DNA from: a virus | Length of the DNA: 64,000 nucleotides | Virus record (IMG/VR): IMGVR_UViG_3300021420_000016 | Location: 64,001-128,000 of that record | Direction: 5' to 3' (one strand) | Shown: positions 1 to 64,000 of the stretch, piece by piece | How the letters are laid out: each line of letters begins with the position of its first letter | Numbering within the stretch: position 1 is the stretch's first letter | The notes under the pieces: generated by a model | Seen by the model: the letters and a program-made list of their open reading frames with translations, nothing else | Database searches by the model: none | What the model was told of the DNA's origin: nothing | Position numbers and translations under genes: made by a program

Positions 1-332
1 TGCACTTCCCGGCCAGTCAGATCGAGTGGCTGACGGAACGCCTCGCAGCCCAGCAGGCGGTGAAACATGCCTAGGTCTGGCAGGCCACCTGCGAGACGGC
101 CGGAGTTGACCGCGCGCGGAGTCAAGATGATGCTGACCCGCGACAGGGTTGACTACTCCACGCTGAGGATCACTGATGACCCGGCAGTGTGGACCGACGT
201 CGAGACCGGGGCCAGCCACACGTCGGTAGTGATCGAGGGACCGGAGGAAGCCCGATGGCAGGCCGCCTGCGTACTGTTCGGCAAGGGCCTGAGCAACGCG
301 CCCTACTCCGATTACGACATGTGGTCACGGGC

Positions 333-743
333 ATGAGCGCGGCATCATGTGGTTGCCCCGAAGATGACGGCCTAGTCCGCCACCAGAGAGGGCTCTGTAC
401 CGATCCGGCCGTGGCTAGGCTCGGCTGGTATTTCGAGCCGGCCGAGAGCGCCCCGCAGTGCCCGCCATGGTGCACGAAGGACCACGGGAAAGACTGCGGC
501 GTGGCCTCCGGTGTGCACTTCACCCAGTTCTCGTGGCCTCGGGATTACGGCGGCCCCTCGGTATCCCTCCATCAAGCCCCTCAAGGCGCGCCGGCGCTCT
601 ACTTCGCCGGCGTCCGCATCGACCCGCTCGACGCCGGGTTGCTGGCTAGTGCGATGCGGCGACTTGGCCACCCGGATGTCGCTGCGGCCATCGCCGAGAT
701 GGCCGCCTTGGCCGATGGGTCAGATCGGGGGAGCGAGCAATGA
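333..743 (+). CDS. hypothetical protein (CPPWC motif)
   Basis: ATGA-type overlaps with both neighbours. Confidence 0.5.
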   Translation: MSAASCGCPEDDGLVRHQRGLCTDPAVARLGWYFEPAESAPQCPPWCTKDHGKDCGVASGVHFTQFSWPRDYGGPSVSLHQAPQGAPALYFAGVRIDPLDAGLLASAMRRLGHPDVAAAIAEMAALADGSDRGSEQ

Positions 744-1252
744 GCGCCGCCGAACTTCCTGACCTGCCGATAGAGCACGCGGTGCGCCCCCAGCCGCCGT
801 GGCGCACCACAGCGCTGCTCACCGAATGCGGCCGCCCCGTCGACTCGGTCACCGTCATCACCCGGGACCAGCTCATCGCCAAGGTCAAGCGCCAAGGGCA
901 GCAGCGAGCCGCGTTCACGACCTGCATGGTGTGCTGGCACAAGTGCCGCCACAACCACGCCTGGGACGTGGATCCCGTCGGCTGCCTGATGCGCGAGGCG
1001 GCCCGGTACGAGCACGCTTCCAGGCTCCGCATCTATTTCGGCGGCAACGAGCTACGCGACGCTGCCGAGAGCCAGCGGGCCGCTGATGCGAGTCGGTTCC
1101 GCGACGAACTGTTCGCTATCGCTGCCCTGATCGAGGCGCACCGGCCTGAGTTCGATGGATACTGCGAGGGACTGGCCGCAACAGGCAATCTCACTGAGAG
1201 GCGCACAGCCCGCCGGGCGGCGCAGTGGCGCGCGAAGGGAAGCCGGCAGTGA
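740..1252 (+). CDS. hypothetical phage protein
   Basis: 170-aa ORF, CxxC, translationally coupled. Confidence 0.6.
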   Translation: MSAAELPDLPIEHAVRPQPPWRTTALLTECGRPVDSVTVITRDQLIAKVKRQGQQRAAFTTCMVCWHKCRHNHAWDVDPVGCLMREAARYEHASRLRIYFGGNELRDAAESQRAADASRFRDELFAIAALIEAHRPEFDGYCEGLAATGNLTERRTARRAAQWRAKGSRQ

Positions 1253-1593
1253 ATGTCTACTTGGCTGCGAGCTGGTCGCTGAAGAATGAAATGCGGCAGG
1301 TCCGCAAGCTCCTGAACCAAGCAGGGCATCGGGTCACCTCGCGCTGGCTGGATGAGCCTGCAGAGCAGGGCCTGGCCGCACATGATCTCGCGGATGATCA
1401 CGAGATCGGGGCTAGGCACGCGGCGCAGGTTCTGGAAGATATCGATGCGCGACCACTGCCGGGCTGGTACCGGGAGGGCTTCGAGGGCGGCCAGCTCCGG
1501 TGGATCACCGATGAGGTGCACGGACGGGCCGGCATCTGGTTCCGCGAGATCGCGGAGGTTCCCATCGCCGCACAGGAGACTGTCCGTGCCTGA
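1249..1593 (+). CDS. nucleoside 2-deoxyribosyltransferase-like N-terminus (possibly truncated)
   Basis: VYLAAS...LNQAGHRVTSRW...EDID pattern; C-terminus does not continue the family pattern. Confidence 0.45.
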   Translation: MNVYLAASWSLKNEMRQVRKLLNQAGHRVTSRWLDEPAEQGLAAHDLADDHEIGARHAAQVLEDIDARPLPGWYREGFEGGQLRWITDEVHGRAGIWFREIAEVPIAAQETVRA

Positions 1594-1964
1594 CGATCAC
1601 CGGGAAACCGAGGAGTGGCAGCCGGGTGGCGAACTGCCTCGCCTTGAGGATGCGACGGAGGGCGATCTGCGTTTGGCTGCGGTCACGCTGGGGCCGCTGG
1701 CCATGTACGGCGGCTTCCTGCGGGCTGTGCTGGCCGGCATCTACGCCGAACGGGCGCATCAGGCGCTCCTGAAGGCAGACCAGGACGCCGTGGCCGACGA
1801 TGACGTGGTTGCACCGTGAGCACACTCTTTTTCGCGTTCCTCGGCGGCCTTGCTGGCGTCGCCTGTTTCGCGATCGGCTGGTGGGCGCGGGGGTTTTGGG
1901 ATCAGCGCGGAGGATCCGGTGGGTGGGGACATTCGGGCTTTTAGCTTGCATGTAGGAAGGATGC

Positions 1965-2418
1965 ATGGTGGATCAACTGCCGGAGGTGTCCGAGGACGCC
2001 GTTCAGCGGGCAGCCGAGGTGATGCTGCGACAGTACGACCGCCGGTATTCCTCCGGGCATCTCACGTGGCGAGACTTCGCCGATGACGCCCGCGAGATCC
2101 TCACCGTCGCCCTGGCTCCGCCTCCCGGGGAATTGGAGCCGGCCGAGCGACCGGCGTTCGAGGGGGAGGTTCCCGGCGGCTGTGAACTGGTGGCTGTTCC
2201 GGACCCGAACTGGCGGCTGGTGAGCGGGAAGCGCTGCCGGCGCCAGGAGGCTTTCCATCGGGTGTGCGTTAACCCGGCCGTGGCTGAGTTCTGTCGTGCC
2301 CATGGTCATTCATTGGTGGGGGTACTGCCCGGCGCACATGTATGGCCGGTGGGTCGAGAACGGCCGGGTCATGCACTGGACGCTGCGCGAGAAAGGCCCC
2401 AGCCCTCGCGGGGGGTGA
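1965..2418 (+). pseudogene. phage protein frameshifted by a CATT duplication
   Basis: CATTCATT at 2307-2314; removing one copy gives ...HGHWWGYCPAHMYGRW... ending at TGA 2418. Confidence 0.5.
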
Positions 2419-2462
2419 GGGGCTATCCTGTCATACCTTACGGGCGAAGGAGGTGAGCGGTC

Positions 2463-3983
2463 ATGCCGACCGAGATGCGACTAGCCCAGCGGGCGTTCCG
2501 GTTCGCCCTCGACCCCACCCCCCGGCAAGCCCGCATGTTCGCCTCCCATGCTGGCGGCGCCCGGTTCGCCTACAACTGGGGTAACGCGCAGATCATCGCC
2601 GCACTGGACGCCCGGCAAGCCGAGAAAGATGCAGGTGCCGAGCCGACGGTGAAGACGCCGTCCCATTTTGACCTGTGCAAGGCGTGGACGGCGTGGAAGA
2701 ACGAGCACGCCGCCGATCCCGAGCCCGCCGACGGTGAGCGGCGCACGAACACCGCCTGGGTCGCGGAGAACTTCGTCGGCACCTACCAGGCCGCGCTCCG
2801 GGACGCCGCGAAGGCGTGGTCGGACTTCTTCGCCTCCCGCTCAGGGAAGCGAAAGGGGCGCCGTCTCGGCCGACCCCGGTTCAAGAAGAAGGGCAAGTCC
2901 CGGGACTCGTTCCAGGTGCACGGCGGGACGCTGCGCATGGAGGACGCCGTGCACGTGACGCTGCCGAAGATCGGCACGATCACGGTGATGTCGGACGATT
3001 CCCTGCACCCGGCGATGCGGCGCAGCCGCGCCCGCGCCACCCACCTCGCGCCGCGGCACATGGGCAACCGGCGGCGCGCCCGGACGCTGTGGCGGGCCCT
3101 CCGGCGCGGCGGGGGCGCCCGGCTGATCCGCGGGACCGTCACGCGCGGCGCCGATGGCCTGTGGTGGCTGTCGCTGACCGCCGAAATCCCCCTGCAGGTG
3201 CGCGCGTCCCCGTCCCGCGCCCAGCAGGAGGGGGGGATGATCGGCGCCGACTTTGGGGTGCGCGAGGTCGCCACGTTCTCCAACGGGGTGACGATCCGCA
3301 ACTCGCGCCACCTGGAAGCCGCCCTGGCCGAGCTGCGGGCCGCGCAGAAGGCCCTGTCCCGGTGTCAGAAGGACTCCATGCGCCGCGAAAAGGCCAAAGC
3401 TCGCATTGGCGTAATCCACGCCGACGTGGCCCGGCTCCGCGAAACCGCCCTGCACCGGGCGACGACCGTCCTGGTCCGCCAGCACGACGTGATCGCAATG
3501 GAAGGCTGGGACGTGCAGCAGGTCATGCGCGGCGGCTCCAAGGACGTCCCCCGGCGGATCCGCCGGGACCGGAACCGGGCCCTGGCTGACACCGGGGTCG
3601 GGATGGCCCGGCAGATGCTTTCGTACAAGGGCCCGCAGATGGGTGCCATCGTGATGGTGACCGATCCGCAGGCCAAGACTGGGCGGACGTGCTCAGTGTG
3701 CAGGACGCCAAGAACCACGGCCCTGCCACCGCATCATGAGATGTTCACCAGCGATCAGTGCGGTCACGTCCTAGACCGGCGCCTCAACACGGCGCAGGCC
3801 CTCGCGGGCTGGGCCGCACAGGAGCTATCCAAGCGCGGGCCGGCGCCTGCCGGCCCGTCACGGCCTCGTGGAGGGAACGTAAGGCCTGCCGCTGACCGCA
3901 AGGTTGGCGGTGGGCGGTCCCCGGTGAAGCGAGCAGCCAGCACCCGGCTTGGCCGGGGTGAGCCTGGCACTCCCGGCGGGTAA
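2463..3983 (+). CDS. tnpB: TnpB/Cas12-like RNA-guided protein, predicted nuclease-inactive
   Basis: N-terminal AFRFALDPTPRQ...GARFAYNW; RuvC-I GADFG (D263); RuvC-II AMEGW (E347); CSVC knuckle; RuvC-III DRRLN instead of DRDxN; RBS AAGGAGG. Confidence 0.9.
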   Translation: MPTEMRLAQRAFRFALDPTPRQARMFASHAGGARFAYNWGNAQIIAALDARQAEKDAGAEPTVKTPSHFDLCKAWTAWKNEHAADPEPADGERRTNTAWVAENFVGTYQAALRDAAKAWSDFFASRSGKRKGRRLGRPRFKKKGKSRDSFQVHGGTLRMEDAVHVTLPKIGTITVMSDDSLHPAMRRSRARATHLAPRHMGNRRRARTLWRALRRGGGARLIRGTVTRGADGLWWLSLTAEIPLQVRASPSRAQQEGGMIGADFGVREVATFSNGVTIRNSRHLEAALAELRAAQKALSRCQKDSMRREKAKARIGVIHADVARLRETALHRATTVLVRQHDVIAMEGWDVQQVMRGGSKDVPRRIRRDRNRALADTGVGMARQMLSYKGPQMGAIVMVTDPQAKTGRTCSVCRTPRTTALPPHHEMFTSDQCGHVLDRRLNTAQALAGWAAQELSKRGPAPAGPSRPRGGNVRPAADRKVGGGRSPVKRAASTRLGRGEPGTPGG

Positions 3984-4020
3984 CTGCTGGGCGTCCCCAC
4001 ACTGCCCGGATCGGGCTGCC
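3850..4020 (+). ncRNA. candidate omega-RNA-derived scaffold / tracrRNA
   Basis: CGTGGAG...GTAAG...hairpin...GTGAAGCG...hairpins overlapping the tnpB 3' end, as in actinobacterial tnpB right ends; repeat-complementary segment at 3992-4016. Confidence 0.55.
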
Positions 4021-4064
4021 TAACTCAATAGCGGAATCGCTTACAAACGTACAGGTCAAGAAGT
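4021..4064 (+). promoter_or_regulatory. CRISPR leader (actinobacterial type I-E style)
   Basis: AT-richer segment ending AAACGTACAGGTCAAGAAGT directly before repeat 1. Confidence 0.7.
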
Positions 4065-4527
4065 GTCCGGTCCGCGAGCGCGGGGGCGACGGGTCTTCAG
4101 CGGGAAGGTGCAGCTCTGCGAGCAGGTCCGGTCCGCGAGCGCGGGGGCGACGGGTGTGGGTACTCTGCGCGGGTTCAGCACAGGTTGTCCGGTTCGCGAG
4201 CGCGGGGGCGACGGGATTACGGTGCGATGGAAGCCGAAACCTTCAACGTCCGGTCCGCGAGCGCGGGGGCGACGGGTGCCCTCTCGCGACAGAGGTCCTC
4301 AGCACAGCGCGTCCGGTCCGCGAGCGCGGGGGCGACGGGGGAGTGCACCCGGAATGGCCCGCGCCAAGCGCGTCCGGTCCGCGAGCGCGGGGGCGACGGG
4401 GCGCCGAACTGCGAATTCGGTAGGGGCGTGTGGTCCGGTCCGCGAGCACGGGGGGGGCGACGGTGCCTCAGTCCAGCGCCGCCGCCGATGAAGCGGGCGG
4501 TCCGGTCCGCGGGCGCGGGGGATCCGG
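4065..4527 (+). CRISPR. CRISPR array, 8 repeats / 7 spacers, type I-E-like repeat GTCCGGTCCGCGAGCGCGGGGGCGACGG(G)
   Basis: Repeats start at 4065, 4126, 4187, 4248, 4311, 4372, 4433, 4500; mostly 61-nt period; distal repeats degenerate. Confidence 0.97.
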
Positions 4528-4571
4528 AACTTCTTGCCGATCCGGAACTTCATGTGGTTGGGTTGGTAGCC

Positions 4572-4901
4572 ATGCGCGGTGCGGAGCCGACCAAGCCGAT
4601 TGAATTAGCGCGGGTGGCCGACCAGCTCACCTTTCTCTACGTCGAGCACGCCCGGGTGGACCGCGACGTCAATGCCGTGACCGTTCAGCAGGTCTCCGGG
4701 ATCGCTCATGTTCCGGTGGCCACCCTCGCTGCGTTACTACTGGGCCCGGGAACCCGGATCACCCACGCCGCGATCACGCTGCTTGCCGGAAGCGGATGTA
4801 GCGTGCTGTGGGCCGGCGAACAAGGCGTGCGCCTTTATGCGGGTGCGGCTCGGCGTCGTCAAGGGCGGCGGGTCGGCGCTGATGGTGATCGCCGACCATG
4901 A
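4572..4901 (+). pseudogene. cas1: type I-E cas1, 5' third only
   Basis: LTFLYVEHARVDRD.NAVT...VPVATLAALLLGPGTRITHAA...LWAGEQGVRLYA; homology stops near 4845, so the catalytic domain is absent. Confidence 0.9.
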
Positions 4902-5043
4902 CCGTGAGCAGGGATTCACGGTACTAGCTGCAGGTGAGGACCGGTGGGTTCCCGTCGACTTCGAGGGACTGGCCCTGATGGTCCGGCCGGCCCGGAGCGG
5001 CGCTCCCCCGGCCGTTTCGGATGGCCCTATGCAAGTCCGATAA
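4845..5043 (+). pseudogene. cas2: type I-E cas2, 3' half
   Basis: GSALMVIA...REQGF...WVPVDFEGLALMVRP in a different frame, without its N-terminus. Confidence 0.8.
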
Positions 5044-5060
5044 TACATGTTATCGTTGGT
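5033..5060. other. dif-like tyrosine-recombinase site (11-6-11)
   Basis: AAGTCCGATAA-TACATG-TTATCGTTGGT with CGATAA/TTATCG inverted arms. Confidence 0.6.
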
Positions 5061-5063
5061 GTC

Positions 5064-5348
5064 ATGAGTAGCAGATCAGCAGGCCCCAGCGGCGCCTACA
5101 CATCTGGTGATGGCAAGCGGAAATCCTCCATGGGTCACGCCCGTCACGCCTGGACGTGCCCCTGTGGCAAGACCGTCCGGGGCAACGGCGGCCGGGCGTC
5201 TCACCGCCGCGCCTGCGACATCTGGGCTGAGGAAGAACTAGCCCGGCTGAAGCGAATGCTCGCCGATGTTCCAGCCGCACAGTATGAGGTGCGGCGTCAA
5301 TGGGAGGCCCGGCGAGACCACCTGAAGGAAAGGCTTGGCCATGACTGA
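5064..5348 (+). CDS. small putative Zn-binding protein
   Basis: CPCG...HRRAC; overlaps recombinase start. Confidence 0.5.
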   Translation: MSSRSAGPSGAYTSGDGKRKSSMGHARHAWTCPCGKTVRGNGGRASHRRACDIWAEEELARLKRMLADVPAAQYEVRRQWEARRDHLKERLGHD

Positions 5349-6516
5349 GATCGCCCTGCAGGGCCAAGTCGTCCCGGCCGTCACGCAGCCCGGGGATCCC
5401 CGCAGCGAACTCCTCGCCAGGCTCACCGCCGCCTGGCTGACCCGGCAGGAATCCCCTCACACCCGCGTAGCGTACGAGCGCGATCTCCGCGACTGGCTCG
5501 CCTGGTGCGCCAGCCGGGAGGTTCATCCGCTGACCGCACGCATGAGCGACGTGGACGACTGGATCGCCGCACAGCGGGAGACGCCGGGCCGGCGCGGAGG
5601 CTCGGCTCCCAAGTACCCCGACGAGGCCATAGCTGCCGCATACGTGCGCTGGAAGGCCGGTAAAGCCCCCGGCGGCGTGCCTGTCTCCAAGGCCGCGCTG
5701 GCCCGGGAAATTGGCATGTTCCCCAATGCGCTCGCCAGCAGGTTCAGGAAACTGGAGCGCGACCTCACCGCAGGGACTCCGCAGGGCGCGTCCAAGCGGA
5801 GCATCGCCCGGCGCGTTTACGCCGTCCGGTCCTGGTACAAGTACCTGATCCGGAACACCCGAAGCGACCCGGTGCCGCTCATCGCCTACAATCCGGCGGA
5901 CACCGACGCCACTCCCAAGGTGAAGAAAGGCGACTCCCCCACCCGTGCGCTCAGCCGGGCCGAGGCCGACCGGCTCATCGCGGTCGCCGACGCCGACAGT
6001 CCCCGGTCCTCGGCGATCATCCGCCTCATGCTCACCAACGCTGACCGCCGCAGTTCTGTCGTGGCCATCGACATCCCCGACCTCGGCTGGGACCAGGGTC
6101 ACCGGACCGTTACCAGGCGCATCAAGGAAGGCCGGACAGTCCGTGACCCCATCCCCCCGCCGACCGCTCGCGCCATTGACGCCTACCTTGACTGGCGGGG
6201 CAACCCGCAAGACGGTCCATTGTTCGTCGCCAGTACCGGGAATCGGCTTAGTGACCAGCATCTGTACGACCTCGTGCCCCGGCTGGCCCGGGAAGCAGAT
6301 ATCCCGGACCCGGAAGAGGTCACCCCACACGGTCTGCGCGCCACCGCCATCACCGAAACGATCGTCGCCACCGGCGACATGTCCCTAGCCCAGGATCTCG
6401 CCCACCATCAGCACATGGACACCACGATGATCTACAACAAAGTCCGGGGGGATCTCGACCGCCACGCAGCGTATGTCCTCGCCACGCGGTACGGCGCCAA
6501 AGACGCGAGCGGCTAA
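5341..6516 (+). CDS. tyrosine recombinase (Xer/integrase family) with inserted HTH-like segment
   Basis: SPHTRVAYERDL N-domain; NADRRS; TPHGLRATAIT; LAHH..MDTTMIY. Confidence 0.9.
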   Translation: MTEIALQGQVVPAVTQPGDPRSELLARLTAAWLTRQESPHTRVAYERDLRDWLAWCASREVHPLTARMSDVDDWIAAQRETPGRRGGSAPKYPDEAIAAAYVRWKAGKAPGGVPVSKAALAREIGMFPNALASRFRKLERDLTAGTPQGASKRSIARRVYAVRSWYKYLIRNTRSDPVPLIAYNPADTDATPKVKKGDSPTRALSRAEADRLIAVADADSPRSSAIIRLMLTNADRRSSVVAIDIPDLGWDQGHRTVTRRIKEGRTVRDPIPPPTARAIDAYLDWRGNPQDGPLFVASTGNRLSDQHLYDLVPRLAREADIPDPEEVTPHGLRATAITETIVATGDMSLAQDLAHHQHMDTTMIYNKVRGDLDRHAAYVLATRYGAKDASG

Positions 6517-6560
6517 CGGGCACCCGGTACTGCCGGTTCTGCTCAGTGATCCTCGAAAAG

Positions 6561-6632
6561 GCGTAAAAGGGAAGGCGCGGCCGGGCACCCTCGGAGTGTG
6601 TCCGGCCGCGCCCGTTTCCCGCGTTTTTACGC
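6561..6632. terminator. long hairpin between convergent recombinase and TROVE genes
   Basis: GCGTAAAA..GGCGCGGCCGGGCAC / GTGTCCGGCCGCGCC..TTTTACGC. Confidence 0.6.
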
Positions 6633-8315
6633 GGCCCGTTCGGCCGATGGCAACAGCCACGGCCAGGTCGCGTCGTGTGAGGCCTCCAGAATGGGGATCA
6701 GGCGGAAGGCGTTGTCGGTAAGCCCGCCCATGGTGTGCCGGTTCCCGCCACCCGAAGGCAGTCCCCCAGTCTTGTACCCGCCGAAGTTCCACAGGTACAC
6801 CGGCACGTGCCGCGGGATCAGGTCATCAATCCTGGTCGACGGCATGCCGCCCGCGAAGTGACAGTTCGACGGCAGGTACCCCGGGGAGGTCTGCTCGTCG
6901 GTGACGATCACCACCCGGTCGTGGTAACCGGCGCGGAAATGCTGCCGCACCGCCGTGGGGATGTCGGTCCCCCACTGCCCCGTGGTGAGCCGCTCCACCA
7001 GCTTGAGCACCGACTCGCCCTGGGTGAACCGCACGGCGGCGTTCACGCCGCGGCCGGTGTCCTGGCCCCAGAACTCCACCAGGTCGGCGTGGGCGGCGCG
7101 CAGGGCGATGGCTGCGGCGAACACGGCCGCCCCGTCGGCCCAGGACATGTCGGAGTGCTCGGACATGTTCTGGTGCCACATCGACGGCGACCGGTCCACC
7201 AGCACCAGCGTGCGGCCCGCCAGCGCGGGCACGTTCGCCAGCGAGTGGCCGAGGCCCTGCTCCAGCGGCCAGCCCCACCGCAGCGACGGGGCGTGCCGGT
7301 AGGCGGCGAGGAACCGGAACGGGAACAGCCGCGACCTGGCCACCCGGTCGGGGTCAGCCAGTTTCGCCGCGACCTCCGCCGCCACCGAGTCCGGGACGCC
7401 GGCCTGGTCGAAGTTCCGCAGGTTCTTCGCCAGCGCGCCCAGGCCCATCATCGGGATCGCCGCAGTCCACGCCTCGCGGGTCATCGGGCCCTGCAGCCAC
7501 CCGGCGAGGGCCTCCCACGTCATCCCCGCATCACGCAGATCCTGAGTTGCCTCCGGCCGGTTCAGCCACGCACGCCGTGCACCCTCCGGCATGGCCATCA
7601 GGGCGTGCCGGCGGCGGATCGTCGCCAGCACCTCCGGGACCGGGTTGCCCCGGTCGTGGCGCCGCTCGATCGCATACCGGTAAAGTGCTTCGCGCCACGT
7701 GCCGTACGCCCTGCGGTGATACCGCGGGTTGACGAGTTCGATAACGTCACCGAATCGCACTGCCGCCTCGTCGGTGTCGTACTTCAGCAGGGCGAACTCG
7801 TTGTAGAGGCGGTGGATCCCGTCGGCGAGGCCCCGCTTGAGCCCGATCGGCATCTTCCGGCCGTAGTTCGCCAGCCAGTAGGCGGTCAGCTCCCCCGGCT
7901 CGTCGGCGCGCTGCAGCACCGAGTCCACCACCGGCCGCGGGAACGTGGCGACGCCCACTTCCCGGCCCGTGCCGGCCTCGTCGCGGCGCGCCCAGGTGAA
8001 CTCCGCCGCGCCGATCACCGGCGCCAGGCGCAGGTTCCCGTCGCCGCGCAGCCACCCGAGCAGGCCGGCCGTCCATGCGGGGTCGGCGGCCGCCATCTCG
8101 CGGACGAGGTGACGGTAGCGCTTCACCCGGGCGTCGCGGCCCTCGTGGAACGCCCTCTCCCCCGGCAGGTTGCACGCCGCCAGGAGGAACAACTCGGACT
8201 GACCCTCGCGGGCATACCCGGGGGCACCCAAGGCGGTACGGCCGGACGGCCCCGGGCCGCTCACGACCGGGCTGGACGCGGCGGCACGGACAGGACCGCG
8301 GTTGAACTTGCTCAT
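6627..8315 (-). CDS. rsr: Ro60/Rsr-like TROVE + vWA RNA-binding protein
   Basis: VLQRADEPGE, MTWEAL, KNLRNFDQAG, SRLFPFRFLAAY; MIDAS VDRSPSM and IVTDEQ; start at MSKFN with upstream RBS. Confidence 0.92.
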   Translation of the reverse strand: MSKFNRGPVRAAASSPVVSGPGPSGRTALGAPGYAREGQSELFLLAACNLPGERAFHEGRDARVKRYRHLVREMAAADPAWTAGLLGWLRGDGNLRLAPVIGAAEFTWARRDEAGTGREVGVATFPRPVVDSVLQRADEPGELTAYWLANYGRKMPIGLKRGLADGIHRLYNEFALLKYDTDEAAVRFGDVIELVNPRYHRRAYGTWREALYRYAIERRHDRGNPVPEVLATIRRRHALMAMPEGARRAWLNRPEATQDLRDAGMTWEALAGWLQGPMTREAWTAAIPMMGLGALAKNLRNFDQAGVPDSVAAEVAAKLADPDRVARSRLFPFRFLAAYRHAPSLRWGWPLEQGLGHSLANVPALAGRTLVLVDRSPSMWHQNMSEHSDMSWADGAAVFAAAIALRAAHADLVEFWGQDTGRGVNAAVRFTQGESVLKLVERLTTGQWGTDIPTAVRQHFRAGYHDRVVIVTDEQTSPGYLPSNCHFAGGMPSTRIDDLIPRHVPVYLWNFGGYKTGGLPSGGGNRHTMGGLTDNAFRLIPILEASHDATWPWLLPSAERAA

Positions 8316-8358
8316 CCTCGCACGCCCCCTTTCGCTGGGGCTCCAGGCGGGAGAGGTA

Positions 8359-8524
8359 ACCTTCATGAATGACATGCCCGACAACGAATCGGCCCACGGG
8401 ACATAAGCGCTCTGCCAGTTGAGCTACGCCCCCAAAGTGGAGGCGACAGGACTTGAACCTGTAACCACTCGATCCACAATCGAAGTACCGCGAACCTGCA
8501 CTTCGGGCATGCCTTCATGAAGTT
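8359..8524 (-). ncRNA. Y RNA 1 (YrlA-like, permuted tRNA-like domain)
   Basis: CCCGAAGTGCAGG...GCCGATTCGTTGTCGGG closing stem; internal order T-arm, closed acceptor-like hairpin, D-arm. Confidence 0.85.
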
Positions 8525-8529
8525 GTACC

Positions 8530-8672
8530 CCCCCCCGACAACGAATCGGCGACGGTAACCGGGGCCGGATTCGAACCGGCGGCCTCCGCCCTTCCGGGCG
8601 GCGCTCTACCAACTGAGCTACCTCGCAAAATGGGTTGGCTGCGAGAAGTAACCGTTGCCTGCACTTCGGGGA
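8530..8672 (-). ncRNA. Y RNA 2 (D-arm, GGAA-capped arm, T-arm)
   Basis: Same terminal motifs; TAGCTCAGTTGGTAGAGC, CCGCCC-GGAA-GGGCGG, GGTTCGAATCC. Confidence 0.8.
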
Positions 8673-8697
8673 GAAGTGCTTTATTTAGTTTATGTCC

Positions 8698-8806
8698 TTC
8701 CCGACAACGGATCGGCGGCGGCTGCGCGGGATTCGAACCCGCAACCTTCAGCTACTGTGACTGATTTCGATCCAATTCGAAGTAGCCGTCTCCTGCACTT
8801 CGGGAA
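8698..8806 (-). ncRNA. Y RNA 3 (T-arm only)
   Basis: Same terminal motifs plus TACTTCG; GCGGGTTCGAATCCCGC. Confidence 0.78.
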
Positions 8807-8889
8807 AGTATTCCCAGAGCCTAGCGAACCGGCAATGCGTGGCGCATCCCGTTTTCGCGTGACCCTGATCACAGCGCGAGCACCCTTTG

Positions 8890-8961
8890 AGTCGGCGGCG
8901 GGAATTGAACCCGCGTGCGCAGCTTTGCAGGCTGCTACCTCTGCCACTCGGCCACGCCGAC
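8890..8961 (-). tRNA. tRNA-Cys(GCA)
   Basis: cloverleaf, loop CT-GCA-AA. Confidence 0.92.
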
Positions 8962-8963
8962 AC

Positions 8964-9039
8964 GGTGAGCGAGGCGGGATTCGAACCCGCAGCCTTCTTC
9001 TTAGGAGGAAGTTGCTCCATCCCGTTGAGCTACCCGCTC
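8964..9039 (-). tRNA. tRNA-Arg(CCT)
   Basis: loop CT-CCT-AA. Confidence 0.9.
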
Positions 9040-9108
9040 GCGGGAACGCCTGGCGACCGCTATGCGTGATCCTTTACCCCCACCGTTTGAAGCTGGGTCC
9101 AGGCGTTC

Positions 9109-9182
9109 GGCGTCCCCGGCGTGACTCGAACACGCGCGCACGGCTCCGGAGGCCACAGCTCTATCCACTGAGCTACGGGGAC
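9109..9182 (-). tRNA. tRNA-Arg(CCG)
   Basis: loop CT-CCG-GA. Confidence 0.9.
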
Positions 9183-9183
9183 T

Positions 9184-9268
9184 TGGTGGCAGGTCCAGGG
9201 TTCGAACCTGGGTAGGCTGAGCCGGCGGTTTTACAGACCGCTCCCTTTGGCCGCTCGGGCAACCTGCC
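9184..9268 (-). tRNA. tRNA-Tyr(GTA)
   Basis: loop CT-GTA-AA, long variable arm, CCA. Confidence 0.95.
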
Positions 9269-9269
9269 T

Positions 9270-9347
9270 TGGGGAGCCCGGCCGGATTTGAACCGGCGAC
9301 GACACGGACCACAACCGTGTGTTCTGCCTGGCTGAACTACAGGCTCC
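9270..9347 (-). tRNA. tRNA-His(GTG)
   Basis: loop TT-GTG-GT, G-1, CCA. Confidence 0.93.
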
Positions 9348-9348
9348 A

Positions 9349-9423
9349 TGGTGGGTGATGATGGGATCGAACCATCGGCCTCTGTCGTGTGAAGGCAGCG
9401 CTCTGCCACTGAGCTAAACACCC
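9349..9423 (-). tRNA. tRNA-Val(CAC)
   Basis: loop TT-CAC-AC, CCA. Confidence 0.9.
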
Positions 9424-9511
9424 CTGCCAGGTCTTGATTTAAGTTCCGGGAATGCTTATTGTTTCCTTGCTACTAAAACCCTTAGCAAGTAGCACGGAAA
9501 GGGACACCTCA

Positions 9512-9655
9512 ATGGGCAGGAACAAAATCGTTGCAACTTGCGCCGCAATCTTTTTCGCGGCCGGGATGGCCGCCCCGGTTATCGCCGCAGCCACACCCGC
9601 CGTGCACGCCGTGGCAGACGGCAGTGGCGGCCCCGACATGTACCACCACAGCTGA
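9512..9655 (+). CDS. 47-aa secreted peptide precursor
   Basis: RBS GGAAAGGGA; signal-peptide-like N-terminus, short polar tail GSGGPDMYHHS. Confidence 0.65.
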   Translation: MGRNKIVATCAAIFFAAGMAAPVIAAATPAVHAVADGSGGPDMYHHS

Positions 9656-9716
9656 CCGTCCCCCAGGCCGTCTGCGGTCCCGAGCCCCCGGCGGGGCCGC
9701 AGACCCCTAAAATAAG

Positions 9717-9789
9717 TGCGCTCGGAGGGACTCGAACCCCCAACAAACTGCTCCGTAGGCAGTTGCTCTATCCGTTGAGCTACGGGCGC
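9717..9789 (-). tRNA. tRNA-Arg(ACG)
   Basis: loop CT-ACG-GA. Confidence 0.93.
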
Positions 9790-9800
9790 ATGGTATCGCG

Positions 9801-9873
9801 TGGGCGTACCTGGGATCGAACCAGGGATCCTCTGCCGTGTCGAGACAGCGCTCTGCCGCTGAGCTACACGCCC
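9801..9873 (-). tRNA. tRNA-Val(GAC), C33
   Basis: loop TC-GAC-AC. Confidence 0.88.
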
Positions 9874-10382
9874 ACCGTTACTTCCAGGCCAATCTCGGCG
9901 GCCTGCCCAGCGATCTTCTCCGGCAGTTCCCAGCCGAGCCGGGCCAGCCGCTGCACTGCCTGCCGGGCACCATTCCCGGCCCGGCCCGCTAGGTTCACGT
10001 TCTCCAGTGCCTCGTTCATCATGTCCTCCATCCCCCGGTCGGTCACCATGAACGGAATCACGTTGAACAGCACGACCGCCGCCGCAGCGCCGGTGAGAGT
10101 CCACCGGCCGGTGGATGGCTGGACGCCGATCTCGCAATGGATATGCGCCTCGCCGCAATGCTCGGCGCAGCCCCGCTTGTCCCACTCCTTGCCCGGACGG
10201 GGAGGCCGCGGCTCCGCGTTGCTGTCGGTGAGCCGGCACAACTCCCTGATCACGCTCAGGTAAGAAGAGTCGACCCGCAGCACCAGTTGCGGCGTCGCCC
10301 GGGTGAGGTTGTCCTTCCGGTGGATGCGGCCCTGCATGTCCAAGATGGCCGCCATCCAGGCCAGCTTCTCGGCAGGGACCAT
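9864..10382 (-). CDS. LAGLIDADG-like homing endonuclease-related protein (degenerate motif)
   Basis: LAWMAAILDMQGRI...LVLRV...VIRELCRL. Confidence 0.55.
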   Translation of the reverse strand: MVPAEKLAWMAAILDMQGRIHRKDNLTRATPQLVLRVDSSYLSVIRELCRLTDSNAEPRPPRPGKEWDKRGCAEHCGEAHIHCEIGVQPSTGRWTLTGAAAAVVLFNVIPFMVTDRGMEDMMNEALENVNLAGRAGNGARQAVQRLARLGWELPEKIAGQAAEIGLEVTVGV

Positions 10383-10408
10383 AAACCTCAGCCTAGCGCC
10401 GTGATACG

Positions 10409-10483
10409 CGGGACAGGCGGGATTCGAACCCGCGGCCTCCACCTTGACAGGGTGGCGAGCACTCCTGACTGCTCCACAGTCCC
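10409..10483 (-). tRNA. tRNA-Asp(GTC)
   Basis: loop CT-GTC-AA. Confidence 0.93.
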
Positions 10484-10598
10484 ATGATTCCGGTCGCGGC
10501 CCCGCAGGCTATCGCGCCTCACCTGCGGTCAGCGGACGGCGAACCCGCCTATGTTTGCCCACCGGAACTGCACCAGCCAGATGCAGGTGTTGGAAAAC

Positions 10599-10673
10599 GG
10601 CTCCCGAGGAAGGGCTCGAACCTTCAACCTGCCGGTTAACAGCCGGACGCTCTGCCGATTGAGCTACCCGGGA
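10599..10673 (-). tRNA. tRNA-Asn(GTT)
   Basis: loop CT-GTT-AA. Confidence 0.93.
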
Positions 10674-10814
10674 ATGAGAAAGAAGCCCCGCCTACACGGA
10701 GCGCCCCGACGGCACTCCCGCCCTTATGCTGCCGTCGCAGCCCCATGGGCACTTGGTCCGCGGCCCGCGCGCCCTGCCTTCGGGTCAAGCCCGTACATCC
10801 TCAGCGGAACTTCG

Positions 10815-10888
10815 TAGCGGGGGGCGGATTTGAACCGCCGTCCTCTGGGTTATGAGCCCAGCGAGCTACCGAACTGCTCCACCCCGCG
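10815..10888 (-). tRNA. tRNA-fMet(CAT)
   Basis: 5' CGCGGGG, C1 unpaired, GGG/CCC anticodon stem. Confidence 0.92.
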
Positions 10889-10976
10889 TCGCATGTGAGA
10901 TTTCCCGGCCACCTGGCCAACTCAGGTACCCACAACGGCCTCTCTACGGCTGACACTGATCACGCTACCACATTCG

Positions 10977-11052
10977 TGGTGGCTCCAGTCAGATTCGAAC
11001 TGACGCCGTCTCCTTGAAAGGGAGGTGACCTGGGCCGCTAGTCGATGGAGTC
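10977..11052 (-). tRNA. tRNA-Glu(TTC)
   Basis: loop CT-TTC-AA, CCA. Confidence 0.88.
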
Positions 11053-11053
11053 G

Positions 11054-11126
11054 TATCCCGGGAGGGATTCGAACCCCCGCCGCCACCTTGAGAGAGTGGC
11101 ATCCTAGGCCGCTAGACGACCGGGAC
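11054..11126 (-). tRNA. tRNA-Glu(CTC)
   Basis: loop CT-CTC-AA. Confidence 0.92.
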
Positions 11127-11138
11127 ATGTACTTTACG

Positions 11139-11211
11139 TGCGCCGCCGCGGACTCGAACCGCGAGCCGTCTCCTTAGAGGGGAGCCGCTCTATCCATTGA
11201 GCTAGCGGCGC
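11139..11211 (-). tRNA. tRNA-Arg(TCT), C33
   Basis: loop CC-TCT-AA, A20 in D-loop. Confidence 0.85.
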
Positions 11212-11371
11212 TGGCCGCGTCTCCGATTTCCCGGCGGACGGCTTGCTTCTCGCGTGCACGCTGAGCGCGCCGGCCGATCTCCTTCATACCGGGCTTGTAA
11301 CCCGGGTCGTGACCGGGGCAGCACCAATTCTGGTCGTGGGCACTGCGGGCCCGGCCGAGCATCCTTGCCAT
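11174..11371 (-). CDS. small basic Cys-containing protein, similar to N-terminus of 55181..55636
   Basis: MARMLGR..CC..RRAQRAREK vs MAKMLGR..CRC..RRARKRAEA; upstream GGAGG. Confidence 0.5.
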   Translation of the reverse strand: MARMLGRARSAHDQNWCCPGHDPGYKPGMKEIGRRAQRAREKQAVRREIGDAASAASSMDRAAPL

Positions 11372-11394
11372 GGGGCGCATCCTCCGGTTAGGGG

Positions 11395-11895
11395 CTATGC
11401 CGCTTCGCGCAGAGTGCGCATTCCGCGAGTGCCAGGCGTCTCACCCCGGCGAACCCGGCCATCGTATTTGGCTTGGCGGCATAGACCGCAGCGGCATCCG
11501 CGACCGTATTCCGCTTGAGAACCGTGGCCCTTTCGCTGAAGTTGCGGCCACGGGCGTTCGACACGCTGCTCGGCTAGGTCAGTGACCGTTTTCCGGTGAT
11601 GATGCGCGCCACATAGAACTTGGCACCCTTCAAGCTCCTCAAGGAACTTCACTTCTGCGATCGACCATAGTCTCGCTAGGTCGATCTCTTTGGCGCGCCA
11701 ATCAATGTGGTCGATCTCCAGGTCGGCGGTGCCGCCGCACTCGGCACAGGCGCCGCCTAGCAGCGCGATGGCTCGATCCCGTCGTTCGTGGTAGCGCCGG
11801 AGCATGTAATCGCGCATGTAGCCGTTGTAGCAGTCGCGACATCTCTTGCCGTTGGCATACTCCCTGACGGGCCTGCCGCACTGGTTGCAACACAT
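11395..11895 (-). CDS. HNH endonuclease
   Basis: CAECG..LEIDHID...CQVLCGAHH; TATAAT 6 nt before ATG (leaderless). Confidence 0.88.
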   Translation of the reverse strand: MCCNQCGRPVREYANGKRCRDCYNGYMRDYMLRRYHERRDRAIALLGGACAECGGTADLEIDHIDWRAKEIDLARLWSIAEVKFLEELEGCQVLCGAHHHRKTVTDLAEQRVERPWPQLQRKGHGSQAEYGRGCRCGLCRQAKYDGRVRRGETPGTRGMRTLREAA

Positions 11896-11910
11896 GTTCG
11901 AATTATATGC

Positions 11911-11986
11911 GGTGCCCCGCCTCGGATTCGAACCGAGAACCCGCGGATTAAAAGTCCGCTGCTCTAAGCCGTTGAGCTAGCAGGGC
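11911..11986 (-). tRNA. tRNA-Lys(TTT)
   Basis: loop CT-TTT-AA. Confidence 0.93.
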
Positions 11987-12043
11987 GTGGGGCTGGGTAT
12001 TCGTACGACCTGTTTCTCGCGCATCGTTTCCTCCTTTCCGGGG

Positions 12044-12120
12044 GGTAGGCCGGGCGGGGGTCGAACCCGCACATCTTCCGCTTATAAGGCGGCTGCCGTC
12101 ACCCTGTTGGCCACCGGCCT
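12044..12120 (-). tRNA. tRNA-Ile(TAT)
   Basis: loop CT-TAT-AA, discriminator A. Confidence 0.85.
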
Positions 12121-12126
12121 CCTGAG

Positions 12127-12198
12127 TAGCGAGAGGGGATTCTGCCACCCCGGCCTCTCCGTTATGGGCGGAGCGCTCTCCTTCTGAGCTATCCCGCT
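12127..12198 (-). tRNA. tRNA(CAT) Met/Ile2, C33, aberrant T-loop
   Basis: loop CC-CAT-AA; T-arm GGGGTGGCAGAATCCCC lacks TTC. Confidence 0.7.
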
Positions 12199-12213
12199 GG
12201 GTCCCCGTGGGGG

Positions 12214-12289
12214 TGGTGGGCCTAGGTGCTTTTGGGACACCGACCTCCCGGTTATCAGCCGGACGCTCTTACCTCTGAGCTACAGGCCC
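12214..12289 (-). tRNA. tRNA-Ile(GAT), aberrant T-loop
   Basis: loop CT-GAT-AA; T-arm GGTGTCCCAAAAGCACC; CCA. Confidence 0.75.
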
Positions 12290-12290
12290 T

Positions 12291-12382
12291 TGGAGGAGGG
12301 TGCGAGATTCGAACTCGCGAGACGAGTCCCCCCGTCTAGCCGTTTTCGAGACGGTGCCGTAGGCCACTCCGGTCAACCCTCC
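12291..12382 (-). tRNA. tRNA-Ser(CGA)
   Basis: loop CT-CGA-AA, long variable arm, CCA. Confidence 0.88.
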
Positions 12383-12387
12383 ACAAG

Positions 12388-12476
12388 CGGAGTGACAAGG
12401 ATTCGAACCTTGGAGGGGCTTGCGCCCCAACGGCGTTAGCAGCGCCGCGCCATAGGCCAGACTAGGCGACCACCCC
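12388..12476 (-). tRNA. tRNA-Ser(GCT)
   Basis: loop CT-GCT-AA, long variable arm. Confidence 0.92.
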
Positions 12477-12554
12477 ATTGTGCGGTGGGCGGGGACAGGC
12501 GGACCCGCTGGTACGCGCAGACCAGCATGGCCGTGATCTCCCCGCCTCACTGCG

Positions 12555-12630
12555 TAGCGCTCGTCGGATTCGAACCGACACTGTCGCGGACCTGAACCGC
12601 GCGCCTCCTACCATGTTGGGCTAGAGCGCC
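12555..12630 (-). tRNA. tRNA-Leu(CAG), short variable region
   Basis: loop TT-CAG-GT. Confidence 0.85.
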
Positions 12631-12735
12631 TGGCCAGGGATCAGGCCGGTGCCGTCTGGCTCACGCTGCCTTCCCGGCACCGCCGGCTCCGCAGTCAGCG
12701 TGATGGGGATAACCGTGTGGCGCCTGATCCCTTAG

Positions 12736-12808
12736 AGCGGACGGCCGGGATCGAACCGGCGACTTCAACCTTGGCAAGGTTGCGCTCTGCCAACTGAGCC
12801 ACGCCCGC
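12736..12808 (-). tRNA. tRNA-Gly(GCC)
   Basis: loop TT-GCC-AA. Confidence 0.95.
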
Positions 12809-12818
12809 ATGTATTTCG

Positions 12819-12890
12819 AGCGGAAGACGGGGATCGAACCCGCAACCCCGACCTTGGGAAGGTCGTGCTCTGCCATTGAGCCACTTCCGC
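12819..12890 (-). tRNA. tRNA-Gly(CCC)
   Basis: loop TT-CCC-AA. Confidence 0.94.
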
Positions 12891-12891
12891 A

Positions 12892-12967
12892 TGGAGCCCG
12901 ACCGGGGAATTGAACCCCGCCTACGGCCTTACCAAGGCCGGGTGCTTACCGCTATCACTAGCCGGGC
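12892..12967 (-). tRNA. tRNA-Thr(GGT)
   Basis: loop TT-GGT-AA, CCA. Confidence 0.9.
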
Positions 12968-12971
12968 GAAG

Positions 12972-13042
12972 CTGGGGGAGCTGGGGTCGAACCAACGTTC
13001 CAGGGACCAAAGCCCCGTGTCCTGCCTTTAGACGATCCCCCA
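12972..13042 (-). tRNA. tRNA-Gln(TTG)
   Basis: loop CT-TTG-GT. Confidence 0.9.
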
Positions 13043-13043
13043 T

Positions 13044-13121
13044 TGGAGCCGGCCATCGGGCTTGAACCGATCACCTGCCGCTTACAGGGCGGCTGCTCTG
13101 CCTGCGATGAGCTAGGCCGGC
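13044..13121 (-). tRNA. tRNA-Thr(TGT), C33
   Basis: loop CC-TGT-AA, CCA. Confidence 0.88.
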
Positions 13122-13187
13122 GTGATCCTGGCAGGCACCGCAGGCGACCTTTGGCGCCGCAGTGAGGCCTGCCCTGCCAAGGAATCG

Positions 13188-13262
13188 TGTGCTCGGAGGG
13201 ACTTGAACCCTCAACATCCGGCACCTCGGGCCGACCTCTCTGCCACATTGGAGTACGAGCAC
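13188..13262 (-). tRNA. tRNA-Leu(GAG), C33, short variable region
   Basis: loop CC-GAG-GT. Confidence 0.85.
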
Positions 13263-13335
13263 TCAGTCAGTTCTTAGGCCAGCCGTATGGTGGGTATGAC
13301 TCATCCCAACGATACCGATCGCAGGGAGCGCCCCC

Positions 13336-13572
13336 GTGGATGAGCCCAATCTCACTCTCCCCGAAGCCCAGGAGCAACTACCGGCGATCTGCCAGCGGTT
13401 CGCTGCCGACCCAGGAACCCGGGATGCCGTTGTAGTGACAGACGCCGATGGCCCAGTGGCCGTGATCATCCCCTGGCGGAGGTACCGGGCCTGGGCCGGC
13501 CTCGGGGGGGAGACCCTGATGCCCGTTCACCAAAACGGCCGCCTGATAGCGGTTGTCCGGGACTGCGGCTGA
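13336..13572 (+). CDS. Phd/YefM-like orphan antitoxin-fold protein
   Basis: LTLPEAQEQLPAIC...AVVVT..GPVAVIIP. Confidence 0.5.
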   Translation: MDEPNLTLPEAQEQLPAICQRFAADPGTRDAVVVTDADGPVAVIIPWRRYRAWAGLGGETLMPVHQNGRLIAVVRDCG

Positions 13573-13575
13573 CTG

Positions 13576-13650
13576 GGAGCCCGATGCCGGGGTCGAACCG
13601 GCGACCTCCGCGGTACGAAGGCGGCGCTCTACCGACTGAGCTAACCGGGC
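13576..13650 (-). tRNA. tRNA-Thr(CGT)
   Basis: loop TT-CGT-AC, C31-C39 mismatch. Confidence 0.85.
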
Positions 13651-13802
13651 GTGGCTGCCCCGCGTACGCCGGTTCGGCGGGGCGCACCAGGGCGGGAGAA
13701 TCCGGGGCCGTGCGATCAGCCGCCCAAGATCGCCTCGATCTTCCATGTTCCCGGTGATCAACTCCGGGTGGGCCCCTGCGCCAGTGCCGGCCAGTTACCT
13801 TC

Positions 13803-14477
13803 TTAGGGATTCCTGGCCGCTGATGCAACCGGCGCTGCTCCCGGAGCTGGGGTCGAACCAACTACGGGACTTACCGCTTCCGGGGCTGGACTCGAACCAG
13901 CGAGGACAGGGGCCAGAACCCTGCTGGGGACGCCGCCGCCCCACCCGGAATCAAGTCGGCCCGAACGGATAGCCGTACGGATCCGATGACAATTAGCGCA
14001 AACTATGTCACACTTCGCGATCTCAGCAAGGATTCTGCTCCATGACCAGCGGGTAAGCACGGCACTTATGTTGCCCAGCTTGTCATCCCCATCCCTGTGG
14101 TCGTAATCCATAACACAAGGGGGGAACCGGCCACCGCAATCAGCGCACGGGACGTCTTTCAATGCGTCGAGTCGCTGCCGGTTCGCCTCGTATCGTTGCC
14201 GGTTGCGGTCCAGATATACCTGCTTGTTGTCGTTGTACCACCGTTGCTTCGCCGCCCGCTGTGCTTCTTTGTTACGGCCGGCACCGGTCCCTTTCTTCCA
14301 CCGGACCCCGAGAAAATGTGAAGTATCCAGGCCCAGCTCTGCGGCTACCGCCCTGATTCTGTGGTATGAACTACCTCCGTCAGCCTTAAGTCCAAGCGCT
14401 CGGGCTACCTGGCCCCAAGTCGTGGATTGAGTGATGGCATCAGCTAGATCGCCGTCGGACCATGACCTGGTTCTCAT
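13803..14477 (-). CDS. HNH endonuclease inserted in tRNA-Gln
   Basis: PCADCG...MDYDHRD...KCDIVCANCHRIRT; TATACT 7 nt before ATG. Confidence 0.88.
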   Translation of the reverse strand: MRTRSWSDGDLADAITQSTTWGQVARALGLKADGGSSYHRIRAVAAELGLDTSHFLGVRWKKGTGAGRNKEAQRAAKQRWYNDNKQVYLDRNRQRYEANRQRLDALKDVPCADCGGRFPPCVMDYDHRDGDDKLGNISAVLTRWSWSRILAEIAKCDIVCANCHRIRTAIRSGRLDSGWGGGVPSRVLAPVLAGSSPAPEAVSPVVGSTPAPGAAPVASAARNP

Positions 14478-14561
14478 GCCTGCCAGTATACGGCAAGGTG
14501 TAGGGCTCTAGTCGCTTCGTCTGATCCAGAGTCAGGTGTCCTGCCATTGGACGATCCGGGA
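13838..14561 (-). pseudogene. split tRNA-Gln(CTG): 5' part 14520-14561, 3' part 13838-13866
   Basis: TCCCGGA acceptor strand pairs with TCCGGGA about 650 bp downstream; halves join into a complete cloverleaf. Confidence 0.8.
13877..13950 (-). tRNA. tRNA-Gln(CTG), atypical D-arm, inside the HNH insertion
   Basis: TTCCGGG/CCCGGAA acceptor, loop TT-CTG-GC, GGTTCGAGTCC. Confidence 0.7.
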
Positions 14562-14565
14562 TTAG

Positions 14566-14647
14566 TGCGGGACGAGGGATTTGAACCCTCACGCCCTCTC
14601 GGGCACACGGACTTGAGCCGTGCGTGTCTGCGTTTCACCAGCCCCGC
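14566..14647 (-). tRNA. tRNA-Leu(CAA)
   Basis: loop CT-CAA-GT, long variable arm. Confidence 0.9.
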
Positions 14648-14653
14648 TGGCCT

Positions 14654-15442
14654 TCAAAACGCCTTCCGCATTTCCTCGATCAGGGCCAGCGATTGCGGCG
14701 CGTTCAGGGCTATGCTTTGCAGCCAATCCGCTTGCGCGCGGAACCGGTCCAGGTCTGCGGTGTGGTCCTGGTACCTGTCTTCTCTCTCGGAGAAGACCAT
14801 CGGGGGCAGTTCGCCGGCGAAATCCAGGATCGTGAAGTTCGGCGCCGGGGAGGAGATCAGCGCCGCGCGGAACGGGACTACCCGCACGATGGCGCCTTCG
14901 CCGGCAAGGTTCAGGATGTGCCCGAGCTGGTCGGCCATGATGTCGGCGCCGGGGTGGCGCTGCAGGACCGCCTCATCCAGGAGGAACGTTGTGGGGATCT
15001 TCCCCACCAGTACCTGCCGGGCTTCACGCACCTGCGGGTACGGCCGGCCGGCGGCCTGGTCGTAGTTTGCGGTGCGCAGCAGCGCGGGGATTACGTCGCG
15101 GGCGAGGCAGACGAGGGACTCGGCGTTTTGCTCCAGGCTGAGGTACAGGACCGACCGGTCGTTGCTGATCGGCTCTATCCTCCACGGGTCTTTCTCCCGG
15201 CCGCGTCTCACGGCGGCAAGGAGCTCCGCCGCGGTGGCCTGGTCGGCGCCGTAGACGAGGCACATGGAGCGGACTGTGCGCCCGTCGGCGAGCCGGTCGC
15301 CGGTTTCGGTGCGGCTGACCGTGGCCATGGAGCACAGCAGTTCGGCTGCGGCCTGCTCGATCGTCATGCCCGCTGCGGTGCGCAGTTCGCGCAGGCGGGC
15401 GGCGAGTTTCATCTGGGCTACGGCGGGGCTGTCACTTGCCAT
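14654..15442 (-). CDS. XRE HTH + DUF5753-type regulator
   Basis: LAARLRELRTAAGMTIEQAA..SMATVSRTETG; IPALLRTANY; LDEAVL. Confidence 0.82.
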   Translation of the reverse strand: MASDSPAVAQMKLAARLRELRTAAGMTIEQAAAELLCSMATVSRTETGDRLADGRTVRSMCLVYGADQATAAELLAAVRRGREKDPWRIEPISNDRSVLYLSLEQNAESLVCLARDVIPALLRTANYDQAAGRPYPQVREARQVLVGKIPTTFLLDEAVLQRHPGADIMADQLGHILNLAGEGAIVRVVPFRAALISSPAPNFTILDFAGELPPMVFSEREDRYQDHTADLDRFRAQADWLQSIALNAPQSLALIEEMRKAF

Positions 15443-15487
15443 GTGGCACATATACCCTGCACCGGGCATTTTGCACGTAACCTATCG

Positions 15488-15559
15488 TGCGCCGCCAGGG
15501 GATCGAACCCCGGACCCGCCGATTAAGAGTCGGCTGCTCTACCACTGAGCTAGCAGCGC
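15488..15559 (-). tRNA. tRNA-Lys(CTT)
   Basis: loop CT-CTT-AA. Confidence 0.95.
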
Positions 15560-15560
15560 C

Positions 15561-15634
15561 TGGAGCGGGTGAAGGGGATCGAACCCTCATGACCAGCTTG
15601 GAGGGCTGGGGCTCTGCCATTGAGCTACGCCCGC
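15561..15634 (-). tRNA. tRNA-Gly(TCC), C33
   Basis: loop CC-TCC-AA, CCA. Confidence 0.9.
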
Positions 15635-15643
15635 ATTGACTTT

Positions 15644-15720
15644 TGGTGGCCACTCTCCGAGTCGAACGGAGGCCCTCTCACTTTTCAGGCGAGCGCTCAT
15701 ACCAACTGAGCTAAGCGGCC
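15644..15720 (-). tRNA. tRNA-Phe(GAA)
   Basis: loop CT-GAA-AA, CCA. Confidence 0.92.
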
Positions 15721-15724
15721 ATAG

Positions 15725-15796
15725 TCGGGATGGTCCGAACCGAACGGACGCCCTTCTGCTCCCAAAGCAGACGCTCTTCCACTGAGCTACACCCCG
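15725..15796 (-). tRNA. tRNA-Pro(TGG)
   Basis: loop TT-TGG-GA. Confidence 0.88.
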
Positions 15797-15801
15797 AATC
15801 G

Positions 15802-15876
15802 TCGGGACAGACCGATTTGAACGGCCGGCCTCCGGCTCCCCGAGCCGGCGCTCTAACCAAGCTGAGCTATGCCCCG
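15802..15876 (-). tRNA. tRNA-Pro(GGG), C33
   Basis: loop TC-GGG-GA. Confidence 0.88.
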
Positions 15877-16062
15877 GTTACGCCACGTGTTTCCAGGTGC
15901 GCCCACACCGAATATCGCTGATCGTGGCCTTGTGAACTCCCAGCAGTTTGGCAAGGGCAATCCCCCGACGCATGAGCCGTTCGCGGCCAGCCACTTGGCT
16001 CTCCTGGCAGCGACCCACTCCCGCATGTACTTTCGCTGCCGCTCAGGATCGGCATAAGGCAT
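15853..16062 (-). pseudogene. HNH endonuclease N-terminal remnant
   Basis: MPYADPERQRKYMREWVAARRAKWL..GSCV resembles the start of 11395..11895; no HNH core. Confidence 0.55.
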
Positions 16063-16104
16063 GCGAACGGTATATCGCAGTTAGCCCTTTGACCTGTACT
16101 CTTG

Positions 16105-16182
16105 TGGTCGGGATGGGGTGATTCGAACACCCGGCCTCCTCGTCCCGAACGAGGCGCGCTGACCAAGCTGCGCCACATCCCG
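16105..16182 (-). tRNA. tRNA-Pro(CGG)
   Basis: loop TT-CGG-GA, CCA. Confidence 0.94.
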
Positions 16183-16414
16183 TTTGCCGGTTCCCTCCCA
16201 GGGCGTGCCGCCAGTGCAGGCAGAGAACGTTCCGTCCCCTTGCCGGAAAGAGGGACCCAGGCCCCTCGCGCGTCCGGGCGGGGAGACTTCCCCGGGGGCG
16301 GACTGTGATGCGCATTGCACGGCGGTCCCTGGTTGCCGGATCAGCCCTCCGCAGTTTGCTGTGTGGTACGTCACTTCTGCGAGCGATATCCGGCCCGGCT
16401 AGCGGGGACCGTAG

Positions 16415-16487
16415 TGGAGTTACAGGGACTCGAACCCTGGGCCTCCGCGTTGCGGGCGCGGCGCTCTCCCGGCTGAGCTATAACCCC
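16415..16487 (-). tRNA. tRNA-Ala(CGC), C33
   Basis: G3:U70, loop CC-CGC-AA. Confidence 0.9.
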
Positions 16488-16585
16488 TCAAGCGTGGTGG
16501 CCTCCGGTTGTTTGTCCCTTATTTAGCAGGGAGAGCCACGTATTCCCCGGAGGTTGCCCCCGGCGCCAGTCCGGGACCCCCCTTG

Positions 16586-16658
16586 TGGAGCTACGCGGAT
16601 TCGAACCGCGGACCCTCTCGATGCCATCGAGATGCTCTGCCAACTGAGCTATAACCCC
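16586..16658 (-). tRNA. tRNA-Ala(GGC)
   Basis: G3:U70, loop AT-GGC-AT. Confidence 0.93.
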
Positions 16659-16845
16659 ATCTGGGCGGTTAGAACTGCCGCTCCCCCACTGGCCCAGAGT
16701 GGGCCGGCGGGATCATCGACGGGCAGAGACCACCCACGCGGGACTTATGGCCGCCCGCCTTTTCGTTTGGTGCTCACGCTATGCAAGTTTCAACCACCGG
16801 GCGGGTTCACCAGCCTTACCTCTCGGTCGCGCTGGTGCCGCTTCG

Positions 16846-16918
16846 CCCGGACGGAGGGACTCGAACCCTCAACCAACGGTTTTGGAGACCGTCACTCTTC
16901 CAATTGAGCTACGTCCGA
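16846..16918 (-). tRNA. tRNA-Trp(CCA)
   Basis: loop CT-CCA-AA. Confidence 0.92.
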
Positions 16919-16938
16919 CTGCTTGGCTTGTACCTACG

Positions 16939-16976
16939 AAAAAAACCGCCCCTTTCCGGCTTCCCGGGGGGCGGTT
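16939..16976 (-). terminator. intrinsic terminator (attenuator) just upstream of the first tRNA
   Basis: AACCGCCCC..CCGG-GAAG-CCGG..GGGGCGG followed by T7. Confidence 0.85.
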
Positions 16977-16993
16977 CCTGGTTCGCTTGCCTG

Positions 16994-17116
16994 CTATCCA
17001 GAAACCTCCCTGCCGGGGGTGCGCCCGTTGCCGTCGCTCAGGGCAGCCGCCGGCTGCGAGAACGGGTACGCGGATGCGTGCCGTTCGTCGCGCTCGATGA
17101 CTTGCCAGAGTTTCAC
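16994..17116 (-). CDS. putative 40-aa attenuation leader peptide
   Basis: GGAAGG RBS, GTG start; MKLWQVIERDERHASAYPFSQPAAALSDGNGRTPGREVSG; 3' end complementary to terminator left arm. Confidence 0.7.
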   Translation of the reverse strand: MKLWQVIERDERHASAYPFSQPAAALSDGNGRTPGREVSG

Positions 17117-17150
17117 GGGTACTGCCTTCCGGTTGGTGCTGCTGGTATCA

Positions 17151-17180
17151 AGGGTACGGGGTGCAGTGGGCTGTGCGCAA
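17151..17180 (-). promoter_or_regulatory. sigma70/HrdB-like promoter of the tRNA/Y RNA/Ro unit
   Basis: TTGCGC-N18-TACCCT. Confidence 0.6.
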
Positions 17181-17203
17181 CGGGTATTGCCGGACGTGAT
17201 CAC

Positions 17204-17247
17204 AAAGAAGCCGGGCCTCCCGCACGCCCAGTGCGGGAAGCCCGGCC
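17204..17247 (-). terminator. terminator insulating the tRNA operon from the upstream gene
   Basis: GCCGGGCTTCCCGCAC..GTGCGGGAGGCCCGGC then TTCTTT. Confidence 0.75.
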
Positions 17248-17261
17248 GCCTTAGCGGGGAC

Positions 17262-18098
17262 TTACCGCCACCTGGGCAGCTTCCTGCTGCGGCGCCCCTG
17301 GTTGTACGCGTCGGTGACGAGTTCGGCGACGCTGTTGGCGACGGAGCCGCCACGGACGCGCTTGAGGCCGCTGGACTTGTACAGCAGTTCCTGGGGGCCG
17401 CCTTCGAGGTCCATGAGCTGCTGCACCATGTGGTCGGTGTCGATGGCCAAGCCGTGCCGGACGAACAGTGCGCCGATGCCGCCGATGATCGCCGAGTCGC
17501 CGGCTTTGAGGTCGTGCTGCCACGCCTGCACGATCGTCTGGAGGGTGCTTGCGAGGACGAACTGCGGGTCGTCCGGATGGTGGCGCTCGTCGTCCTTCCA
17601 CAGTCTCTCCAGCGTCGAGACCGCCGTGATCACGCCCGGCCCGGGGACGACGTCGACCTTCCAGCCTGCCAGTTCGGCGGTCTTAAGGATCGCGCAGGCG
17701 ACCGGGTCGCCTTGGGTTACCCGTGCCTTGAACCGGTGGCCCGGGGTGACTGCCCGGCCGGAGTTCAGCAGGACGAACAGGCCGGCTTCCTGGGCGAGGT
17801 CGAGGCCGGTGTAGATTTCGCAGAGAATGCCGGGCCCATAGTCGCAGGCCTGGCAGAGGGCGATCCGGTTCTGGCCGTCCACGACGACGAAGGTCCCGTC
17901 GGCGCGCTGCGACACTGCGGGGATGCCCAGGGCGTCTGGGCGGAACCTTTTGACGCGGGCCTGTACCCAGTTCGGGTCCACGTCGCGCGTGTTGACGCGC
18001 TGGTCCCGGGTGATTTTATCGATCGGGACAAGCGCGACCCGGTCGGGGGCGGGCAGTCCGGTGCTGTTAGTGGTTGCTGGTGCCGTCGCCGTAGCCAT
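17262..18098 (-). CDS. ParB/Srx-like (DUF6551-type) protein
   Basis: LGIPAVSQRADGTFVVVDGQNR. Confidence 0.7.
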   Translation of the reverse strand: MATATAPATTNSTGLPAPDRVALVPIDKITRDQRVNTRDVDPNWVQARVKRFRPDALGIPAVSQRADGTFVVVDGQNRIALCQACDYGPGILCEIYTGLDLAQEAGLFVLLNSGRAVTPGHRFKARVTQGDPVACAILKTAELAGWKVDVVPGPGVITAVSTLERLWKDDERHHPDDPQFVLASTLQTIVQAWQHDLKAGDSAIIGGIGALFVRHGLAIDTDHMVQQLMDLEGGPQELLYKSSGLKRVRGGSVANSVAELVTDAYNQGRRSRKLPRWR

Positions 18099-18963
18099 AG
18101 CGCCTGAGTTCCTTTCTGAACCGTTGAAGTACTCCGAGTGTCTCGTCGGCTCTGTGTCCCCACCGCTTGATGACATCGCTGGGGATCCCTGTGTCCAGGG
18201 GCATGGCCGTGGACAGGCCGGCGATGATTCCCCCGAGGGCGGCGAGGGCCGCGCTGACCGAATCTTCCTGGCTGCGGCTGGGCAGCCTGCGGGGGCCGTG
18301 GGATGGTGCCGGTGGCCACTCGCTGGCCCCGGTCCGGTACAGCCGCTGCGCAGCCTTCAGGTCACTTGGCCGCCTGATGAGGGCGAGGGCCTCGCGAGCC
18401 CGCGCCTGCTCTTCTGCGGGAATGCGCTGCTGGCCGCCGCCCCGGAGCGGGCGGTAACCGCGGGCGGCGAGCACCAGTTCCCGCGCGGCGCCGTATTGGC
18501 TGCCGTTTAGCCCGAGTGCCCTCGCCATCTCTTCCCGCCGCAGGTCGCGGCGGCCGGCCGTGGCCGTGGATCCGTCCCTGGGCCACCATTGCAGTTCCCG
18601 GAGCGCGAGATCTATGCCGATCGCCTCGGCAACAGTGAGTGGGTGCACGCATTGCACGTTCTGCGCGTCGCGGCGGATCCGGTCTAGTGCCTCTTGCACG
18701 GTGGTGATGGTTTCGGCGGGGATGCGCCGCCAGCCGAGCCGGCGGCAGGCTTCCAGTCGCCGGCGGCCAAGAATAAGCCGGCCGGTGGGGCCGGCGGTGA
18801 TGGGATAGTGGAGCCCTTCGGCGGCGATGGAGGCCATCAGGGGGCCCAGGTCTCCCAGGTTCCGCCCGGCGCGTTCACCTAGGTCGATCGAGCCGATGTC
18901 CATCTCATCCTCCCCGGGGAGGAGAGTGGCGTGCCCGGGGGCGGGAGACGGTGGTGCTCTCAA
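18067..18963 (-). CDS. ParB N-terminal-domain protein with HTH
   Basis: LMASIAAEGLHYPI...LILGRRRLEACRRLGW; start TTG 18963 (strong RBS) or ATG 18903. Confidence 0.75.
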   Translation of the reverse strand: MRAPPSPAPGHATLLPGEDEMDIGSIDLGERAGRNLGDLGPLMASIAAEGLHYPITAGPTGRLILGRRRLEACRRLGWRRIPAETITTVQEALDRIRRDAQNVQCVHPLTVAEAIGIDLALRELQWWPRDGSTATAGRRDLRREEMARALGLNGSQYGAARELVLAARGYRPLRGGGQQRIPAEEQARAREALALIRRPSDLKAAQRLYRTGASEWPPAPSHGPRRLPSRSQEDSVSAALAALGGIIAGLSTAMPLDTGIPSDVIKRWGHRADETLGVLQRFRKELRRYGYGDGTSNH

Positions 18964-18998
18964 TGGTTTTCCCTCCTTCGTGCGGGGACTGTACTGGT

Positions 18999-19673
18999 TT
19001 ATGCGGCGGCCTGTTCCTGCTCCTGCCAGAACTCCGTGACACCGGGCAGGGAGTGCTTCGGGCATGGTCCCGCAAGAGGGGCGGTGGGCCCGCATTCCGG
19101 GCACCAGCAGGTGACCTGAATGCCCGCGTGCATCATTTTTACGGCGCAATCCAGCGCCGCGGCGTTCTTGCGGCCAGGCTGGAGCAGTACCACTCCGCGG
19201 TGGGACAGTGGGGACGCGGCCACGAGTGCCGAGTTGCGGATCATTTCCGCGGCCGGGCAGTATGTGCCGGTGCCTGTTTCGCTGGTCTTGCGGTGCCCTG
19301 GGCTGGCGCCGAGGGGATAGCAGCCGTGGCACCACGCGTCCGGGTCTGCGGCGAATATCTTTGGTGGCAGCCAGCCGAGGCGGCGTGCCGCAGCGGTTAG
19401 CATCTGGTCGCCGCCGGTAAGGCTACCGCCGGTCCGTAGCTGGACGTCCTTCCTGCCGCCAGCCGCGTGGATAAGCGCGGCCATGGCCAGGGTGTGGCCT
19501 TGGGCCGCAGAACCGGACTGGCCAAGGGCGGGCGGGCCCGCGCCGGAGACGATAACCGGAGAGTCGAGTATCCGTACCCCGCTGTTCCCGTAATAGGCGG
19601 CCAGAATCTGGATCGCCCGCTTATTGACCGTCCCGGTCGCTGCGGTCGACGTGGCCGCGAGGATGGTGGCCAT
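18999..19673 (-). CDS. SLOG/DUF2493-like protein, paralog 1
   Basis: GGDQM..AARRLG, IRNSALV, LDCAVKM, C-terminal CxCxxC..CxxH. Confidence 0.55.
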   Translation of the reverse strand: MATILAATSTAATGTVNKRAIQILAAYYGNSGVRILDSPVIVSGAGPPALGQSGSAAQGHTLAMAALIHAAGGRKDVQLRTGGSLTGGDQMLTAAARRLGWLPPKIFAADPDAWCHGCYPLGASPGHRKTSETGTGTYCPAAEMIRNSALVAASPLSHRGVVLLQPGRKNAAALDCAVKMMHAGIQVTCWCPECGPTAPLAGPCPKHSLPGVTEFWQEQEQAAA

Positions 19674-19680
19674 GCCGGGC

Positions 19681-20013
19681 TCAGTGGGCCGATTCGTATT
19701 CGGCTATGACCGCCGCCGGTATGCGGCCGCGCTCGCTGACCTGATGGCCGTTCTGCTTCGCCCAGGCCCGGACGTCGGTGTTGTGGTCCCGGCTGGCGGC
19801 TGTGCGGCGGGGGCGCGCCTGGGACCGGCCCATAGTGGTGCGCCGGGCGTGCGGGATGATGTCATCGAACCGCTTGCGCAAATCCTTGGCGTGCGTGGCG
19901 CATGCGTCGATCTCATAGGAGGTGCCGTCGAAGGCGAAGCTGAGGGTCTCGTCCCCTGTGGTGCCATCGTCGTGCAGGTCGCATTCGTACGTCACTATGG
20001 TTTTCTGTGCCAT
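19681..20013 (-). CDS. lsr2: Lsr2 nucleoid-associated silencer
   Basis: FAFDGTSYEID; VRAWAKQNGHQVSERGRIP. Confidence 0.95.
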   Translation of the reverse strand: MAQKTIVTYECDLHDDGTTGDETLSFAFDGTSYEIDACATHAKDLRKRFDDIIPHARRTTMGRSQARPRRTAASRDHNTDVRAWAKQNGHQVSERGRIPAAVIAEYESAH

Positions 20014-20123
20014 CCTCTTCCGCTTTCTCCGAGTGGTGGTCCCCCGCGAGGGATGTCATACGCCACGATACCGCCGGCTGCCGGCACTGTGGGGCATTCA
20101 GCGCTTTTGATAGTCACTTAGGA

Positions 20124-20741
20124 CTATGCGCCGCTGAATATAGGCAGCACCCCCGTTTCCTTGTCCCAGCCGTCGAGTACCACGCGGGCCGAATGACGGC
20201 GGCACGGGCCGTCGAGGGACCTGAGCCCGCACGCATCGCAAAAGCACCGTAGGGGGACATTCGCATGGAACATTTTCACCGAGCAGTCGAGAGTACCGGA
20301 GTTGCGCAGCCCGGCAGTGAAGAACGCCAGCCCCCGGCGGGCCGGCGGGTCCTTGGCCACCATGGCACTGTTGCGCCGGAACCCGGCATCAGGGCACCGC
20401 TGCGGGCCGTGGCGGCGCCGCCGGTCATGGGATGGCAACCCGGCGGCGCGGGTGGTCCCGTCGGTGCACTGCGGGCACCAGGACTTCCAGTCGGCGGGCA
20501 TCGGGTCGGGCAGCACCTCGATGGCCGTGTACCCGGCGGCGTAAAGGGGCGCTTGCGCCCGGGCCCAGGCGTGCGCCTGCCGGTCGCCGCCGCGGGCCGC
20601 GCCGTGGGTCACCAGCATCCGCGCCGCGCCGGCAGCTACGGCTTCGCCGCAGGCCATATCCAGGGCCCAGGGCACCAGGCCGTCTTCGGGGAACGACCGG
20701 CCGGCGGTGACCTGCACCCGCCGCAGCCCAGTGTCACTCAT
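20124..20741 (-). CDS. SLOG/DUF2493-like protein, paralog 2
   Basis: VTAGR, HGAARGGD, AGFRRNSAMV, SGTLDC. Confidence 0.7.
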   Translation of the reverse strand: MSDTGLRRVQVTAGRSFPEDGLVPWALDMACGEAVAAGAARMLVTHGAARGGDRQAHAWARAQAPLYAAGYTAIEVLPDPMPADWKSWCPQCTDGTTRAAGLPSHDRRRRHGPQRCPDAGFRRNSAMVAKDPPARRGLAFFTAGLRNSGTLDCSVKMFHANVPLRCFCDACGLRSLDGPCRRHSARVVLDGWDKETGVLPIFSGA

Positions 20742-21144
20742 CCAGTTCCCCCGGCGGTATTTGGTAGTGACCGGTCCGCACCTGCTCCAGCTCCCCGTAG
20801 CGGGCCAGTGTCCCCAGGCCCTGGGCTGCGGCCTTTCGCGGGTCAGGCGCGGGGGTTACCCAGCCACGGGCGAGCATCCATTCCGCCGCCGGGCCAGCGG
20901 TGATGTCGTCGGCGGTGCCCTTCTCGCCCAGGTGCTGGATGTAGGCGCGCAGCAGCACGTAGGTGCCCCGGGGGCGGGCATGGGAATGCCGCCTGGGTGG
21001 CTGCCGGGCCAGAGCGCGCAGGGCCGCCTCAACGGAGCTTCGTTCCACGTTGAGCTGGCGCCTGTAAGCCCGCAGGGCGGCGGCGGCCTCGGCGCCTAGC
21101 CGGGCGAGAAGGCCGGGGTCCAGCTCATCCGGGTGGCTGGTCAT
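20734..21144 (-). CDS. hypothetical, possible winged-helix protein
   Basis: coupled ORF ending GELEQVRTGHY. Confidence 0.5.
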   Translation of the reverse strand: MTSHPDELDPGLLARLGAEAAAALRAYRRQLNVERSSVEAALRALARQPPRRHSHARPRGTYVLLRAYIQHLGEKGTADDITAGPAAEWMLARGWVTPAPDPRKAAAQGLGTLARYGELEQVRTGHYQIPPGELDE

Positions 21145-21767
21145 GGCTGCACCTGTACCCTCTGCGGGGGGACCCGGCTGAGGGCTTTGATGAATGCGGC
21201 TGAAACGACAGCCCACGTCTGGCCGGTGTCTCCGGTGAGGTGCTGGATCGCGAGCAGGCCCGACCAGGCAACCTCGCCCAGCGCGGCGAGCAGCTCGCCC
21301 TCGGTGCCGCAGGCGCCTTTGCGGTAGTTCTCCCCCGTCTGCCTGCTCAGGGCGGCCCATACGCGGCCCGCCTTTCCGCAGGGCGCGGTCACCCGGGCCC
21401 AGGTGTGGGCGGCGGGCGTGGCACCGACGGCGCCGAGCAGGCCCGCAATCGTCAGCGGGCCCCCATGGGGGCCGGGCACGGCAGCGGAAATAACAGCCCA
21501 TGTCGCGCTGGTGTCCTTGGTGAGATGCTGGATCGCGCACAGGGCCGCGGAGATGACGTCTCCTGCTTCTCCGAGCGCCTCGTCAAGGGTGCCTTGATAC
21601 CACGCGTCCCATAGTTCGCCGGCTTCCTCGCAGCACTTGGTCACCCGGGCCCACCTGAGGGCGAGCGGCTGGCCGCGGTACCCCGGGCCGGCGCTGGCGT
21701 CGATGTGGGCGTCAATGACTTCGACGGCGCCGAGGAGTTCCGCGAGGGTCAGGTGCTCAGCCTTCAC
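21141..21767 (-). CDS. MazG-like protein with internally duplicated domain
   Basis: WARVTKCCEEAGE..EAGDV..AIQHLT, repeated as WARVTAPCGKAG..LGEV..AIQHLT. Confidence 0.65.
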   Translation of the reverse strand: MKAEHLTLAELLGAVEVIDAHIDASAGPGYRGQPLALRWARVTKCCEEAGELWDAWYQGTLDEALGEAGDVISAALCAIQHLTKDTSATWAVISAAVPGPHGGPLTIAGLLGAVGATPAAHTWARVTAPCGKAGRVWAALSRQTGENYRKGACGTEGELLAALGEVAWSGLLAIQHLTGDTGQTWAVVSAAFIKALSRVPPQRVQVQP

Positions 21768-22462
21768 GCCGCCACCGGGCCCGGGCGTCTTCGAGGAGTT
21801 CCCCGATCGCGGCTGCGGCTGCGTCCGCGGTGGCTTTACCCCCGGCGGCGAGCCCTTCGGTGTAAATGAGAGGCGCCGCGGCGTTCAGGATGATGCGGGC
21901 CACTTCCCGGTCGGCGTCATGCGGCCCGTCGCCGCAACGGCAAATGGACTGGTGCCGGGCAGCCGCGCCGGCTTCCACGGCTTCGGGGAACTTCATGCTT
22001 GCGCCGGCCATCGCCGGGTCGTCTCCTGGATTCGCTGGGTCTCTCACCGGGCCTGTCCGCCTTCCCGGAACCGGACGGCCCGCCACACCGTCCGCTCGTA
22101 GTAGTCTCGCCGCTCCAGTTGCAGGCACACCATTCCGCAGCGCCGGGCGGCTTTCACGGCGTCCCGCCAGACCTGCCGTTCGTCGCGGTGCTTGTGGTAG
22201 CGGATCACTTCAACGTCGAGATACTGGCAGAAACCTTCCGCCCAGCCGATGTGCACGGCGTTGCCGGGGATCACCACGGAAAACCGGACGTCGAAGTTGC
22301 CAGGATGATTGGCGAGCCCGTCGTGGTATTCCCTGACCGTTTCGCCGTGGTGCACCCGGACGGTGCTGCCGTGCGGCAGGCAGGCGATGACGACCTCGTC
22401 CGCTCCGGGCCACGCCTCCACGACGGTCACGACGGCAGGTCCAGGATCTTGTACGACACCGC

Positions 22463-22921
22463 TCAGCCCCCCAGTTCGGCGCCCGTTAGCGATGCACCTT
22501 CAGCTACCTCCAGCGCGGCGGAAACGCGGGCGGACTGCTCGTCGTGACCGTGCTGGTCACGGAACTCAAGGAACAGGCCGATCGACTGGTCGGCGAGGTC
22601 GAACGCTTCACCCCGGGTGGGCCGGTGCTCGCGCAGCCTGCGGAGTTCGCGTACCACTGCGAGCACATTGACGTCCCCGTCTGGCGGGTTCCACATGGTG
22701 GACTTGTCCCAGTGATCAAGCGCGTCGGCCCGGGTCACCCCCGCCGCCTCGTACCGGTTCCTGTATGGACTGGCCGCGTCGCTGGTGCACGTCATCTTCA
22801 TGCCCCGCGAGTCCACGACGTGAAGCGGGGCGCCGCATACGCGACACACCCGGGGCTGCGCGTAGCGGAACTCAAGCGCCGCCAGGAGATCGTCCGTAAC
22901 GTCTGGGAGTTCGCCGGTCAT
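22463..22921 (-). CDS. hypothetical phage protein
   Basis: 152-aa ORF, CRVCG. Confidence 0.5.
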   Translation of the reverse strand: MTGELPDVTDDLLAALEFRYAQPRVCRVCGAPLHVVDSRGMKMTCTSDAASPYRNRYEAAGVTRADALDHWDKSTMWNPPDGDVNVLAVVRELRRLREHRPTRGEAFDLADQSIGLFLEFRDQHGHDEQSARVSAALEVAEGASLTGAELGG

Positions 22922-23216
22922 CGGTCAGCCCTCACGTCCGGGGTTCGCAGGTCGGGGCGCGAGCCTCCCGGCGCCGGCGCAGCTAGTCCCGTCGCCCCTT
23001 CCCGCTTCCCCTGCGGTCCCTCTGGTGCGCACTTGGGAGGCGTCAGGGGCGCCCGCCTCCCCACGGGACGTGAACGGCCGGGCCTCGAACCCGGTCTGGC
23101 TGCCTGCCGTTCTCACTGCGGATCCCTTCCTGCTCATGGTGGCTTACCACCTCCGGTTTCCGCTATCGTAACGCAGGAGTGGACAGGTGGCAAGCCACCA
23201 TGCGAGGATTCATGCC

Positions 23217-23405
23217 ATGCCGAGCCAGCACCGTTATCCGGCGATCACCTCGCGCGGGCCCGAGGACGTGAGGGAGCGCGCCCAGGCGGCCGCCGCTGCG
23301 GTCGGGTCGAATCTCAGCGCACACATCCTCGCGTTCGTGCGGTGGCTCGCCCACGACACCGACGAGCTTCCCGAGCGGCCCGAGCAGCCACCGCCCGGCA
23401 CCTAA
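23217..23405 (+). CDS. small ribbon-helix-helix-like regulator
   Basis: ITSRGPEDVRERAQAAA..NLSAHILAFV; opposite to surrounding genes. Confidence 0.5.
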   Translation: MPSQHRYPAITSRGPEDVRERAQAAAAAVGSNLSAHILAFVRWLAHDTDELPERPEQPPPGT

Positions 23406-24242
23406 CCCCTTCACCCTCTTCGGCATCCCCGCCGCACCTTTTCAGCGTCCTCCCGTGCTTGGTGAGCTCGCGCACAGCAAGGGCAGTACGTGCCATTACA
23501 CAGTCCAGCGGGATGCTCGACGCTCCCTTCGATCTCCGCCGCGAGCCGCTCGGCGAGCGCCATGTCGTTCCAGCGCATGAGCCACCCCTTGGTGCCGGGG
23601 AACAGGGTGATCATCGCCGGCCTCCCCGCCGTTCACGCAGCAGCATCGGCGCGCTCCCCCCTCGTGATCAGCCGGTCATACCTGCGGGCGGTGGCCACGG
23701 TTACCCGCAGCCGCAGTGCCGCCTGCGGCGGCGTGTACCCCGCAGCGAGCAGGCGCTCGTATTCGGCGACCCGGGCAGCGTGCGCCTGGCGGCGGACCCG
23801 ATTGGACCGGGCGGCCCGCTCAGCCTGAGGCATCGGCGGCGGCGGCCCGCTCTCCGGCCGGCCTGCCCGGTACCAGCGTTTCGTGCAAGCGTCACACCAC
23901 TGGTGTGCACCGGTGTAGTTACCCGGGGAGTCGGTGCGCTCGCGCCGTGGGTGGCCGCAGCGCGGCGCGATCTCAGGGGGCAAGGCAGCCATAAGAACCA
24001 CCCGAAGGCGCTGCCGTCAGGCGCCATCACCTCGAACGTGACCTTGGTGCATCCCGGCGACATCCGGTCCAGGGTCCTGCGCGCCAGTATTGCGCGGGCC
24101 GCGGACGGCACGCGGATCACCGTCTCGCCCGGCGCCGTGACCGCGGCCCGGATCTGCGCCGCGAGATCAGACAACTCGCGGTCAACAAAGTCGCCGCCGG
24201 CGGTGGGCTCGTTAGTCATGGCCGGACTCCTTCCCGGGGTGA

Positions 24243-24692
24243 TCAGAACGGCGGGTCCTCGGGGGCACCACTGGCCCACGGGTCTTCGGTGGGCGGTGCG
24301 GACGCGGCACCGGGCGCGGCCTGCTCGCGGGTACTGCGCTTCACGGTCGCTGACGCGCTGCGCAGCGACGGCCCGACTTCGTCGACCTCGATCTCGTAGA
24401 CGGTGCGCTTCTCGCCTTCCCTGGTCTCATACGAACGCTGGCGCAGCCGCCCGTTGACGATGACGCGCATCCCCCGCTGCAGGCTCTCGGCGACGTTCTC
24501 CGCCGCCTGGCGCCAGACGTTGCAACTCAGGAAGAGGCTGTCGCCGTCCTTCCACTCGCCTGTGGTGTTGTCGCGGAAGCGCGGCGTGGAGGCCACCCGG
24601 AAGGTGGCGACCGCCTGGCCCGTGGGGGTGTAACGCAAGCCTGGATCTTCAACCAGGTTCCCGACGATCGTTATCGGGGTATCGCCAGCCAT
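24243..24692 (-). CDS. ssb: single-stranded DNA-binding protein
   Basis: [26 protein letters not shown]; acidic tail EDPPF. Confidence 0.97.
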
Positions 24693-25387
24693 CAGGCCGC
24701 CTTCCTTACCGGGGAGGGGCGCCGGCCCGGGCGGCCATGCACCTTGATCGGGCCGCCGACGTGTTTCCAAATGCGCCCGTTGACTATGTTGCTGACCGTG
24801 CTATCCGACAGGCCGTACTCGCGAGCGAGGTTCGTCTCGAACTCGCCCGCTGCGAACCGCTCCCGTATAGCGAGAACCTGCGGCTCGGTGACCTTAGCCA
24901 TCGGGTGCGCGCTGCCGTGCGATGAGCGCCCGCGCGCCCACATGTCATCCACGTTCTCCTGGCGGGTGCCATAGTAGACGTGCGCCGGATTGCAGCACGG
25001 TGGATTATCACAGCGATGGCAGCCCTCTCTGCCGGCCGGGCACGGGATGCCGGTGGCGAGTTCGCGGGCGAAGGTGTGCGCGGGCACCTTGCCCCGCTCG
25101 GGTGAGACGAAAAACTCACCGTGTCCACTCTTATAGGCGGAGGCCTTCCAGGGCCAGCAGTCGTCGGGCCCGAGGCGCGTGACCTTCTCGTGGAACCGCT
25201 CGGCGACCGTCTTGCGCTTCAGATTCAGCGCGGGTGGCCGTTCGGTGCCCTTGGTGGCGCGATACCAAATGTAGTAGTGCCGATGGCAGCGGCCCCGGGC
25301 GCGGATCTTCTTGCCGCAGTTGCCGATGATGCAGCCCGTTAGTCCTTGCGCGCTTACGACTGCGGGCACGTCTTGGCTAGCATCCAT
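24692..25387 (-). CDS. HNH homing endonuclease
   Basis: CWPW...AH...[14 protein letters not shown]...[10 protein letters not shown]; C-terminal HTH. Confidence 0.9.
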
Positions 25388-25542
25388 GGCTAGCCCCCTC
25401 TCGCGACGACCGAGACGGCGGGTAAGGGGCCGCCGGGTGATGACACACCGGGCGGTCCCGTTAATTATCCCACGGCATTCGTTCACGTGTTCGGCCATTC
25501 GCGATCAGAGGTAGTCCGTGTCGAACGGTTGAACGTTTCTTG

Positions 25543-26001
25543 TTACGCCACCTTCCGCAGCGGCCGCTCCCCGAGCATGGCCTTCTCGCCCGTGGCGGCC
25601 TGTTCGTGGCCGGCGGCGATTATCTCGCGCTCCCACTCCTCCAGCTTGCGCCCGTTCCAGTGCGTCGGTGCCCCTTGCCTGGGCGCCGCCGCCGCGGGCT
25701 TCGGGCTTTGCACCGTCCGCATCTGCTCCGTGCCGGCCTGCAAATCCACGTCGATCGTTCCTCCGTTTGCGCGATGATCCGCCAGGTAATGACGGAGCGT
25801 TGCCCTTGCCACGCCCACCCGGGCGCACACCTCATCCGGATCCACACCCGCTGCGGTCAGCCGTACCGCTTCCGCGATGCGCCGCTGCCTGGCCGCGCGG
25901 GCTTGCGCCCGGTCCTCCCGCAGTTCCCCCGGCGGTCCGGGGGCCATCCGCGGGGCGGCCACGGGCGTCCCAAAGCTGATGGCATGTCGCACAGTAGCCA
26001 T
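25543..26001 (-). CDS. HTH protein
   Basis: GVDPDEVCARVGVARATLRHYL. Confidence 0.55.
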   Translation of the reverse strand: MATVRHAISFGTPVAAPRMAPGPPGELREDRAQARAARQRRIAEAVRLTAAGVDPDEVCARVGVARATLRHYLADHRANGGTIDVDLQAGTEQMRTVQSPKPAAAAPRQGAPTHWNGRKLEEWEREIIAAGHEQAATGEKAMLGERPLRKVA

Positions 26002-26064
26002 CCTCGCGCTTGTCCCGCAGGCGCAACTCCCGGCCGCACAAGCTGTTGATGCAGCGGAGTGCGG

Positions 26065-26631
26065 TCATGCCGGGATCTCCCACAGAACGCCCTGCGAGGC
26101 GGGCGGCGACTTGACTGGTACTGGCGTGGCCCGTACCAGCTCGGCGGCCGGCATAGGCGTGCTGCGACGGCTGATTTTTCGGCCGGGCAACTGCTGATAC
26201 ACCCACAGGCCACCCTTAGTGAACCCCACATGCGACCACCCGGCGCGCAGGTAGCACCAGCCTGGAATCTCCTTAGGCTTGGTCTTGCGCGGGTCAATGA
26301 AACTGACGATGCCCAGCTCGGGTACATCGGGCCACTCGGCACGCGTGTGGGCGACCGCCCAACGGATGAGGTCCGATGCAAGGTGCGGGGAATCCTCTCG
26401 GCGGAACAAGCTATTCACCCACGCCCCCCCCCCCCATGCGTGCTTGACGTACTGCGCGTACGGCCAGGAGGTGACCCACACCGCCGAACGGTCTTCGGTG
26501 AGCAGCACGAAGCAGCTACCCGGCGGGACGAACTGCGGCGAGCCCGGCTTCTGCCGGTTGTAATGCCGGTCGGCGAGTGGCAGCGCGGCGGGGTCTGCTC
26601 GATGGGAGCGCAGCCAGGGGGAGCCGGTCAC
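26065..26631 (-). CDS. putative Mom-like/GNAT-fold DNA-modification protein
   Basis: ADRHY, NSLFRRE, ASDLI, IVSFID, GWCYLRAGW; next to a methyltransferase. Confidence 0.45.
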   Translation of the reverse strand: MTGSPWLRSHRADPAALPLADRHYNRQKPGSPQFVPPGSCFVLLTEDRSAVWVTSWPYAQYVKHAWGGGAWVNSLFRREDSPHLASDLIRWAVAHTRAEWPDVPELGIVSFIDPRKTKPKEIPGWCYLRAGWSHVGFTKGGLWVYQQLPGRKISRRSTPMPAAELVRATPVPVKSPPASQGVLWEIPA

Positions 26632-27137
26632 AGCAGCACCTCCTGCGCTAGCACGGTGGCCATGACGCCAGTACCGGGGAACAGGTCATCAAGCGTGTCC
26701 TCGCTGCCGATGTAGCCGAGCAGGTCGAGCACCCATCGGCAGAAGGGGGGGGGGGGCTTAGCGCCAGTCAGCCCGCGCTTGAGCGTGATGACCTGGCTGA
26801 GGTGATCCCGGCCGACTGGTGCACCGGCCTTGGAGCTATCCCGCCCGGGCCGGAAAAGGACGGGCTCCCAGGTGTAGGCGATGCGGACGTTCCGCTTGAA
26901 TGCCGCGAACGGCTTGACCCAGGCCGCGACGCGGACACCGGCGGGCGCGAGGGGCAGCAACTCTTGCAGTGAGGTAGACGAGCAACTGTAGGCCCAGCCG
27001 TCGTATTCACGGTCGAGGCGCAGCATTAGCGCTTCGTGCTCGTCTGTCTCATCCCAGCAGCCCCACGGCTCCTGGTGCCGGTGCTCGTACCGGCGGCAGC
27101 ACCCAAGGTAGGGCGGGTCGGCGTAGGCGAACTTCAT
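26628..27137 (-). CDS. small amino-DNA methyltransferase (DPPY, beta order)
   Basis: YADPPY at N-terminus, DDLFPGTG at C-terminus. Confidence 0.8.
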   Translation of the reverse strand: MKFAYADPPYLGCCRRYEHRHQEPWGCWDETDEHEALMLRLDREYDGWAYSCSSTSLQELLPLAPAGVRVAAWVKPFAAFKRNVRIAYTWEPVLFRPGRDSSKAGAPVGRDHLSQVITLKRGLTGAKPPPPFCRWVLDLLGYIGSEDTLDDLFPGTGVMATVLAQEVLL

Positions 27138-28009
27138 GCTGCCACTTCCTGCTTCCGGGTGGTGGCATGGGCCGCCCGGGCCAGGGCCGTGTTGAGCGTG
27201 TCCCGTCTCAACCCGAGGCGTTCCGCGATCTGCCGGCGCACCAGTTCCGGCGCCACTGCGCGGAGCGGGTGCGAGGCCTCCAGTTCGGCGTAGTCGGCGG
27301 CGAGCTCGGCGGAGGGAGTGGATTTCTTGCGCCGCCACCCGACTGGGGCCGGGGTGTCCGGGTTGTCGATCTCGTCGTCGTCCCAGGCCATCGGGACCGG
27401 CCAGTTGTTCCGTTCGGCGCGCCTGCGGGCCATGGTGGCGGCTCTGCGCTGTCCCGGCGTGGCCGTAGGGGGAGGCTGATCCCACAACTGGTCGTAGGCG
27501 GCGCACATGCCCCGTGCGACGCGGGCGGTGACCATGGTTACCCGGCCGGAGACGATCGCTTCCAGGTGGTCGTGGCACATGGGCACTAGCGGGGCGATGC
27601 CTGTCCCGGTGTGCCCGCGGGCGATCAGCGCCTGGGCGCGCCGGCGGGTACCCGTGGCGTCTGTCGCGGCCCCGGCGGCGAGGGCGGCGGCCGGGTCGGC
27701 GAGAACCGTTCCGGCGGCGCGGGTGATCTGCGCGGCGTTGTGTGCGGTGACTGCGGGCTGCCCGCAGTACATCAGCCGGCTCAGTGTCGAGTAGGGGACG
27801 CCGGACAGTTCGGCGAACCTTCGCAGGCCGATTCCCGCGTCCATGCACCGGCGGACGAGGGCGCGGGCTGGAGTGGCGTCAGTAGTGGTGTAGGGGGGCT
27901 TGGCTAGGGTGGCGTTCACGGCCGGGTTCCTTCTTAGGGTAGGGACTGGGCTGAGGGCCGGCGGCACGTGTACAGCGTGCGGCCGGCCCGTGGTCATGGT
28001 GGCGGTCAT
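27134..28009 (-). CDS. multi-HTH phage protein
   Basis: GLRRFAELSGVPYSTLSRL; GTRRRAQALIARGH; PMAWDDD. Confidence 0.65.
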   Translation of the reverse strand: MTATMTTGRPHAVHVPPALSPVPTLRRNPAVNATLAKPPYTTTDATPARALVRRCMDAGIGLRRFAELSGVPYSTLSRLMYCGQPAVTAHNAAQITRAAGTVLADPAAALAAGAATDATGTRRRAQALIARGHTGTGIAPLVPMCHDHLEAIVSGRVTMVTARVARGMCAAYDQLWDQPPPTATPGQRRAATMARRRAERNNWPVPMAWDDDEIDNPDTPAPVGWRRKKSTPSAELAADYAELEASHPLRAVAPELVRRQIAERLGLRRDTLNTALARAAHATTRKQEVAA

Positions 28010-29403
28010 TTGGGACTCGCCGGAACGTGCTTGCCGCTGGCCGTCCAGTTGTCACTGGCCATGTCAACAAAGCGGCTGTAGTGTCCCTGGAATGCGACGG
28101 TCACTGTCGCCATCGGGCCGTTCCGGTGCTTGGCGATAATAAGGTCCGCTTCCCCGGTCCGGGGTGAGTCCGTTTCGTGCATATCCTCGCGGTAAAGGAG
28201 GATTACGACGTCCGGGTCTTGTTCCAAACTGCCCGATTCGCGTAGATCTGAGAGCAATGGGCGTTTATCACTGCGCATTTCCGGGCCCCGATTGAGCTGG
28301 GAGATAGCGACCACCGGCACGTGAAGCTCCTTGGCCAGCAGCTTCAGCGACCGGGAGATGTCCGACACCTCCTGCTGCCGGTTCTCCACCCGCCGGCCGG
28401 GGGTGCTCATCAACTGCAGGTAGTCCACGATCACCAGCCGCAGGTCGTGGCGCATCTTCAGCCGCCGGCACTTCGCCCGGATCTCCATCAGGGACATGTT
28501 CGGCGAGTCGTCGATGAACAGCGGCGCGCCGGCGATCTCCTCCATGCACTGGGCGAGCCGGGCCCAGTCCTTTTCGGTCAACTGGCCGGTCCGCATTGCG
28601 TGCAATGGCACCCGCGCCTCCGCCGACAGTAGCCGCATGGTGATCTCGTTGCGGGTCATCTCCAGGCTGAAGATCGCCGTCGCGAGACCGTGCTTGATCG
28701 CCGCCGACCTGGCAAAATCTCCACCTAGCGTCGACTTGCCTGCGCCGGGCCTTGCGGCCACGACCACCATCTGCCCTGGGTGCAGTCCGTGTGTCAGGGA
28801 GTCCAGGTCGAGGAATCCGGTCGGCACGCCGGTGAGTGCGCCGCCGTTAGCGCCGATCGCCTCGACCTCGTCCATGGCGCCGGGGAGGATTTCGGCCAGT
28901 GACAGGTAGTCCTCCCCCGCCCGCCGGTCGGCGACCGCGTACAGTGCCGTTTCGGCCCGGTCGAGCATGTCGTCGGCGTCGGCGGTGGCGTCGTAGCCGA
29001 ACTGGGCGATGCGGGTGCCCGCTTCGGCGAGGCGGCGCAGGATCGCCTTCTCCCGGACGATCCGCGCGTAGTACCCGGCATTGGCGGCGGTGGGTACTGA
29101 CGCGAACAGGGTGTGCAGGTACCCGGCGCCGCCCGCCCTTAGGAGGGTGCCCTCTTTGCCCATCAGGTCGGCGACCGTGACCGCGTCGGCGGGCTCGCCG
29201 CGGGAGTACAGGTCCAGGATTGCCTCGTGCACCATCTGGTGCGCCGGGCGGTAGTGGTCGAGCGGCCCGATGATCTCGATGACATCCGCGATGGCGTCTT
29301 TCGACATGAGCATGCCGCCGAGGACGCACTGTTCCGCGGCGAGGTCATGCGGCGGGATGCGCTCGAACCCGGGTGGCGGCGCGACGTCTGCCAGGGCGCT
29401 CAT
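28006..29403 (-). CDS. dnaB: replicative DNA helicase
   Basis: PPHDLAAEQ; AARPGAGKS; IVDYLQL; SQLNR; DLRESGSLEQD. Confidence 0.97.
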   Translation of the reverse strand: MSALADVAPPPGFERIPPHDLAAEQCVLGGMLMSKDAIADVIEIIGPLDHYRPAHQMVHEAILDLYSRGEPADAVTVADLMGKEGTLLRAGGAGYLHTLFASVPTAANAGYYARIVREKAILRRLAEAGTRIAQFGYDATADADDMLDRAETALYAVADRRAGEDYLSLAEILPGAMDEVEAIGANGGALTGVPTGFLDLDSLTHGLHPGQMVVVAARPGAGKSTLGGDFARSAAIKHGLATAIFSLEMTRNEITMRLLSAEARVPLHAMRTGQLTEKDWARLAQCMEEIAGAPLFIDDSPNMSLMEIRAKCRRLKMRHDLRLVIVDYLQLMSTPGRRVENRQQEVSDISRSLKLLAKELHVPVVAISQLNRGPEMRSDKRPLLSDLRESGSLEQDPDVVILLYREDMHETDSPRTGEADLIIAKHRNGPMATVTVAFQGHYSRFVDMASDNWTASGKHVPASPK

Positions 29404-30479
29404 GACACGGCTGCTTTCCTGTCAGCGGCGCAGGATGGGCATTCGGATCCGGCCGCATGGCTGACGTGATGGTCCGGGCAGGTCACCTTCGGCCTGGGCG
29501 GCGGCGCGGTCCGGTCGCGGGCAGCCGCCCACCAGTAACCGTCGGCGTGCAGGCCGCCGGGAGAGTGTGATCTTTCATCGGCAGCGCGGATCAGCGCGGC
29601 AGCGCGGATCAGCGGCCAAGGGCGATCGAGGGTGTCGCGGTGGCACAGGGACTCGCGGATTGACCGTTCCGACCAGTCCGGGCGGATGGTGCGGATGGTG
29701 CCGACCAGTGCGCTGACCTCGCCGTCTGAGGGGGTTTCCTGGACTAGGCCCCCCTCCCCCGTTTGGGCGCCGGGAAGGCCGAACGGGACCATGGGCGACT
29801 GGGCCCAGCTTGCGCCGGGGGCGGGGGGATTGGGGCCAGGGGCGAGGGGCTTTCTTAGGGATCCACCGTTATTTCTCCCCTTCCCCCTGGCCCCCTGGGC
29901 ACCGGGTAGGACACGGAGGTCGGCAGGGGCATCAGCCGGGCGCTCCGCACGGTGGTCAGCAACCCCCTCCGCATGGCCCTGCGGAGGGGGGTCGGCAGGG
30001 CCCTGTGGGAGGGCATGGGCAAGGCGGGCGGGAAGGGCGTCCAGCAGGGCGATTACAGGTTCACGGGTCTTGTTGGTCAGTTCCTTCAAGGGAAGCCGGC
30101 CCAGTTCGCGGAAGATCACGGCGCGCAGCGTCGCCGATTCCACGCGCGCCGCGTCGGCGATGGCGATGGCTAGCACCTTCGGCTGCTTCCAGACCTCGTC
30201 GTTGCGGATCAAGGTGCGGATCAGCAACTCCCCGGTGTCCTCGTCCGCGATCGTGAACCGGGCTGCGCAGGTGTACTTCAGTGCGGCCGCGAGCGTCTCC
30301 TGGTCCCAGCCGATCCGGCGGGCCCACAGCCGCAGGTTGATCGTGATGACGCCGCAGTGGCGTAGCTCCGGCTGGGCCAGCAGCATCTGGTAGAGGTTTT
30401 TCCCGTCCGGGTGCAGAGCGCGCCAGTCGTCGTCGTCGGTCCACATGGACGCCTTGAGGCGCGCCTCGGTCCGCGGCAT
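29400..30479 (-). CDS. putative phage replication initiator
   Basis: SMWTDDDDWRAL..LY.MLL N-terminus; directly upstream of dnaB. Confidence 0.6.
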   Translation of the reverse strand: MPRTEARLKASMWTDDDDWRALHPDGKNLYQMLLAQPELRHCGVITINLRLWARRIGWDQETLAAALKYTCAARFTIADEDTGELLIRTLIRNDEVWKQPKVLAIAIADAARVESATLRAVIFRELGRLPLKELTNKTREPVIALLDALPARLAHALPQGPADPPPQGHAEGVADHRAERPADAPADLRVLPGAQGARGKGRNNGGSLRKPLAPGPNPPAPGASWAQSPMVPFGLPGAQTGEGGLVQETPSDGEVSALVGTIRTIRPDWSERSIRESLCHRDTLDRPWPLIRAAALIRAADERSHSPGGLHADGYWWAAARDRTAPPPRPKVTCPDHHVSHAAGSECPSCAADRKAAVS

Positions 30480-30718
30480 CAGACCTCGCCGCCTTCGGTG
30501 ATGCGCTGGGGGATGGCCACGTTGCGGGCCACCTTTCCGGGGTCTCGTTGTGCAGTTAACTCACTACGCACCGGCAAGGGCGCTCTGTCCGGACTCTAGT
30601 CCGACAATAATACGGTTGCAAGTCTGTACTGGGGACTACTTTCAGGTATGACACAGTGGTACGATTGCCCCAAGTCATGACCGGACGTCATGACCCATGG
30701 CCCTGAACTCCGAGGAGC

Positions 30719-30997
30719 GTGGACGAGTTGACCGACCCGCTGAACGACTTGCTGGCCGAGCTTGCCCGCGATGCCGCCGAGGTCGAGGAGTACGACCCGA
30801 AGGCGGAGGCAGCCCGGCAGCGCATCCGGGACAAGCTCCCCCAAGCCCGCGCGCTTGGCGCCGGCCCAGCGGAACTGGAGCGCGCGATCCGCGGCATCTA
30901 CACCGCGAAGTCCATCAGCCGCTGGACCGACGAGTCCGCACCCGGGGACCAGCGCCGCGGCCGCCGCAAGCGCAACGGCGCACCCGTCGCCGCCTGA
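30719..30997 (+). CDS. small divergent DNA-binding protein
   Basis: ARALGAGPAELERAI..YTAKSISRW. Confidence 0.5.
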   Translation: MDELTDPLNDLLAELARDAAEVEEYDPKAEAARQRIRDKLPQARALGAGPAELERAIRGIYTAKSISRWTDESAPGDQRRGRRKRNGAPVAA

Positions 30998-31020
30998 TCT
31001 CGCACTCCCCCAGCCCGCCA

Positions 31021-32340
31021 TCACGCTGCCGTCTCCTGTAGCTGAGCCGGCGTCGCCTGCCGCTGGATGCCTGCCGCCATGGTGATCACGTGCTGGGCTA
31101 GCAGGGGCGGCATTGCGTTGCCGACCTGCTGGAACTGCTTGGTTTGGCTCCCCCGCCATGGATAGTCCGGCGGGAACGACTGGAGGACCGCAGCCTCCTG
31201 GACGGTGATCCGCACCGGCTCGGCCCGCAGCTCACCCGGGCCAGGTTCATGTACCCACGCCGCCCAGTTGGACCGGCCACCGAAGAACAGCGTCCCTGCG
31301 GGCTCGTCCAGTGACCGCGTGCAAGCGTTGTTGTTGTTGTTGTTGTTGCGGAAGACCCACTGGCCAGCTCTCTGCGCGGCCGCGAGTGCGTCGCGGTCCC
31401 GGTGCCCGAACGGTTCAGCACCACCGGTGGCGGTCCCGCCGGCGGTGACCGTCGGCGCCGGCCGGCCGGTCGCCCCCCAGCCAAGGACTTTCTCCATGGA
31501 CACCCACGGGGTGCCCCACAGTTGCTCGCCGCCGCGCGGATCGTAATGCACTGGCGGCGGGCAGGACACGGGACGCGAGCGTGAGGCGATCAGGATGGCG
31601 CGTTGCCGGGTCTGCGGCACGCCATAGTCGGCGGCGTTGAGCTTCCCGCACCAGGTGCTGTAGCCGGCCTTCTGCAGTTCGTCTGCATACACCTGCCACA
31701 GGGGCAGCACGGCCGGCACCTGCTCCAGCGCCACCCATTCGGGCTGGCCGGCGTAGATGAACCGGGCCGGCTCAAGGACCAGGGAAGCCGACCGGACAGC
31801 GTCCCAGATCTTCGCCGATCGCTGAGCGCGGGTCAGGTGCGAGCCAGGCGGCGCGCTCGCCATGTCGCGCAGGCGCTTGTGGGGGGAGTTCCTTCGGGCC
31901 AGCAGTTTCCGCTTCCATGCCTGCTGGCGCTTGCGCCGCCATGCCTCGGCGGTCATCTGCGGGGTAGGTGATCCACCTAGCCACCCGGCCAGCCGCAGGG
32001 TGGTGACCATCTCTCGCCGCCGCCGTGCCCGGGTCGCCTGGCCAGCGAACTGGTCCCGTATCCCGTCGGCGAGAATGGCGATCACCCCGAGCCCGGCGCC
32101 CAGGCCGGCCATGCTGAACACGATGCACGGCGGGCTGTGACATTGACCCCAAGTCTTCCTGGCTAGTCCTTCGACCGGGAAGGCGCTCATATCGGCGTGA
32201 ATGGTCAGGTGGCCTGCAGCGGCGCGGGTGGCGCAGGCGGTGGCGTCCCGTTCAATGCCGATCGAGCGCAGGCCGAGCATGCGGAGCGCCTCGTCCCAGC
32301 CGCCGGGACCACCGAATCCGTCCAACACAAGGTCGCTCAC
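31021..32340 (-). CDS. C5-cytosine DNA methyltransferase
   Basis: FGGPGG, SPPC, EQV, YGVPQTRQR, QSFP, QVGNA. Confidence 0.92.
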   Translation of the reverse strand: MSDLVLDGFGGPGGWDEALRMLGLRSIGIERDATACATRAAAGHLTIHADMSAFPVEGLARKTWGQCHSPPCIVFSMAGLGAGLGVIAILADGIRDQFAGQATRARRRREMVTTLRLAGWLGGSPTPQMTAEAWRRKRQQAWKRKLLARRNSPHKRLRDMASAPPGSHLTRAQRSAKIWDAVRSASLVLEPARFIYAGQPEWVALEQVPAVLPLWQVYADELQKAGYSTWCGKLNAADYGVPQTRQRAILIASRSRPVSCPPPVHYDPRGGEQLWGTPWVSMEKVLGWGATGRPAPTVTAGGTATGGAEPFGHRDRDALAAAQRAGQWVFRNNNNNNNACTRSLDEPAGTLFFGGRSNWAAWVHEPGPGELRAEPVRITVQEAAVLQSFPPDYPWRGSQTKQFQQVGNAMPPLLAQHVITMAAGIQRQATPAQLQETAA

Positions 32341-32981
32341 AACGTCACCTCGGTGATGTGCAGGGTCACCTGGCCGCGGGGGCAAGTGCCGGGCAGTAGT
32401 TCGTAGGTGACCCGCCGGACGTGCTTGCGGCTGTCACCACCGCCGAATACCCCCGTGTCCGCGATGCCATCGATCAGATGCTTACCGGTGGGCGCGAGGT
32501 TCTCACTGTCCTCAATCCGCGCCGCGGCGAAGGGGTGACGGTCTTTGCGCCGCCTCGGTGGCGGCAGGTAGGTGACATGGATGTCGGCGCGGTGGATCAG
32601 TGGCAGGCGGCTGCTCCTCGCCGCAATCCCTCCGTGTTGCCGGAGCGTCTTGATGATCTCCGCTTTCGGGTGGAGGGACAGCCGGTTGTTGGCGGTGAGC
32701 AGTTCCATGCCGGCCGGGAACTGGATCGTCCACGTCCTGGGGTCACCGGCCGGCGCGCTTCCACCAGACACGCCGGCCGGCGACGTTTTCAGAGCCCCGC
32801 GGGGGCCAGCGGCAGGCCGGCCTGCCCGCGGGGCCTGCTCTCCTCGCGGGGATCGCCTGGGGGGCGCGGAGGAGAGCGCTGCGCCAGCCCCGATCGGGGA
32901 GCCGGGGGGCGCAGCAGGCACCACCAGCCGCGCGGCGGGCGCGGCCCTGGTGGTGCGTCTTGGGGTCCGGGTGGTGGTCAC
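32337..32981 (-). CDS. RusA-like Holliday junction resolvase
   Basis: LLTAN...DSENLAPTGKHLIDGIAD.GV...D. Confidence 0.7.
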   Translation of the reverse strand: MTTTRTPRRTTRAAPAARLVVPAAPPGSPIGAGAALSSAPPRRSPRGEQAPRAGRPAAGPRGALKTSPAGVSGGSAPAGDPRTWTIQFPAGMELLTANNRLSLHPKAEIIKTLRQHGGIAARSSRLPLIHRADIHVTYLPPPRRRKDRHPFAAARIEDSENLAPTGKHLIDGIADTGVFGGGDSRKHVRRVTYELLPGTCPRGQVTLHITEVTL

Positions 32982-33604
32982 GCCGCAATCTCCCGCCGTG
33001 CCACCAGGGCAATCACCCGGGAAACGAGTTCGGCCCGCAGATCCATCAGTGCCGTGAACTCGCCGACGTAGCGCTCCATGTCGCCGCGCTGCTGCTCGAA
33101 CACTTCTGCCAGTTCGGCACTGCCCATGCCTTCCTCGCGCAGCCCCTGGGCTCCGTCGAGCAGGTGAACGATCTTTGGCAGGCATTTATCGAGACCGCGG
33201 ACGAACCGGGCTTCGGGCAGTTCCTGCTCCTCGTAGAGGCGGACCATGAACGGCACCCATGGCAGCCGGCCGTGGAACTCCGCACTGATGCGCTCGATGG
33301 CTTCGTGCTCGCGGGCGGCTTTAGCTTTGCGCCCGGCGGCGTCGATGCGCAGCGTGGAGGTGTCCCCGGCGTAGACCTCGGGCATGTCGTGGATCAGCGC
33401 GAACTGGGCGATCAGGCCGATGTCGAGCCGGCCGTTGTACAAGGCCTGGGCGAGGGCTGGGGCGATCCACCCGAGCATGACCGTGTGGTCGGCGTCGGAT
33501 TCCCGGGTCGCCCCGTCGGGGTGGTAGCAAGCGGTCCGGTCGATCTGGCCGAACGCCATCGCGAGCCGCCCAAGGTCAATCACGGCGTCCGCGAGCCCGC
33601 TCAT
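32978..33604 (-). CDS. HD-domain phosphohydrolase (YfbR-like)
   Basis: ESDADH; LIHDMPEVYAGD; DK. Confidence 0.85.
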   Translation of the reverse strand: MSGLADAVIDLGRLAMAFGQIDRTACYHPDGATRESDADHTVMLGWIAPALAQALYNGRLDIGLIAQFALIHDMPEVYAGDTSTLRIDAAGRKAKAAREHEAIERISAEFHGRLPWVPFMVRLYEEQELPEARFVRGLDKCLPKIVHLLDGAQGLREEGMGSAELAEVFEQQRGDMERYVGEFTALMDLRAELVSRVIALVARREIAA

Positions 33605-33860
33605 GACACACGCGCCGGGAGGTCTTCGCTGCTCCATAGTGCCCCTTGGTCGGGGTGTGGCGTCTTGTCCAGTTCAGCCTCGCGTGCGGCCTTCTCGCGC
33701 AGTTCGTCCCGGAGGGACAGCATGCCCTGCCCTTCTGGGCACAACCCGGCGGGGCGGCGCTTGCGCGCGGCGGGTTCGCACTGATGGCAGCCTCTGCGGT
33801 GGTGCTGCCATGTCTCGTCGGCGTCGCGGGCGCTGGCCCGGGCCATGGTCGTCTCGTAGC

Positions 33861-34907
33861 TCATGGTGGTGTCCCTTCGCCTGTCCGGTCCAGGTCGGCC
33901 CGTGCTGCTGCCTGCGCCATGTCGGCGCACAGCATCCGGAGCTGATCGCGGAACCGGTCCTTGCTGTCCTGCGGGATGTCCCGCAGGGTGAATTCCATCT
34001 CGGCGGCGTACTCGTCCAGTTCGCGCGATCCGCGGGCCCACCGCCACGCCTGCCTGCCACCCTCGATGGCGGCGTGCAGCAGCAGGCAGACGGCGAGCAT
34101 CACTGCCAGGGCCAGCAGGAGGCCCAGGGCGGCTGGGAGGCAGATGAACGTCGGCAGGGTGGCGAGCACCCGCCAGGCGGGCCGCCGTTTTTGGCGGCGG
34201 AATTCTCCCTGCGCGTAAGACATCGTTAACGCCGCCCCCTCCCCCGGCGCCGCGGCCGCGTACCTGCCGCCGGGGGTGAGCCATGCGATCGTTCCCCCGC
34301 CGTGGCCGTGGAGCGTGACCGGGTAGCCGCCGGGCTGCTCCTGGCCGTTGCGTCTGCGCCAGAAACCCTTCTCGAACATGTGCGGGTCACGATTCTCGCA
34401 CAAGCCGTGACAGCCTGTGGCGGAAGTGCCGCAGAGCAGGCAGCCATTCGCCGCCGACCGGTACAGCCGCCCCGCCGACCCGCCGGCGCCCCGGGCGTAG
34501 ATGTGCTGGATCTGGCCGCCGTGTTCACCGAGCCACACCCCGCATGCTTCGCAGCGGGCGTTCTGCGGGTCGCCGTTCCCCGCGCGGGTGCGGATGAGCA
34601 GCCTCACCGCGGCGGGGAACCCGGTGTCCCGGGGCGCTTTGCGGCCTGCGGGCCGCACAGTGCCGGGCGGGGCGCTCGCCGTGAGCGCAGCCTTGCCCGG
34701 TGAGCGGCCGGCCGGCGCGGGGTACAGGTGCCAGCCGCCGCATGCCGCATGGTAGCGGGCCTGCCTGGCCGGGCCGTTCTCGTGGCGGGACGAGTCGGCC
34801 CGGCCAGGGCCTGCGAGCGCCAGCCCGGCGGCTATCGCGTCGTCGTAGCGGTACCGGCCGCACCCCGGGTGCAGGCCCTGGCGACGCTTCAGGGCGGCCT
34901 GTTTCAC
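33861..34907 (-). CDS. HNH-like protein, in frame with a downstream membrane ORF
   Basis: CEACG..QHIYARGAGG..NGCLLCG..CH; second start ATG at 34223. Confidence 0.55.
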   Translation of the reverse strand: MKQAALKRRQGLHPGCGRYRYDDAIAAGLALAGPGRADSSRHENGPARQARYHAACGGWHLYPAPAGRSPGKAALTASAPPGTVRPAGRKAPRDTGFPAAVRLLIRTRAGNGDPQNARCEACGVWLGEHGGQIQHIYARGAGGSAGRLYRSAANGCLLCGTSATGCHGLCENRDPHMFEKGFWRRRNGQEQPGGYPVTLHGHGGGTIAWLTPGGRYAAAAPGEGAALTMSYAQGEFRRQKRRPAWRVLATLPTFICLPAALGLLLALAVMLAVCLLLHAAIEGGRQAWRWARGSRELDEYAAEMEFTLRDIPQDSKDRFRDQLRMLCADMAQAAARADLDRTGEGTPP

Positions 34908-35289
34908 GGCGTGCCGCCTTGCCCGGCGAGGGACACGAGGGCTTTCTCCCGGCTGGCCATGGTGCGGCCGATGTCGATGCGCGCGTGCAGCGCCTTGAGG
35001 GATTCGCGCTGCCGGCGCACCGCGGCGACGGCCTTGCCCCAGGTGCGCCACTGCGCGTCGGTGCCGGCGATGGCCCGCTGCTTGCGGTCCTCCAGCGTCC
35101 CGGCCGCTTCGGCGTATGCGGCAGCGAACGCCTTGCGGAAGTCGCCTTCGGTGTCGACGGCGAGTTCTTCCAGTTCGGCGAGCAGCGTGATCTCGGTTTC
35201 CAGGTCGCGGCCGAGCGCGCCAAGATGCCGGATGACCGCATCCCCGTCGAAGACGTGCGCGTCACCCAGCGGGCCGGCAGGATTAATGG

Positions 35290-36309
35290 GCAATTCTTGC
35301 CCCCCGCTGCGGGCAGGGCCTTCCACCGGTCGCGCAGGAAGGTGGCGAGTTCCTCGAACACCTTCTCTTCGGCGTCGCCGCTGGTGCAGACGTGGTCCTC
35401 GTCGATGCGCAGTTCCACGGCCTCACTGGCGAGGCTGGCGACCTCTTCGCGGGTGGTGGCCTGCCAGGCATCGGCGACGATCCGCTGCCAGGCTTCGTCC
35501 AGATCAACGGGCGGATCCGCCGGTACCGGGGCGGGCGGGCGGGGCGCAGGGAGGGCGCGGCGCTGCTGACCGGGGGCGGGCGGCAACTGGGCGGCCAGCC
35601 CCTCCCCCAGGGCGCCGGTGACGAGCTCGCGGGGAGTGTTGAGCAGTTCGAACACCGGCACCGGGTACCGGCGGGTCTTCCCGTCGGTGACGCGGCTTTG
35701 GTGGTCGATCCAGAACCGGGCGGGCAGGAAGATCCCGGCAGCGCGGGCCGCTTCCATGATCCGCAGCTTGTAGGCCAGGCCGATAGTGCCGTAGTAGGAC
35801 TTGGTGCTGAACAGCCACGTGCCCGCGTCGGGCAAATCCTGCAGCACGGCGTTGACCCGGGCGACCAGCGCACACGCCTTCGGGGTTTTCAGGGCAGCGA
35901 GGCGGGCGCGTTCCTTCCCCCGGTCCGCTTCGGGGAATCCGGCGAGCAGTGGCGCGCACAGGCACGGCCCACCGGATTTTTGCTCGGTGTCGGAGTCGCA
36001 CCGGCGCGAGCACCCGGCGGCGGTCCACATCTCATACCACATGGTGATGGCGCCGATGTCGGGGGGGATGGTCAGCAGCAGCGCGTCAGCTTTGGTGATC
36101 ACTTCCCACTGGGCGTGGCCGCGGTTGTCCCACGGGCGGGCGGTGCCGCCGTACAGGTCCGCGGCCGCTTCGATGGCGGCACGGGAGGCGGAGGTGAACC
36201 GGAACGTGCTGATGCTCATCGGTTCGCCGCGTTCATTGCGGATGCCGTTGCGGATGACGCCGACCTGGTAGCCGAGCCGCTGCCGTTTGAGGAGGTCATG
36301 GACTGGCAT
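35290..36309 (-). CDS. phiC31/phiBT1 gp3 (recombination directionality factor)-like protein; 3' end uncertain
   Basis: GVIRNG..TFRFTS..AADLYGG...W..WEV..YEMW..GC.RRCD. Confidence 0.65.
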
Positions 36310-37472
36310 CAGGCCGCCTCCGCCAGGCAGGCTGCGGCGGCGGCGCACGCCGCGCACCCGGGGATGGGGGCTTCGCCGTCGAGGTGCAGATCGTGGCCGG
36401 CGAGGAGACCGCGGATCACCGGCAGGGACTTGGGCCCGATCCCGGGCAGTTTGAGGCAGTCGGCGGCGGACAGGCAGGCGAGTTCCGCCAGGGTGTCGAC
36501 GCCAGCTTCGGCGAGACGAGCCGGGACCCGGCCGTGCAGGTCGGCGACCCACGGGGGGCGGAGGGTGCCGTCGGGCAGCAGCGGGCAGGCCACCTCCCCC
36601 AGCCTGGCCGCGACCGCGCGGCGGCCGTCGTACAGTTCGACGGCCCGGCGGAGCCGGTTCCACGCGGCGGCGGCGTCGGCGGGTGAGATGAGGATCAGCC
36701 GGTACCCGTTTTTGAACCCGGGCCGCAGGTGCAGCACCGCGGTGGCGTCGACGGCCGGCATGGCTGCGATCTCCCCCAGGGGGAGCAGCGCTTCGGTGCT
36801 GTGCGCGTACCCGGCGAGCTGCTCGGGGACGGTGACATCCAGGTTCTTGCCGGTTTTGACGTCCACCAGGATCGTCACCGACTGGCCCGGGGCGGCCACG
36901 AGGCGGCCGTCGCGGGCGATCACGACCCCGTGCAGGGTGATGATCATGTCGAGGGTGCCGGCGACGCCGAGGGCAAGGTTGAAGACGATCATTTCGGCGG
37001 CGTCGAACCGGGGGGCGAAGTCGGCGGCGAAGGCGGTGAACCCGTCGATCATCCACGCGACCACGTCGGCCAGCGGCTGGTCGTCATACGTTGCGTTCGC
37101 AAGATGCTCAGGCAGGTCCGGGATGGTGACGTTCGCGCCGTGGCCGGGTTCGGCGGCCCACAGGATCAGCGCTTCCACGACGGCGTGCACGTAGGTGCCG
37201 GCGTCCGCCTTCCGCTGGCGGATGATCTCCGCTTGGTCCTTGGCCAGCTTGACCCCGGCGGCGGGGCCTTCGGTGCGGATGACCCGGGCGATCTGCCGCC
37301 AGTTGGTGACGCAGTATTCGGCGATGACCTTCGCCGACCATGGCACCAGCCACGGCTTGCCGCAGGTGGCGTCCAGTATGCCGGTGTAAGAGGGCAGGCG
37401 GCGGCCGGTGGGCGGGTGAATGTACCAGTGCCCGGTGGCGTCGTGGTCGCGGACCTGCCCGGCGGTGATCAT
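36309..37472 (-). CDS. PD-(D/E)XK exonuclease with C-terminal HhH
   Basis: PSYTGIL; GTYVH; AGTLD..LVDVKTG..QLAGY; LPGIGPKS. Confidence 0.85.
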   Translation of the reverse strand: MITAGQVRDHDATGHWYIHPPTGRRLPSYTGILDATCGKPWLVPWSAKVIAEYCVTNWRQIARVIRTEGPAAGVKLAKDQAEIIRQRKADAGTYVHAVVEALILWAAEPGHGANVTIPDLPEHLANATYDDQPLADVVAWMIDGFTAFAADFAPRFDAAEMIVFNLALGVAGTLDMIITLHGVVIARDGRLVAAPGQSVTILVDVKTGKNLDVTVPEQLAGYAHSTEALLPLGEIAAMPAVDATAVLHLRPGFKNGYRLILISPADAAAAWNRLRRAVELYDGRRAVAARLGEVACPLLPDGTLRPPWVADLHGRVPARLAEAGVDTLAELACLSAADCLKLPGIGPKSLPVIRGLLAGHDLHLDGEAPIPGCAACAAAAACLAEAA

Positions 37473-38498
37473 GCCGCGTGGCCTGTGTCCGCAGGCGCCG
37501 CGAGGCCGGCTTGGCGGCCCCGCGTGCCGGTGCCGTGCAGCAGCAGGTCTTCCAGTGCGGCGACACGCTGGGCGGCGTTGTCCAGCCGGGTTTCGTAGGG
37601 CAGTTCGTCGTCGATACCGAGGGGCCCATCGGCCCATGCCTCGTGGTTGAGCCCGTCGAGGTGCGCGAGGTCGGTGAGGTAGTCCGCCCACGAGCAGCCC
37701 AGGCAGATGCCGCAGGTGCAGTCCAGCGGGAACGGGTCGTCGTTCATGGACGCGTGCACGGTGCTGGCCAGCATGATTTCCCGGACGGCGGGGCCGAATT
37801 TCTCCCAGTCCCGGGCCAGCCACCGCAACGTGGTGCGCCGGTCTTCCACGGTGGGGGTGCGCGCGGTGACGGTCATGCCGGCACCGCCACGGGCAGTTCA
37901 CCGGCGTCGATCGCGCGCAGGATCCCCGAGTCGGTGAGCCAGTCCCGCTGCTCGTCGTATTCGACATCGGGGCCGAACAGGTGGGCGAAGTCGAGCCTGT
38001 TCTGCAGTTCCTGGGCGTGCTCTTGCAGCCGGGCAACCTCGGCCCGCAGCCGGGCGGCTTCCCGGTGTTCGTTCGCCGCGACCCGCTGCGCCATGGCGGC
38101 GAAGGTGGCGGCGACGCCGAACGCGGGTGCCAGCATGGGCGGCAGGACCCGGCCGTAGGCGCGGGCCCGGCCCATCCGCCAGACCTTGGCGGGGACGCGC
38201 CGCGGGGACACCGGGGCATCCGCGATCGGCACGGTCATGAAGTCATCGAGCGGGGCGGTTGCCGCGACCGGCGGCGCGGCGGGCAGGTATTCCTCGTGTG
38301 CTGCGCCACGCTGCTCGCCGGCCAGTCGCTGCATCCAGGCGATGGTGTCCTCGTCGGCGGGCTGCTGCAGTGGTTCCGCTGTGCGGTGCTGCCCCGCGTA
38401 GTCGTAGTCGCGGCTGCCATCCCATCTGTCCGAGCGGACCAGCAGGATGAGGGTGACAATCACCGCGACGATGGCGGCGGCGCAGACGATGAGCAGGA

Positions 38499-38696
38499 TC
38501 ACGCTACGTCCTCCAGGGCTTTGCGCTCCAGCTCGGCGATCTTCTTGTCCAGTTCCTCGGGCGTGTCGGCGTCCTCGGTGGTGCCGCAGCCCGCCGGGTC
38601 GAAACTGTGCGCCGCGGCGGCCCACACGTGGCCGCTGCGGGTCTGGTAGGCGTGCCAGCCGGGGTGATGCTGGCTGATCTCGGTGAGGGTCATCAC
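38499..38696 (-). CDS. small protein similar to 56948..57211
   Basis: HPGWHAY...ADTPEEL vs YPRWHVW...ATDPDEL. Confidence 0.5.
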   Translation of the reverse strand: MMTLTEISQHHPGWHAYQTRSGHVWAAAAHSFDPAGCGTTEDADTPEELDKKIAELERKALEDVA

Positions 38697-38721
38697 CGGG
38701 CCTTCTTTCCGTGCAGAGAGG

Positions 38722-38994
38722 CTAGGCGGCGTCGGGCGTCGCGTCTTCGGCCAGTTCCAGGTCCGGGACCGGCATGAGGTAGATGTCGGCCCACCGCAGG
38801 TTCAGGGCGATGAGGTAGGCGTCCAGCAAGGTCTTGCTGACCGGCCGGCCGGCGCGCTCCAGGTTGCTGATGGTGCCGCTGCCGCGTACAGGGACGCCAC
38901 ATTCGGCCATCCGGCGCTTCACGTCTTCCTGGGACAGGCCCATGCACTTGCGGAGGGTTCCGAGCGAGACACAGGGAAGGCTGCGTGATGACAT
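38722..38994 (-). CDS. Cro-like XRE HTH
   Basis: LRKCMGLSQEDV..GTISNLE; first gene of the leftward early operon. Confidence 0.7.
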   Translation of the reverse strand: MSSRSLPCVSLGTLRKCMGLSQEDVKRRMAECGVPVRGSGTISNLERAGRPVSKTLLDAYLIALNLRWADIYLMPVPDLELAEDATPDAA

Positions 38995-39139
38995 AGTGAA
39001 AGGATAGGGAAAGAACCGGAAAGTGCGCAAGAGATTCTGGGGATGTCTTCGTGGAAAGTTGGCGTCATACGCGCTACCCTGCCTGGAGATGGCAGAGCCG
39101 CCGCATCCCCCGACGACGAAGGCCGCAGGATCCACGGGC

Positions 39140-39724
39140 ATGACAGTTTTTGCTGCAGACGACGAGCTGGCTGGGTACCGGAAGGGCCTCGGCCGGCACG
39201 CTCGCCGCCGCCGCCGGTTCCTGAATCTCACCATGAGGGATGTCGCGGCCCGCGGTGGCCCGTCGGTGGTGACGCTGCGGCAACTGGAAAAAGGCGACGA
39301 CGTCGCCTGGCACCCCACTACGCTGCGCAAACTCGACAGGGCGCTGGACTGGGTGCCCGGCTCCGCCTCGGCCACCCTGGAAGGCGGCAGGCCGTCGGAA
39401 CTGACGCTGTCGGTGCCGCCGGACCGCAGCCGGCCGAAGGGCGTTAGCCCAGGGCTGCGGCTCATGGCCGATATCGCCAGGGTGCTGTACGCCGCCGGCC
39501 GCAGCACCGACGAGGTCACCGGCCTGTTCGCCGAACTGGGCCTGCCCCGGCACAGTGACCTGGAAATCCACGAGTGGATGCTCGTGGCGCAAATGCTTGG
39601 CGTCACCCTCGGCACAGTGCTCACGGAGTTCAACGTGGTCACCGCCGACGATCTGGCACTGGAGTTCGCCCCGTCCCCCCTGCCGCCGGTGCCTGGTCTG
39701 CGTGAGGAGCGCCGCCGGGCCTGA
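39140..39724 (+). CDS. CI-like XRE repressor
   Basis: RRRRFLNLTMRDVAARGGPSVVTLRQLEKG..TLRKLDRALDW; divergent from cro-like gene. Confidence 0.7.
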   Translation: MTVFAADDELAGYRKGLGRHARRRRRFLNLTMRDVAARGGPSVVTLRQLEKGDDVAWHPTTLRKLDRALDWVPGSASATLEGGRPSELTLSVPPDRSRPKGVSPGLRLMADIARVLYAAGRSTDEVTGLFAELGLPRHSDLEIHEWMLVAQMLGVTLGTVLTEFNVVTADDLALEFAPSPLPPVPGLREERRRA

Positions 39725-39744
39725 CATCAGAGGGGGGAACCACT

Positions 39745-40698
39745 GTGCCGTGGTGGCGCCGTGACCGCGCCTTGCGCCGTCGTGACCGTGACCGTATCCA
39801 GATCGCGACCCTGACCGAGATTGCCCAGCTCCGCGAGATGCTGTCTCGCGCGCAGGACCGGAACGCCGGCCCGGTGCACCCGCTGCTACTCCAGGCGGTC
39901 GCCGCCCCGGGCCGCGACGGGGACCTGCTGCGCCTGCAGGCCCGCGGCGTGGAATTCCTGGCCATTGTCGCCCCGGGCACCGATTCTGCCGAGAGCATCT
40001 GGGAACGCGCCGCCGGGCTGGCTGTCGCCGTGGGCGCTGCGGGGCGCCCGGTCGCCGGGCCGCATGAGGTGGTCCAGGTCGCCTACCGCGTGTTCCCCGA
40101 CGGCTTGCACGCCATCGGGGTCGCCGGGCGACGGCAGGGGGAACTGCTCGCTTTCGTGTCCACGTCGCTGCATCCCGCTGACCAGCGGGCAGCGGTGCGC
40201 CGCCTGGACCGCGCGGCGCCCGGCCGGCACAGCATCATGCCCCTGGCGGCGCCTGCGCCGTTCGCCTTACTGTTCCGCCACCACCCCGTCGCTGCCGCGA
40301 TCGGCACAGCAGCCGCCGGGACCGCAACGGCCGCCACGATCGTGGCTCTGCAAGCGCCCCCCGCCGCCCCGTTCTTGCGCCCGCAGCCCAGGGCACTGCC
40401 GACGCCTGCGGTGCACACGGCGCGGGCCGCTCCTGCTGCCCCCGCCCAGATCGGCCACCGGCGGCACCACCGCCGTGGCCTGCGGGACAACTCCCGCGCG
40501 GGGCAGTTGCAGCGGATCCACGCGGTGCACGCGAGTACCCCGTTCACGGCGCCGATGATCCCCGCGGCATCTCCGTCCCCCACCGGGCTGCTCCCGCCGT
40601 TCCCGGCGCCGGTACAGACACCCGGGCGGGCCTGCGTGGAAATCGTGCACGTCAAGGTGTGCGCGCAAGTGACGCCGCCACCCGTGCTGCGGTTCTAG
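39745..40698 (+). CDS. hypothetical membrane-anchored protein
   Basis: follows repressor, RBS GAGGGG. Confidence 0.45.
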   Translation: MPWWRRDRALRRRDRDRIQIATLTEIAQLREMLSRAQDRNAGPVHPLLLQAVAAPGRDGDLLRLQARGVEFLAIVAPGTDSAESIWERAAGLAVAVGAAGRPVAGPHEVVQVAYRVFPDGLHAIGVAGRRQGELLAFVSTSLHPADQRAAVRRLDRAAPGRHSIMPLAAPAPFALLFRHHPVAAAIGTAAAGTATAATIVALQAPPAAPFLRPQPRALPTPAVHTARAAPAAPAQIGHRRHHRRGLRDNSRAGQLQRIHAVHASTPFTAPMIPAASPSPTGLLPPFPAPVQTPGRACVEIVHVKVCAQVTPPPVLRF

Positions 40699-41184
40699 GC
40701 AGGAAGGGCTAGCGGGCCCCTGCCGCGCCCCGCAGCGAGGTCACCGAAGCGCCGCGATCCCGGTCGGCCATCGCCTGGTACATGGTGTCTGCGCCGAGCT
40801 GAAACACCTCGACGGTCCGGCCGAAAACGGCGACGAGCCACAGGGCTGTCGTGACGAAGCCCAGGGTGGCTGCGGCGGCCATCGCTACGGCCACTGACCC
40901 GGCAGATGCTCCCGTCAGCCACACGTAAAGGCCCCAGCCCCAGAACGCGGCGCTGGCCCCAGTGCCAGCGATGGCAAGCCTTTTCACGCGGCCCCTCCCC
41001 TGTCTCGGCCGTACCTGCTCATACCAGGCGGCACAGTAGCCGCGTGCCCGGTTTACCACTGGAAGCTTACTGAGTGCAACCACTGTGTTCACGTTTCGGC
41101 CTCCCAGTTGTGACTTGCCGTTACCGGGGCACATATGACCAGTCCGTCTTCGGTGCCGTTGCCGGATCGGATGGCATCGGCGGG

Positions 41185-41928
41185 CTAAGCAGCCCTGCGG
41201 GCGAACTGGGGGCCGAGATCGGTGCGCGATGCCTGGCGGATGGCCCGCTCGATCCGCGCTTGGCCCGCTGGGTCCTGGAGAACCTTCCAGTAGGCGTACG
41301 TCCCCGGCTCCATCCGCCATCCGTGCCCGCTGATCCGCCGGGTGACGACGGCACAGCCGGAGTCAAGGGAGGCATTGGTTGCCGCCCAGAACACCGACCC
41401 GGAGGTGCGGCCAACGACGGGGGCGAGGTCGGCGACCCAGCCGGCCCGGTAGTGATCCCAGAACCCCGAGCCGGCGAAGTCCTGCCGGGTGAATGGTGGC
41501 CATTGCGGCTCCGGGAGATCCGCGCGGGGCATCCCCGACCATGCGGGCAGATTGTCCCAGTCTTCGTCGGCATAGAACGGGAAGATGGCGGTGATGCCGC
41601 CGCCGTCGCGCCAGCCGAACAGGGAGCCGTCCCGCGGGATGGGCACCGCCGAGGCGACTAGGCGCGCGGCGTCGCCAGGGATGCCCCCGCCGAGGCTTTC
41701 GACCCCGCCAGCGGAATCTGCGATCACGCTATCCCGGGCGTTTTTCCAGGGCGACAGGGTGATGAACGGGCGCGGGATGCCACTGAGGACGCGCTGCAGA
41801 ATGTGGAACGCACGGCCGGGGCTGCCCAGGACCATCCGGTCCTGGGTGCCGTCGGCAGTGACGGGCTCGACCGCGAGCGGGTAGGTGTCGAACAGTGCAC
41901 TAAATTCCTCGTACAGGGTGCCAGGCAT
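41185..41928 (-). CDS. hypothetical protein
   Basis: RBS AAGGAG, 247 aa. Confidence 0.55.
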   Translation of the reverse strand: MPGTLYEEFSALFDTYPLAVEPVTADGTQDRMVLGSPGRAFHILQRVLSGIPRPFITLSPWKNARDSVIADSAGGVESLGGGIPGDAARLVASAVPIPRDGSLFGWRDGGGITAIFPFYADEDWDNLPAWSGMPRADLPEPQWPPFTRQDFAGSGFWDHYRAGWVADLAPVVGRTSGSVFWAATNASLDSGCAVVTRRISGHGWRMEPGTYAYWKVLQDPAGQARIERAIRQASRTDLGPQFARRAA

Positions 41929-42030
41929 CTGATGTGGCTCCTTCAATTCATTTCGGTTCTGGCCGGCCCGTAATTTTGGCAGCCGGTTTTGCGCCGCGCG
42001 TAAGGCCCCTTCTCTTTCGCCTTCCTTTTG

Positions 42031-43230
42031 TCAGCCCACGCGGCCTACCGGTTGCGGCCCCAGCAGTACTTCATCGATTCGGTTCCTTCCCCAAGTGCGG
42101 CTGCGGCCGGGGAACATTCCCGCCAGCCGGCGGTCCGTTAGGGGTTTGCCTCTTACGACCGAGCGCCGGTAGGCCTCGCGCGCTTCGCGGGCCTGCGCCT
42201 CGCGGTCGAGCGGAACGGCGGCCGCTGCGGGTGGCCCGCTGGCCCCTGGCGCGCCGGTGGCTTCTGGCGTAGGCTCCTGGCCCGGCGAGCCGGTGGCTCC
42301 CAGGGTGGCTCCCGCCACCGGCCCCCCGGTAGAAGCCGGTGGCTCTCCGGTGGCCTTTCCGATGGCTTCTGCGGGTGGCATGTCCGTGGCACGCCCGCCG
42401 GTGGCACGCCGGGTGGCTTCCCTGGCTCCTGGCTCGTGCCGTTTGTGGCCGATCGCCACGGAGGGCCGATCCTGGAGAACAGCATCGGCGACGGCAGTGG
42501 CGACCGCCGACTCCCATCCGCCAGTGAGTCCCTCCCCCACCGCCGCAGTGACAGCCGCAGTGACAGCGTCGCCCAGGCGCCCCTTGCGGATGTTCGACCG
42601 CAGCAGCGCTGGCGCGTGCGCGAAGTACCGCCACCGGCCGCCGTACTGGGCCCGGGCCAGGTCCCGCATGTGCTTGCGGGCGTCTTCGAGGGCGCAGGCC
42701 AGCCGGTAGGACTGGATGTTCTGCAGCACCATGCGCCGCTTCAGCTTCACCGTCCCCCACGGGTCGAGCACCCACCTTGCCAGCGGCACCGGGTCGGCGT
42801 GTTCCACCTGCCGGATGTCGGCAAGCTGCCGCCACCGGGTGAGCTCCAGGAACACGATCCACAGCGCGGGCATGATCGCGTGCAGGGTGCGGCCCAGCCA
42901 GTCGTGCGGCGGGCTGCCGTGGATGTTGACGTAGATGGTGCCCAGCGACAGCGCCCACGCCAGCGCCCGGGGCACCAGGTCGCTGCGCTTGCGCCGGCGC
43001 AGCTTGGCGGCCTCGTTCATCAGCGCCAGAATGCCGACGTCGATGCCGATGGGGTACAGCGCCGGCCAGCCGGGCAGCCCGTGCGCGGCGGCCTGGCGGG
43101 AAACCGTCTGGAACGACACCGCGAACCCGATCCCGGCGACGCCGAGCAGCAGCGGGTTGTCGGCCAGCGGGCTCGCGGTGACCGCGGCCCAGCCACTTTT
43201 CAGCCCAGATTTGGCCTGAATCCTTGACAT
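42031..43230 (-). CDS. DUF2637-type membrane protein of actinomycete conjugative elements
   Basis: GFAVSF..YPIGID; four TM segments; PLARW..P. Confidence 0.7.
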   Translation of the reverse strand: MSRIQAKSGLKSGWAAVTASPLADNPLLLGVAGIGFAVSFQTVSRQAAAHGLPGWPALYPIGIDVGILALMNEAAKLRRRKRSDLVPRALAWALSLGTIYVNIHGSPPHDWLGRTLHAIMPALWIVFLELTRWRQLADIRQVEHADPVPLARWVLDPWGTVKLKRRMVLQNIQSYRLACALEDARKHMRDLARAQYGGRWRYFAHAPALLRSNIRKGRLGDAVTAAVTAAVGEGLTGGWESAVATAVADAVLQDRPSVAIGHKRHEPGAREATRRATGGRATDMPPAEAIGKATGEPPASTGGPVAGATLGATGSPGQEPTPEATGAPGASGPPAAAAVPLDREAQAREAREAYRRSVVRGKPLTDRRLAGMFPGRSRTWGRNRIDEVLLGPQPVGRVG

Positions 43231-44659
43231 GGTGGCTCCCTTATGGTCTAATCGCGCGCGTGCACGCGTATACGCCTATACCTGTGTACGCATAGGGCGC
43301 CTGAACAGGCGCCCCTCCCCCGGGGGAGGGGAGGGGCTGCGGCCGTCACGGCGCACCCCAGGCCGGGAACGGCCTGCCGTAGCCGGGGCAGTCCGGCGCC
43401 CCGTCCCAGTCGAATGGGTCAAAGATGGCCCTGGTGAGGCGAGGTAGCGGGCCGGTGCTGTAATAGGCCGCGCACCGCTGGGCCAGTTCCGCAGCCTCAT
43501 CGAGACTGGAGCGCCCAGTGGAACCTAGGCCGGCGGCGAGGGTGTCCCAGCCTGTGTACACCCACACTCCCCCGCCCGCGGCGGCGGCGGCCGCCCGCTG
43601 CTGCCATGCGCAGCCGATGACGTAGCCGTCAGCGTCTGCGGGGCCGCCGTAGGCGGCGTAGAAGCAGATCACGATTGCGGCGCTGGGGACGCCGGGCCGC
43701 AGCCAGCGGACGGCAAACGCCTGGCCGCCGGCGCACCCGTCATCCTGGGCGACAGCGGCATCCCACGTCCGGTACGGCTCCCCGGCGGGGATCCACCGCT
43801 CGCGACCGGGGGCCGGCGCGGGTGCCGCCGGGTGCCGCCAGCGCCTCAGCACGGTGGCACCCCATTCCAGGACAGGCACGCCGGGAGGCCACCAGGGAAG
43901 CCACCCCACGTGCCACCGCAAGCCAATGCCACGACGGCATCAAGAGCCGCGTCGATGGCACTTTCTGGCTTGGCGAACCACAGCCGGGCGTGGTCCGTGC
44001 CGTAGGCCTGCCACGGGCCGCATGCCAGCCGGTACCGGCACGCGACCCCGTACGAGGGCCACCCGGGCTCCTGCCCGGTGGCGTACAGCCAGACGGTCAC
44101 CTGAGCACTGGGCTGGCCGGGCCGGGTGAACCGGGCCCCGTACGCGACGTCACTGACGCAATAGCGGTCAGACGCAAGCGCGGAATCGCAGGCCTGCGGT
44201 TCGCCGCCGTCCGGCAGCCATTTCAGTTCGGCCTGCGCGGGCACTAATGCGGGCGCGGGAATTGTCATGACAGGCCTCCTTTATTCCGGCCTTCGCCTAG
44301 TGTTGATGACGATGGCGACTATGGCGCCGGCAACGATGGCGACGGCGGCCACGAGCGGCCAGCCCGACAGCAGTGAATGTGCCGGGGAATGCGCGGCCTG
44401 GTGGATGATGATCGTCCGCCGCGGAGCGGCCGCCGGCGGCGTGGCGTGGCCGGCCCGGGCGGCGAAGCACGCCAGCCCGGCTGCGGCCAGCAGCGCGGCG
44501 ATCCAGCCGCCGGAATGTGAACACGACGCTGGCAGTGCTGGCGCGGGCCGCATGAGCCACCAGAGAACGGCGATGATCGCGGCAATGATCGCGGTGGCGA
44601 GAACATGGTGGCCGGCCCAGTGGGCGATCACGCCCAGCACGTGGGGGGCGGTGGCTGTG

Positions 44660-46681
44660 TTACGCATTGGCGGGCCTGCTTTCGGTTGTGCCGCGCAGTT
44701 CTGCGAGGAGCCCCGGCAGCTCGTCCGGAAGCACCAGCACGTCCCTGGCCTTGGAGCCCTCGCTCGGCCCGACGATCCCCCGGCTCTCCAGCAGATCCAT
44801 GAGCCGGCCGGCCTTGGCGAAGCCGGCCCGCATTTTGCGCTGCAGCATCGAGGTGGAGCCGAACTGGGTGCTGACCACGAGCTCCGCCGCCCGGACGAGG
44901 TCTTCGAGGTCGTCGCCGATGTCGAGGTCACCCCGGACCGGGCCTTCGGCCTCGGGGGCCACCTCTACCAGCTCAGGGGGGGCGAATGCAGCCTTGGCCA
45001 TCTTCACGTAGTCGTGGATCTCCGCCTCGGTGACGAACGCGTTCTGCACCCGCAGCGGCTTGCTCACGCCCATCGGCAGGAACAGCGAGTCGCCCTGGCC
45101 GAGGAGTTTCTCCGCGCCGCCCTGGTCCAGGATGACCCGGCTGTCGGTGGCGCTCGCAGCGGCGAACGCCAGCCGGGACGGCACGTTCGCCTTGATCAGC
45201 CCGGTCACCACGTCCACCGACGGCCGCTGGGTGGCGAGCACCAGGTGGATGCCGGCCGCCCGGGCGAGCTGGGTGATCCGGACCACGGCGTCTTCCACGT
45301 CGCGTGGCGCGATCATCATCAGGTCGGCCAGTTCGTCGACGATCACCAGCAGGTACGGGTACGGCAGGAACACCCGGTCACTGCCCGGAGGGGTCTTCAC
45401 CTTCCCGGCGCGGACCGCTTTGTTGAAGTCGTCAACGTGGCGGAACCCGGCGGCCTGCAGGTCGTCGTAGCGCCGGTCCATCTCCCCGACGACCCAGCCG
45501 AGCGCCTCGGCGGCCTTCTTCGGGCTGGTGATGATCGGCGTGATCAGGTGCGGGATGCCCTGGTAGATCGCCAGCTCGACACGCTTGGGGTCGATGAGGA
45601 TCATCCGCACCTCATCCGGGGTGGCCCGGGCCAGGATCGACGTGATCAGCCCATTCACGCAGGTACTTTTGCCCGATCCCGTACTTCCGGCAATGATGAT
45701 GTGAGGCATCTTCGCGAGGTTGGCGACGACCGCGGCACCTTCGACGTCCTTGCCTAGGCCGACCGTCAGGGGATGGTGGTCGGCCATGGCGATCGGCGAG
45801 CGCAGAACGTCGCCTAGGCGCACGATCTCCCGGTCGGCATTGGGGACCTGGATTCCGACGGCCGACTCCCCTTCGACGGGGGACTGGATCCAGATGTTCG
45901 CGCTCTTCACTGCGTACGCGATGTTTCTGGTGAGCTGGGTGACCCGCTCCACCTTGACGCGGGGCCCGAGGGTGACCTTGTAGAGGGTGACGGTCGGCCC
46001 GCGACTGAACCCGGTCACTTGGGCGTCCACGTCGAATTGCCCGAAAACTTCGTCGATAGCCCGTATGACGGTGTCGTTGGCTTCGGTGCGCGGCGCGCTC
46101 GCATACCCGGTGACCAGAGAGCCGGGACCGAGGGGCTGCTGGGCGGCTCGCGGCGCAGTGTGCGGCACCGGCTCGTAGCGTTCGGCGAGGATTTCCGCGT
46201 GCACCGGGGTGTCCGGCGCGGAATCTTCCGGCGGCGCCGCGGCGCCGTTTCCCTGGCCGAGCGGGCGCAGCTCGCCGCGCAGGGTGCGGTGGGCGGGGGT
46301 GGCGTGCTCGATGCGCCGGTCCCACAGCAGCGGGAAGCACAAGGCCGTGCCGCCGGCCCACAGCAGCCCTTGCAGGATCCAGCCGGCCAGCCCGTGGAAC
46401 GGGCCGTGGACGGAGGCGACCGGCAGCCAGATGGCCCCGCCGGCCCACAGCCGCAGCGCCACCATTTCCATGGCCGGGTGGCTGCGCACCGCGTGAATGG
46501 CCCATCCGGTGGCACCGGCGATGGCCACGACGGGGATCCCGAGGGCGAGCAGGCCGGCGGCCCAGTGCCCGAAGACGGCCACGGCGTCCGCGGCGGCCAT
46601 CCAGGCGAAGGGCACCAGGACGGGCCGGTGGGCGTGCACCACCGCACCGGTCTCTGTCGCTGCCCGCTCGCCGTCACGCAT
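44660..46681 (-). CDS. ftsK: FtsK/SpoIIIE DNA translocase with gamma domain
   Basis: N-terminal TMs; AGSTGSGKS; VDELADLM; ATQRPSVD; [21 protein letters not shown]. Confidence 0.93.
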
Positions 46682-46687
46682 GGCTGA

Positions 46688-47401
46688 TTAACGCCTCCCC
46701 GCCGGCGTCGGGTCGCCGCCCGGGCCGGGGCCGCCACCGCCGAGCGCGGGCCGGGTTTGCGGGCGGCCGAAGCTGCCCCGCGTCGCCTTACCCTTGCGGC
46801 GGCCCCACAGGCTGCTGGCGAACCGGCCGACACCCAGGCCCTGGGCCATGATCGGCTGCGCGACGGGCAGCGCGCCTTCGCGCTGCTCGCGGCGCTTGTG
46901 CAGCCCGCGGACAAGGAGGAACAGCACGGCGACGCCGATCACGAACGCCACCAGGTACACCTCCTGCTGGTGGGCGGCCTGCCCGTGCGCCGCAGGCGCG
47001 GCGTGGATGTGGGTGATCGCCTTGCCGATCTCCTTGCCGGTGCGGGGCAGCAGCGCCGCACTGCGGTGGGCGACCTGCGGCCAGTCGGCGACGGTGACCG
47101 CCATGGTGAACCCGAAGATGCCGCAGATGAACGGGGTGATCACCGGGTGGTACTTGTGCGCCAGGAGGGCCTCGAACAGGAACCCGACTGCGGCGATGGC
47201 GTCCACCGCCAGCAGGGCGGTCATGCCGTTGTCGCTGTTGGCCTGCCCCGCTGCGGCGTACAGCAGCGGGGGCAGCCCGAACGCGAGGAAGAACCCCAGA
47301 GGGCCGGCGAACCAGGCGATCAGCCGGGGCGCCTTCCGGTAACGCCAGCACAGGCCGATCACGACCGCACAGGCAAGGGCGAGAACCAGTGGCGGGCTCA
47401 T
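46688..47401 (-). CDS. multi-pass membrane protein
   Basis: about 5 hydrophobic segments, upstream of ftsK. Confidence 0.6.
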   Translation of the reverse strand: MSPPLVLALACAVVIGLCWRYRKAPRLIAWFAGPLGFFLAFGLPPLLYAAAGQANSDNGMTALLAVDAIAAVGFLFEALLAHKYHPVITPFICGIFGFTMAVTVADWPQVAHRSAALLPRTGKEIGKAITHIHAAPAAHGQAAHQQEVYLVAFVIGVAVLFLLVRGLHKRREQREGALPVAQPIMAQGLGVGRFASSLWGRRKGKATRGSFGRPQTRPALGGGGPGPGGDPTPAGRR

Positions 47402-47426
47402 CGTGTATTGCCCTCCTTCAAGGGGG

Positions 47427-48017
47427 TTAGAGGATGCCGAGCCAGATCAGGGCCGCGATGACCGCGGCGAGGGTAAGAGCGAACAAGGCCAGGGCGACGA
47501 TCTGCCGGAACGGCCTGACGACCAGCCACAGCCAGATGATCGCGGGGATCATCGCTGGGATCGCCCACCACGTGTGGTAGCGGGCGCCCCACTGCTCCGA
47601 CCAGCCGCCGTAGTGGCCTTCGGGCACCCATGCCCGGCCGTCGCGGTACTGGATCTGGCCGGGGATGTGCACGGTTGCGCCGCACGCGGTGCAGCGGACG
47701 CCGGCTCCGCCGATCGAGGGGGGCAGCCAGTGTTCGATGCCGTTGATGAAGCCGCCTTCGTTCCTGCGGGCCATCCGCCACGTCAGCCGCGCCGCGATGA
47801 CCGCCTGGCGCAGCGCGCTGAGCGCCTGCTGCCGCGCGGTCACTGCGGCAACCTCGGCTGCCGGGGCAGGCGGCGCGGCCGGGAAAGCGGCAGGCTCAGG
47901 CTGCGGCGGCTCCGCGGGCACTTCAGGGCTAGGACCCGGGGCGGCCCCGGCGTTCCACCCGGGGCCGTCATCGCCGTCCCCGAACACGGCATCAAGGAAG
48001 TCGGTGTCATGACTCAT
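47427..48017 (-). CDS. membrane protein
   Basis: two C-terminal TMs. Confidence 0.55.
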   Translation of the reverse strand: MSHDTDFLDAVFGDGDDGPGWNAGAAPGPSPEVPAEPPQPEPAAFPAAPPAPAAEVAAVTARQQALSALRQAVIAARLTWRMARRNEGGFINGIEHWLPPSIGGAGVRCTACGATVHIPGQIQYRDGRAWVPEGHYGGWSEQWGARYHTWWAIPAMIPAIIWLWLVVRPFRQIVALALFALTLAAVIAALIWLGIL

Positions 48018-48404
48018 TACTTGCCCCGCTCCCGCCGGCGGCGCGCCTCAGGCCACCAGTCAGGGCCGCGTGGAACGCGGCCCACAGGTCCCGGCCGGTG
48101 GGGATGCCACCCTGGTAGGTCGGCGGCCGCTTCACCCTCGCCGGCCGGACGCTCGCCGCTGCCGCCTGGATGACGCCGGCGACTTCGGCGTGCAGCAGCA
48201 TCCACTCGGCGGTGGGCCGGTCCTTGCGCGTCTTGGCCAGTTCGGACAGCAGGGCGGCGATGGCGGTGTGCACCGCCTCCGCGCAGTTGCCGTCGTTCAG
48301 TTCGTCGGCGATGGCCGCCGGGGCGACGTCCACGGCGCGGCGGGGCTTGTCGTCTTGCGGACCGGTGGCCATCTCAGCGTTCCTCTCGTGGGTTCAGGTG
48401 CGGG

Positions 48405-49331
48405 TTAGGAGAACCGGGCCGGTGCGCCGGTGCGGCGCAGGGTGCCGATACGCTGCTCGAACCGGTAGTACCGCTCGTTGCCGAGTTCAGTTCCGGCGTA
48501 GCTGCCGAACGGGCCACCCGGACCGATCTCGCAGTGCATTCCGGTGCCGCCGTAGCGGGGGCCGTAGCGCTTGCGCGCCAGCCGTTCCTGCTCGGCCAGT
48601 TGCTGCCACCTGGCGCGGGACCAGTGGCAGTTCTTCGCGGACGCAACCGGCGGCGCCGCTGGGGGCCCGGCGCGGCAGGTGCCGAGCCGGCCCGGTGCCT
48701 GGTCGCCGTGGCAGATGGGCGCCTGCGGGTCCGGCGCCCAGTAGCTGACCGTTCCTGAGCCTTCACAGAACGCGCGCCGCGGCGGCGGGACGCCCACGGA
48801 AAACTCGAACGTAGTCGTGGCCGCCGAACCGAACGTGGTGCTTACGTGCACGTTGTGCCCAGGCGGGGTGCCCTCGCGCGCGGTGCCGCTGGTGCGGCCG
48901 TAGGCGGTGACGGTGGACATGAACCCGTACCGGCCGCGTTCGGCCCCGAGGGGGACGTGGACGGTGAACGTCGAGGTTGCCGACGAGTGGGCGGCCACCC
49001 AGCCGCGGGTGCCCGGGACGGTGAAGGAGATCCAGGACCGCGGCGTGGAGTACTGGGGGGTGTCCAGGTCCGGCAGGTTCTCGACGCCCATGTCGAGCCG
49101 CTCGTAGCCGCCGTGCTTGCCGCGGGTGGGGTTGACCACCGACACCGCGACGGATGCGGACTGCCCGGGTTGCAGGGTGCGGGTGACGCACGCCGGGCCG
49201 GCCTGCATGCCCGCAGACACTGAGCCGGTGGCCACGGCGCCGGGCGGGCCGCCAGTGGCCATTGCGGCGGCGGCGGCACCGATGCCGATCACCTTGGCCA
49301 CGGCGTGGACGAAGCTGTGGAACCAGCCCAT
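48405..49331 (-). CDS. secreted beta-rich protein
   Basis: signal-like N-terminus, Ig-like pattern. Confidence 0.5.
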   Translation of the reverse strand: MGWFHSFVHAVAKVIGIGAAAAAMATGGPPGAVATGSVSAGMQAGPACVTRTLQPGQSASVAVSVVNPTRGKHGGYERLDMGVENLPDLDTPQYSTPRSWISFTVPGTRGWVAAHSSATSTFTVHVPLGAERGRYGFMSTVTAYGRTSGTAREGTPPGHNVHVSTTFGSAATTTFEFSVGVPPPRRAFCEGSGTVSYWAPDPQAPICHGDQAPGRLGTCRAGPPAAPPVASAKNCHWSRARWQQLAEQERLARKRYGPRYGGTGMHCEIGPGGPFGSYAGTELGNERYYRFEQRIGTLRRTGAPARFS

Positions 49332-49605
49332 GGCTGATCAGCCCCGGCCCTGCATGCCGTACCGCTGCGCCAGCCGCCGCTCGCGGCGGCTGTTACGGGT
49401 GGCGAACCGCACGATGCCGTACAGGACAAGAAGGAAGAGTGCGGCGGCGATATAGCCGCCCTCCTTCGGCGTGACCGCCCCTTGGGTGACATGTGTCGCG
49501 AGGTGCTGCGCCGGGCGCAGGAGAGTGTGGTGATGCCGGGCCATCAAGGTGACGACCAGGTGGACGAGGGGATGCATCGGAGGGGTTTCCTTTCAGGAGC
49601 TGGGG

Positions 49606-50151
49606 TTAACAGGTGGCAGTCAGGGCGTAGTGGTAATGGCTGGCCGCCCACGGGGAGTCCTCGATCGCGTTGGCGACCGCCTGGGCGTTGTTTCCGGCGC
49701 GCAAGGCGGCGAGGATGCCGCCGTAGCTGCGCACCGTCTGGACGGTGTAGCGGAGGCCGATCCGGGCAGTGGGGAACGCCCACGCGCCGGTCGCGTTGTA
49801 ACCGGGCCATCCGGCACCGGGGCCGGGGTTCAGGTTGAGCGGGTTGTTCTCGGCCTGGTTGCCGAACCCGCCACCTTCGGCGGTTTCCCAGGCGATCACC
49901 GCGTTGCGGTCGCACCGGGTGAGCGGTTCGGGGATGTCTTGCAGGAACGCCCGGGCCCACGAGGCGCGGGTCGACAGGTTCCCCGGGTTCCCCGCGGAGG
50001 CTTGTACGGAGGTGAGCATGCCGTTCTGGACATGGTGGCCGTGGTGGTGGCCGTGGGTTTGGCTCAGGCCAGCGAGGCTGAGGCCTACGGTCACCGCAGC
50101 GGCGGCCCAAGCCCCCGTGTGACTCTTCTGGACGTAACGGCGGCGGCTCAT
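49606..50151 (-). CDS. secreted lysozyme-like cell-wall hydrolase
   Basis: signal peptide; AWETAEGG..NNPLN; SPWAASHY. Confidence 0.6.
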   Translation of the reverse strand: MSRRRYVQKSHTGAWAAAAVTVGLSLAGLSQTHGHHHGHHVQNGMLTSVQASAGNPGNLSTRASWARAFLQDIPEPLTRCDRNAVIAWETAEGGGFGNQAENNPLNLNPGPGAGWPGYNATGAWAFPTARIGLRYTVQTVRSYGGILAALRAGNNAQAVANAIEDSPWAASHYHYALTATC

Positions 50152-51493
50152 GATCACAGCCCGTTCACGAACGTCTGGATCGAACCGCCAGCCTGCTCCA
50201 GCAGGCCCAGAAGACTGTGGACTGCATGACTGGCGGCGGCGGGCTGGGTGAACAGGTACCACGCCAGAAACACGACGATCGCCCAGCCCAGGACGCTCCG
50301 GATTCTCATTGCGCACCTACCGGGTTTTCTGCCGCCTTGATGAGTGCGGCGACGCCTGCTTCCCAGTTGCCCCAGGGAGGCTGGCTGATGATCGAGACGC
50401 CGGCGGCCTTGGTCACCTGGCCGCTGGCGGGGACGTACAGTTCGTCGCCGGGGTCCGGTGCGACGTCACCCCAGCGCTGCGCGGGGATCGAAGTGCACGC
50501 CGCGTACTTGGCGACATGGCCGCACGACACACGGAGGGCCCCGGCGGCGGTGGCCAGCGTGACCGACCAGGCCTCACAGCCACCACCCATGGCCACCTGT
50601 GAGCCGCGGCGCGGTGAGGGGCAGTCCCCCCACTGGATGGCTGACCGCGTGATGATCCCCGCGATCATGCCCGGACGGGCGGGCGGCGGGTCCGCCCGCA
50701 GCCACGCCTGGGCAGCGGGCAGGACGCTCGGCGGCCCGGAGAGGCCGTCGAGGCCGGTGAACGTACAGGTAAGCCGCACGGGGACGATGGCCAGCGCCGG
50801 CGGGAAATGGTCCAGTGCCACCTGGGCGCCGGCGTAATCCAGTTCCCCAGCGAGCTCGCGGCTCGCGGCATCCCCCAGTGCGCGGGCCTTATCGCGGAGG
50901 TGATCGACCCGGCCAAGCCATGCGCCGGTCGCGGGATCGCCTGCCGAAGCGGGCGCGTTGCGGATCACGGCCCGCACTCCGGCCAGGCAGCCGGACGCGT
51001 CGCGCACTGGGGGGACGCTTCTGCCGTCAGGGGGCTCCTCGGCCTGGCCGGCGACGCCGCAGCCGGCCACCGCGACGGCGGCGAACGCGGTCCCGGCGGC
51101 GAGCGCGACGCGGGCCCTCATGGCCGCCGCCTCCGCAGGAAGGGAAGCCACAGCACGCAGATGACGCCGACACCGGCAACCATCGTCACGGTCGAGCCGT
51201 AGACCACTTCACGGGCGGCTATCGCCAGCACCGCGAGCCAAAGGATCTTCCACATGACGGCTGAGCGCTCCTTCGAAGTCTGCTGTTCTTTGCCGGCCCG
51301 GCCCCCCAGAGGCCAGTCTGGGGGGCCGGGCTGACACCATGACGGATCAGAGTGCTGTTCTTCTGGATCGAACTGACACTATCATGGAGTACATTGACAC
51401 AGACGTCAAGCCCAAGGCAGACTTGAGTAGGCACTAGAGACTGGAGCATGCTGGAATGGACCTGGATCAAACTGGATCAACAGGAGGCCAGCC

Positions 51494-51847
51494 ATGCTTC
51501 AGCCGACCCTTCAGCGCACCCGTCATCTCAGCGGCTGCAACGGGGGCCCATGCCCCCACGTGCACGAGACGACCATCCCCGGCATCTGGGCCATCCAGGG
51601 GGAGCGCCCCGAGATGAGCACCCGCACCGGCTGGATCACCGTCCCCGGCCTGGAGCCCACCGCAGCAGAACTCGCCGCGATGGCCACGGTCGCGCAGATC
51701 CCCGGCCACGAGAACGTGGTCCTCGTGCTGCAGGAGACCCTCGACGGCTACGCCCGCACCGGGCGTGTGCGCGAGGCGCACGACTTCGAGACCACGGTCC
51801 TGGTGCCGGCGCACATCCTCGACCAGGCCCTGGGGGCGCTGGTATGA
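51494..51847 (+). CDS. small partner of XRE module
   Basis: GCNGGPCP..WAIQG. Confidence 0.6.
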   Translation: MLQPTLQRTRHLSGCNGGPCPHVHETTIPGIWAIQGERPEMSTRTGWITVPGLEPTAAELAAMATVAQIPGHENVVLVLQETLDGYARTGRVREAHDFETTVLVPAHILDQALGALV

Positions 51848-52416
51848 CTCCCGCAGACTTCGACGCCGCCTTCAATGGCGACTGGGAAACCGTCGCCCGG
51901 CTGGAGACCCATCAGGTGTACATGGTGCCCGGCGAGGAAGCCGCCCTGGAGGCGTTCCGTGCGGGCCAGCCAAGGCCGGTCTGGTCGGTGCGCACCGATC
52001 CGTGGCTCGCCCGGATCGCGCTCACCTCCGCACCGGAGGAACTGACCGGCAAGCCGCCCAAGCGGTGGCTGCGGTGCCGCATCGTGCAGCATCCGCGGAA
52101 CCTCTACACCGATCATGAGATCGAGGGCTACCGCGAATCGCAGGCCGCCGGCGAGCAGATCTTCATCGCCCCCCTCGAAGCCGACCCGGCCCTTACTGGC
52201 CTGCGCCAGGACTTCTGGGGCTTCGGCCTCGGTACCACCGGCGCGTTCGTGATCATCATGGACTACGATGCCGGCGGTCACTGGCTCGGCGCCGAGCGCA
52301 CCACTGACCCGGTCATCCTGGACCGCTGCCTGAAGCAGTGGAACCTGGCCCGGTCGCATTCGGTGCCGCTCAACGAATACCTCGCACCCGGCAAGGAGGC
52401 GCGAAAGGCTGCATGA
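51844..52416 (+). CDS. DUF6879-type protein
   Basis: RLETHQVY, R.RIV..P, DFW. Confidence 0.65.
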   Translation: MTPADFDAAFNGDWETVARLETHQVYMVPGEEAALEAFRAGQPRPVWSVRTDPWLARIALTSAPEELTGKPPKRWLRCRIVQHPRNLYTDHEIEGYRESQAAGEQIFIAPLEADPALTGLRQDFWGFGLGTTGAFVIIMDYDAGGHWLGAERTTDPVILDRCLKQWNLARSHSVPLNEYLAPGKEARKAA

Positions 52417-53285
52417 CCGATGCGCAGGAGCAGCAGCGACAGCACCGGGCGGCGCTCGGTGCTGAGTTGCGGCGCCTGCGCGAACGGGCCGGCCTGAGCC
52501 GCGACCGGCTCGCCCGCGACCTTGGCCCGGGGTACAGCAAATCGACACTCCTGCGCATCGAAGCCGGCGGAACCAAAGGCGGTGGGCCGCCCTCCTGGGC
52601 GGACGTCAAGGTCTGGGCTGAGGCTTGCGCCGCCGCCGGCCCCGACATGGCGTATCTGCGCACTCTCGCCGACTTCGTCCTCGGCACCCAGGCGGCCTAC
52701 CAGGACCGGGGCGGCCTCCCCGCCGTCCAGGAGCAGGTCGGCAAGCAAGAAGCCGCCGCCATGACGATGCGGAACTTCAGCAACTGGGGGATCCCCGGCC
52801 TGCTGCAAACCCCCGGCTACGCCCGCGAGGTGCTGCGCCTCGCCGACATGTGGGGCAGCGAGGACGTCGACACCGCCGCCGCGAAGCGCCAGGGCCGCCA
52901 GGTGATCCTGTCCGACCCCCGCCGCAAGCTGGAGTTCCTCGTCACCGAACGGGCCCTGCGCTGGCCCCCGGTCCCCCCGGCCGAACTGAAGGCCCAGCTC
53001 GACTACGTGGCTGCGGTGATGGCGTGGCCCACCATCACCGTCCACGTGATCCCCGACAACGCCACGCCCCGCGCTCTGGGCATGTGCCCGTTCGTCTTGT
53101 ACGAGGATCTGGCCAACGGCGGCTCCCCCTACGCCGAGGTGGAAATGTCCCACCGGGCCGACAGGGTGGGCACCCCCGAAGACGTGGCCCTTTACCGCAA
53201 ACTGTTCGGCCTGCTCGATGAGACGGCGTTGCGTGACGGCGAGGCGGCCGAATTCGTGCGCCGGGTAGCCGCCTCGCTGTCGTGA
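52413..53285 (+). CDS. XRE HTH + DUF5753-type regulator
   Basis: LGAELRRLRERAGLS; IPGLLQTPGYA; E.ALR. Confidence 0.85.
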   Translation: MTDAQEQQRQHRAALGAELRRLRERAGLSRDRLARDLGPGYSKSTLLRIEAGGTKGGGPPSWADVKVWAEACAAAGPDMAYLRTLADFVLGTQAAYQDRGGLPAVQEQVGKQEAAAMTMRNFSNWGIPGLLQTPGYAREVLRLADMWGSEDVDTAAAKRQGRQVILSDPRRKLEFLVTERALRWPPVPPAELKAQLDYVAAVMAWPTITVHVIPDNATPRALGMCPFVLYEDLANGGSPYAEVEMSHRADRVGTPEDVALYRKLFGLLDETALRDGEAAEFVRRVAASLS

Positions 53286-53552
53286 TCTCTTGTCGCGCGG
53301 CGCCTGCTGGTGCACGCTTAATCCGTGACACTGACTCCCGGGGCCGCTACCGTAGCGACGGTGGTTGCACTGTGGCTGGGCTGGTATCTGCGGGGCTGGC
53401 GGGGCGCCGAATCGGACAAGGCCGCCGCGAACAACCGGATCCGGGCGGCGGGCCGGGCAGCATGGCGGGCCCGCCGGGCGGCGATGGTAGTGGTTCTGGT
53501 GGCGGCCGCAGCGGCCGACGTGTGGATTCGCGGGAAGGGGCGCTGAAAGGCG

Positions 53553-54062
53553 ATGCCCGACCCGTTCGCCCGTCACGCTCGCACCAAGGAAGATGACTGG
53601 GGAGCGTTCCCCTCCCGGTCCGCCTTGGTCCGTGAAGCTGCTGCCGCCGACCCGGAGCCGGTCAGGCGCCCCCCGGGGCGAAAGGATACGCGCCGCTGGT
53701 GCAGGGGGAAGGCCGGCGCCGAACACGTCCTGGTCTTGGAGATGACACCGTTCCCGTCGTGGCGCACGGCGAGGGTGTGCGGGTGGCTTTCCCGGTGGGA
53801 TATCCCCGCCCAGGATTATCGGGTCGGCTGGGGCTGCGGTCACCGGGAAGTGTGCGCGAACTGCAGGAAGGTGTTCCGTGAACCGTGGGAGCTGCCGCCC
53901 GAGATGTGCCCCGCCTACCCCGGCGGCCCGGCGCAGCGCGCCGCGGCCGAGGCGGATCTGGTGAAGGACCGGGAGCGCCGCGCGGCGCACGCGGAGCGGT
54001 ACGGCCGCCGCGGGCCGGTCATCACCGGCCCGCAGGGCTACCGGCGGAAGCGGCCGGTGTGA
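53553..54062 (+). CDS. hypothetical Cys-rich phage protein
   Basis: DTRRWCRGK..H; CGH..CANC. Confidence 0.55.
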   Translation: MPDPFARHARTKEDDWGAFPSRSALVREAAAADPEPVRRPPGRKDTRRWCRGKAGAEHVLVLEMTPFPSWRTARVCGWLSRWDIPAQDYRVGWGCGHREVCANCRKVFREPWELPPEMCPAYPGGPAQRAAAEADLVKDRERRAAHAERYGRRGPVITGPQGYRRKRPV

Positions 54063-54517
54063 ACTGGGGCAGCGGCCCGAACGCCGGCTCGTTCCCGTGC
54101 ATCATCTGCGGGGAGCCTCTGGAGCGCGCCTTCGGCCTTGAGCAGCAGCCTAGCGGCGGGATCATGTGCGAGAACGCAGGCAATTACGGGTCGGCCGTGT
54201 TCGACAGCATGGACGGGGAACGTCTCGCGTTCAACATCTGCGATTAGTGCATGATCCGAGCCGGCACCCAGGGCCGGGTGATGACCTACCGCAAGTACCG
54301 CCCGGTGCTCGTGGAAGGCGTGGTTGTTGGCCGGGAGATGCCGAAGAACCGGCCGTACGTTCAGTGGAATGTGGATCTGGCGCGCGACGATGAGCCCGTG
54401 CATCTGGAGCCCGGTGAACTGACCGGCCTGCCCGCGAGTTTCCAGTTCGATATACCCGTGCCCGAGATTCGCGACCTGGCGCAGGTGCGCCGCGCCCGGC
54501 GGGGTGGCAATCCGTGA
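54059..54517 (+). pseudogene. Zn-finger protein interrupted by in-frame TAG (54245-54247)
   Basis: CIICG...GNYGS..FD...NICD*CM. Confidence 0.55.
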
Positions 54518-54803
54518 GCGACCTTACGTACCCTCCATGGACCGGGGAGCAGGTCGCCAACCTGAACTCGTTTCAGCGGTCCGGCCAGTTCCACCCGTTC
54601 ACATGCTCCGGCGGCGGCGGCCCGCACGGCGACCGGCCAGACCGGCCGGCGGTACTGATCCCCGAGCGCGACGGATGGCGGTGCCCGGTCCCGGAGTGCA
54701 CGCACCGGCAGGCGTGGGCGTACGCGACCATGGCCGGCCATTACTGGGAGCCGGTCTCCCTGGAGATGTTGTTCGGCGAGGCGCGAAGGCGGCGGCAGGA
54801 GCC

Positions 54804-55178
54804 GTGAAGATCGGCCTGGATTACTGGCATGTCTGCAGCGACCATCCGGGATACTTCGCCGCGCTATCCCGGGCTCACCTGTGGGCAGGCGACGAGGTGC
54901 ACGTCATCTCCGCCATCGGCCGCAGCCGGTCCGGCACGATCCTCGCCGAAGTGCATTCGCTGGCAATCCCATACACTGCGGTGCACGAGGTCGTGTTCAT
55001 GCACCCCCGGGAGTCGCCGCGATTGAAGCTGGCTAAATGCCTGGAGCTGGGTATCACCGTCTACTACGACGACCGCGATGATGTGTGCCGGCTGCTCGCC
55101 GGGCGTGGGATCTTGGCGCTGCGGGTCACCCGGGAAGAGGCTGCCGGTGACGTGGCGGCGGAGCGCGATGGCGATTAG
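54804..55178 (+). CDS. HAD-like protein
   Basis: KIGLDY; VIS; K; YYDD. Confidence 0.55.
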   Translation: MKIGLDYWHVCSDHPGYFAALSRAHLWAGDEVHVISAIGRSRSGTILAEVHSLAIPYTAVHEVVFMHPRESPRLKLAKCLELGITVYYDDRDDVCRLLAGRGILALRVTREEAAGDVAAERDGD

Positions 55179-55628
55179 CCGTGGCGAAGATGCTGGGCCG
55201 CATTGCCGCGCTTACCCGCAACGGCTCGGCCTGCCGCTGCGGGGATTGCGATACACGGGGTGCCAGGCGTGCCCGTAAGCGCGCAGAGGCACGGGAGGTG
55301 ACCGCCGAGGTGAACGACGAACTCCGGCACCGGGACGAAGAATTGGGCCGGCTCGTGCAGGAGCGGCTGGACGAGCGCGCCACCCATGGCCCGTGCGCCC
55401 ATTGTGGCCGCAAGCCGGCGGCGGGGTATGCGATGTCCGGCGGGGCGCAACTGTGCCACCCCTGCGATCCGGCGCTCCCCGATTGTTATGTGCGGGTGGA
55501 AATTTGGCGCGAGCCCCTTGGCGTGCTCCGGGACCGTGATCCTAAACCGGCCGGCCTGGACGGTGTCAGCGGTGAGGTTGACGCATTCCTGCGGATGGTG
55601 ACGCTGACCGAGGAACTCGGGCCTAGTG

Positions 55629-56411
55629 ATGGCTGACCCACAGCGAATTGTTGTCGCCGGGGACTGGCACGGCAACATTGGCTGGGCGCAGCACGTCATC
55701 GGCTGGGCCGGCGTGGCGCTCGCCGGGGAGGACTCTCCGCTGATCCTGCACCTAGGGGATTTCGGTATCTGGCCGGGGGCCGGTGGCGTCCTTTACCTGA
55801 ACGCGGTGATCGGCGCCTTGTCTGCAGCCGGGACCAAGCTGTGGTTCATTGACGGAAATCATGAGGACTTTCCTCAGCTCGCACGCTGGGGGCCGGATGG
55901 CCGGCGACCTGGCGCCGACGACCATCCCGAGTGGGCGCGGATTCGCTGGCTTCTCCGCGGGCACCGCTGGACGTGGCATGGCCGCACGTGGCTTGCCTGC
56001 GGCGGCGGGGTGAGCCTCGACAAGGCGGCTCGCGCCGAAGGCCGGGATTGGTGGCCCGAGGAGGAGATTACCGCTGAGCAGGAGGCGGCGGTCATCGCCG
56101 GCGGCCACGCCGATGTGCTCGTATCCCATGATTGGCCTTCTGGGGTGGTCCATGCTTATCCGCCAGCGCCGTCATGGTGGGACCGTGCAGATCTCCACCG
56201 CAGCGACTGGCATCAGAAGCGATTGCAGCGGATCGTGGGCGCTGTTCGGCCGCGGCACATCATGCACGGTCATCTTCATAGGAGTTACCAGCGCACCTGC
56301 GATTTCGGTTATGGGCCAGTGGAGGTGACCGGCCTGGATTGCGACGGCGGCAAGGGGGCCAATTGGGCGGTCTTGAATGTGGAAACGATGACTTGGGAAA
56401 CCTCGGGGTGA
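55629..56411 (+). CDS. calcineurin-like metallophosphoesterase
   Basis: GDWHG, LGDFG, GNHE, SHD, HGHLH. Confidence 0.9.
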   Translation: MADPQRIVVAGDWHGNIGWAQHVIGWAGVALAGEDSPLILHLGDFGIWPGAGGVLYLNAVIGALSAAGTKLWFIDGNHEDFPQLARWGPDGRRPGADDHPEWARIRWLLRGHRWTWHGRTWLACGGGVSLDKAARAEGRDWWPEEEITAEQEAAVIAGGHADVLVSHDWPSGVVHAYPPAPSWWDRADLHRSDWHQKRLQRIVGAVRPRHIMHGHLHRSYQRTCDFGYGPVEVTGLDCDGGKGANWAVLNVETMTWETSG

Positions 56412-57517
56412 GCGCCGCCTGTTTGCAGGCGCGGTGGTATCGGGAGCGTCCCGTTAGGGCCATGGGGCGGTAAAGAATCCTTGCCGGGTGCCTACGCACC
56501 GGTAACGTGCATTACGTGGTGGAGGAGGGGGGGCCTCGGGACGGCGGTCACTGGACCGCGACCTGGATAGGTCACCTCGGCGGGAACTGGCAACTGCTGC
56601 TCACGGACTCCGCCGGCGCCGTCAAGCTGGACGAGCCGACGCAAATCTCCAGCGCCTACCCGCGTCCCGGCCCCGGAGTCCTGGAAGCGCTGGATGTGGA
56701 AGTTATCCCGGGCACCACGTGGACGCAGTCGGGGACCGCGAGCGTGTGGTTTTCCCGGCCGGTCAAACCGTGGAAGCGGGCTCCAGGGGAGCCAGCACCC
56801 TCCTTAGCCGCTTCGTAGCGGGCCCCTTACCCTCCGGATACATCAGGCTTCTCACCTGCCTCACCTTCACCCGTATTTGTGAATCACGTTTTAGGATGTA
56901 CGAGTACGGCGCACAGGGACGTGCGCCCGGGCGGGAGGGAGCCCGGCATGGGGGGGACTGGCGCGCTGCGAATCTCTGCGCCATGGGAGATCACCACGGC
57001 CCACGCACCACCGGCGCTCGCGGAGGAAACCCCGGACTGGTGGGCTTACGCCGCCCAGTACCCGCGCTGGCACGTCTGGCGCGGCGTCGCCGGCCTGCTG
57101 TACGCGCGCAGGCCGCGGACCAGCCCGCCGTGGATCGTCCGCGCCACCGACCCCGACGAACTCGCGCAGAAGGTGGCCCTCCGCGAACGCGGCCAGCGGC
57201 CCTGCTGGTGACCCTCTTCGAGCTCGCCCGGCTTCCCCGCGTCGCCCTCATGGGGGAGTACCTGCGCACCCTCGACCGCAGCGACCGCATGGAACTTGCG
57301 CGCGTGGCGAACATGACCCGCGAAGCGCTCGTTGCGGCCATCATGGGCGACCCGGACGGCGGCCGGCGGCTGCGGGCCATGGCCGCGGCCGAGCGCCACC
57401 TCCAGGTGGCCCTGGGTAAGCTGCGTGACCAGCGTCACGCCGCGTGATACCTGTGACCCGGTTGGCGGAACTACACGGGTGGGACTAATACTGGTTCTGA
57501 AGTAGTCCCCCCCCCCT

Positions 57518-58429
57518 GTGTGCAGCCCCTTCCTCCCGCCGCCCGCCACGCGAGGTGATGCCGTCTTGCCTTCGTCCGGCCGCAAGTCCTGGGAACACTC
57601 GTTCGACACCCGGGAAGAGAACGCGCGATGGCGAGCGAACAGCGGCCACCGCAGAACGGCCGGGCCCCGGGAAACCCCGTGCCCTGGCGGGTGCAATGCG
57701 GCCTGGCGGCGGCAGCAGCGGCTCCTGGACGCCTACCAGCGGTCCATGGAGGCCTGGCAGGACGATCCCTCCGGTAGCCCGCCGGCTGAGCCCGAGACGC
57801 GCGCCTTGTCGCCGTATCCGGGGAACCCGTTCTGCAGCAACGACCAGGCGGTCTACCGGCGGCTGCTCGGCGAAGTGGACGACCTGGCCGCCATCGCCAT
57901 CCGGCACAACGACGGGCACCGCAAAGACCCCGACGCCGAGCGCGTGTCCGGTAGCCGCGGCACCCGGTCCCCGTCGGCGACGATCGAGGAACTCGACCAC
58001 GTCGCCTCGGCGTTGCGGGACTGGGAGGCCACGGCGCGGGATCTGATTCGCAAGCAAGCCGGCCGGCTCCCCAGCGACGAAGGCACCCCGCCACGGCGCG
58101 GGTACCTGGCCAGCGAGATCACGACCAGTGTGAGCTGGCTGGTGGCGCACTTCGAGGTGCTGATCACCGACGCCGACGCGGCCGTCCCGTTCGCTGCGGA
58201 GATCAGCGAGTGGCATGAGCGGCTGAAGAAGCGGGAGAAGGCCGGCACGGGCCGCAAGCACATGAAGCGCCCCTGCCCGCGGTGCGACAGGTACAGCTTG
58301 TACCAGGAAGACGACGCTGACTACGTAGCGTGTGCGCGCCCTGACTGTGGGCGGCTTATGGCCTGGGGGGAATGGCTCACCTACGCCGACACCTTCGCCC
58401 AGCCCACGGCGTCCGCCGGTGCGGCCTGA
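57518..58429 (+). CDS. phage Zn-ribbon protein
   Basis: CPGGCN; CPRCD...VAC..DCG. Confidence 0.55.
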   Translation: MCSPFLPPPATRGDAVLPSSGRKSWEHSFDTREENARWRANSGHRRTAGPRETPCPGGCNAAWRRQQRLLDAYQRSMEAWQDDPSGSPPAEPETRALSPYPGNPFCSNDQAVYRRLLGEVDDLAAIAIRHNDGHRKDPDAERVSGSRGTRSPSATIEELDHVASALRDWEATARDLIRKQAGRLPSDEGTPPRRGYLASEITTSVSWLVAHFEVLITDADAAVPFAAEISEWHERLKKREKAGTGRKHMKRPCPRCDRYSLYQEDDADYVACARPDCGRLMAWGEWLTYADTFAQPTASAGAA

Positions 58430-58671
58430 GACGAGTGCGGCGGCCTCCCCTTTTAGCCATCCAGGGGGAGGCCGCCTTGGCGCCGCCGGAAAGGAACCCA
58501 GCGCCCCCATGATGCCCCGCCGCGCCCCGGCGGAAACAGGTGCGCGTCTTGCATGACATCAGGCCGCGGACCCCTGTAAACTCTCGTGCGACCAAGACTG
58601 TTGTGCCCTCTTCCGGGAACGCCCCCTGGCTGGGGGCCTTTTCGCTGTCCGGCGGGGGTGAGCTGCCCCCC

Positions 58672-58929
58672 ATGGAACTCCCGGCCCCCGCCGCCGACGG
58701 CCTCACGTACGTCACCACGGCGACCGCAGCCCGCCTGCTGCGGATCGCGCCGTGCACCGTGACGAGCTGGAAAGTAAAGGGTTACCTGCGGCCGATTCCG
58801 GGCAGTCCCCTCCATAAGCCCGTCTATCTATGGGATGACGTACTGGACGCCGAGCACACCGCCCGCAGCAACGCCCTGCGTACCTCCGGAACCGATGTCC
58901 AGGTCCGCCGCGACCGGGAGGCGTCGTGA
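58672..58929 (+). CDS. MerR/excisionase-like HTH protein
   Basis: VTTATAARLLRIAPCTVTSWKVKGYL. Confidence 0.65.
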   Translation: MELPAPAADGLTYVTTATAARLLRIAPCTVTSWKVKGYLRPIPGSPLHKPVYLWDDVLDAEHTARSNALRTSGTDVQVRRDREAS

Positions 58930-59318
58930 CCAGCACGATCCGGGTGCGCGTCGTGGATCTCGGCGGCCTGCGCGCCTGGCGGGCGTCGGTGCCGCGGTCA
59001 CCTGGCGGCAACCCGTGCACCGAAGACAAGAATCACATCGCCGCCACCGCGGAGACGGTGCTTCGCTGGCAGGAACCCCAGGCTGCCGGTCCCGGCAAGG
59101 GCTTGATCCGTTTCACCTGGGTATGCCCGGGCTGCGGCGGCACAGTCCTCGGCCATCTCGGTGACCAGCCCTCGGGGGGCTGGGATGCGCCGAGATGGGT
59201 GAACGTGGGGAGCTGGGAGAAGCCCACGCTCACCCCGTCTCTGGCCTGCCCATTGTGGCGTTCCCGTCGCTGCCAGGGCCATTGGCATCTCCGCGAGGGA
59301 ATTCTTCACCCGGCATAG
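58926..59318 (+). CDS. Cys/His protein (DUF6527-like)
   Basis: CPGCG...PTLTPSL..C..HWHLREG. Confidence 0.55.
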   Translation: MTSTIRVRVVDLGGLRAWRASVPRSPGGNPCTEDKNHIAATAETVLRWQEPQAAGPGKGLIRFTWVCPGCGGTVLGHLGDQPSGGWDAPRWVNVGSWEKPTLTPSLACPLWRSRRCQGHWHLREGILHPA

Positions 59319-59778
59319 AGACGACCCTCAGGCCCACGGCCGCCCACCCTTCCGCGGTGGAGTCGTGGCCGGCCTCCCACCATCGGCTGACCGCATCGTG
59401 CAGCGCATGGTCGGCGGCCGGCCCGAGGATTCGCAGCTTCGCCAGGAGGGCCCGTTCGCCTATCTCCCACTTGGTACCGTAGCTGGCCTGCCCAGTGGCG
59501 AAGGAGAAGGCGTCCTCAGCCTCGGCCCATGTCAGAGGCAGGTTCACCATCATCCCGGGACTGAGCAGCGTGCCGTTGAGGATATCGGCGATGCAGTTGA
59601 TCTCGCCGAGGGTGAACCGGAGCCGGCGCAGCTCAGTAGTGAGGGCCATACGCCACAGTTCGATCTCGGTACGGGCCTGCACGTGCGGGCTCATGGCATG
59701 CATGCGGTGGGCGCGGTCCGTCAGCCAGTCCAGGGTCCCGTCGTCCAGCCTGAACTGGGTCAGTTCGGTCTTAGCCAT
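59230..59778 (-). CDS. hypothetical regulator-like protein
   Basis: RBS AAGGG; part of a 3-gene minus-strand block. Confidence 0.55.
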   Translation of the reverse strand: MAKTELTQFRLDDGTLDWLTDRAHRMHAMSPHVQARTEIELWRMALTTELRRLRFTLGEINCIADILNGTLLSPGMMVNLPLTWAEAEDAFSFATGQASYGTKWEIGERALLAKLRILGPAADHALHDAVSRWWEAGHDSTAEGWAAVGLRVVSMPGEEFPRGDANGPGSDGNATMGRPETG

Positions 59779-60117
59779 GACCGTGGTGCCGCCCTTCACA
59801 GGTAGGACAGGTCGCTGGGATCCAGTTGGGTGATGCGTTTCTCGATCTCGTCATGAAGATCGCGGATCTCGCCCTCTAGGTCTTCCGCCTCGTCTTGGAG
59901 ATTGGCGGCGTGACGTTCCCAGTCGTAGCTGCTGAGGTTTCCGGTGCGCCGCCGGACCTTATCCCGCAGCCTGCGGATGTCTCGATGATCGCGGTCCAGT
60001 AGCGCCTCTTTGCGGGCCACCTCATGCTGGAGCGCGAGGATCCGCTGCAGTGCGGCTTCCATCGCCGGATCGGGATGTGGCCGCCGCTGGGGCCCTCTGT
60101 GGCGCCGGAACATGAGG

Positions 60118-60828
60118 TCAGTCTCCGTAGGGGCCGCGGCGGCTGCTGCGGCCCATCTGGTAGGCGTTCTGGGTGACGAACCGCACCGGGTAGGGCGGGC
60201 ACAGGTTCCCGTGCTGCGGGTGGGACAGTACACGGCGGCCGGCATCCCAGACGTGACTCTCGGGCAGTTCACCCTTGCCGTCATGCGGCCGGGTGGTTTC
60301 GATCGCGTACACGTCGCCCTGGCGCTCCGCGCGGCGGCCGGCATCCAGCGCCTGAATGACCTCTGCCGGGGTGATCCAGGCGAGCGCGCTTCGGACGGTT
60401 TCGATGGTGCCGGGCACCCGGACGGCCCACGGTTGCCCGTCTTCGGTGCCGCACAGGTAGGACAGGCTGGCGCGCCGGTGGCCGAAGGCCCGCGAGTATG
60501 CCCGCCATCCTTCGGCGTGCAGCAGGACGAGGCCGACGTTCTTGCCCCAGGTGGGCCGGTCGGCGACGGTGAGCGGCACGAATCTGTCGCGGGAGTCGAT
60601 GGTGGTCTCCCCGCCGCGGCGGCTGATTTCTTTTGCGTAGCGGCCGGCGACCCGCGCGTTGGCCCTGGCCCGTACGCCGGGGTGGTACCGGGGCTCGATG
60701 GGCCGCTGCTTGGCGCGCTCGCGGCGCAGCCGGGTGATGGCGGTCTTGGACCGCTGGCCGGGCAGTCCTTGCTCGCGCAGAGCTGCGGCGAGCAGGGCCG
60801 GGTTGCGGGTGGGCAGTGCGGCAGCCAT
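60118..60828 (-). CDS. hypothetical protein (RQGD motif)
   Basis: AVRVP..TVRSALAW; RQGD; H..HP.H. Confidence 0.55.
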   Translation of the reverse strand: MAAALPTRNPALLAAALREQGLPGQRSKTAITRLRRERAKQRPIEPRYHPGVRARANARVAGRYAKEISRRGGETTIDSRDRFVPLTVADRPTWGKNVGLVLLHAEGWRAYSRAFGHRRASLSYLCGTEDGQPWAVRVPGTIETVRSALAWITPAEVIQALDAGRRAERQGDVYAIETTRPHDGKGELPESHVWDAGRRVLSHPQHGNLCPPYPVRFVTQNAYQMGRSSRRGPYGD

Positions 60829-61526
60829 TGGAAGATCTCCCTTCGCCCTTTGTATCTCAACCGTATACGGACAACCTACTCCTGTCAATCAAATCTTTGG
60901 GGGGATGAGCCGTGACCGACGAGACCGAGGCCCTGCGTGCCGAGGTGGCCGAACTCCGTGCTGAGATCGAGCGCCTGCAGGCATGGCAGGCCACGCATGT
61001 ATGCCAGCCGCAAGCGGGTAACTGGCCGTCGCAGTGCACCTGCGGGACGAGCACCCGCTCCCCGGTGCATGCCCCGCCGCCCTGGCAGGGGACCTGGACG
61101 AGTGTCGCCGCAGGCGCTGCGGGCGGGGGGTCCACCCACATGTGGACCGCCAACACCGCCAACACTGCCGCAACGCCGATGGTGACGATCGTCCCGCTGA
61201 CCACGATGGGCGCGGCCCCGCAGCCGCAGATCTTCACCTACTACGACGTCGGCGGCGAATGCGCATGATCGGAATCCTTGCGATCCTGTTCTTCGCCGCC
61301 GCGGTCATCGTGCACGGCGGCGCGGTCACCGTGCACACGCACTGGCTTGACTGGGAAGGGCTCGCCCTCGCCGGTTTGCTGTGCCTGTCCCTGACGGGCT
61401 TCTCCCCGCCCGCAGCGCTCACCCGGTGGCGCAGGCACGACTGACCTGCGCGCCTGCGTAAACGCCGCCCCTCGCCGTCTCGCGCAGGGGCTTTTTCATG
61501 TCCCCCCACGGAAGGAAGGCCGCCAC

Positions 61527-61961
61527 TTGAGCAGTGAGATCACGCCCGGGGAAGTCGTCACCTATTTCTGGCGGTGGTTCTGGGTGGGCGTACTCGCCCT
61601 CGCCGTCATCGCTGCCCTGATCGCAGGCAGCCAGACCGGGTGGTTCTGGCTGGACACCCGCGCGGTGCAGCACCAGTCGCAGGTGATCCGGCTGAATTAC
61701 GCCACCCAGGAAGCGTATGTGCAGCAGATGCAGGGTTACATCGCCCAGATCCTCACCGACCAGGAGCAAGAACTTGGCCTATCCGGCGCCCAGCTCGCGG
61801 ATATGCGTGCTGCGGCTTTGGGCCTGGGCCAGCAGGCGTGCGCGAAAGCCGCCGACGTGTCTATTTCCCTGGGGCCGTCCGGGTCCTGGGTGCGGGCGAA
61901 CTGCAAGTACGGCGCAGTGAACCCGGCGTCACCTCTTCAGAAAGGATCTTCTTCGCCGTGA
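61527..61961 (+). CDS. membrane-anchored protein
   Basis: RBS GGAAGG, N-terminal TM. Confidence 0.6.
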   Translation: MSSEITPGEVVTYFWRWFWVGVLALAVIAALIAGSQTGWFWLDTRAVQHQSQVIRLNYATQEAYVQQMQGYIAQILTDQEQELGLSGAQLADMRAAALGLGQQACAKAADVSISLGPSGSWVRANCKYGAVNPASPLQKGSSSP

Positions 61962-62593
61962 ACATCCGCAAAATCCCCCTTGCGGTTGTGCTCGCCGCCC
62001 TGTGCCTGCTCGCCGTCGCCGCGTGCCGTTCCAGCGGTAACAGCAACGGGCAGGCGCTGGAAAACCAGCAGCAGTACAACAATGAGTCCACGTTCGAGCA
62101 GGTGCAGCCGATCCCGCATTTCGCCTATTCCCAGTATAGGGCCACCCTAACCGAGGTGGAGGCGATTCAGGCGCTCGGCACGCAGACCACGAGCTTCTTC
62201 TTCAACCAGGGCATTCAGAAGCCGATCTTTGCATGCCCGTCGCTGGGTATGCCGGTCGCCTCGACTGCACAACTGAGCAACCCAGCGCAGCCCTTCAACA
62301 TGACCGACGGAAACGGCAACTACAACACGGTGGTCCTTGGAAACATGGACCCGAACGGCACGTATTCGCCGCCGGATTCGACGGGGACGAACGTGGTGTG
62401 CCTGAACGCCACCGGGCAGCCGTACATCGAATACTGGGAAGGCTTTGTGGACGCCGTTTCCGGCGTCGCCCACTGGGATTCCGCGACCAGTTCCGTGGTG
62501 GTGACCGGCGCGCCGGCGCTGCCGAAGTGCAAGCCCGCGACCGCCACTATCGGCGGTAAGCAGCAGCGCGTCACCACCTGCGCGAAAGCCTGA
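61958..62593 (+). CDS. lipoprotein
   Basis: lipobox LAVAAC; NMDPNGTY. Confidence 0.7.
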   Translation: MNIRKIPLAVVLAALCLLAVAACRSSGNSNGQALENQQQYNNESTFEQVQPIPHFAYSQYRATLTEVEAIQALGTQTTSFFFNQGIQKPIFACPSLGMPVASTAQLSNPAQPFNMTDGNGNYNTVVLGNMDPNGTYSPPDSTGTNVVCLNATGQPYIEYWEGFVDAVSGVAHWDSATSSVVVTGAPALPKCKPATATIGGKQQRVTTCAKA

Positions 62594-62612
62594 CAATCCG
62601 GCCCTTTCTGCC

Positions 62613-62638
62613 GCCCCTGCATTCGCGGGGGCTTTTTT
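62613..62638 (+). terminator. intrinsic terminator
   Basis: GCCCCTGC-ATTC-GCGGGGGC-TTTTTT. Confidence 0.75.
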
Positions 62639-62689
62639 GGTTGCCCGCGAACGAAAGGGAGGCGTCCTGTACCTACTTGAGGAGCAGCA

Positions 62690-63223
62690 ATGATCTCCCC
62701 GGATGAAGCCCGTGAGGTGGGCTTGGCCTTGGCGGTGGAGTTGTTTTCGTCGGGCCGCGACGATTATGTCCTCCTCTCTGACCCTTCGCCGGTCATTCAT
62801 GTGGCGGGGGAGTTCGCCAACTGGCTGCTGGCCCGGCCGCAGAACCTGAAATTGCGGCCTGCGCCATTCACTTTCCCCGAGGCCGGTGGCCCGGGGGTTC
62901 CAACCCGAATAGGAGAAAACGGTATGTCCGTAACGATGACCGACGCGCAGCAGGTCGACTACACCTGTGAGCCGGAAGACAGCAAGGGCGTGGAGGTCAG
63001 CGACACGCTCACCTGGTCTTCGGACGACGGCGGCGCGGTGCTGACCGTCACCCCGTCGGCCGATGGCCTGTCGTGCACCTTCGCCGCCGTGGCGCCGGGG
63101 TCGGCGACCATCACCGTCACCGACGGCACGCTGAGTGGGAGCGACCTGATCACGGTAACCCCCGGCGCCGTCGCCTCTCTGGTACTCACTCCCGGCACGC
63201 CGGCGGGCGAGCCCAGCGCCTGA
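62690..63223 (+). CDS. protein with C-terminal Ig-like domain
   Basis: LTWSSDD..VLTV...APGSATITVT. Confidence 0.6.
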   Translation: MISPDEAREVGLALAVELFSSGRDDYVLLSDPSPVIHVAGEFANWLLARPQNLKLRPAPFTFPEAGGPGVPTRIGENGMSVTMTDAQQVDYTCEPEDSKGVEVSDTLTWSSDDGGAVLTVTPSADGLSCTFAAVAPGSATITVTDGTLSGSDLITVTPGAVASLVLTPGTPAGEPSA

Positions 63224-63653
63224 CCGCGTGAGCCGCCCGCAGTCCCAAGGGGGGAATCGGGGCTGCGGGCGGCGAGGGCGGGGCCGGCCTTCCGGAGTCG
63301 ACGGGACGCACGCAGGCCGTCGTGACCGCTCGATCACAGGGTGAGCACCCGTTTACCGATCCGTCAAGTCCCCCGAAAGGAAGTATTCGCGTGAGCAAGA
63401 CCGTCCCCGGTGCCCGCGAAGTGGACCCGGCGAAGGAGGTGCTCCGGTTGGTCTCCGACCGCGACACGCCCGAGCACCATGGTTTCCGCCTGGTCCTCGA
63501 TGAGGTCCACCAGATCCAGCCTGATGGCCAGCCGCCGGTGCAGGCGCACATTGTCGTGACGGCGAGCAAGGGTGTCGCGGCCATCCCGGGCCTGGGGGAG
63601 AAGATCGCCGCGGCGCTTCGTGAGGGCTGGCAGCCCGAGGGGGAGGAGTAGCG

Positions 63654-63956
63654 GTGGGCGGCTACGACCACGGGCCGCTGCGCTCGTACGAGCTGGTGTG
63701 GCGGTCCGGGCACATCGAAACCCTGCAGGGCCACCAGGTGCTGTTCGATTCCCACCGGATCGAGGGCCGCGATTTCCTCGCGTCGGTGTTCGGCGGGGTG
63801 GCCACCGAGACCCGCGGTGCGCCGGATCCCCGGTTCTACGTGCACGGTGAGTTCGACGGGCGCTGGCGGCTGGTCCTGTCGGCGCCCGAGTCCGAGCTGC
63901 ACACGCTGCGCGATGTAACGGACCGGGAGCCCGCCGTCCCGGAGGCGGCCGGGTGA
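63654..63956 (+). CDS. hypothetical phage protein
   Basis: YELVWRSGHIET..HGEFDGRWRLVL; RBS GAGGAG. Confidence 0.55.
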   Translation: MGGYDHGPLRSYELVWRSGHIETLQGHQVLFDSHRIEGRDFLASVFGGVATETRGAPDPRFYVHGEFDGRWRLVLSAPESELHTLRDVTDREPAVPEAAG

Positions 63957-64000
63957 CCGCAGGCCCGGGCGACCTGACCCCGGCCCAGGCGCAGGCGTTC

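Follow-up and report, generated by a model that had tools for sequence, protein, structure and literature searches.

Gene organization at the locus

In the 154-kb genome of a large actinobacterial phage, the window (the whole 64,000-nucleotide stretch of DNA that was analysed) carries on its plus strand a TnpB/Cas12n-like effector gene, a CRISPR array and the remnant of a cas1/cas2 pair. The effector gene (2463..3983) encodes 506 amino acids and was assigned by Pfam matches (HTH_OrfB_IS605, OrfB_IS605 and Cas12f1-like_TNB), by alignment and by structure matching, in which its fold matches TnpB, Cas12f and RdCas12n. A Shine-Dalgarno sequence, AAGGAGG, lies approximately 8 nt upstream of its ATG, bearing out an earlier sequence-only reading that had seen here a TnpB-family ORF with its own ribosome binding site. 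That reading had also noticed no transposase, and none turned up: Pfam returned nothing for the upstream ORF (1965-2456), TnpA is absent among the neighbour genes, and the effector protein is single-copy in the 154-kb genome.

The array (4065..4528), oriented like the effector gene, consists of eight repeats of 28-29 nt, whose consensus ends in GGGGGCGACGG plus G, and seven spacers of approximately 32-33 nt. The repeats start at positions 4065, 4126, 4187, 4248, 4311, 4372, 4433 and 4500, with a period of 61 nt; six are clean and the last two, at the distal end, are degenerate. The first repeat begins 81 nt after the effector stop codon, in agreement with the eight-repeat array of type I-E geometry that had been placed about 80 nt after the stop. 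In 75 of 122 units a G directly follows the 28-nt repeat, the pattern of type I-E spacer acquisition beside an AAG PAM; with regard to the 5'-AAN PAM of Cas12n, this G enrichment is only indirect. AcCas12n is reported to prefer 5'-AAG (PMC12216341).

Beyond the array on the same strand, the I-E cas1/cas2 fragments of the earlier reading proved to be the first 89 codons of cas1e (4572..4838; tblastn against the intact Cas1 of relative L077, 81% identity, E 9e-46) and the C-terminal part of cas2e from about amino acid 42 (4834..5043; Pfam PF09707, 27.2 bits; tblastn, 73% identity). These two pieces, a Cas1 N-terminus and a Cas2 C-terminus, are joined out of frame, and the adaptation genes are dead in the window phage. 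Cse1, Cas7e and Cas6e gave no Pfam match anywhere in the 154-kb phage, which for these proteins upholds the lack of Cascade and cas6 noted earlier within the window and extends it to the entire phage.

Scanning IMG/VR for the repeat pattern of the window found none, and a host search of GTDB with the repeat core returned many I-E arrays, zero of which came within 6 mismatches of the phage repeat. No protospacer match above chance was obtained when the spacers were compared by BLAST with the whole phage and the relatives' loci, when array regions were compared with INPHARED, or when IMG/VR was scanned for exact matches to three window spacers.

Structured RNA where effector gene and array meet

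The 3' end of the effector ORF and the "leader" that follows it form a conserved structured RNA. RNAalifold and pair counts over 23 loci delimit a tracrRNA-like scaffold (3856..3998, plus strand) that overlaps the ORF 3' end and contains nested helices (3865-3933 and 3936-3968), a hairpin spanning the effector stop codon (3972-3991) and, at its end, the anti-repeat CGTCCCC (3992-3998), which covaries with repeat positions 18-24. The scaffold comprises 46 pairs, 28 of them with compensatory changes, and across the 23 loci 95% of its cells are paired, vs 34-47% when the partners are slid. For the helix between anti-repeat and repeat the figures are 94.4% of cells paired vs 45-70% with partners slid, with compensatory changes in 5 of the 7 pairs and a covariation score that was reached by 0 of 500 shuffles. 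This covariation supports a putative tracrRNA that overlaps the ORF 3' end and carries an anti-repeat, as in Cas12n.

On the 3' side of the anti-repeat, also on the plus strand, lies a small GC hairpin (GCCCG/CGGGC, 4004..4016), the arms of which change together across loci; the segment is missing in 8 of the 23. Comparison of loci further defined a conserved junction or leader (4021..4064) with a CTAACTCAATAG motif and with CAGGTCAAGAAG abutting the first repeat, and the same junction motif stands upstream of an I-E-like repeat at the locus of a core V-U4 protein (L129). The 81 nt that had been read as a leader before the array are largely the 3' part of the conserved tracrRNA-like scaffold and so more than a leader alone. 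An extended anti-repeat, in which 4007-4016 would pair with repeat nucleotides 1-10 in place of forming the GC hairpin, is strong in the window phage (-18.5 kcal, z -2.7); it was left out of the family model because it is not conserved across loci.

These RNA data bear on whether the array might be a phage "mini-array" that serves a type I-E Cascade and Cas3 of the host, the TnpB-like gene being a mere inherited neighbour. Repeat length, spacer length and Cas1e/Cas2e are all of I-E type, and the phage repeats can be aligned in register with those of actinobacterial I-E systems. The 3' handle of the phage repeats, xGACGG, nevertheless differs from that of the actinobacterial I-E repeats recovered, and the Cas6e-type hairpin inside the repeat is not maintained, with only 71-76% pairing and covariation no higher than in shuffles. 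The repeat covaries instead with the anti-repeat in the effector transcript, and the spacing from stop codon to array is kept across 39-85% identity, so that we regard service to a host Cascade as very improbable.

Relatives and their adaptation genes

Among 31 relatives with 39-85% identity, 24-25 have an array of 61-nt period located 55-107 nt 3' of the effector stop codon, and the contigs of two more end in the first repeat. The linked arrays sit in varied gene neighbourhoods, and the link between effector and array is not due to chance, although part of it could reflect vertical inheritance, since phage-like contexts are common to the relatives. In L087 and L090, two relatives that lack an array, one repeat-like unit is retained. 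A natural target for a single-unit relative was considered in genome G262, where the only matches have 3 mismatches and no AAN motif and were for these reasons judged to be chance. Spacers evidently turn over, because L078 and L093, whose effector 3' ends are 95% identical, have no spacer in common. A sample of 400 actinobacterial genomes yielded one relative only, and the family is therefore rare in cultured genomes.

Nearly all relatives keep an I-E-type array directly downstream, the point on which the sequence-only reading had wanted homologues compared, and this is the opposite of the picture expected if close homologues were ordinary array-less insertion-sequence TnpBs. An ordinary IS607 or IS605 TnpB that had inserted at an array, and whose omega-RNA by coincidence took the first CRISPR repeat as guide, would account for an effector that is TnpB-like by Pfam and NCBIfam and for a scaffold that abuts repeat 1. 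Such an origin is extremely unlikely, given that the score against IS607_TnpB (256.8 bits) is under the 350-bit cut-off, that TnpA is lacking and the gene is single-copy, that no array-free mobile copies were found among close relatives, and that repeats and anti-repeats co-evolve, with the array occupying the position of the guide.

Intact adaptation genes are present in part of the family. Cas1e (TIGR03638, 343.6 bits) and Cas2e (TIGR01873), both scoring above the NCBIfam cut-offs, are encoded 3' of the array in L077, L083, L114 and the P0006 contig, and L099 has an intact cas1, bringing intact cas1e to at least 5 relatives, 4 of them with cas2e. Remnants of cas1/cas2 are found in the window and in L074, and adaptation genes have been lost repeatedly in relatives that retain effector and array. 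The out-of-frame cas1/cas2 fossil and the two degenerate repeats would also suit a decaying relic with no current function in the window phage. The module still keeps its effector ORF, scaffold helices and anti-repeat intact, along with six clean repeats, and the recurrent loss of adaptation genes beside a retained effector and array argues against decay of the whole; we consider a relic improbable.

The effector and its place among known systems

By sequence, the best match of the effector among solved structures is RdCas12n (PDB 9J09; E 9e-36 with the single protein, 3.5e-64 with a profile), and its similarity to Cas12m is weak (profile E 2e-8). The Cas12u4 (V-U4) profile matches over the full length with E 7.5e-85 and 284 bits, vs 509-677 bits for core members. 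Its size and its RuvC and TNB domains fit a single TnpB-like effector of 400-700 aa, as in Cas12n, and the C-terminal tail (459-506) is disordered, with pLDDT <50. A disordered C-terminal tail is part of the Cas12n description (PMC12216341).

The RuvC site departs from the intact D-E-D triad that goes with dsDNA cleavage in Cas12n. D263 of RuvC-I and E347 of RuvC-II are kept and are invariant in 31 of 31 sequences, whereas RuvC-III reads LDRRLNTA and places R440 opposite D484 of RdCas12n. This Arg, at a position that is the catalytic Asp in Cas12n and TnpB, does not vary within the clade; RR is found here in all homologues down to approximately 39% identity and gives way to DRDxNAA in more distant ones. 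The nearby D438 was considered as third residue of the triad and was ruled out, counting against D484 of RdCas12n, which puts the catalytic position at R440. One Cys of the second zinc knuckle is Ser in the window effector, a loss common to its subclade. The RR sequences form a monophyletic, separate clade (SH-like support 100) in a tree, of the kind proposed earlier, that leaves aside the named AcCas12n and RdCas12n sequences.

Because Arg replaces the RuvC-III catalytic Asp throughout the clade, the effector may bind DNA rather than cut it. We do not call it nuclease-dead, because D263 and E347 stay invariant and because conserved RuvC-III alterations may retain some nuclease activity, as argued by Altae-Tran et al. 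(PMC10691335). A coupled effector-tracrRNA-array system whose effector still cuts like Cas12n, through a non-canonical RuvC made of D263, E347 and another group, is accordingly a reading that we take seriously while thinking it unlikely. RuvC-III changes such as Asp to His are conserved in branches thought active (PMC10691335), and the authors of the TldR work caution that single-residue changes can give spurious calls of inactivation. The catalytic metal cannot be coordinated by Arg, however, and past position 350 the 31 sequences hold no further invariant acidic residue, position 438 being D or P (Pro in 12 of 31); the zinc-knuckle Cys lost in the window's subclade also speaks against cutting.

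We favour, with a probability of roughly 0.7, a divergent phage-encoded Cas12n-like type V module with I-E-type adaptation that probably acts by DNA binding. The broken adaptation genes and degenerate distal repeats of the window phage count against it, as does the V-U4 score of 284 bits. The narrower claim of a distinct type V lineage, sister to or offshoot of Cas12n, in which large actinophages carry a DNA-binding effector with an altered catalytic site, coupled to an I-E-derived Cas1e-Cas2e of its own, is put forward tentatively, at somewhat less than even odds. Capture of an I-E array and adaptation module by a TnpB, as first proposed, is supported with respect to the coupling, but the effector of the window belongs to an old, conserved lineage related to Cas12n/V-U4 and is not a fresh capture. 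The notion of a hybrid class 1/class 2 locus gains from the intact Cas1e-Cas2e of some relatives and from the covarying anti-repeat.

From this anatomy we infer that the effector uses crRNAs. A tracrRNA-like scaffold would be encoded by the 3' end of the effector mRNA and the next ~35 nt, and anti-repeat 3992-3998 would pair with positions 18-24 of each 29-nt repeat, leaving the last ~5 nt of the repeat (ACGGG) to lead into the spacer-derived guide. Loaded with the tracr:crRNA pair, the effector would recognize DNA complementary to the spacers, most likely binding its targets without cleavage, in the manner of Cas12m or TldR, and blocking transcription or replication, probably in conflict with other mobile elements or in control of host genes. 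The array and its 28+33 geometry appear to derive from type I-E. In relatives the linked Cas1e-Cas2e presumably insert new spacers at the effector-proximal end; in the window phage, whose adaptation genes are deleted to a fossil, the seven spacers would stay fixed, barring adaptation in trans by a host I-E system.

Cas12n (type V-N, formerly V-U4, C2c9) is held to mark the first stage on the way from TnpB to a CRISPR effector and is usually drawn without adaptation genes. The window family resembles it in its small, ~500-aa TnpB-like effector from Actinobacteria, a putative tracrRNA within the ORF 3' end with the array directly downstream, an anti-repeat:repeat stem with a few unpaired bases after it, and the disordered C-terminal tail. 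It differs in its separate clade, with a V-U4 score about half that of core members, in the Arg at the RuvC-III catalytic Asp, and in the Cas1e-Cas2e linked to several relatives, whereas Cas12n-like systems in the papers compared here are described as lacking adaptation modules; the TranC paper or Chen et al. 2023, the original Cas12n publication, may already mention the clade or the cas1-cas2 link. Joining a Cas12n-like architecture to Cas1e-Cas2e offers a concrete, testable example in which a class 2 effector depends on class 1 adaptation, and the unusual A-rich PAM of Cas12n may be explained by it. If the reading as a distinct DNA-binding lineage is right, phages would own an adaptive system for silencing, and the locus would be a class 1/class 2 hybrid of natural origin showing how TnpB-derived effectors recruit adaptation machinery.

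With type I-E the family shares Cas1e and Cas2e, 28/29-nt repeats, 32/33-nt spacers and a G-rich first spacer position; the phage differs in having no Cse1, Cas7e or Cas6e, in a repeat hairpin that is not conserved and in the order effector-array-cas1-cas2. With Cas12m (V-M) and TldR it shares a possible RNA-guided binding that blocks transcription, and TldR is also phage-borne. Unlike the window family, TldR has one fixed guide with no array or Cas1-Cas2, and has usually lost at least 2 catalytic residues or has a truncated C-terminus, where the window effector has one of three replaced. The invariant Asp-to-Arg change is a natural test of binding-alone action in compact effectors, and if the effector proves to be a compact binder of ~500 aa, it could be of practical interest.

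The presence of the family on phages enlarges the small set of phage-owned CRISPR systems in mobile-element conflicts. Among these, Cas12r of Thermus Lalka phages has a TnpB-like effector and a short array whose I-E-like repeats measure 29 nt and whose spacers measure 32-33 nt, recognizes an A-rich PAM and is proposed by its authors to rely on I-E adaptation (10.64898/2026.04.20.719267). Both are phage-encoded TnpB-like effectors followed by an I-E-like array. Cas12r differs in needing no tracrRNA, in its active RuvC, in belonging to another TnpB branch and in loci without adaptation genes, whereas the window family has support for a tracr anti-repeat and, in relatives, physical linkage to cas1e-cas2e.

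The locus and its phage

The ORF at 2463-3983 (+) encodes a 506-aa protein, here the effector, with HTH_OrfB, OrfB_IS605 and TNB domains, and is preceded by a strong Shine-Dalgarno sequence, bearing out the sequence-only reading of a TnpB-family ORF with its own ribosome binding site. The gene is present in one copy per 154-kb phage genome. The array (4065-4528) starts 81 nt past the effector stop and holds eight repeats of 28/29 nt spaced at a 61-nt period, of which the distal two are degenerate, in agreement with the eight repeats of I-E geometry about 80 nt from the stop that had been described. Beyond the array (4572-5043), the I-E cas1/cas2 fragments of that reading proved to be the first 89 codons of cas1 joined in a different frame to the C-terminal part of cas2. 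The absence of Cascade and cas6 it noted was confirmed for Cas6e, Cas7e and Cse1, none of which had a match in the whole phage.

The IMG/VR phage record is 98% complete, and the window is its bases 64001-128000. GC content is 64-73%, and nucleotide similarity to isolated phages is limited to one Ro-like gene, which matches large Streptomyces phages. A Ro60/TROVE gene (6627-8384, minus strand) is followed by three tandem repeats of approximately 160 nt each (8482-8806), one of which contains a tRNA-like element (8556-8627; Rfam tRNA 44 bits, no clear anticodon by ARAGORN); the 6627-8806 segment resembles a Ro plus Y-RNA (YrlA-like) module of a phage. The minus strand of 8557-16918 carries 38 clustered tRNA genes, which together serve nearly every amino acid. 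Directly past the CRISPR module is a tyrosine recombinase (5335-6516), and integrases also flank the module in the relatives L074, L076 and L082, which hints that it sits at a recombination hot spot.

Arrays and adaptation genes in relatives

Homologues were gathered by searching 5.8 billion proteins and by metagenome and viral scans, and their DNA context was inspected. In L074, L076 and L077 (81-85% identity) the array begins 82-85 nt past the stop; arrays are likewise downstream in relatives at 43-77% identity and in the most divergent member found, L130 (39%). As to whether homologues keep I-E-type arrays, arrays were found in 25 of the 31 non-redundant relatives with downstream DNA, and two contigs stop inside a first repeat. 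Neither array nor repeat-like unit was found in the downstream DNA of L097 and L118. Three relatives without arrays have just one repeat-like unit, which ends in GGGG(A/T)(T/G)G(A/G)CGGG, and retain the tracrRNA-like scaffold (L090:4527-4640, L087:2350-2400, L082:6713-6860); two are on bacterial chromosomes and one is on a 383-kb contig, and in these loci the effector may occur naturally in a single-guide form.

The repeat sequence varies by locus, with a common end, GGGG-R-Y-G-A-C-G-G, in all. L078 and L093, 95% identical over the effector 3' end, share no spacers. Spacers are duplicated within the L103 array (6835-7830; 4=11, 7=9, 8=13), which suggests block duplication. The long L089 array (4584-5930, approximately 22 units, 284-kb contig) has heavily degenerate repeats and looks to be decaying. 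In L080 (343-366), the first inter-repeat unit of the short array matches an upstream stretch of the same contig at 24 of 24 nt and may be self-targeting.

Intact cas1 lies past the array in five loci (L077, L083, L099, L114 and the P0006 contig), four of which also have intact cas2; NCBIfam scores were 343.6 bits for Cas1e (cut-off 215.6) and 51.4 bits for Cas2e (cut-off 33.15). Both genes are only fossils in the window and L074, and adaptation is lost in this phage. I-E acquisition carries the final base of the PAM into the array, and the enrichment of G immediately after the 28-nt repeat (75 of 122 units, later positions near uniform) matches this. Because degenerate repeats are located on the cas1 side, new spacers would enter at the effector-adjacent end.

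Scaffold RNA and anti-repeat

We aligned 23 loci from 170 nt inside the effector ORF through to the first repeat, a region with strong conservation at the nucleotide level. RNAalifold predicted 46 pairs, 28 of them with compensatory changes. Across the whole scaffold (window 3856-3998) 95% of cells were paired, versus 34-47% with the partners slid, and the observed covariation exceeded that of all 500 shuffles. Just 3' of a hairpin spanning the stop codon, the anti-repeat CGTCCCC (3992-3998) pairs with repeat positions 18-24; this helix is 94.4% paired and covaries in five of seven pairs (for example CATCCCC with GGGGATG, TGCCCCC with GGGGGCA, and CGTCCG with CGGACG). The canonical I-E Cas6e hairpin inside the repeat is only 71-76% paired, its covariation not above that of shuffles. 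Since the anti-repeat helix covaries and the Cas6e hairpin does not beyond shuffles, these alignments indicate that selection maintains a tracr:repeat duplex and not a Cascade-type crRNA. A further strong pairing, of 4007-4016 with the repeat 5' end, is predicted for this phage and is not a family feature.

In the proposed mechanism, transcription of the locus would start at the promoter of the effector gene or in the junction region (4021-4064, abutting the first repeat), and tracr and pre-crRNA would pair through the anti-repeat. The effector would load a guide with the repeat part 5' and the spacer part 3', recognize DNA with a PAM, probably A-rich, and block the target, cutting being less likely.

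Relationship to Cas12n and mode of action

The best solved relative by sequence was RdCas12n (9J09; E 9e-36 with the protein, 3.5e-64 with the family profile), followed by ISDra2 TnpB (2e-22 and 6e-47); the Cas12m match was far weaker. The AlphaFold model (pLDDT 78) has a fold matching TnpB, Cas12f and RdCas12n, with residues 459-506 a disordered tail. Cas12n is described as having its tracrRNA within the ORF 3' end and as using A-rich PAMs, AAG being preferred by AcCas12n; its C-terminal tail is disordered, and a few bases stay unpaired after the anti-repeat stem (PMC12216341; preprint 10.64898/2026.03.27.714800). P0149, a core V-U4 protein that scores 677 bits against the V-U4 profile, shares the CAGGTC..GAAG junction immediately before an I-E-like repeat, so the CRISPR association is probably common to the effector family and Cas12n. 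At L129 (4500-4565; core V-U4, Cas12n-like, DRD motif) the stop codon lies within the conserved CAGGTCGTGAAG junction and an I-E-like repeat starts 5 nt past it, a layout from which such repeats may be general to Cas12n.

RuvC sites were assigned by counting the alignment to RdCas12n catalytic residues D287, E386 and D484. Effector D263 and E347 are correctly placed, and R440 occupies the D484 position; this Arg is present in 31 of 31 family members, with D or P at position 438. Homologues to approximately 39% identity all have (D/P)RRxN(T/S)A (the RR proteins), and more distant ones DRDxNAA. One zinc-knuckle cysteine is also lost in the window's subclade. Several representatives on the core V-U4 branch (P0144, P0148, P0153, P0155, P0175, P0193 and P0217) have G, S, N or H in place of the RuvC-III Asp, so this residue may have been lost more than once among Cas12n-like proteins. 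Type V surveys report conserved RuvC-III alterations and repeated inactivation, and caution that some activity may be kept despite such changes (PMC10691335, PMC12669027); given this caution, we regard binding without cutting as likely, not proven, for the effector.

On the V-U4 profile RR proteins score 284-322 bits versus 509-677 bits for core members, and in a tree that includes core V-U4 proteins they form one clade on a long branch (SH-like support 100). Compared with core V-U4 proteins, the RR proteins have lower profile scores and a clade of their own in this tree, and Arg replaces the RuvC-III Asp of RdCas12n.

Follow-up and report, generated by a model that had tools for sequence, protein, structure and literature searches.

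A Cas12n-related effector with an Arg-substituted RuvC-III motif and its own CRISPR array on an actinophage

Organization of the effector locus

The window, a 64,000-nt stretch of a viral genome (positions 64,001 to 128,000 of IMG/VR record IMGVR_UViG_3300021420_000016), contains a TnpB-derived effector gene followed on the same strand by a structured RNA, a CRISPR array, remnants of cas1 and cas2, and a tyrosine integrase gene (Table 1). The carrier is a large, probably temperate soil actinophage of 154 kb, and no near-identical relative of it was found in GenBank. The effector gene is present in one copy in the phage, and its product carries the domains HTH_OrfB_IS605, OrfB_IS605 (RuvC), and a Cas12f1-like TNB. 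Structure comparison of the modelled protein revealed a fold of the TnpB/Cas12f type, and residues 462-506 were predicted to be a disordered tail (pLDDT <50). The stop codon of the ORF is TAA (3981-3983).

The cas1 piece was 61.5% identical to residues 1-91 of a full-length Cas1 encoded after the array in a related locus (L044) and was also found in L002. The DNA contigs of relatives part from the phage sequence at 4847/4850. The cas2 piece matched the C-terminal end of Pfam Cas_Cas2CT1978 (27.2 bits, profile positions 50-86 of 86). No Cascade, Cas6e, or Cas7e gene was found in the phage. An integrase likewise follows the array in L004. The estimate of up to seven targets in an earlier note on this DNA was right as to the array, which has eight repeats and seven spacers, but only six spacers have an intact upstream repeat (handle) because repeats 7 and 8 are degenerate.

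Table 1. Features of the effector locus (positions in the window)
Feature	Position	Strand	Remarks
Effector gene	2463..3983	+	506 aa, Cas12n-like, TnpB-derived (ORF translation, domain search, HMMER, structure model)
RuvC-I Asp, D263	3249..3251	+	Kept; Asp in 135/135 Arg-clade and 88/88 Asp-type sequences
RuvC-II Glu, E347, and G348	3501..3506	+	E347 (3501-3503) kept; Asp-type relatives have Asp at 348 in 76/88
TNB region	3690..3764	+	CSVC kept, E426, FTSDQCG; model pLDDT >90
RuvC-III motif DRRLNTA	3774..3794	+	R440 (CGC, 3780-3782) at catalytic Asp position
Structured RNA (tracrRNA/omega-RNA-like scaffold)	3783..4063	+	Overlaps ORF tail, reaches first repeat; 5' boundary putative
Hairpin across stop codon	3972..3991	+	Helix 6; 99% of cells paired; both sides changed in 6/8 pairs
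Anti-repeat CGUCCCC	3992..3998	+	Pairs with GGGGGCG, repeat positions 18-24 (4082-4088 in repeat 1)
Conserved leader end ...CAGGTCAAGAAG	4020..4064	+	Abuts repeat 1
CRISPR array	4065..4528	+	8 repeats of 29 nt (type I-E-like), 7 spacers of 32-36 nt, 61-nt period
cas1 N-terminal remnant	4566..4838	+	~91 codons; weak Pfam Cas_Cas1 match
Type I-E cas2 C-terminal remnant	4864..4977	+	Frame differs from cas1 piece
Tyrosine integrase (context)	5335..6516	+

Substitution of the RuvC-III Asp in a conserved clade

In HMMER alignments with proteins of solved structure, LDRRLNTA of the effector aligned with HDRDENAA of ISDra2 TnpB (catalytic D361) and MDRDLNAA of RdCas12n (residue numbers of the catalytic sites from PMC10097598 and PMC12216341). 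The earlier note had described a protein that retains D263 and E347 and reads DRRLNTA in RuvC-III, with the Arg encoded by a CGC codon two changes from GAC; all of this was confirmed, and the translation also bore out its description of the second zinc knuckle, of RuvC-II, and of an intact ORF. RuvC-II reads EGW, not ED-. Of the two zinc knuckles, the first (CSVC, 410-413) is intact, and the second, FTSDQCG (428-434), lacks one Cys, giving the whole motif CSVC...SDQC. In addition, E426 (3738-3740) stands where an Arg of the TNB is normally conserved.

The Arg at position 440 is not private to the phage copy, being present in 135 of the 255 nearest proteins; R439, R440, and N442 were invariant in 25/25 aligned homologs, down to 50% identity. 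D263 and E347 were 100% conserved in the 135 Arg-clade sequences, which diverge to as low as 45% identity. In a tree of the effector relatives built with FastTree (SH-like supports), the Arg clade was monophyletic (support 100%), and a zinc-less subclade that includes the phage protein was nested within it (99%); the node joining the Arg clade as sister to the Asp-type Cas12n-like proteins had a support of only 4. Glu or Asp occupies position 426 in 94% of the Arg clade, whereas Arg is conserved there in the Asp-bearing relatives. An acid at 426 was combined with Arg at 440 in 127 sequences and Arg/Lys at 426 with Asp at 440 in 79, mixed states being rare, but this co-occurrence is no statistical proof of coupling because the swap is essentially a single event. 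The Arg clade also lacks the acidic neighbors D348 and E381 and has acquired R367 and R370 in the pocket; the new conserved Arg residues were placed in the lid.

The dN/dS of the effector gene was 0.15-0.20 in comparison with L002 and L004, and 0.12-0.18 across the RuvC and TNB part; dS was reduced in the gene tail, where the structured RNA overlaps. These values indicate that the gene is under purifying selection. The earlier note had allowed that this copy might simply be decaying while all its homologs keep Asp, an idea that fails in view of the 135 Arg-bearing relatives and the low dN/dS. The sequence comparisons thus support the view that selection maintains Arg in place of Asp throughout the clade and that decay does not account for it.

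RNA scaffold and linkage to the CRISPR array

In the scaffold alignment, 94.8% of cells were paired and 19 pairs showed compensatory changes; none of 500 shuffled controls reached this pairing, and slid controls gave 37-48%. Helix 7, formed by the anti-repeat, was paired in 98.8% of cells, with four of its seven pairs compensated (L004, L045, L048, L006, and L018). An RNAduplex scan for anti-repeats yielded strong but inconsistent duplexes in this GC-rich DNA, and alignment and covariation were used instead. In most related loci, AAG directly precedes the first repeat. A 151-nt contig from a soil metatranscriptome spans exactly 3881-4031 and hints weakly at expression of the scaffold; a 454 contig from RNA libraries spans 4450-4616. 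DNA carry-over is possible in both cases, and stretches of the locus without such contigs are uninformative.

A same-strand downstream array with a 61-nt period was found at 13 of the 16 assessable Arg-clade loci, in unrelated gene contexts, and the Asp-type Cas12n-like relatives L009-L011 and L023 likewise carry such arrays. This conserved linkage and the covariation of the anti-repeat with the repeat bear out the earlier proposal that the effector is CRISPR-programmed, which we regard as well supported on comparative grounds. The identity and RNA programming of the effector were established at the computational level.

On the other hand, the array itself is of type I-E style in its 29-nt hairpin repeat, spacer geometry, cas1/cas2 remnants, and an AAG PAM whose G carries on the repeat (the PAM being known from one clade protospacer), and the phage itself lacks Cas6e and Cas7e, whereas Streptosporangium G001 has two I-E loci. 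It could accordingly be supposed that the array serves the host, being processed by host Cascade-Cas3 against competing phages, with the TnpB-like gene as a linked passenger. We consider this improbable, since the anti-repeat in the effector scaffold and the repeat change together from locus to locus, the effector-array linkage outlasts changes of context while cas1 and cas2 decay, the clade repeat occurs in no other array of G001, and the effector is under purifying selection. These points against host-only use are compatible with both systems sharing the array.

Relationship to known systems

Cas12n corresponds to type V-N, formerly V-U4/C2c9. The best sequence match of the effector among solved structures was RdCas12n (PDB 9J09; E 9e-36, versus 1.8e-22 for ISDra2 TnpB), and on sequence the nearest known family is Cas12n. 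TldR, cited in the earlier note as a precedent, is not the nearest family, and RdCas12n is the closest solved relative. The phage effector resembles Cas12n in size (AcCas12n is likewise listed at 506 aa; PMC11641405), in its actinobacterial setting with a same-strand downstream array, and in a disordered C-terminal tail whose DNA holds the tracrRNA, with the anti-repeat just past the ORF; the disordered tail of Cas12n has been reported to encode the tracrRNA (PMC12216341; bioRxiv 10.64898/2026.03.27.714800). The PAM of type V-N is 5'-AAN. AcCas12n prefers AAG (PMC12216341); a 5'-AAG PAM flanks one clade protospacer (L021 spacer 5), and no protospacer was found for the phage spacers themselves.

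In contrast to RdCas12n, which has a D-E-D site (D287, E386, and D484) and cleaves dsDNA, the phage effector has D263, E347, and R440, has lost the CCCC zinc finger, and carries Glu in place of the TNB Arg. The Arg clade is 31-40% identical to Asp-type Cas12n-like proteins and forms a branch of its own with 100% support. Furthermore, where AcCas12n-like proteins have the PAM motif HHDVK, the phage effector reads SFQVHG, and HHDVK was found only outside the Arg clade (three Asp-type proteins, one His-type protein, and one fragment); likeness to AcCas12n was judged by this motif, which the published work assigns to AcCas12n-like proteins.

Cas12m (type V-M, formerly V-U1) is also a small TnpB-derived CRISPR effector of Actinobacteria. 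It needs no tracrRNA and has kept its RuvC domain for crRNA processing. Among PDB chains, the Cas12m structures gave no sequence match to the effector at E 0.01, and Cas12m2 ranked 25th among its Foldseek fold matches. Since Cas12m protects by DNA binding, not cutting (PMC11013384), and RuvC has been gradually inactivated in type V-M (PMC10691335), it is the functional precedent for the binding mechanism proposed below.

In TldRs, which lack a CRISPR array, one invariant omega-RNA guide directs the protein to a host promoter (fliC, oppF). The phage module, in contrast, has a tracrRNA, adaptation-gene remnants, spacer turnover, and a variable seven-spacer array with no spacer in common with its relatives, and no host target was found for the phage spacers. 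Like the phage effector, TldRs are TnpB-derived, often phage-encoded, RNA-guided DNA binders with an altered RuvC (bioRxiv 10.1101/2023.11.30.569447). A RuvC-altering substitution of this kind, D440R, is present in the phage effector alongside a reciprocal R426E that may compensate for it.

The effector shares with ISDra2 and IS607-type TnpB its fold (target-normalised TM-score ~0.8), its domain order, and a guide-RNA scaffold that extends into the gene's 3' end. It is classified as TnpB by Pfam and NCBIfam, and its relatives are labelled 'transposase' or 'RNA-guided endonuclease TnpB' in databases, as would be expected of an ordinary or decaying IS607/IS605 TnpB lying by chance beside a CRISPR array. 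However, the NCBIfam IS607_TnpB score (257) is below the cut-off of 350, no tnpA or transposon ends accompany the gene, the upstream ORF has no Pfam match, and a single copy is present in the phage and in five bacterial genomes. Copy number, absence of tnpA, conserved array linkage with CRISPR-array guides, selection, and the clade-wide fixation of Arg in place of Asp all contradict this explanation, and we rejected it as highly improbable.

Spacer targets

When the whole array was compared by blastn with 50,697 GenBank phages, no match was better than expected by chance (E 0.5 or worse), and blastn-short with the seven phage spacers against their own 154 kb and all fetched loci detected nothing beyond 16-nt chance matches. 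Exact 20-mers of phage spacers 1-3 were absent from IMG/VR. The 81 spacers of 17 related arrays showed no cross-matches with any of the loci or the phage; the L044 and L021 arrays had no match among GenBank phages, and the L018, L019, and L023 arrays matched only themselves in their bacterial genomes. Spacers were wholly different even between effectors 82-85% identical.

The sole protospacer found for the clade was that of spacer 5 in the clade array of Streptosporangium violaceochromogenes JCM 3281 (L021), which matched a gene of 61 aa (C42:759-944) at 32/32 bases, flanked by a 5'-AAG PAM. This gene lies in the same assembly, on a contig (C42) that looks phage-like. The strain thus coexists with a perfect target. 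The spacer turnover and this phage-like match suggest that the module serves in conflicts among mobile elements and not as a fixed regulator of genes.

Proposed mode of action

We propose, with a probability of about 0.5, that the locus is a Cas12n-related type V module of an actinophage whose remodelled pocket allows binding without canonical double-strand cleavage. A single gene provides the effector, and its 3' end together with the next ~80 nt encodes the predicted tracrRNA-like scaffold, whose anti-repeat pairs with the repeats of the downstream array so that six or seven spacers act as guides. The cas1-cas2 pair, present with the module in a bacterial relative, has been cut down to stubs in the phage, and the array is thus frozen. 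The pocket has been remodelled by replacement of the RuvC-III Asp by Arg and of the TNB Arg by Glu/Asp, the loss of two acidic neighbors, and the gain of lid Arg residues, with the zinc finger additionally lost in the subclade of the phage protein. The RNP would recognize target sequences next to an AAG in rival phages or other mobile elements and, once bound, would block transcription or replication as a roadblock, like Cas12m.

Because the catalytic Asp and a nearby Arg are swapped clade-wide, the effector may bind DNA without cutting it. Arg replaces the metal-ligand Asp in 135/135 clade members, D348 and E381 are lost, R367 and R370 are gained, and the TNB zinc finger is gone in the subclade; a perfect AAG-flanked self-match is tolerated in S. 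violaceochromogenes. From these residues we infer a loss of cleavage in the Arg clade, and a nuclease-dead silencer is plausible. The self-match is, however, a single example, and other possible explanations are an anti-CRISPR, absence of expression, and phage present in free form in the culture.

The invariance of D263 and E347 is unexpected for a pocket without a catalytic role, and the acid at 426 is reciprocal to D440R. The third carboxylate may thus have been relocated from 440 to 426 as Arg moved to 440, and the nuclease could stay active: the pocket would keep Asp, Glu, an acid, and Arg, and the effector would be an ordinary interference nuclease, capable of cutting DNA or, failing that, of processing its own RNA. 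The near-exclusive pairing of residues at 426 and 440 fits such a rearrangement, and diverse, phage-matching spacers resemble an immune system. In Cas12f, R490 of the Nuc/TNB domain sits in the RuvC pocket and is needed for cleavage (PMC8053092), but position 426 corresponds to it by motif position only. Altae-Tran et al. (2023; PMC10691335) took the conserved RuvC-III alterations of other TnpB branches usually to mean that activity is kept. Against a rearranged active site are the essentially single origin of the swap, the loss of two more acidic residues near the site and of the zinc finger in the subclade, and the tolerated self-target in one cultured strain. We regard an active nuclease as doubtful, though a serious contender. 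The earlier note had named another acidic residue filling the site as evidence against a silencer; an acidic residue that may do so is present in most of the clade.

Returning to the non-cutting binder, a broader picture can be put forward tentatively. The Arg clade may be a natural 'dCas12n', a type V-N branch of Actinobacteria and their phages in which the Asp/Arg swap abolished cutting while the fold was kept, and which would silence rival or resident phages under CRISPR guidance, for example by holding off a prophage gene in Streptosporangium. Effector, tracrRNA, and mini-array would then form a portable weapon of actinophages against competitors.

Should the clade bind DNA but not cut it, it would provide a second natural miniature Cas12 that only binds DNA, independent of the first, Cas12m, and its ~460 structured residues and AAG PAM would be of direct use in compact CRISPRi or base-editor scaffolds for high-GC hosts. 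If it still cuts, it would represent a new RuvC site design in which the TNB domain contributes the third carboxylate. In either case, a Cas12 lineage using type I-E-style arrays and adaptation genes is documented, and the self-match of S. violaceochromogenes offers a ready experimental system in which silencing could be told from cutting.

Virus-borne CRISPR-Cas systems and mini-arrays are known from huge phages, ICP1, and archaeal viruses, and a short array without adaptation genes is presumably aimed at competitors. The actinophage differs from these in adding its own miniature effector with an altered nuclease site and a tracrRNA; large actinophages are thereby seen to carry a self-contained cassette of effector, tracrRNA, and array.

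Identity of the effector and its active site

The window covers bases 64001–128000 of its parent IMG/VR virus record (154,048 bp; completeness rating, 98%). The 506-aa effector encoded there matched the Pfam domains HTH_OrfB_IS605, OrfB_IS605 and Cas12f1-like TNB. It fell in the generic guided_TnpB subfamily of NCBIfam, and its score against IS607_TnpB (257 bits) was under the cut-off of 350 bits. Its best solved sequence relative was RdCas12n (9J09, E 9e-36), ahead of ISDra2 TnpB. A confident AlphaFold2 model based on 100 sequences (pLDDT 89.2, pTM 0.83) matched the fold of TnpB and Cas12f, and residues 462–506 formed a disordered tail. Hallmarks of Cas12n in the literature are a miniature effector with an unstructured C-terminal tail, tracrRNA encoded by the DNA of that tail, an anti-repeat close to the end of the ORF, an array downstream of it, and a PAM of AAN (PMC12216341; PMC11641405; bioRxiv 10.64898/2026.03.27.714800). 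The phage carries one copy of the effector gene, with no tnpA beside it, and five bacterial genomes have one copy apiece. There is good support for the identification of the module as a Cas12n-like effector-tracrRNA-array cassette of an actinophage. TldR was rejected as the family and serves as a functional analogy only.

The earlier note had described a protein that keeps D263 and E347 but reads EGW at RuvC-II, FTSDQCG at the second zinc knuckle and DRRLNTA at RuvC-III with a CGC codon for R440, and the sequence agreed with it at each of these sites. In HMMER alignments with solved chains, R440 corresponds to the second Asp of DRD, which is the catalytic D361 of ISDra2 TnpB (PMC10097598) and D484 of RdCas12n (PMC12216341).

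Features of the window
Feature	Position	Strand	Remark
Effector ORF	2463-3983	+	506 aa
R440 codon	3780-3782		CGC
Soil RNA-library contig	3881-4031		spans exactly this interval
Predicted anti-repeat CGUCCCC	3992-3998		just past stop codon
Contig of 2011 run X10	4450-4616		array end to cas1 stub
cas1 N-terminal stub	4566-4838		after array
Deletion junction	4847/4850		relatives' DNA contigs part from window
Type I-E cas2 C-terminal stub	4864-4977		after array; Pfam Cas_Cas2CT1978
Tyrosine integrase	5335-6516	+	directly follows CRISPR module
TROVE-domain protein	6627-8384	-	585 aa; Ro60/Rsr-like
Three repeat-unit copies	8369-8813		immediately upstream of TROVE gene start
tRNA-type genes	8556-16918	-	36 (Rfam)
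tRNA-Sec-scored match	12295-12382		47.2 bits (threshold, 47)

Fixation of the substitution

R439, R440, N442, D263 and E347 were invariant across 25 homologs down to 50% identity. In an alignment of 255 proteins pooled from two large homolog searches, RuvC-III read Arg-Arg-x-Asn in 135, all of which had D263 and E347, and the canonical DRD was found in 88 more distant proteins (Asp-type). The Arg-bearing proteins formed a clade (the Arg clade) with 100% SH-like support in FastTree, and a subclade with further loss of zinc cysteines, including the window effector, was nested within it (99%). Comparison with the two nearest homologs for which DNA was available, L002 (85% identity) and L004 (82% identity), whose gene neighbourhoods both differ from that of the window, gave dN/dS values of 0.15–0.20 overall and 0.12–0.18 over RuvC and TNB. 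The Asp-to-Arg substitution is thus fixed across the Arg clade, and the decay of a single copy, which the earlier note had kept as an alternative, is ruled out.

The HHDVK motif assigned to AcCas12n-like proteins (PMC12216341) was confined to relatives that are not in the Arg clade (the Asp-type P0141 and P0146, for example), so the characterised nuclease AcCas12n most probably falls outside this clade.

Array and RNA scaffold

The array begins 81 nt past the effector stop codon and has eight repeats of 29 nt, with a period of 61 nt. A same-strand downstream array was found in 13 of the 16 Arg-clade loci with enough downstream sequence, at a distance of 60–215 nt, with repeats that are related yet distinct; the end of the leader is conserved as well (...CAGGTCAGGAAG). 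The same arrangement was seen in the Asp-type Cas12n-like loci L009-L011 and L023 (Kocuria).

Twelve loci, aligned from 200 nt before the stop codon through the first repeat, showed strong conservation that extended to the non-coding portion. The RNAalifold prediction has a scaffold of several helices, a hairpin that spans the stop codon, and a helix of 7 bp in which CGUCCCC pairs with repeat positions 18–24. The structure had 94.8% paired cells, compared with 37–48% with slid partners, and 19 pairs changed on both sides, compared with at most 5 in the slid controls; none of 500 shuffles matched the observed values. In the anti-repeat helix 98.8% of cells were paired, and L004, L045, L048, L006 and L018 carried compensatory changes. 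In addition, dS was lower in the tail codons (0.36–0.46 versus 0.65–0.80), as expected of an overlapping RNA. The conserved linkage, the covariation of scaffold and anti-repeat, and the dS drop indicate that the array belongs to the effector, and the linkage and the anti-repeat:repeat covariation bear out the earlier proposal that the effector is CRISPR-programmed. The soil RNA-library contig gives a weak hint of scaffold expression. A 167-nt contig from run X10 (454, labelled marine metatranscriptome) was identical to the window; such a label is unexpected for a soil phage, and mislabelling or contamination may be the cause.

Cutting or binding

The 135 Arg-clade and 88 Asp-type sequences were compared column by column. 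Besides D440 to R, the Arg clade shows D348 to G (131 of 135; Asp in 76 of the 88 Asp-type proteins) and E381 to M or I, and its lid region gains invariant P363, R367, R370 and N371. The most striking difference was at position 426, which is Arg in 78 of the 88 Asp-type proteins and Glu or Asp in 94% of the Arg clade. An acid at 426 accompanied Arg at 440 in 127 proteins and Arg or Lys accompanied Asp in 79, with few mixed states. Position 426 aligns with R347 of ISDra2; it belongs to the TNB domain and precedes the second zinc knuckle by four residues (domain limits, PMC10097598). The Nuc/TNB arginine of Cas12f, R490, faces the acidic triad within the RuvC pocket and is needed for cleavage (PMC8053092); judging from motif position, the arginine at 426 is probably its equivalent. 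The reciprocal swap may be a compensating salt bridge that keeps the TNB docked while the second metal is no longer bound, leaving a binder.

Alternatively, the swap may have relocated the third carboxylate in a rearranged, still active nuclease. Altae-Tran et al. 2023 read other conserved RuvC-III alterations in this manner (PMC10691335), and the fact that D263 and E347 never vary speaks for some remaining chemistry. Loss of DNA cutting is favoured by the net decrease in acidic residues, the added arginines and the later disappearance of the zinc finger. We regard the rearranged nuclease as possible at about one chance in three. The leading reading, to which we give a probability of roughly 0.5, is that the effector is a silencer rather than a nuclease, as the earlier note had proposed.

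A spacer match in Streptosporangium

Spacer 5 of L021, the Arg-clade locus of Streptosporangium violaceochromogenes JCM 3281, matched 32 of 32 bases at positions 784–815 of C42, a 36-kb contig in the same assembly with genes for a phage major capsid protein (E 2e-48), an HK97 gp10-like protein and a PHROG family member. This shows that Arg-clade spacers derive from phages. The protospacer is preceded by 5'-AAG, the G of which continues the repeat as in I-E acquisition, and it is located 24 nt inside a zinc-ribbon ORF of 61 aa, whose sense strand the spacer equals. That the strain coexists with such a target, perfect and PAM-flanked, is consistent with non-lethal targeting; other explanations would be an anti-CRISPR, a silent locus, or free phage in the culture. 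The genome holds two separate I-E loci, and no other array in it had the L021 repeat. Close relatives had no spacers in common, which is evidence against a regulatory guide of the fixed, TldR-like kind.

Origin of the module

The module follows type I-E style in its repeats, its 32-nt spacers and the remnants of its adaptation genes, and neither Cas6e nor Cas7e was found in the phage. L002 carries the same cas1 and cas2 stubs, and L044 (Arg clade; intact zinc finger, 15 repeats) has a full-length cas1 at the stub position. These loci point to uptake of a complete locus followed by decay: mobile elements acquired the whole effector-array-cas1-cas2 locus, and the effector and its RNA were then retained as the adaptation genes decayed, leaving a frozen array of seven spacers, six behind intact repeats. 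The effector-array-integrase order is shared by L004, and an integrase lies upstream in L002; the cassette seems to lie in an integration/accessory region of temperate elements.

Distribution and diversity

The Arg clade came mostly from soil metagenomes and viral contigs and is rare in reference genomes: a sample of one family had it in 2 of 401 genomes, and it was absent from about 400 other genomes of the class. Orphan Arg-clade effectors, beside which no array was detectable within the available downstream sequence, were found in L007 and L008 (IMG/VR contigs of 37 kb and 160 kb), L020 (Jiangella anatolica) and L043.

Longer zinc-less members (P0008, P0010-P0015, P0022, P0024, P0032 and P0035; 620–890 aa) have a 150–300-aa helical insertion at the arginine-rich WED insertion (equivalent to residues 176–218 of the window effector, MSDDSLHPAM...RHMGNRRR), a place comparable to that of the R/K-rich 'extra-WED' of RdCas12n, and some have an additional Cys-rich insert in the REC region. 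Other RuvC-III replacements (Gly, Ser, His, Thr and Glu) occurred in the Cas12n-like relatives P0136, P0140, P0147, P0180 and L051, most of them outside the Arg clade; L051 (RLRTLNSA) retains an array. In this Cas12n-like part of the tree, loss of the catalytic Asp seems to have occurred several times.

Other features of the window

The tRNA-type genes form a dense block, which is typical of large actinophages. The repeat units beside the TROVE gene are about 160 nt apart, are interleaved with tRNA-like elements, and are possible partners of the Ro60 homolog, similar to Y RNA (YrlA-type).

Follow-up and report, generated by a model that had tools for sequence, protein, structure and literature searches.

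The 3' end of a TnpB-like gene carried by a soil virus likely encodes the tracrRNA of a Cas12n-like (V-U4/V-N-like) viral CRISPR system. The window analysed here, a stretch of 64,000 nucleotides, belongs to a 154-kb soil virus record in which the effector gene is present as one copy. The tracrRNA would extend over about 3836-3998, and its last seven bases would pair with nucleotides 18-24 of the repeats in the array downstream, ACGGG remaining as the junction. The features of the locus are listed in Table 1.

Table 1. Features of the locus, numbered from the first nucleotide of the window
Feature	Position	Strand	Remarks
Effector gene	2463..3983	+	506 aa, TnpB/Cas12n-like (V-U4-like); TAA stop 3981-3983
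Predicted tracrRNA, omega-RNA-derived scaffold	about 3836..3998	+	Rfam match, RNAalifold and covariation
Scaffold stem S1	3839-3842/3851-3854		
Scaffold long stem S2	3865-3869/3929-3933		inner helices
Scaffold stem P1	3936-3940/3964-3968 and 3943-3947/3953-3957		
Scaffold stem P2	3972-3979/3984-3991		GUAA loop contains the effector stop codon
Anti-repeat CGTCCCC	3992..3998	+	predicted to pair with repeat nt 18-24 GGGGGCG (first copy 4082-4088); stacks directly on P2
Local hairpin GCCCG-GAU-CGGGC	4004..4016	+	contains the second 'anti-repeat' of the initial annotation, CGGATCGGGC (4007-4016)
Leader	4017..4064	+	conserved motif TGCCTAACTCAATAGCGG, about 30 nt, then CAGGTCAAGAAGT just before repeat 1
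CRISPR array	4065..4528	+	eight 29-nt I-E-like repeats, seven spacers; same direction as effector
Repeat starts	4065, 4126, 4187, 4248, 4311, 4372, 4433, 4500		4433 degenerate, 4500 truncated
I-E adaptation module remnant, Cas1e N-terminal fragment	4572..4901	+	TIGR03638 cas1_ECOLI

Judged by a profile search and the best PDB match, the effector is homologous to Cas12n over its full length, RdCas12n being a distant and not a near-identical relative. The PADLOC Cas12u4 (Cas12n) profile covered residues 5-459 (model positions 22-440 of 488, E 7.5e-85), and the closest solved structure by sequence match was RdCas12n (9J09, E 9.4e-36), with ISDra2 TnpB behind it (1.8e-22). In addition, the protein matched the Pfam families OrfB_IS605, HTH_OrfB_IS605 and Cas12f1-like TNB, and it scored 171 bits against the NCBIfam model guided_TnpB (cut-off 100 bits). 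A single-protein scan of species genomes revealed no close relative of the effector. Its RuvC-III motif DRRLNTA aligned with DRDLNAA of RdCas12n, the RuvC-III aspartate being replaced, and the same change was present throughout the clade, where the motif reads (D/P)RR(L/V)NTA. By alignment, the intact RuvC D-E-D triad that, with dsDNA cleavage, characterizes Cas12n was thus not found. Because this aspartate is replaced, the effector complex may bind its target instead of cutting it, and with a non-canonical RuvC-III the function may differ from Cas12n-like cleavage.

Scaffold RNA and its helix with the repeat

The C-terminal tail of the effector, from about residue 455-459 to 506, is overprinted by the scaffold, and the tracrRNA is predicted to be encoded within this 3' end of the ORF, in the disordered tail, where the RNA would fold into the four stems S1, S2, P1 and P2. 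The Rfam model RF03015 (Transposase-2 RNA) matched positions 3926-3995 with 45.8 bits, above the gathering score of 42.7 (E 3e-7). The order of effector, scaffold, leader and array was found in 14 loci with effector identities of 43-85% aa. Across these loci the RNAalifold consensus comprised 59 pairs, 30 of which showed compensatory changes, and the helices P1a, P1b and P2 were 97-100% paired and covaried. The initial annotation of this DNA had described omega-RNA-like hairpins overlapping the protein tail. This description held, as did the sequences and coordinates it had given for CGTCCCC and for a second element.

The same annotation had proposed that CGTCCCC can pair with GGGGGCG of the repeat, and the comparison of the loci bore this out. 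Positions 3992-3998 and repeat nucleotides 18-24 were 93.9% paired in the 14 loci, with changes on both sides in five of the seven pairs; none of 500 shuffles reached this level, although such shuffle statistics overstate independence because the loci are akin, and controls slid along the sequence gave 44-67%. Cognate anti-repeat 7-mers paired better than non-cognate ones, which was matched by none of 5000 permutations. Among the combinations found in the loci were CGUCCCC/GGGGGCG, UGCCCCC/GGGGGCA, CACCCCC/GGGGGUG, UACCCCC/GGGGGUA, CGUCCCU/AGGGACG, CGUCCAC/GUGGACG and CGUCCG/CGGACG. Moreover, RNAalifold recovered the helix without prior input, and it was also formed in the cofold MFE structures.

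With 7 bp (5-6 bp in L008, L096, L173 and L174), the helix is shorter than one would like for an RNA duplex that stands by itself. It begins straight after the last scaffold stem, and the RNA CGUCCCC would form with each repeat a short helix stacked on P2. Its overlap with the 3' arm of the palindrome in the repeat brings the two structures into competition. Cofolding, which had been suggested as a check, gave a divided answer: for the window alone, pairing of the 36 nt of 3985-4020 with the repeat exceeded that of about 97-98% of the shuffled controls and of 98.8% of the genome windows, whereas the whole of 3850-4020 did not stand out (p about 0.5), and with a long tracrRNA (3846 onwards) the thermodynamic cofold preferred other GC-rich pairings. 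The second suggested check, covariation between repeat and anti-repeat, likewise succeeded for one element (3992-3998) and failed for the other (4007-4016).

As predicted from the sequence, the locus has the terminal anti-repeat:repeat stem and the few unpaired bases before the guide that are typical of Cas12n. The last five bases of the repeat, ACGGG, would serve as the junction to the spacer. Because they are left free for this, spacer and scaffold, although on separate molecules, would together regain the shape of a TnpB omega-RNA. Both RNAs would be made and loaded on the effector, and by analogy with RdCas12n the protein may read the ACGG junction, perhaps together with a small pseudoknot to 3836-3837. 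As candidate pseudoknot partners of the repeat 3' end, the cofold showed CCCGU at 3854-3858 and RNAalifold CG at 3836-3837; being invariant on either side, these pairings give no covariation signal. Contigs from soil RNA libraries overlap the region: one 151-nt contig of library X8 is identical to 3881-4031, and others cover 4372-4519 (X11) and 4450-4600 (X7). None of them gives ends or strand, carry-over of contaminating DNA is possible, and these contigs are no evidence of transcription.

According to the initial annotation, positions 4007-4016 pair with the first 10 nucleotides of the repeat, so that this element and CGTCCCC together would make up a degenerate, inverted repeat copy in two parts that is just arising and pairs with both repeat ends. 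In the window the two elements are indeed colinear with such a copy, the 25 nt of 3992-4016 outdid 99.6% of shuffles in pairing with the repeat, and the cofold MFE used both elements if the tracrRNA was extended to 4020 and the full repeat was offered. Nevertheless, we consider this reading very unlikely. The second pairing can be drawn in the window, but across the loci it was 60.7% paired compared with a shuffle mean of 62.0%, 435 of 500 shuffles were as good, and no covariation was detected. An alternative register (4012-4018 with repeat nucleotides 4-10) was no better than shuffles. When the register was left free, comparing cognate with non-cognate partners gave a borderline result (p 0.04-0.07); the ranks were scattered, and the window's own repeat came fifth of 14 as a partner. 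The element instead forms a local hairpin (4004-4016) that was 89.6% paired in cis, as compared with 48-63% when slid by one column. L004 and L094 have a common repeat and a different second-element arm, and L096 and L173 retain long arrays without the hairpin. Positions 4002-4013 match the 5' arm of the cis stem in the transposon relatives L110 and L106, and this sequence likeness makes the hairpin a probable remnant, in shortened form, of an ancestral cis stem. Finally, the system is old and widespread and not nascent as had been proposed: the split is fixed in a clade of at least 14 loci spanning 43-85% effector identity, several of them with a working-looking Cas1e-Cas2e.

CRISPR array and adaptation module

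The array is the sole one in the 154-kb record. Its repeat, GTCCGGTCCGCGAGCGCGGGGGCGACGGG, ends in GGGGGCG-ACGGG, after which the spacer follows; the first five spacers measure 32-34 nt and the last two, where the repeats decay, 36-38 nt. The claim that the repeat's own hairpin is weakened at its base was confirmed, as reading the sequence revealed a G-G mismatch at positions 6/21 and a U-G wobble at 7/20. The repeat folded with an MFE of -12.0 kcal/mol into a different structure, compared with -15.1 for the E. coli I-E repeat. The idea that the repeat arose by direct copying of the scaffold end was considered and rejected: the two share no more than the ACGG junction and the GGGG arm, and the remainder looks I-E-like. 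No spacer targets or protospacers from which a PAM (5'-AAN in Cas12n) could be read were found among 50,697 phage records.

The leader motif was kept in 12-14 loci despite effector identities of 43-85%, and the leader may act as the array promoter and/or as a signal for Cas1-Cas2 integration. When IMG/VR and 596 Gb of species genomes were scanned with this motif, the L004 contig was the sole true match. The other matches were due to chance, and therefore no host I-E leader was identified.

The array is followed by a Cas1e fragment that matched the NCBIfam model TIGR03638 (E 1.6e-27) only over model positions 3-88 out of 269. Five of the 14 loci carry Cas1e/Cas2e behind the array. Full Cas1e was detected in L008 and L173 (344-360 bits, cut-off 215.6), Cas2e was found by NCBIfam in L008, and Pfam Cas1 and/or Cas2_CT1978 were called in L173, L174, L176 and the P0006 contig, the last on the basis of gene calls only. 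Thus, the locus shows the features of type I-E, namely a 29-nt repeat, mostly 32-nt spacers, and Cas1e with Cas2e (as a fragment here, intact in relatives). Spacers would have been acquired by Cas1e-Cas2e, which is decayed in the window. Searches for the Cascade genes PF09481, PF09344 and PF08798 (Cse1, Cas7e and Cas6e) gave no match in the 154-kb record, and these genes were also absent among the called genes of related loci; the host may nevertheless encode a Cascade.

The I-E character of repeats, spacers and Cas1e/Cas2e could also mean that effector and array are independent modules. A domesticated or dead TnpB would then lie beside a phage I-E mini-array read by the host Cascade, and the 7-bp match would have no function at the RNA level. 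Phages with cas-less arrays that use the host machinery are known, which counts in favour of this explanation. We regard it as very unlikely all the same, since compensatory changes in five of the seven pairs between scaffold end and repeat would be unexpected for unrelated neighbours, and the linkage persists down to 43% effector identity. Furthermore, Cas6e depends on a repeat hairpin that is degraded here, Cascade with its Cas6e and Cse1 is missing from the record, and the repeat carries at its 3' end the ACGG junction of an omega-RNA.

Cis and split guide RNAs

How transposon TnpB systems became CRISPR-Cas12 is an active question. It has been proposed in published work that the decisive step came when the omega-RNA was divided into a tracrRNA and a crRNA. 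The locus and its relatives show this step in sequence data. In the transposon relatives L115, L118 and L113 the same motif is followed by a cis hairpin and then by UAACGG, and divergence begins exactly there. In L181, a bacterial relative, the cis hairpin is very short and ends in GGGGAUG-ACGGG. Members of the CRISPR-linked clade have the hairpin split to form a trans helix, and their repeat ends in ACGG(G) before the spacer. Because the last seven bases of the scaffold pair with the neighbouring repeat, the single guide RNA of the transposon appears to have been split into tracrRNA and crRNA. The initial annotation had proposed such a split; the scaffold, the trans helix and the cis forms in relatives agree with it, but the 10-nt element and the nascent character have to be abandoned.

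The cis form could also still be at work in the window. In that case P2, the hairpin 4004-4016 and UGCCUAAC would form the scaffold end, the conserved 'leader' beginning with TCAATAGCGG would be a fixed guide, and the effector would be a TldR-like RNA-guided regulator to which the array is secondary or separate. Positions 4002-4023 resemble the cis stem and UAAC of the transposon relatives, the next 15-20 nt are unusually conserved across the loci, and RuvC-III is altered clade-wide, as in nuclease-dead TnpB derivatives (bioRxiv 10.1101/2023.11.30.569447). We nonetheless judge this explanation highly improbable. The hairpin is missing from L096 and L173, the covariation between 3992-3998 and the repeat would be left unexplained, and the motif scans gave no second true genomic match beyond the L004 contig. 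A cis omega-RNA and a tracrRNA are not mutually exclusive. As to the surroundings, none of the marks of a mobile element (several copies, TnpA or defined ends, the flank as guide) was observed: the effector is a single copy, the ORFs neighbouring it contain no transposase domains, and the flanks are conserved between the loci. The chance insertion of a TnpB transposon beside the array was rejected, given that L004 and 12 further loci share the linkage.

The tracrRNA reading leads to a broader proposal, which is plausible but which we hold with slightly less than even confidence. The locus may represent an undescribed natural hybrid, in which a Cas12n-like effector with a remodelled RuvC-III took over an I-E array together with Cas1e-Cas2e. 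Retuning of its scaffold would have produced a 7-nt anti-repeat that reads the 3' arm of the palindrome in the I-E repeat, while the ACGG of the repeat replaces the guide junction of the omega-RNA. Together with cis relatives such as L181 and L115, the clade would then document, step by step and in forms that are still living, the passage from an omega-RNA to a tracrRNA and a crRNA. At the target the complex may bind DNA rather than cut it, and RNA-guided binding of this kind may occur in soil actinophages or mobile elements. The data also suggest that the array may have originated by capture of a type I-E array with its integrase and not by duplication of omega-RNA pieces. In practical terms, a minimal repeat handle of 7 bp plus ACGG is defined for a 506-aa effector, and testable sgRNA designs follow for a clade with an unusual active site.

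Relation to known systems

The closest counterpart is Cas12n (V-U4/V-N; formerly V-U4/C2c9). In this system the disordered tail at the C-terminal end of the ORF harbours the tracrRNA, which forms three to four stems followed by a repeat:anti-repeat stem. Stems 4 and 5 are coaxial, the guide comes after a few unpaired bases, and the array is located downstream (PMC12216341; bioRxiv 10.64898/2026.03.27.714800). The viral locus resembles RdCas12n and AcCas12n in its miniature TnpB-like effector (AcCas12n is also 506 aa long), in the scaffold within the ORF tail, and in the predicted terminal stem set on the previous stem and followed by unpaired bases and a downstream array. The split layout is therefore not a new principle, as it is the already published architecture of Cas12n. 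What is new here is that 29-nt I-E-like repeats occur together with an adaptation module of I-E type, and that cis and split forms make up a natural series. Besides the RuvC-III motif, the locus differs from Cas12n in these repeats and the mostly 32-nt spacers, in a conserved anti-repeat of only 7 nt, and in being carried by a virus or mobile element. In addition, several members encode Cas1e-Cas2e beside the array, whereas V-U systems have been described as being without adaptation genes (PMC10691335).

With the omega-RNA (reRNA) of IS200/IS605-IS607 TnpB (RF03015), the locus shares the same motif over the 3' end of the gene and ACGG directly before the guide. Transposon copies have a cis hairpin and use flanking DNA as guide, whereas in the viral locus the CRISPR repeats and spacers would supply 3' arm, junction and guide. 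A model of 'functional RNA splitting' for the origin of type V, based on TranC systems, is cited in bioRxiv 10.64898/2026.03.27.714800. As far as the model is outlined there, the likeness lies in a transposon right-end RNA split into tracrRNA and crRNA, with cis and split forms coexisting among close relatives; the effector itself matched LaTranC (9JFQ) only weakly in sequence (E 0.0028).

Finally, Cas12r-CRISPR of Thermus Lalka phages combines a TnpB-like effector with a short array of 29-nt repeats resembling those of the host I-E system and with 32-33-nt spacers; the use of I-E adaptation has been proposed for it, no tracrRNA is needed, and host Cas1-Cas2 would act in trans (bioRxiv 10.64898/2026.04.20.719267). 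Both systems place a short array of 29-nt I-E-like repeats behind a TnpB-like effector carried by a phage. They differ in effector lineage and host phylum, and in the locus described here a tracrRNA is predicted and Cas1e-Cas2e are present in cis in relatives.

The effector-array module and its relatives

The IMG/VR virus record, of which the window covers bases 64001-128000 (154 kb, rated 98% complete, G+C 68% for the record), carries one copy of the effector and one array, and Cas6e, Cas7e and Cse1 were not found in these 154 kb. In the array of the window the spacers are mostly 32 nt and the final two repeats are degenerate; a Cas1 fragment and then a tyrosine integrase follow on its 3' side.

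Features of the locus in the window; pairing was counted over the 14 related loci of alignment A2 (Rfam motif start to end of the first repeat), and shuffle counts are not to be read as probabilities
Feature	Position	Strand	Description
Effector ORF	2463-3983	+	506 aa; domains OrfB_IS605, HTH_OrfB_IS605, Cas12f1-like TNB
Hairpin P1	3936-3968		part of RF03015 match
Hairpin P2	3972-3991		part of RF03015 match; GUAA loop holds effector TAA stop
Pairing 1	3992-3998 with repeat nt 18-24		93.9% of cells paired; 0/500 shuffles as good
Pairing 2	4007-4016 with repeat nt 1-10		60.7% paired; shuffle mean 62.0%, 435/500 as good; no covariation
CRISPR array	start 4065		81 nt past effector stop; eight 29-nt repeats, GTCCGGTCCGCGAGCGCGGGGGCGACGGG
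Type I-E Cas1 fragment	3' of array		NCBIfam cas1_ECOLI E 1.6e-27, only first 88 model positions

The effector protein search yielded 223 relatives at E <= 1e-20, and the locus comparison covered those whose surrounding DNA was retrieved. Fourteen loci with effector identities of 43-85% (the window, L004, L005, L007, L008, L093, L094, L096, L171 and L173-L177) share one order: effector, scaffold, the motif CTGCCTAACTCAATAG[CT]GG, about 30 nt ending CAGGTCARGAAG, and an array of 28-29-nt repeats. In five loci Cas1 lies 3' of the array: L008, L173, L174, L176 and the P0006 contig (P0006 being a relative with gene calls). Four of the five have, in addition, an ORF for Cas2 or a Cas2-like protein. 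By NCBIfam, the adaptation proteins that were tested are of type I-E (Cas1e at 344-360 bits in L008 and L173, against a cut-off of 215.6 bits; Cas2e in L008). The chance insertion of a transposon beside an array is ruled out, because the effector-scaffold-leader-array order recurs across the 14 loci and Cas1/Cas2 are linked to it among related loci.

Arrays have decayed or been lost in L172, L091 and L131, where the array is gone or reduced to one or two degenerate repeats and the scaffold and anti-repeat are kept (L172:4240-4350, L091:4020-4070, L131:3080-3150); L172 has lost its leader, and repeat-like sequence lies almost directly 3' of the scaffold. The first repeat of L171 is 34 nt long through a 5-nt internal duplication (L171:3378-3411), the next ones being 29 nt. 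Several loci encode a tyrosine integrase no more than a few kb from the effector and array (window 5335-6516; L005:27-1289; L007:6677-8002; L172:6176-6713), which hints at a module that is carried by integrative elements or temperate phages or lies at their margin. In addition, the motif TGCCTAACTCAATAGCGG (window 4017-4036; equivalents in 12-14 loci) is far better conserved than the flanking proteins and had no true occurrence in 596 Gb of species genomes; it may be a promoter, an integration signal, or a relic omega-RNA end with a fixed guide.

Pairing between the scaffold and the repeat

The initial annotation had proposed an omega-RNA-like scaffold ending in a two-part anti-repeat, and its coordinates and sequence strings proved correct when the window was re-read. 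The hairpins were confirmed: 3926-3995 matches Rfam Transposase-2 RNA (RF03015) with 45.8 bits (E 3e-7; gathering score 42.7), a motif known where orfB/tnpB genes of the IS605 type have their 3' end, and both P1 and P2 covary in the 14-locus alignment. RNAalifold predicted the stems S1, a long S2, P1 and P2, of which S1 and S2 lie 5' of P1. The P1 loop tolerates expansion: in L008 it holds a 33-nt insertion (L008:4203-4235; A2 columns 27-59) with the stem intact. One 151-nt contig from a soil RNA library is identical to 3881-4031, DNA carry-over being possible and its ends uninformative. A near copy (27/30) of 3988-4017, GGGCGTTCCCCACTGCCCGGATCGGCC, occurs at 49754-49782 on the minus strand inside a distant ORF (E 8e-4 within the genome), and chance or a small conversion tract are its candidate origins.

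The first proposed element, CGTCCCC (3992-3998), begins immediately past the last P2 pair. Its pairing with the repeat was borne out, as five of the seven pairs change on both sides across the 14 loci, whereas slid controls were 44-67% paired with almost no two-sided changes. RNAalifold predicted the identical seven pairs from a longer alignment without hints, and cognate 7-mers were more stable than non-cognate ones (-11.1 vs -8.4 kcal/mol) in 5000/5000 permutations.

Anti-repeat and repeat strands of pairing 1
Locus	Anti-repeat	Repeat
Window	CGUCCCC	GGGGGCG
L004	CGUCCCC	GGGGACG
L007	UGCCCCC	GGGGGCA
L171	CACCCCC	GGGGGUG
L175	UACCCCC	GGGGGUA
L093	CGUCCCU	AGGGACG
L177	CGUCCAC	GUGGACG
L173	CGUCCG	CGGACG
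L096 (each strand two bases shorter)	CGUCC	GGGCG

The 7-bp helix is short, and cofolds with the long tracrRNA find competing GC-rich pairings. The cofolding check proposed initially had a mixed outcome: in single-sequence thermodynamics on the window alone, the 36-nt segment 3985-4020 pairs with the repeat better than about 97-98% of dinucleotide-shuffled controls and than 98.8% of the genome's 36-nt windows, but the whole 3850-4020 pairs no better than its own shuffles.

The second proposed element (4007-4016) did not hold up as an anti-repeat, since it pairs at shuffle level without covariation and is wholly absent from L096 and L173. A register-free energy test was marginal (p 0.04-0.07) with scattered cognate ranks, the window's own repeat ranking 5th of 14 as partner, and the element differs between L004 and L094, whose repeats are identical. 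The other register, 4012-4018 with repeat nt 4-10, was also rejected (69% paired vs a shuffle mean of 71%, no covariation). Bases 4004-4008 pair in cis with 4012-4016 (GCCCG-GAU-CGGGC), and over the loci this local hairpin has 89.6% of its cells paired, vs 48-63% when slid one column; inspection by eye shows A-U in L007 and U-A in L094 in place of G-C at its fifth pair. It looks like a shortened relic of a cis stem, because 4002-4013 (CTGCCCGGATCG) matches the cis stem's 5' arm in the related loci L110 and L106.

Cis and trans forms of the last omega-RNA stem

Distant TnpB relatives (30-35% identity) have a Transposase-2-like motif detected by nhmmer, in which a cis hairpin and then UAACGG come immediately after P2. 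L115, L118 and L113, which are copies of a single element, are alike through ...CAGGUAACGG and differ from the next base, where the transposon has its right end and the guide starts. The CRISPR repeats end GGGGGCG-ACGG(G) before the spacer: a 3' arm and then the ACGG junction that the transposon copies also have. The bacterial L181 (46-58% identity) has a short cis form, P2-CACCCCC-ACCC-GGGGAUG-ACGGG, then unique DNA, and no array was found 3' of it. Since the transposon copies and L181 have the cis hairpin whereas the CRISPR-linked clade pairs with the repeat, the last omega-RNA stem is predicted to lie in cis in the former and in trans in the latter. Such a division is the RNA splitting inferred initially, an idea from the TranC work as relayed in a citing preprint (bioRxiv 10.64898/2026.03.27.714800). 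The split and the first pairing thus stand; the second pairing and the term "nascent" do not.

Comparison with Cas12n and origin of the array

The PADLOC Cas12u4 profile matches the effector over its full length (E 7.5e-85), and its best solved relative, ahead of ISDra2 TnpB, is 9J09 (E 9.4e-36), which is RdCas12n (PMC12216341). In Cas12n the tracrRNA overlaps the ORF within the disordered C-terminal tail, and the guide comes after a short run of unpaired bases; in RdCas12n the repeat:anti-repeat stem (stem 5) stacks coaxially on stem 4, and bases -4 to -2 form a 3-bp pseudoknot with the tracrRNA 5' part (PMC12216341; bioRxiv 10.64898/2026.03.27.714800). The locus in the window agrees point for point: S1, a long S2, P1 and P2 are present, the 7-bp helix stacks on P2, and the spacer comes after five further bases, ACGGG. 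A 2-bp contact was also proposed by RNAalifold, between repeat nt 26-27 and 3836-3837 beside S1, and is invariant on both sides across loci. The tracrRNA predicted for the window is of an established Cas12n type whose anti-repeat is minimal, at 7 nt; it is not a nascent one in two parts. This architecture is already published for Cas12n. New at this locus are repeats and adaptation genes of I-E type, a changed active site and relatives that range from cis to trans forms, and it merits a specialist's attention.

The RuvC-III motif reads DRRLNTA in the window (3774-3794, residues about 438-444) and (D/P)RR(L/V)NTA throughout the CRISPR-linked clade and the array-less L181 (loci read including L181, L091, L131, L004, L096 and L177), and DRDLNAA is kept in the transposon-type relatives compared (L115, L118, L110). 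Because L181, a cis form, is also altered, the change tracks immobilisation and not the RNA split as such. Judging from these residues, the effector complex may bind DNA instead of cutting it.

The array resembles type I-E in its 29-nt repeats, which partly retain the central palindrome, in its spacers of mostly 32 nt, in Cas1e-Cas2e and in the last base of the repeat, which is variable in several loci. The most probable course is that an I-E array and integrase were captured and the scaffold end was then tuned to the repeat. The tracrRNA helix and the 3' arm of the I-E palindrome share repeat nt 18-21, so the pairing and a Cas6e-type hairpin are mutually exclusive, and the weakened repeat hairpin noticed initially is in keeping with this. 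The acquisition PAM of E. coli I-E is AAG. That of Cas12n is AAN (PMC12216341). As the two overlap on the same protospacer side, the take-over of an I-E array would be workable. Cas12r, a Thermus phage system proposed to borrow host I-E adaptation, likewise has 29-nt I-E-like repeats (bioRxiv 10.64898/2026.04.20.719267); however, it needs no tracrRNA, unlike what is predicted for the window.
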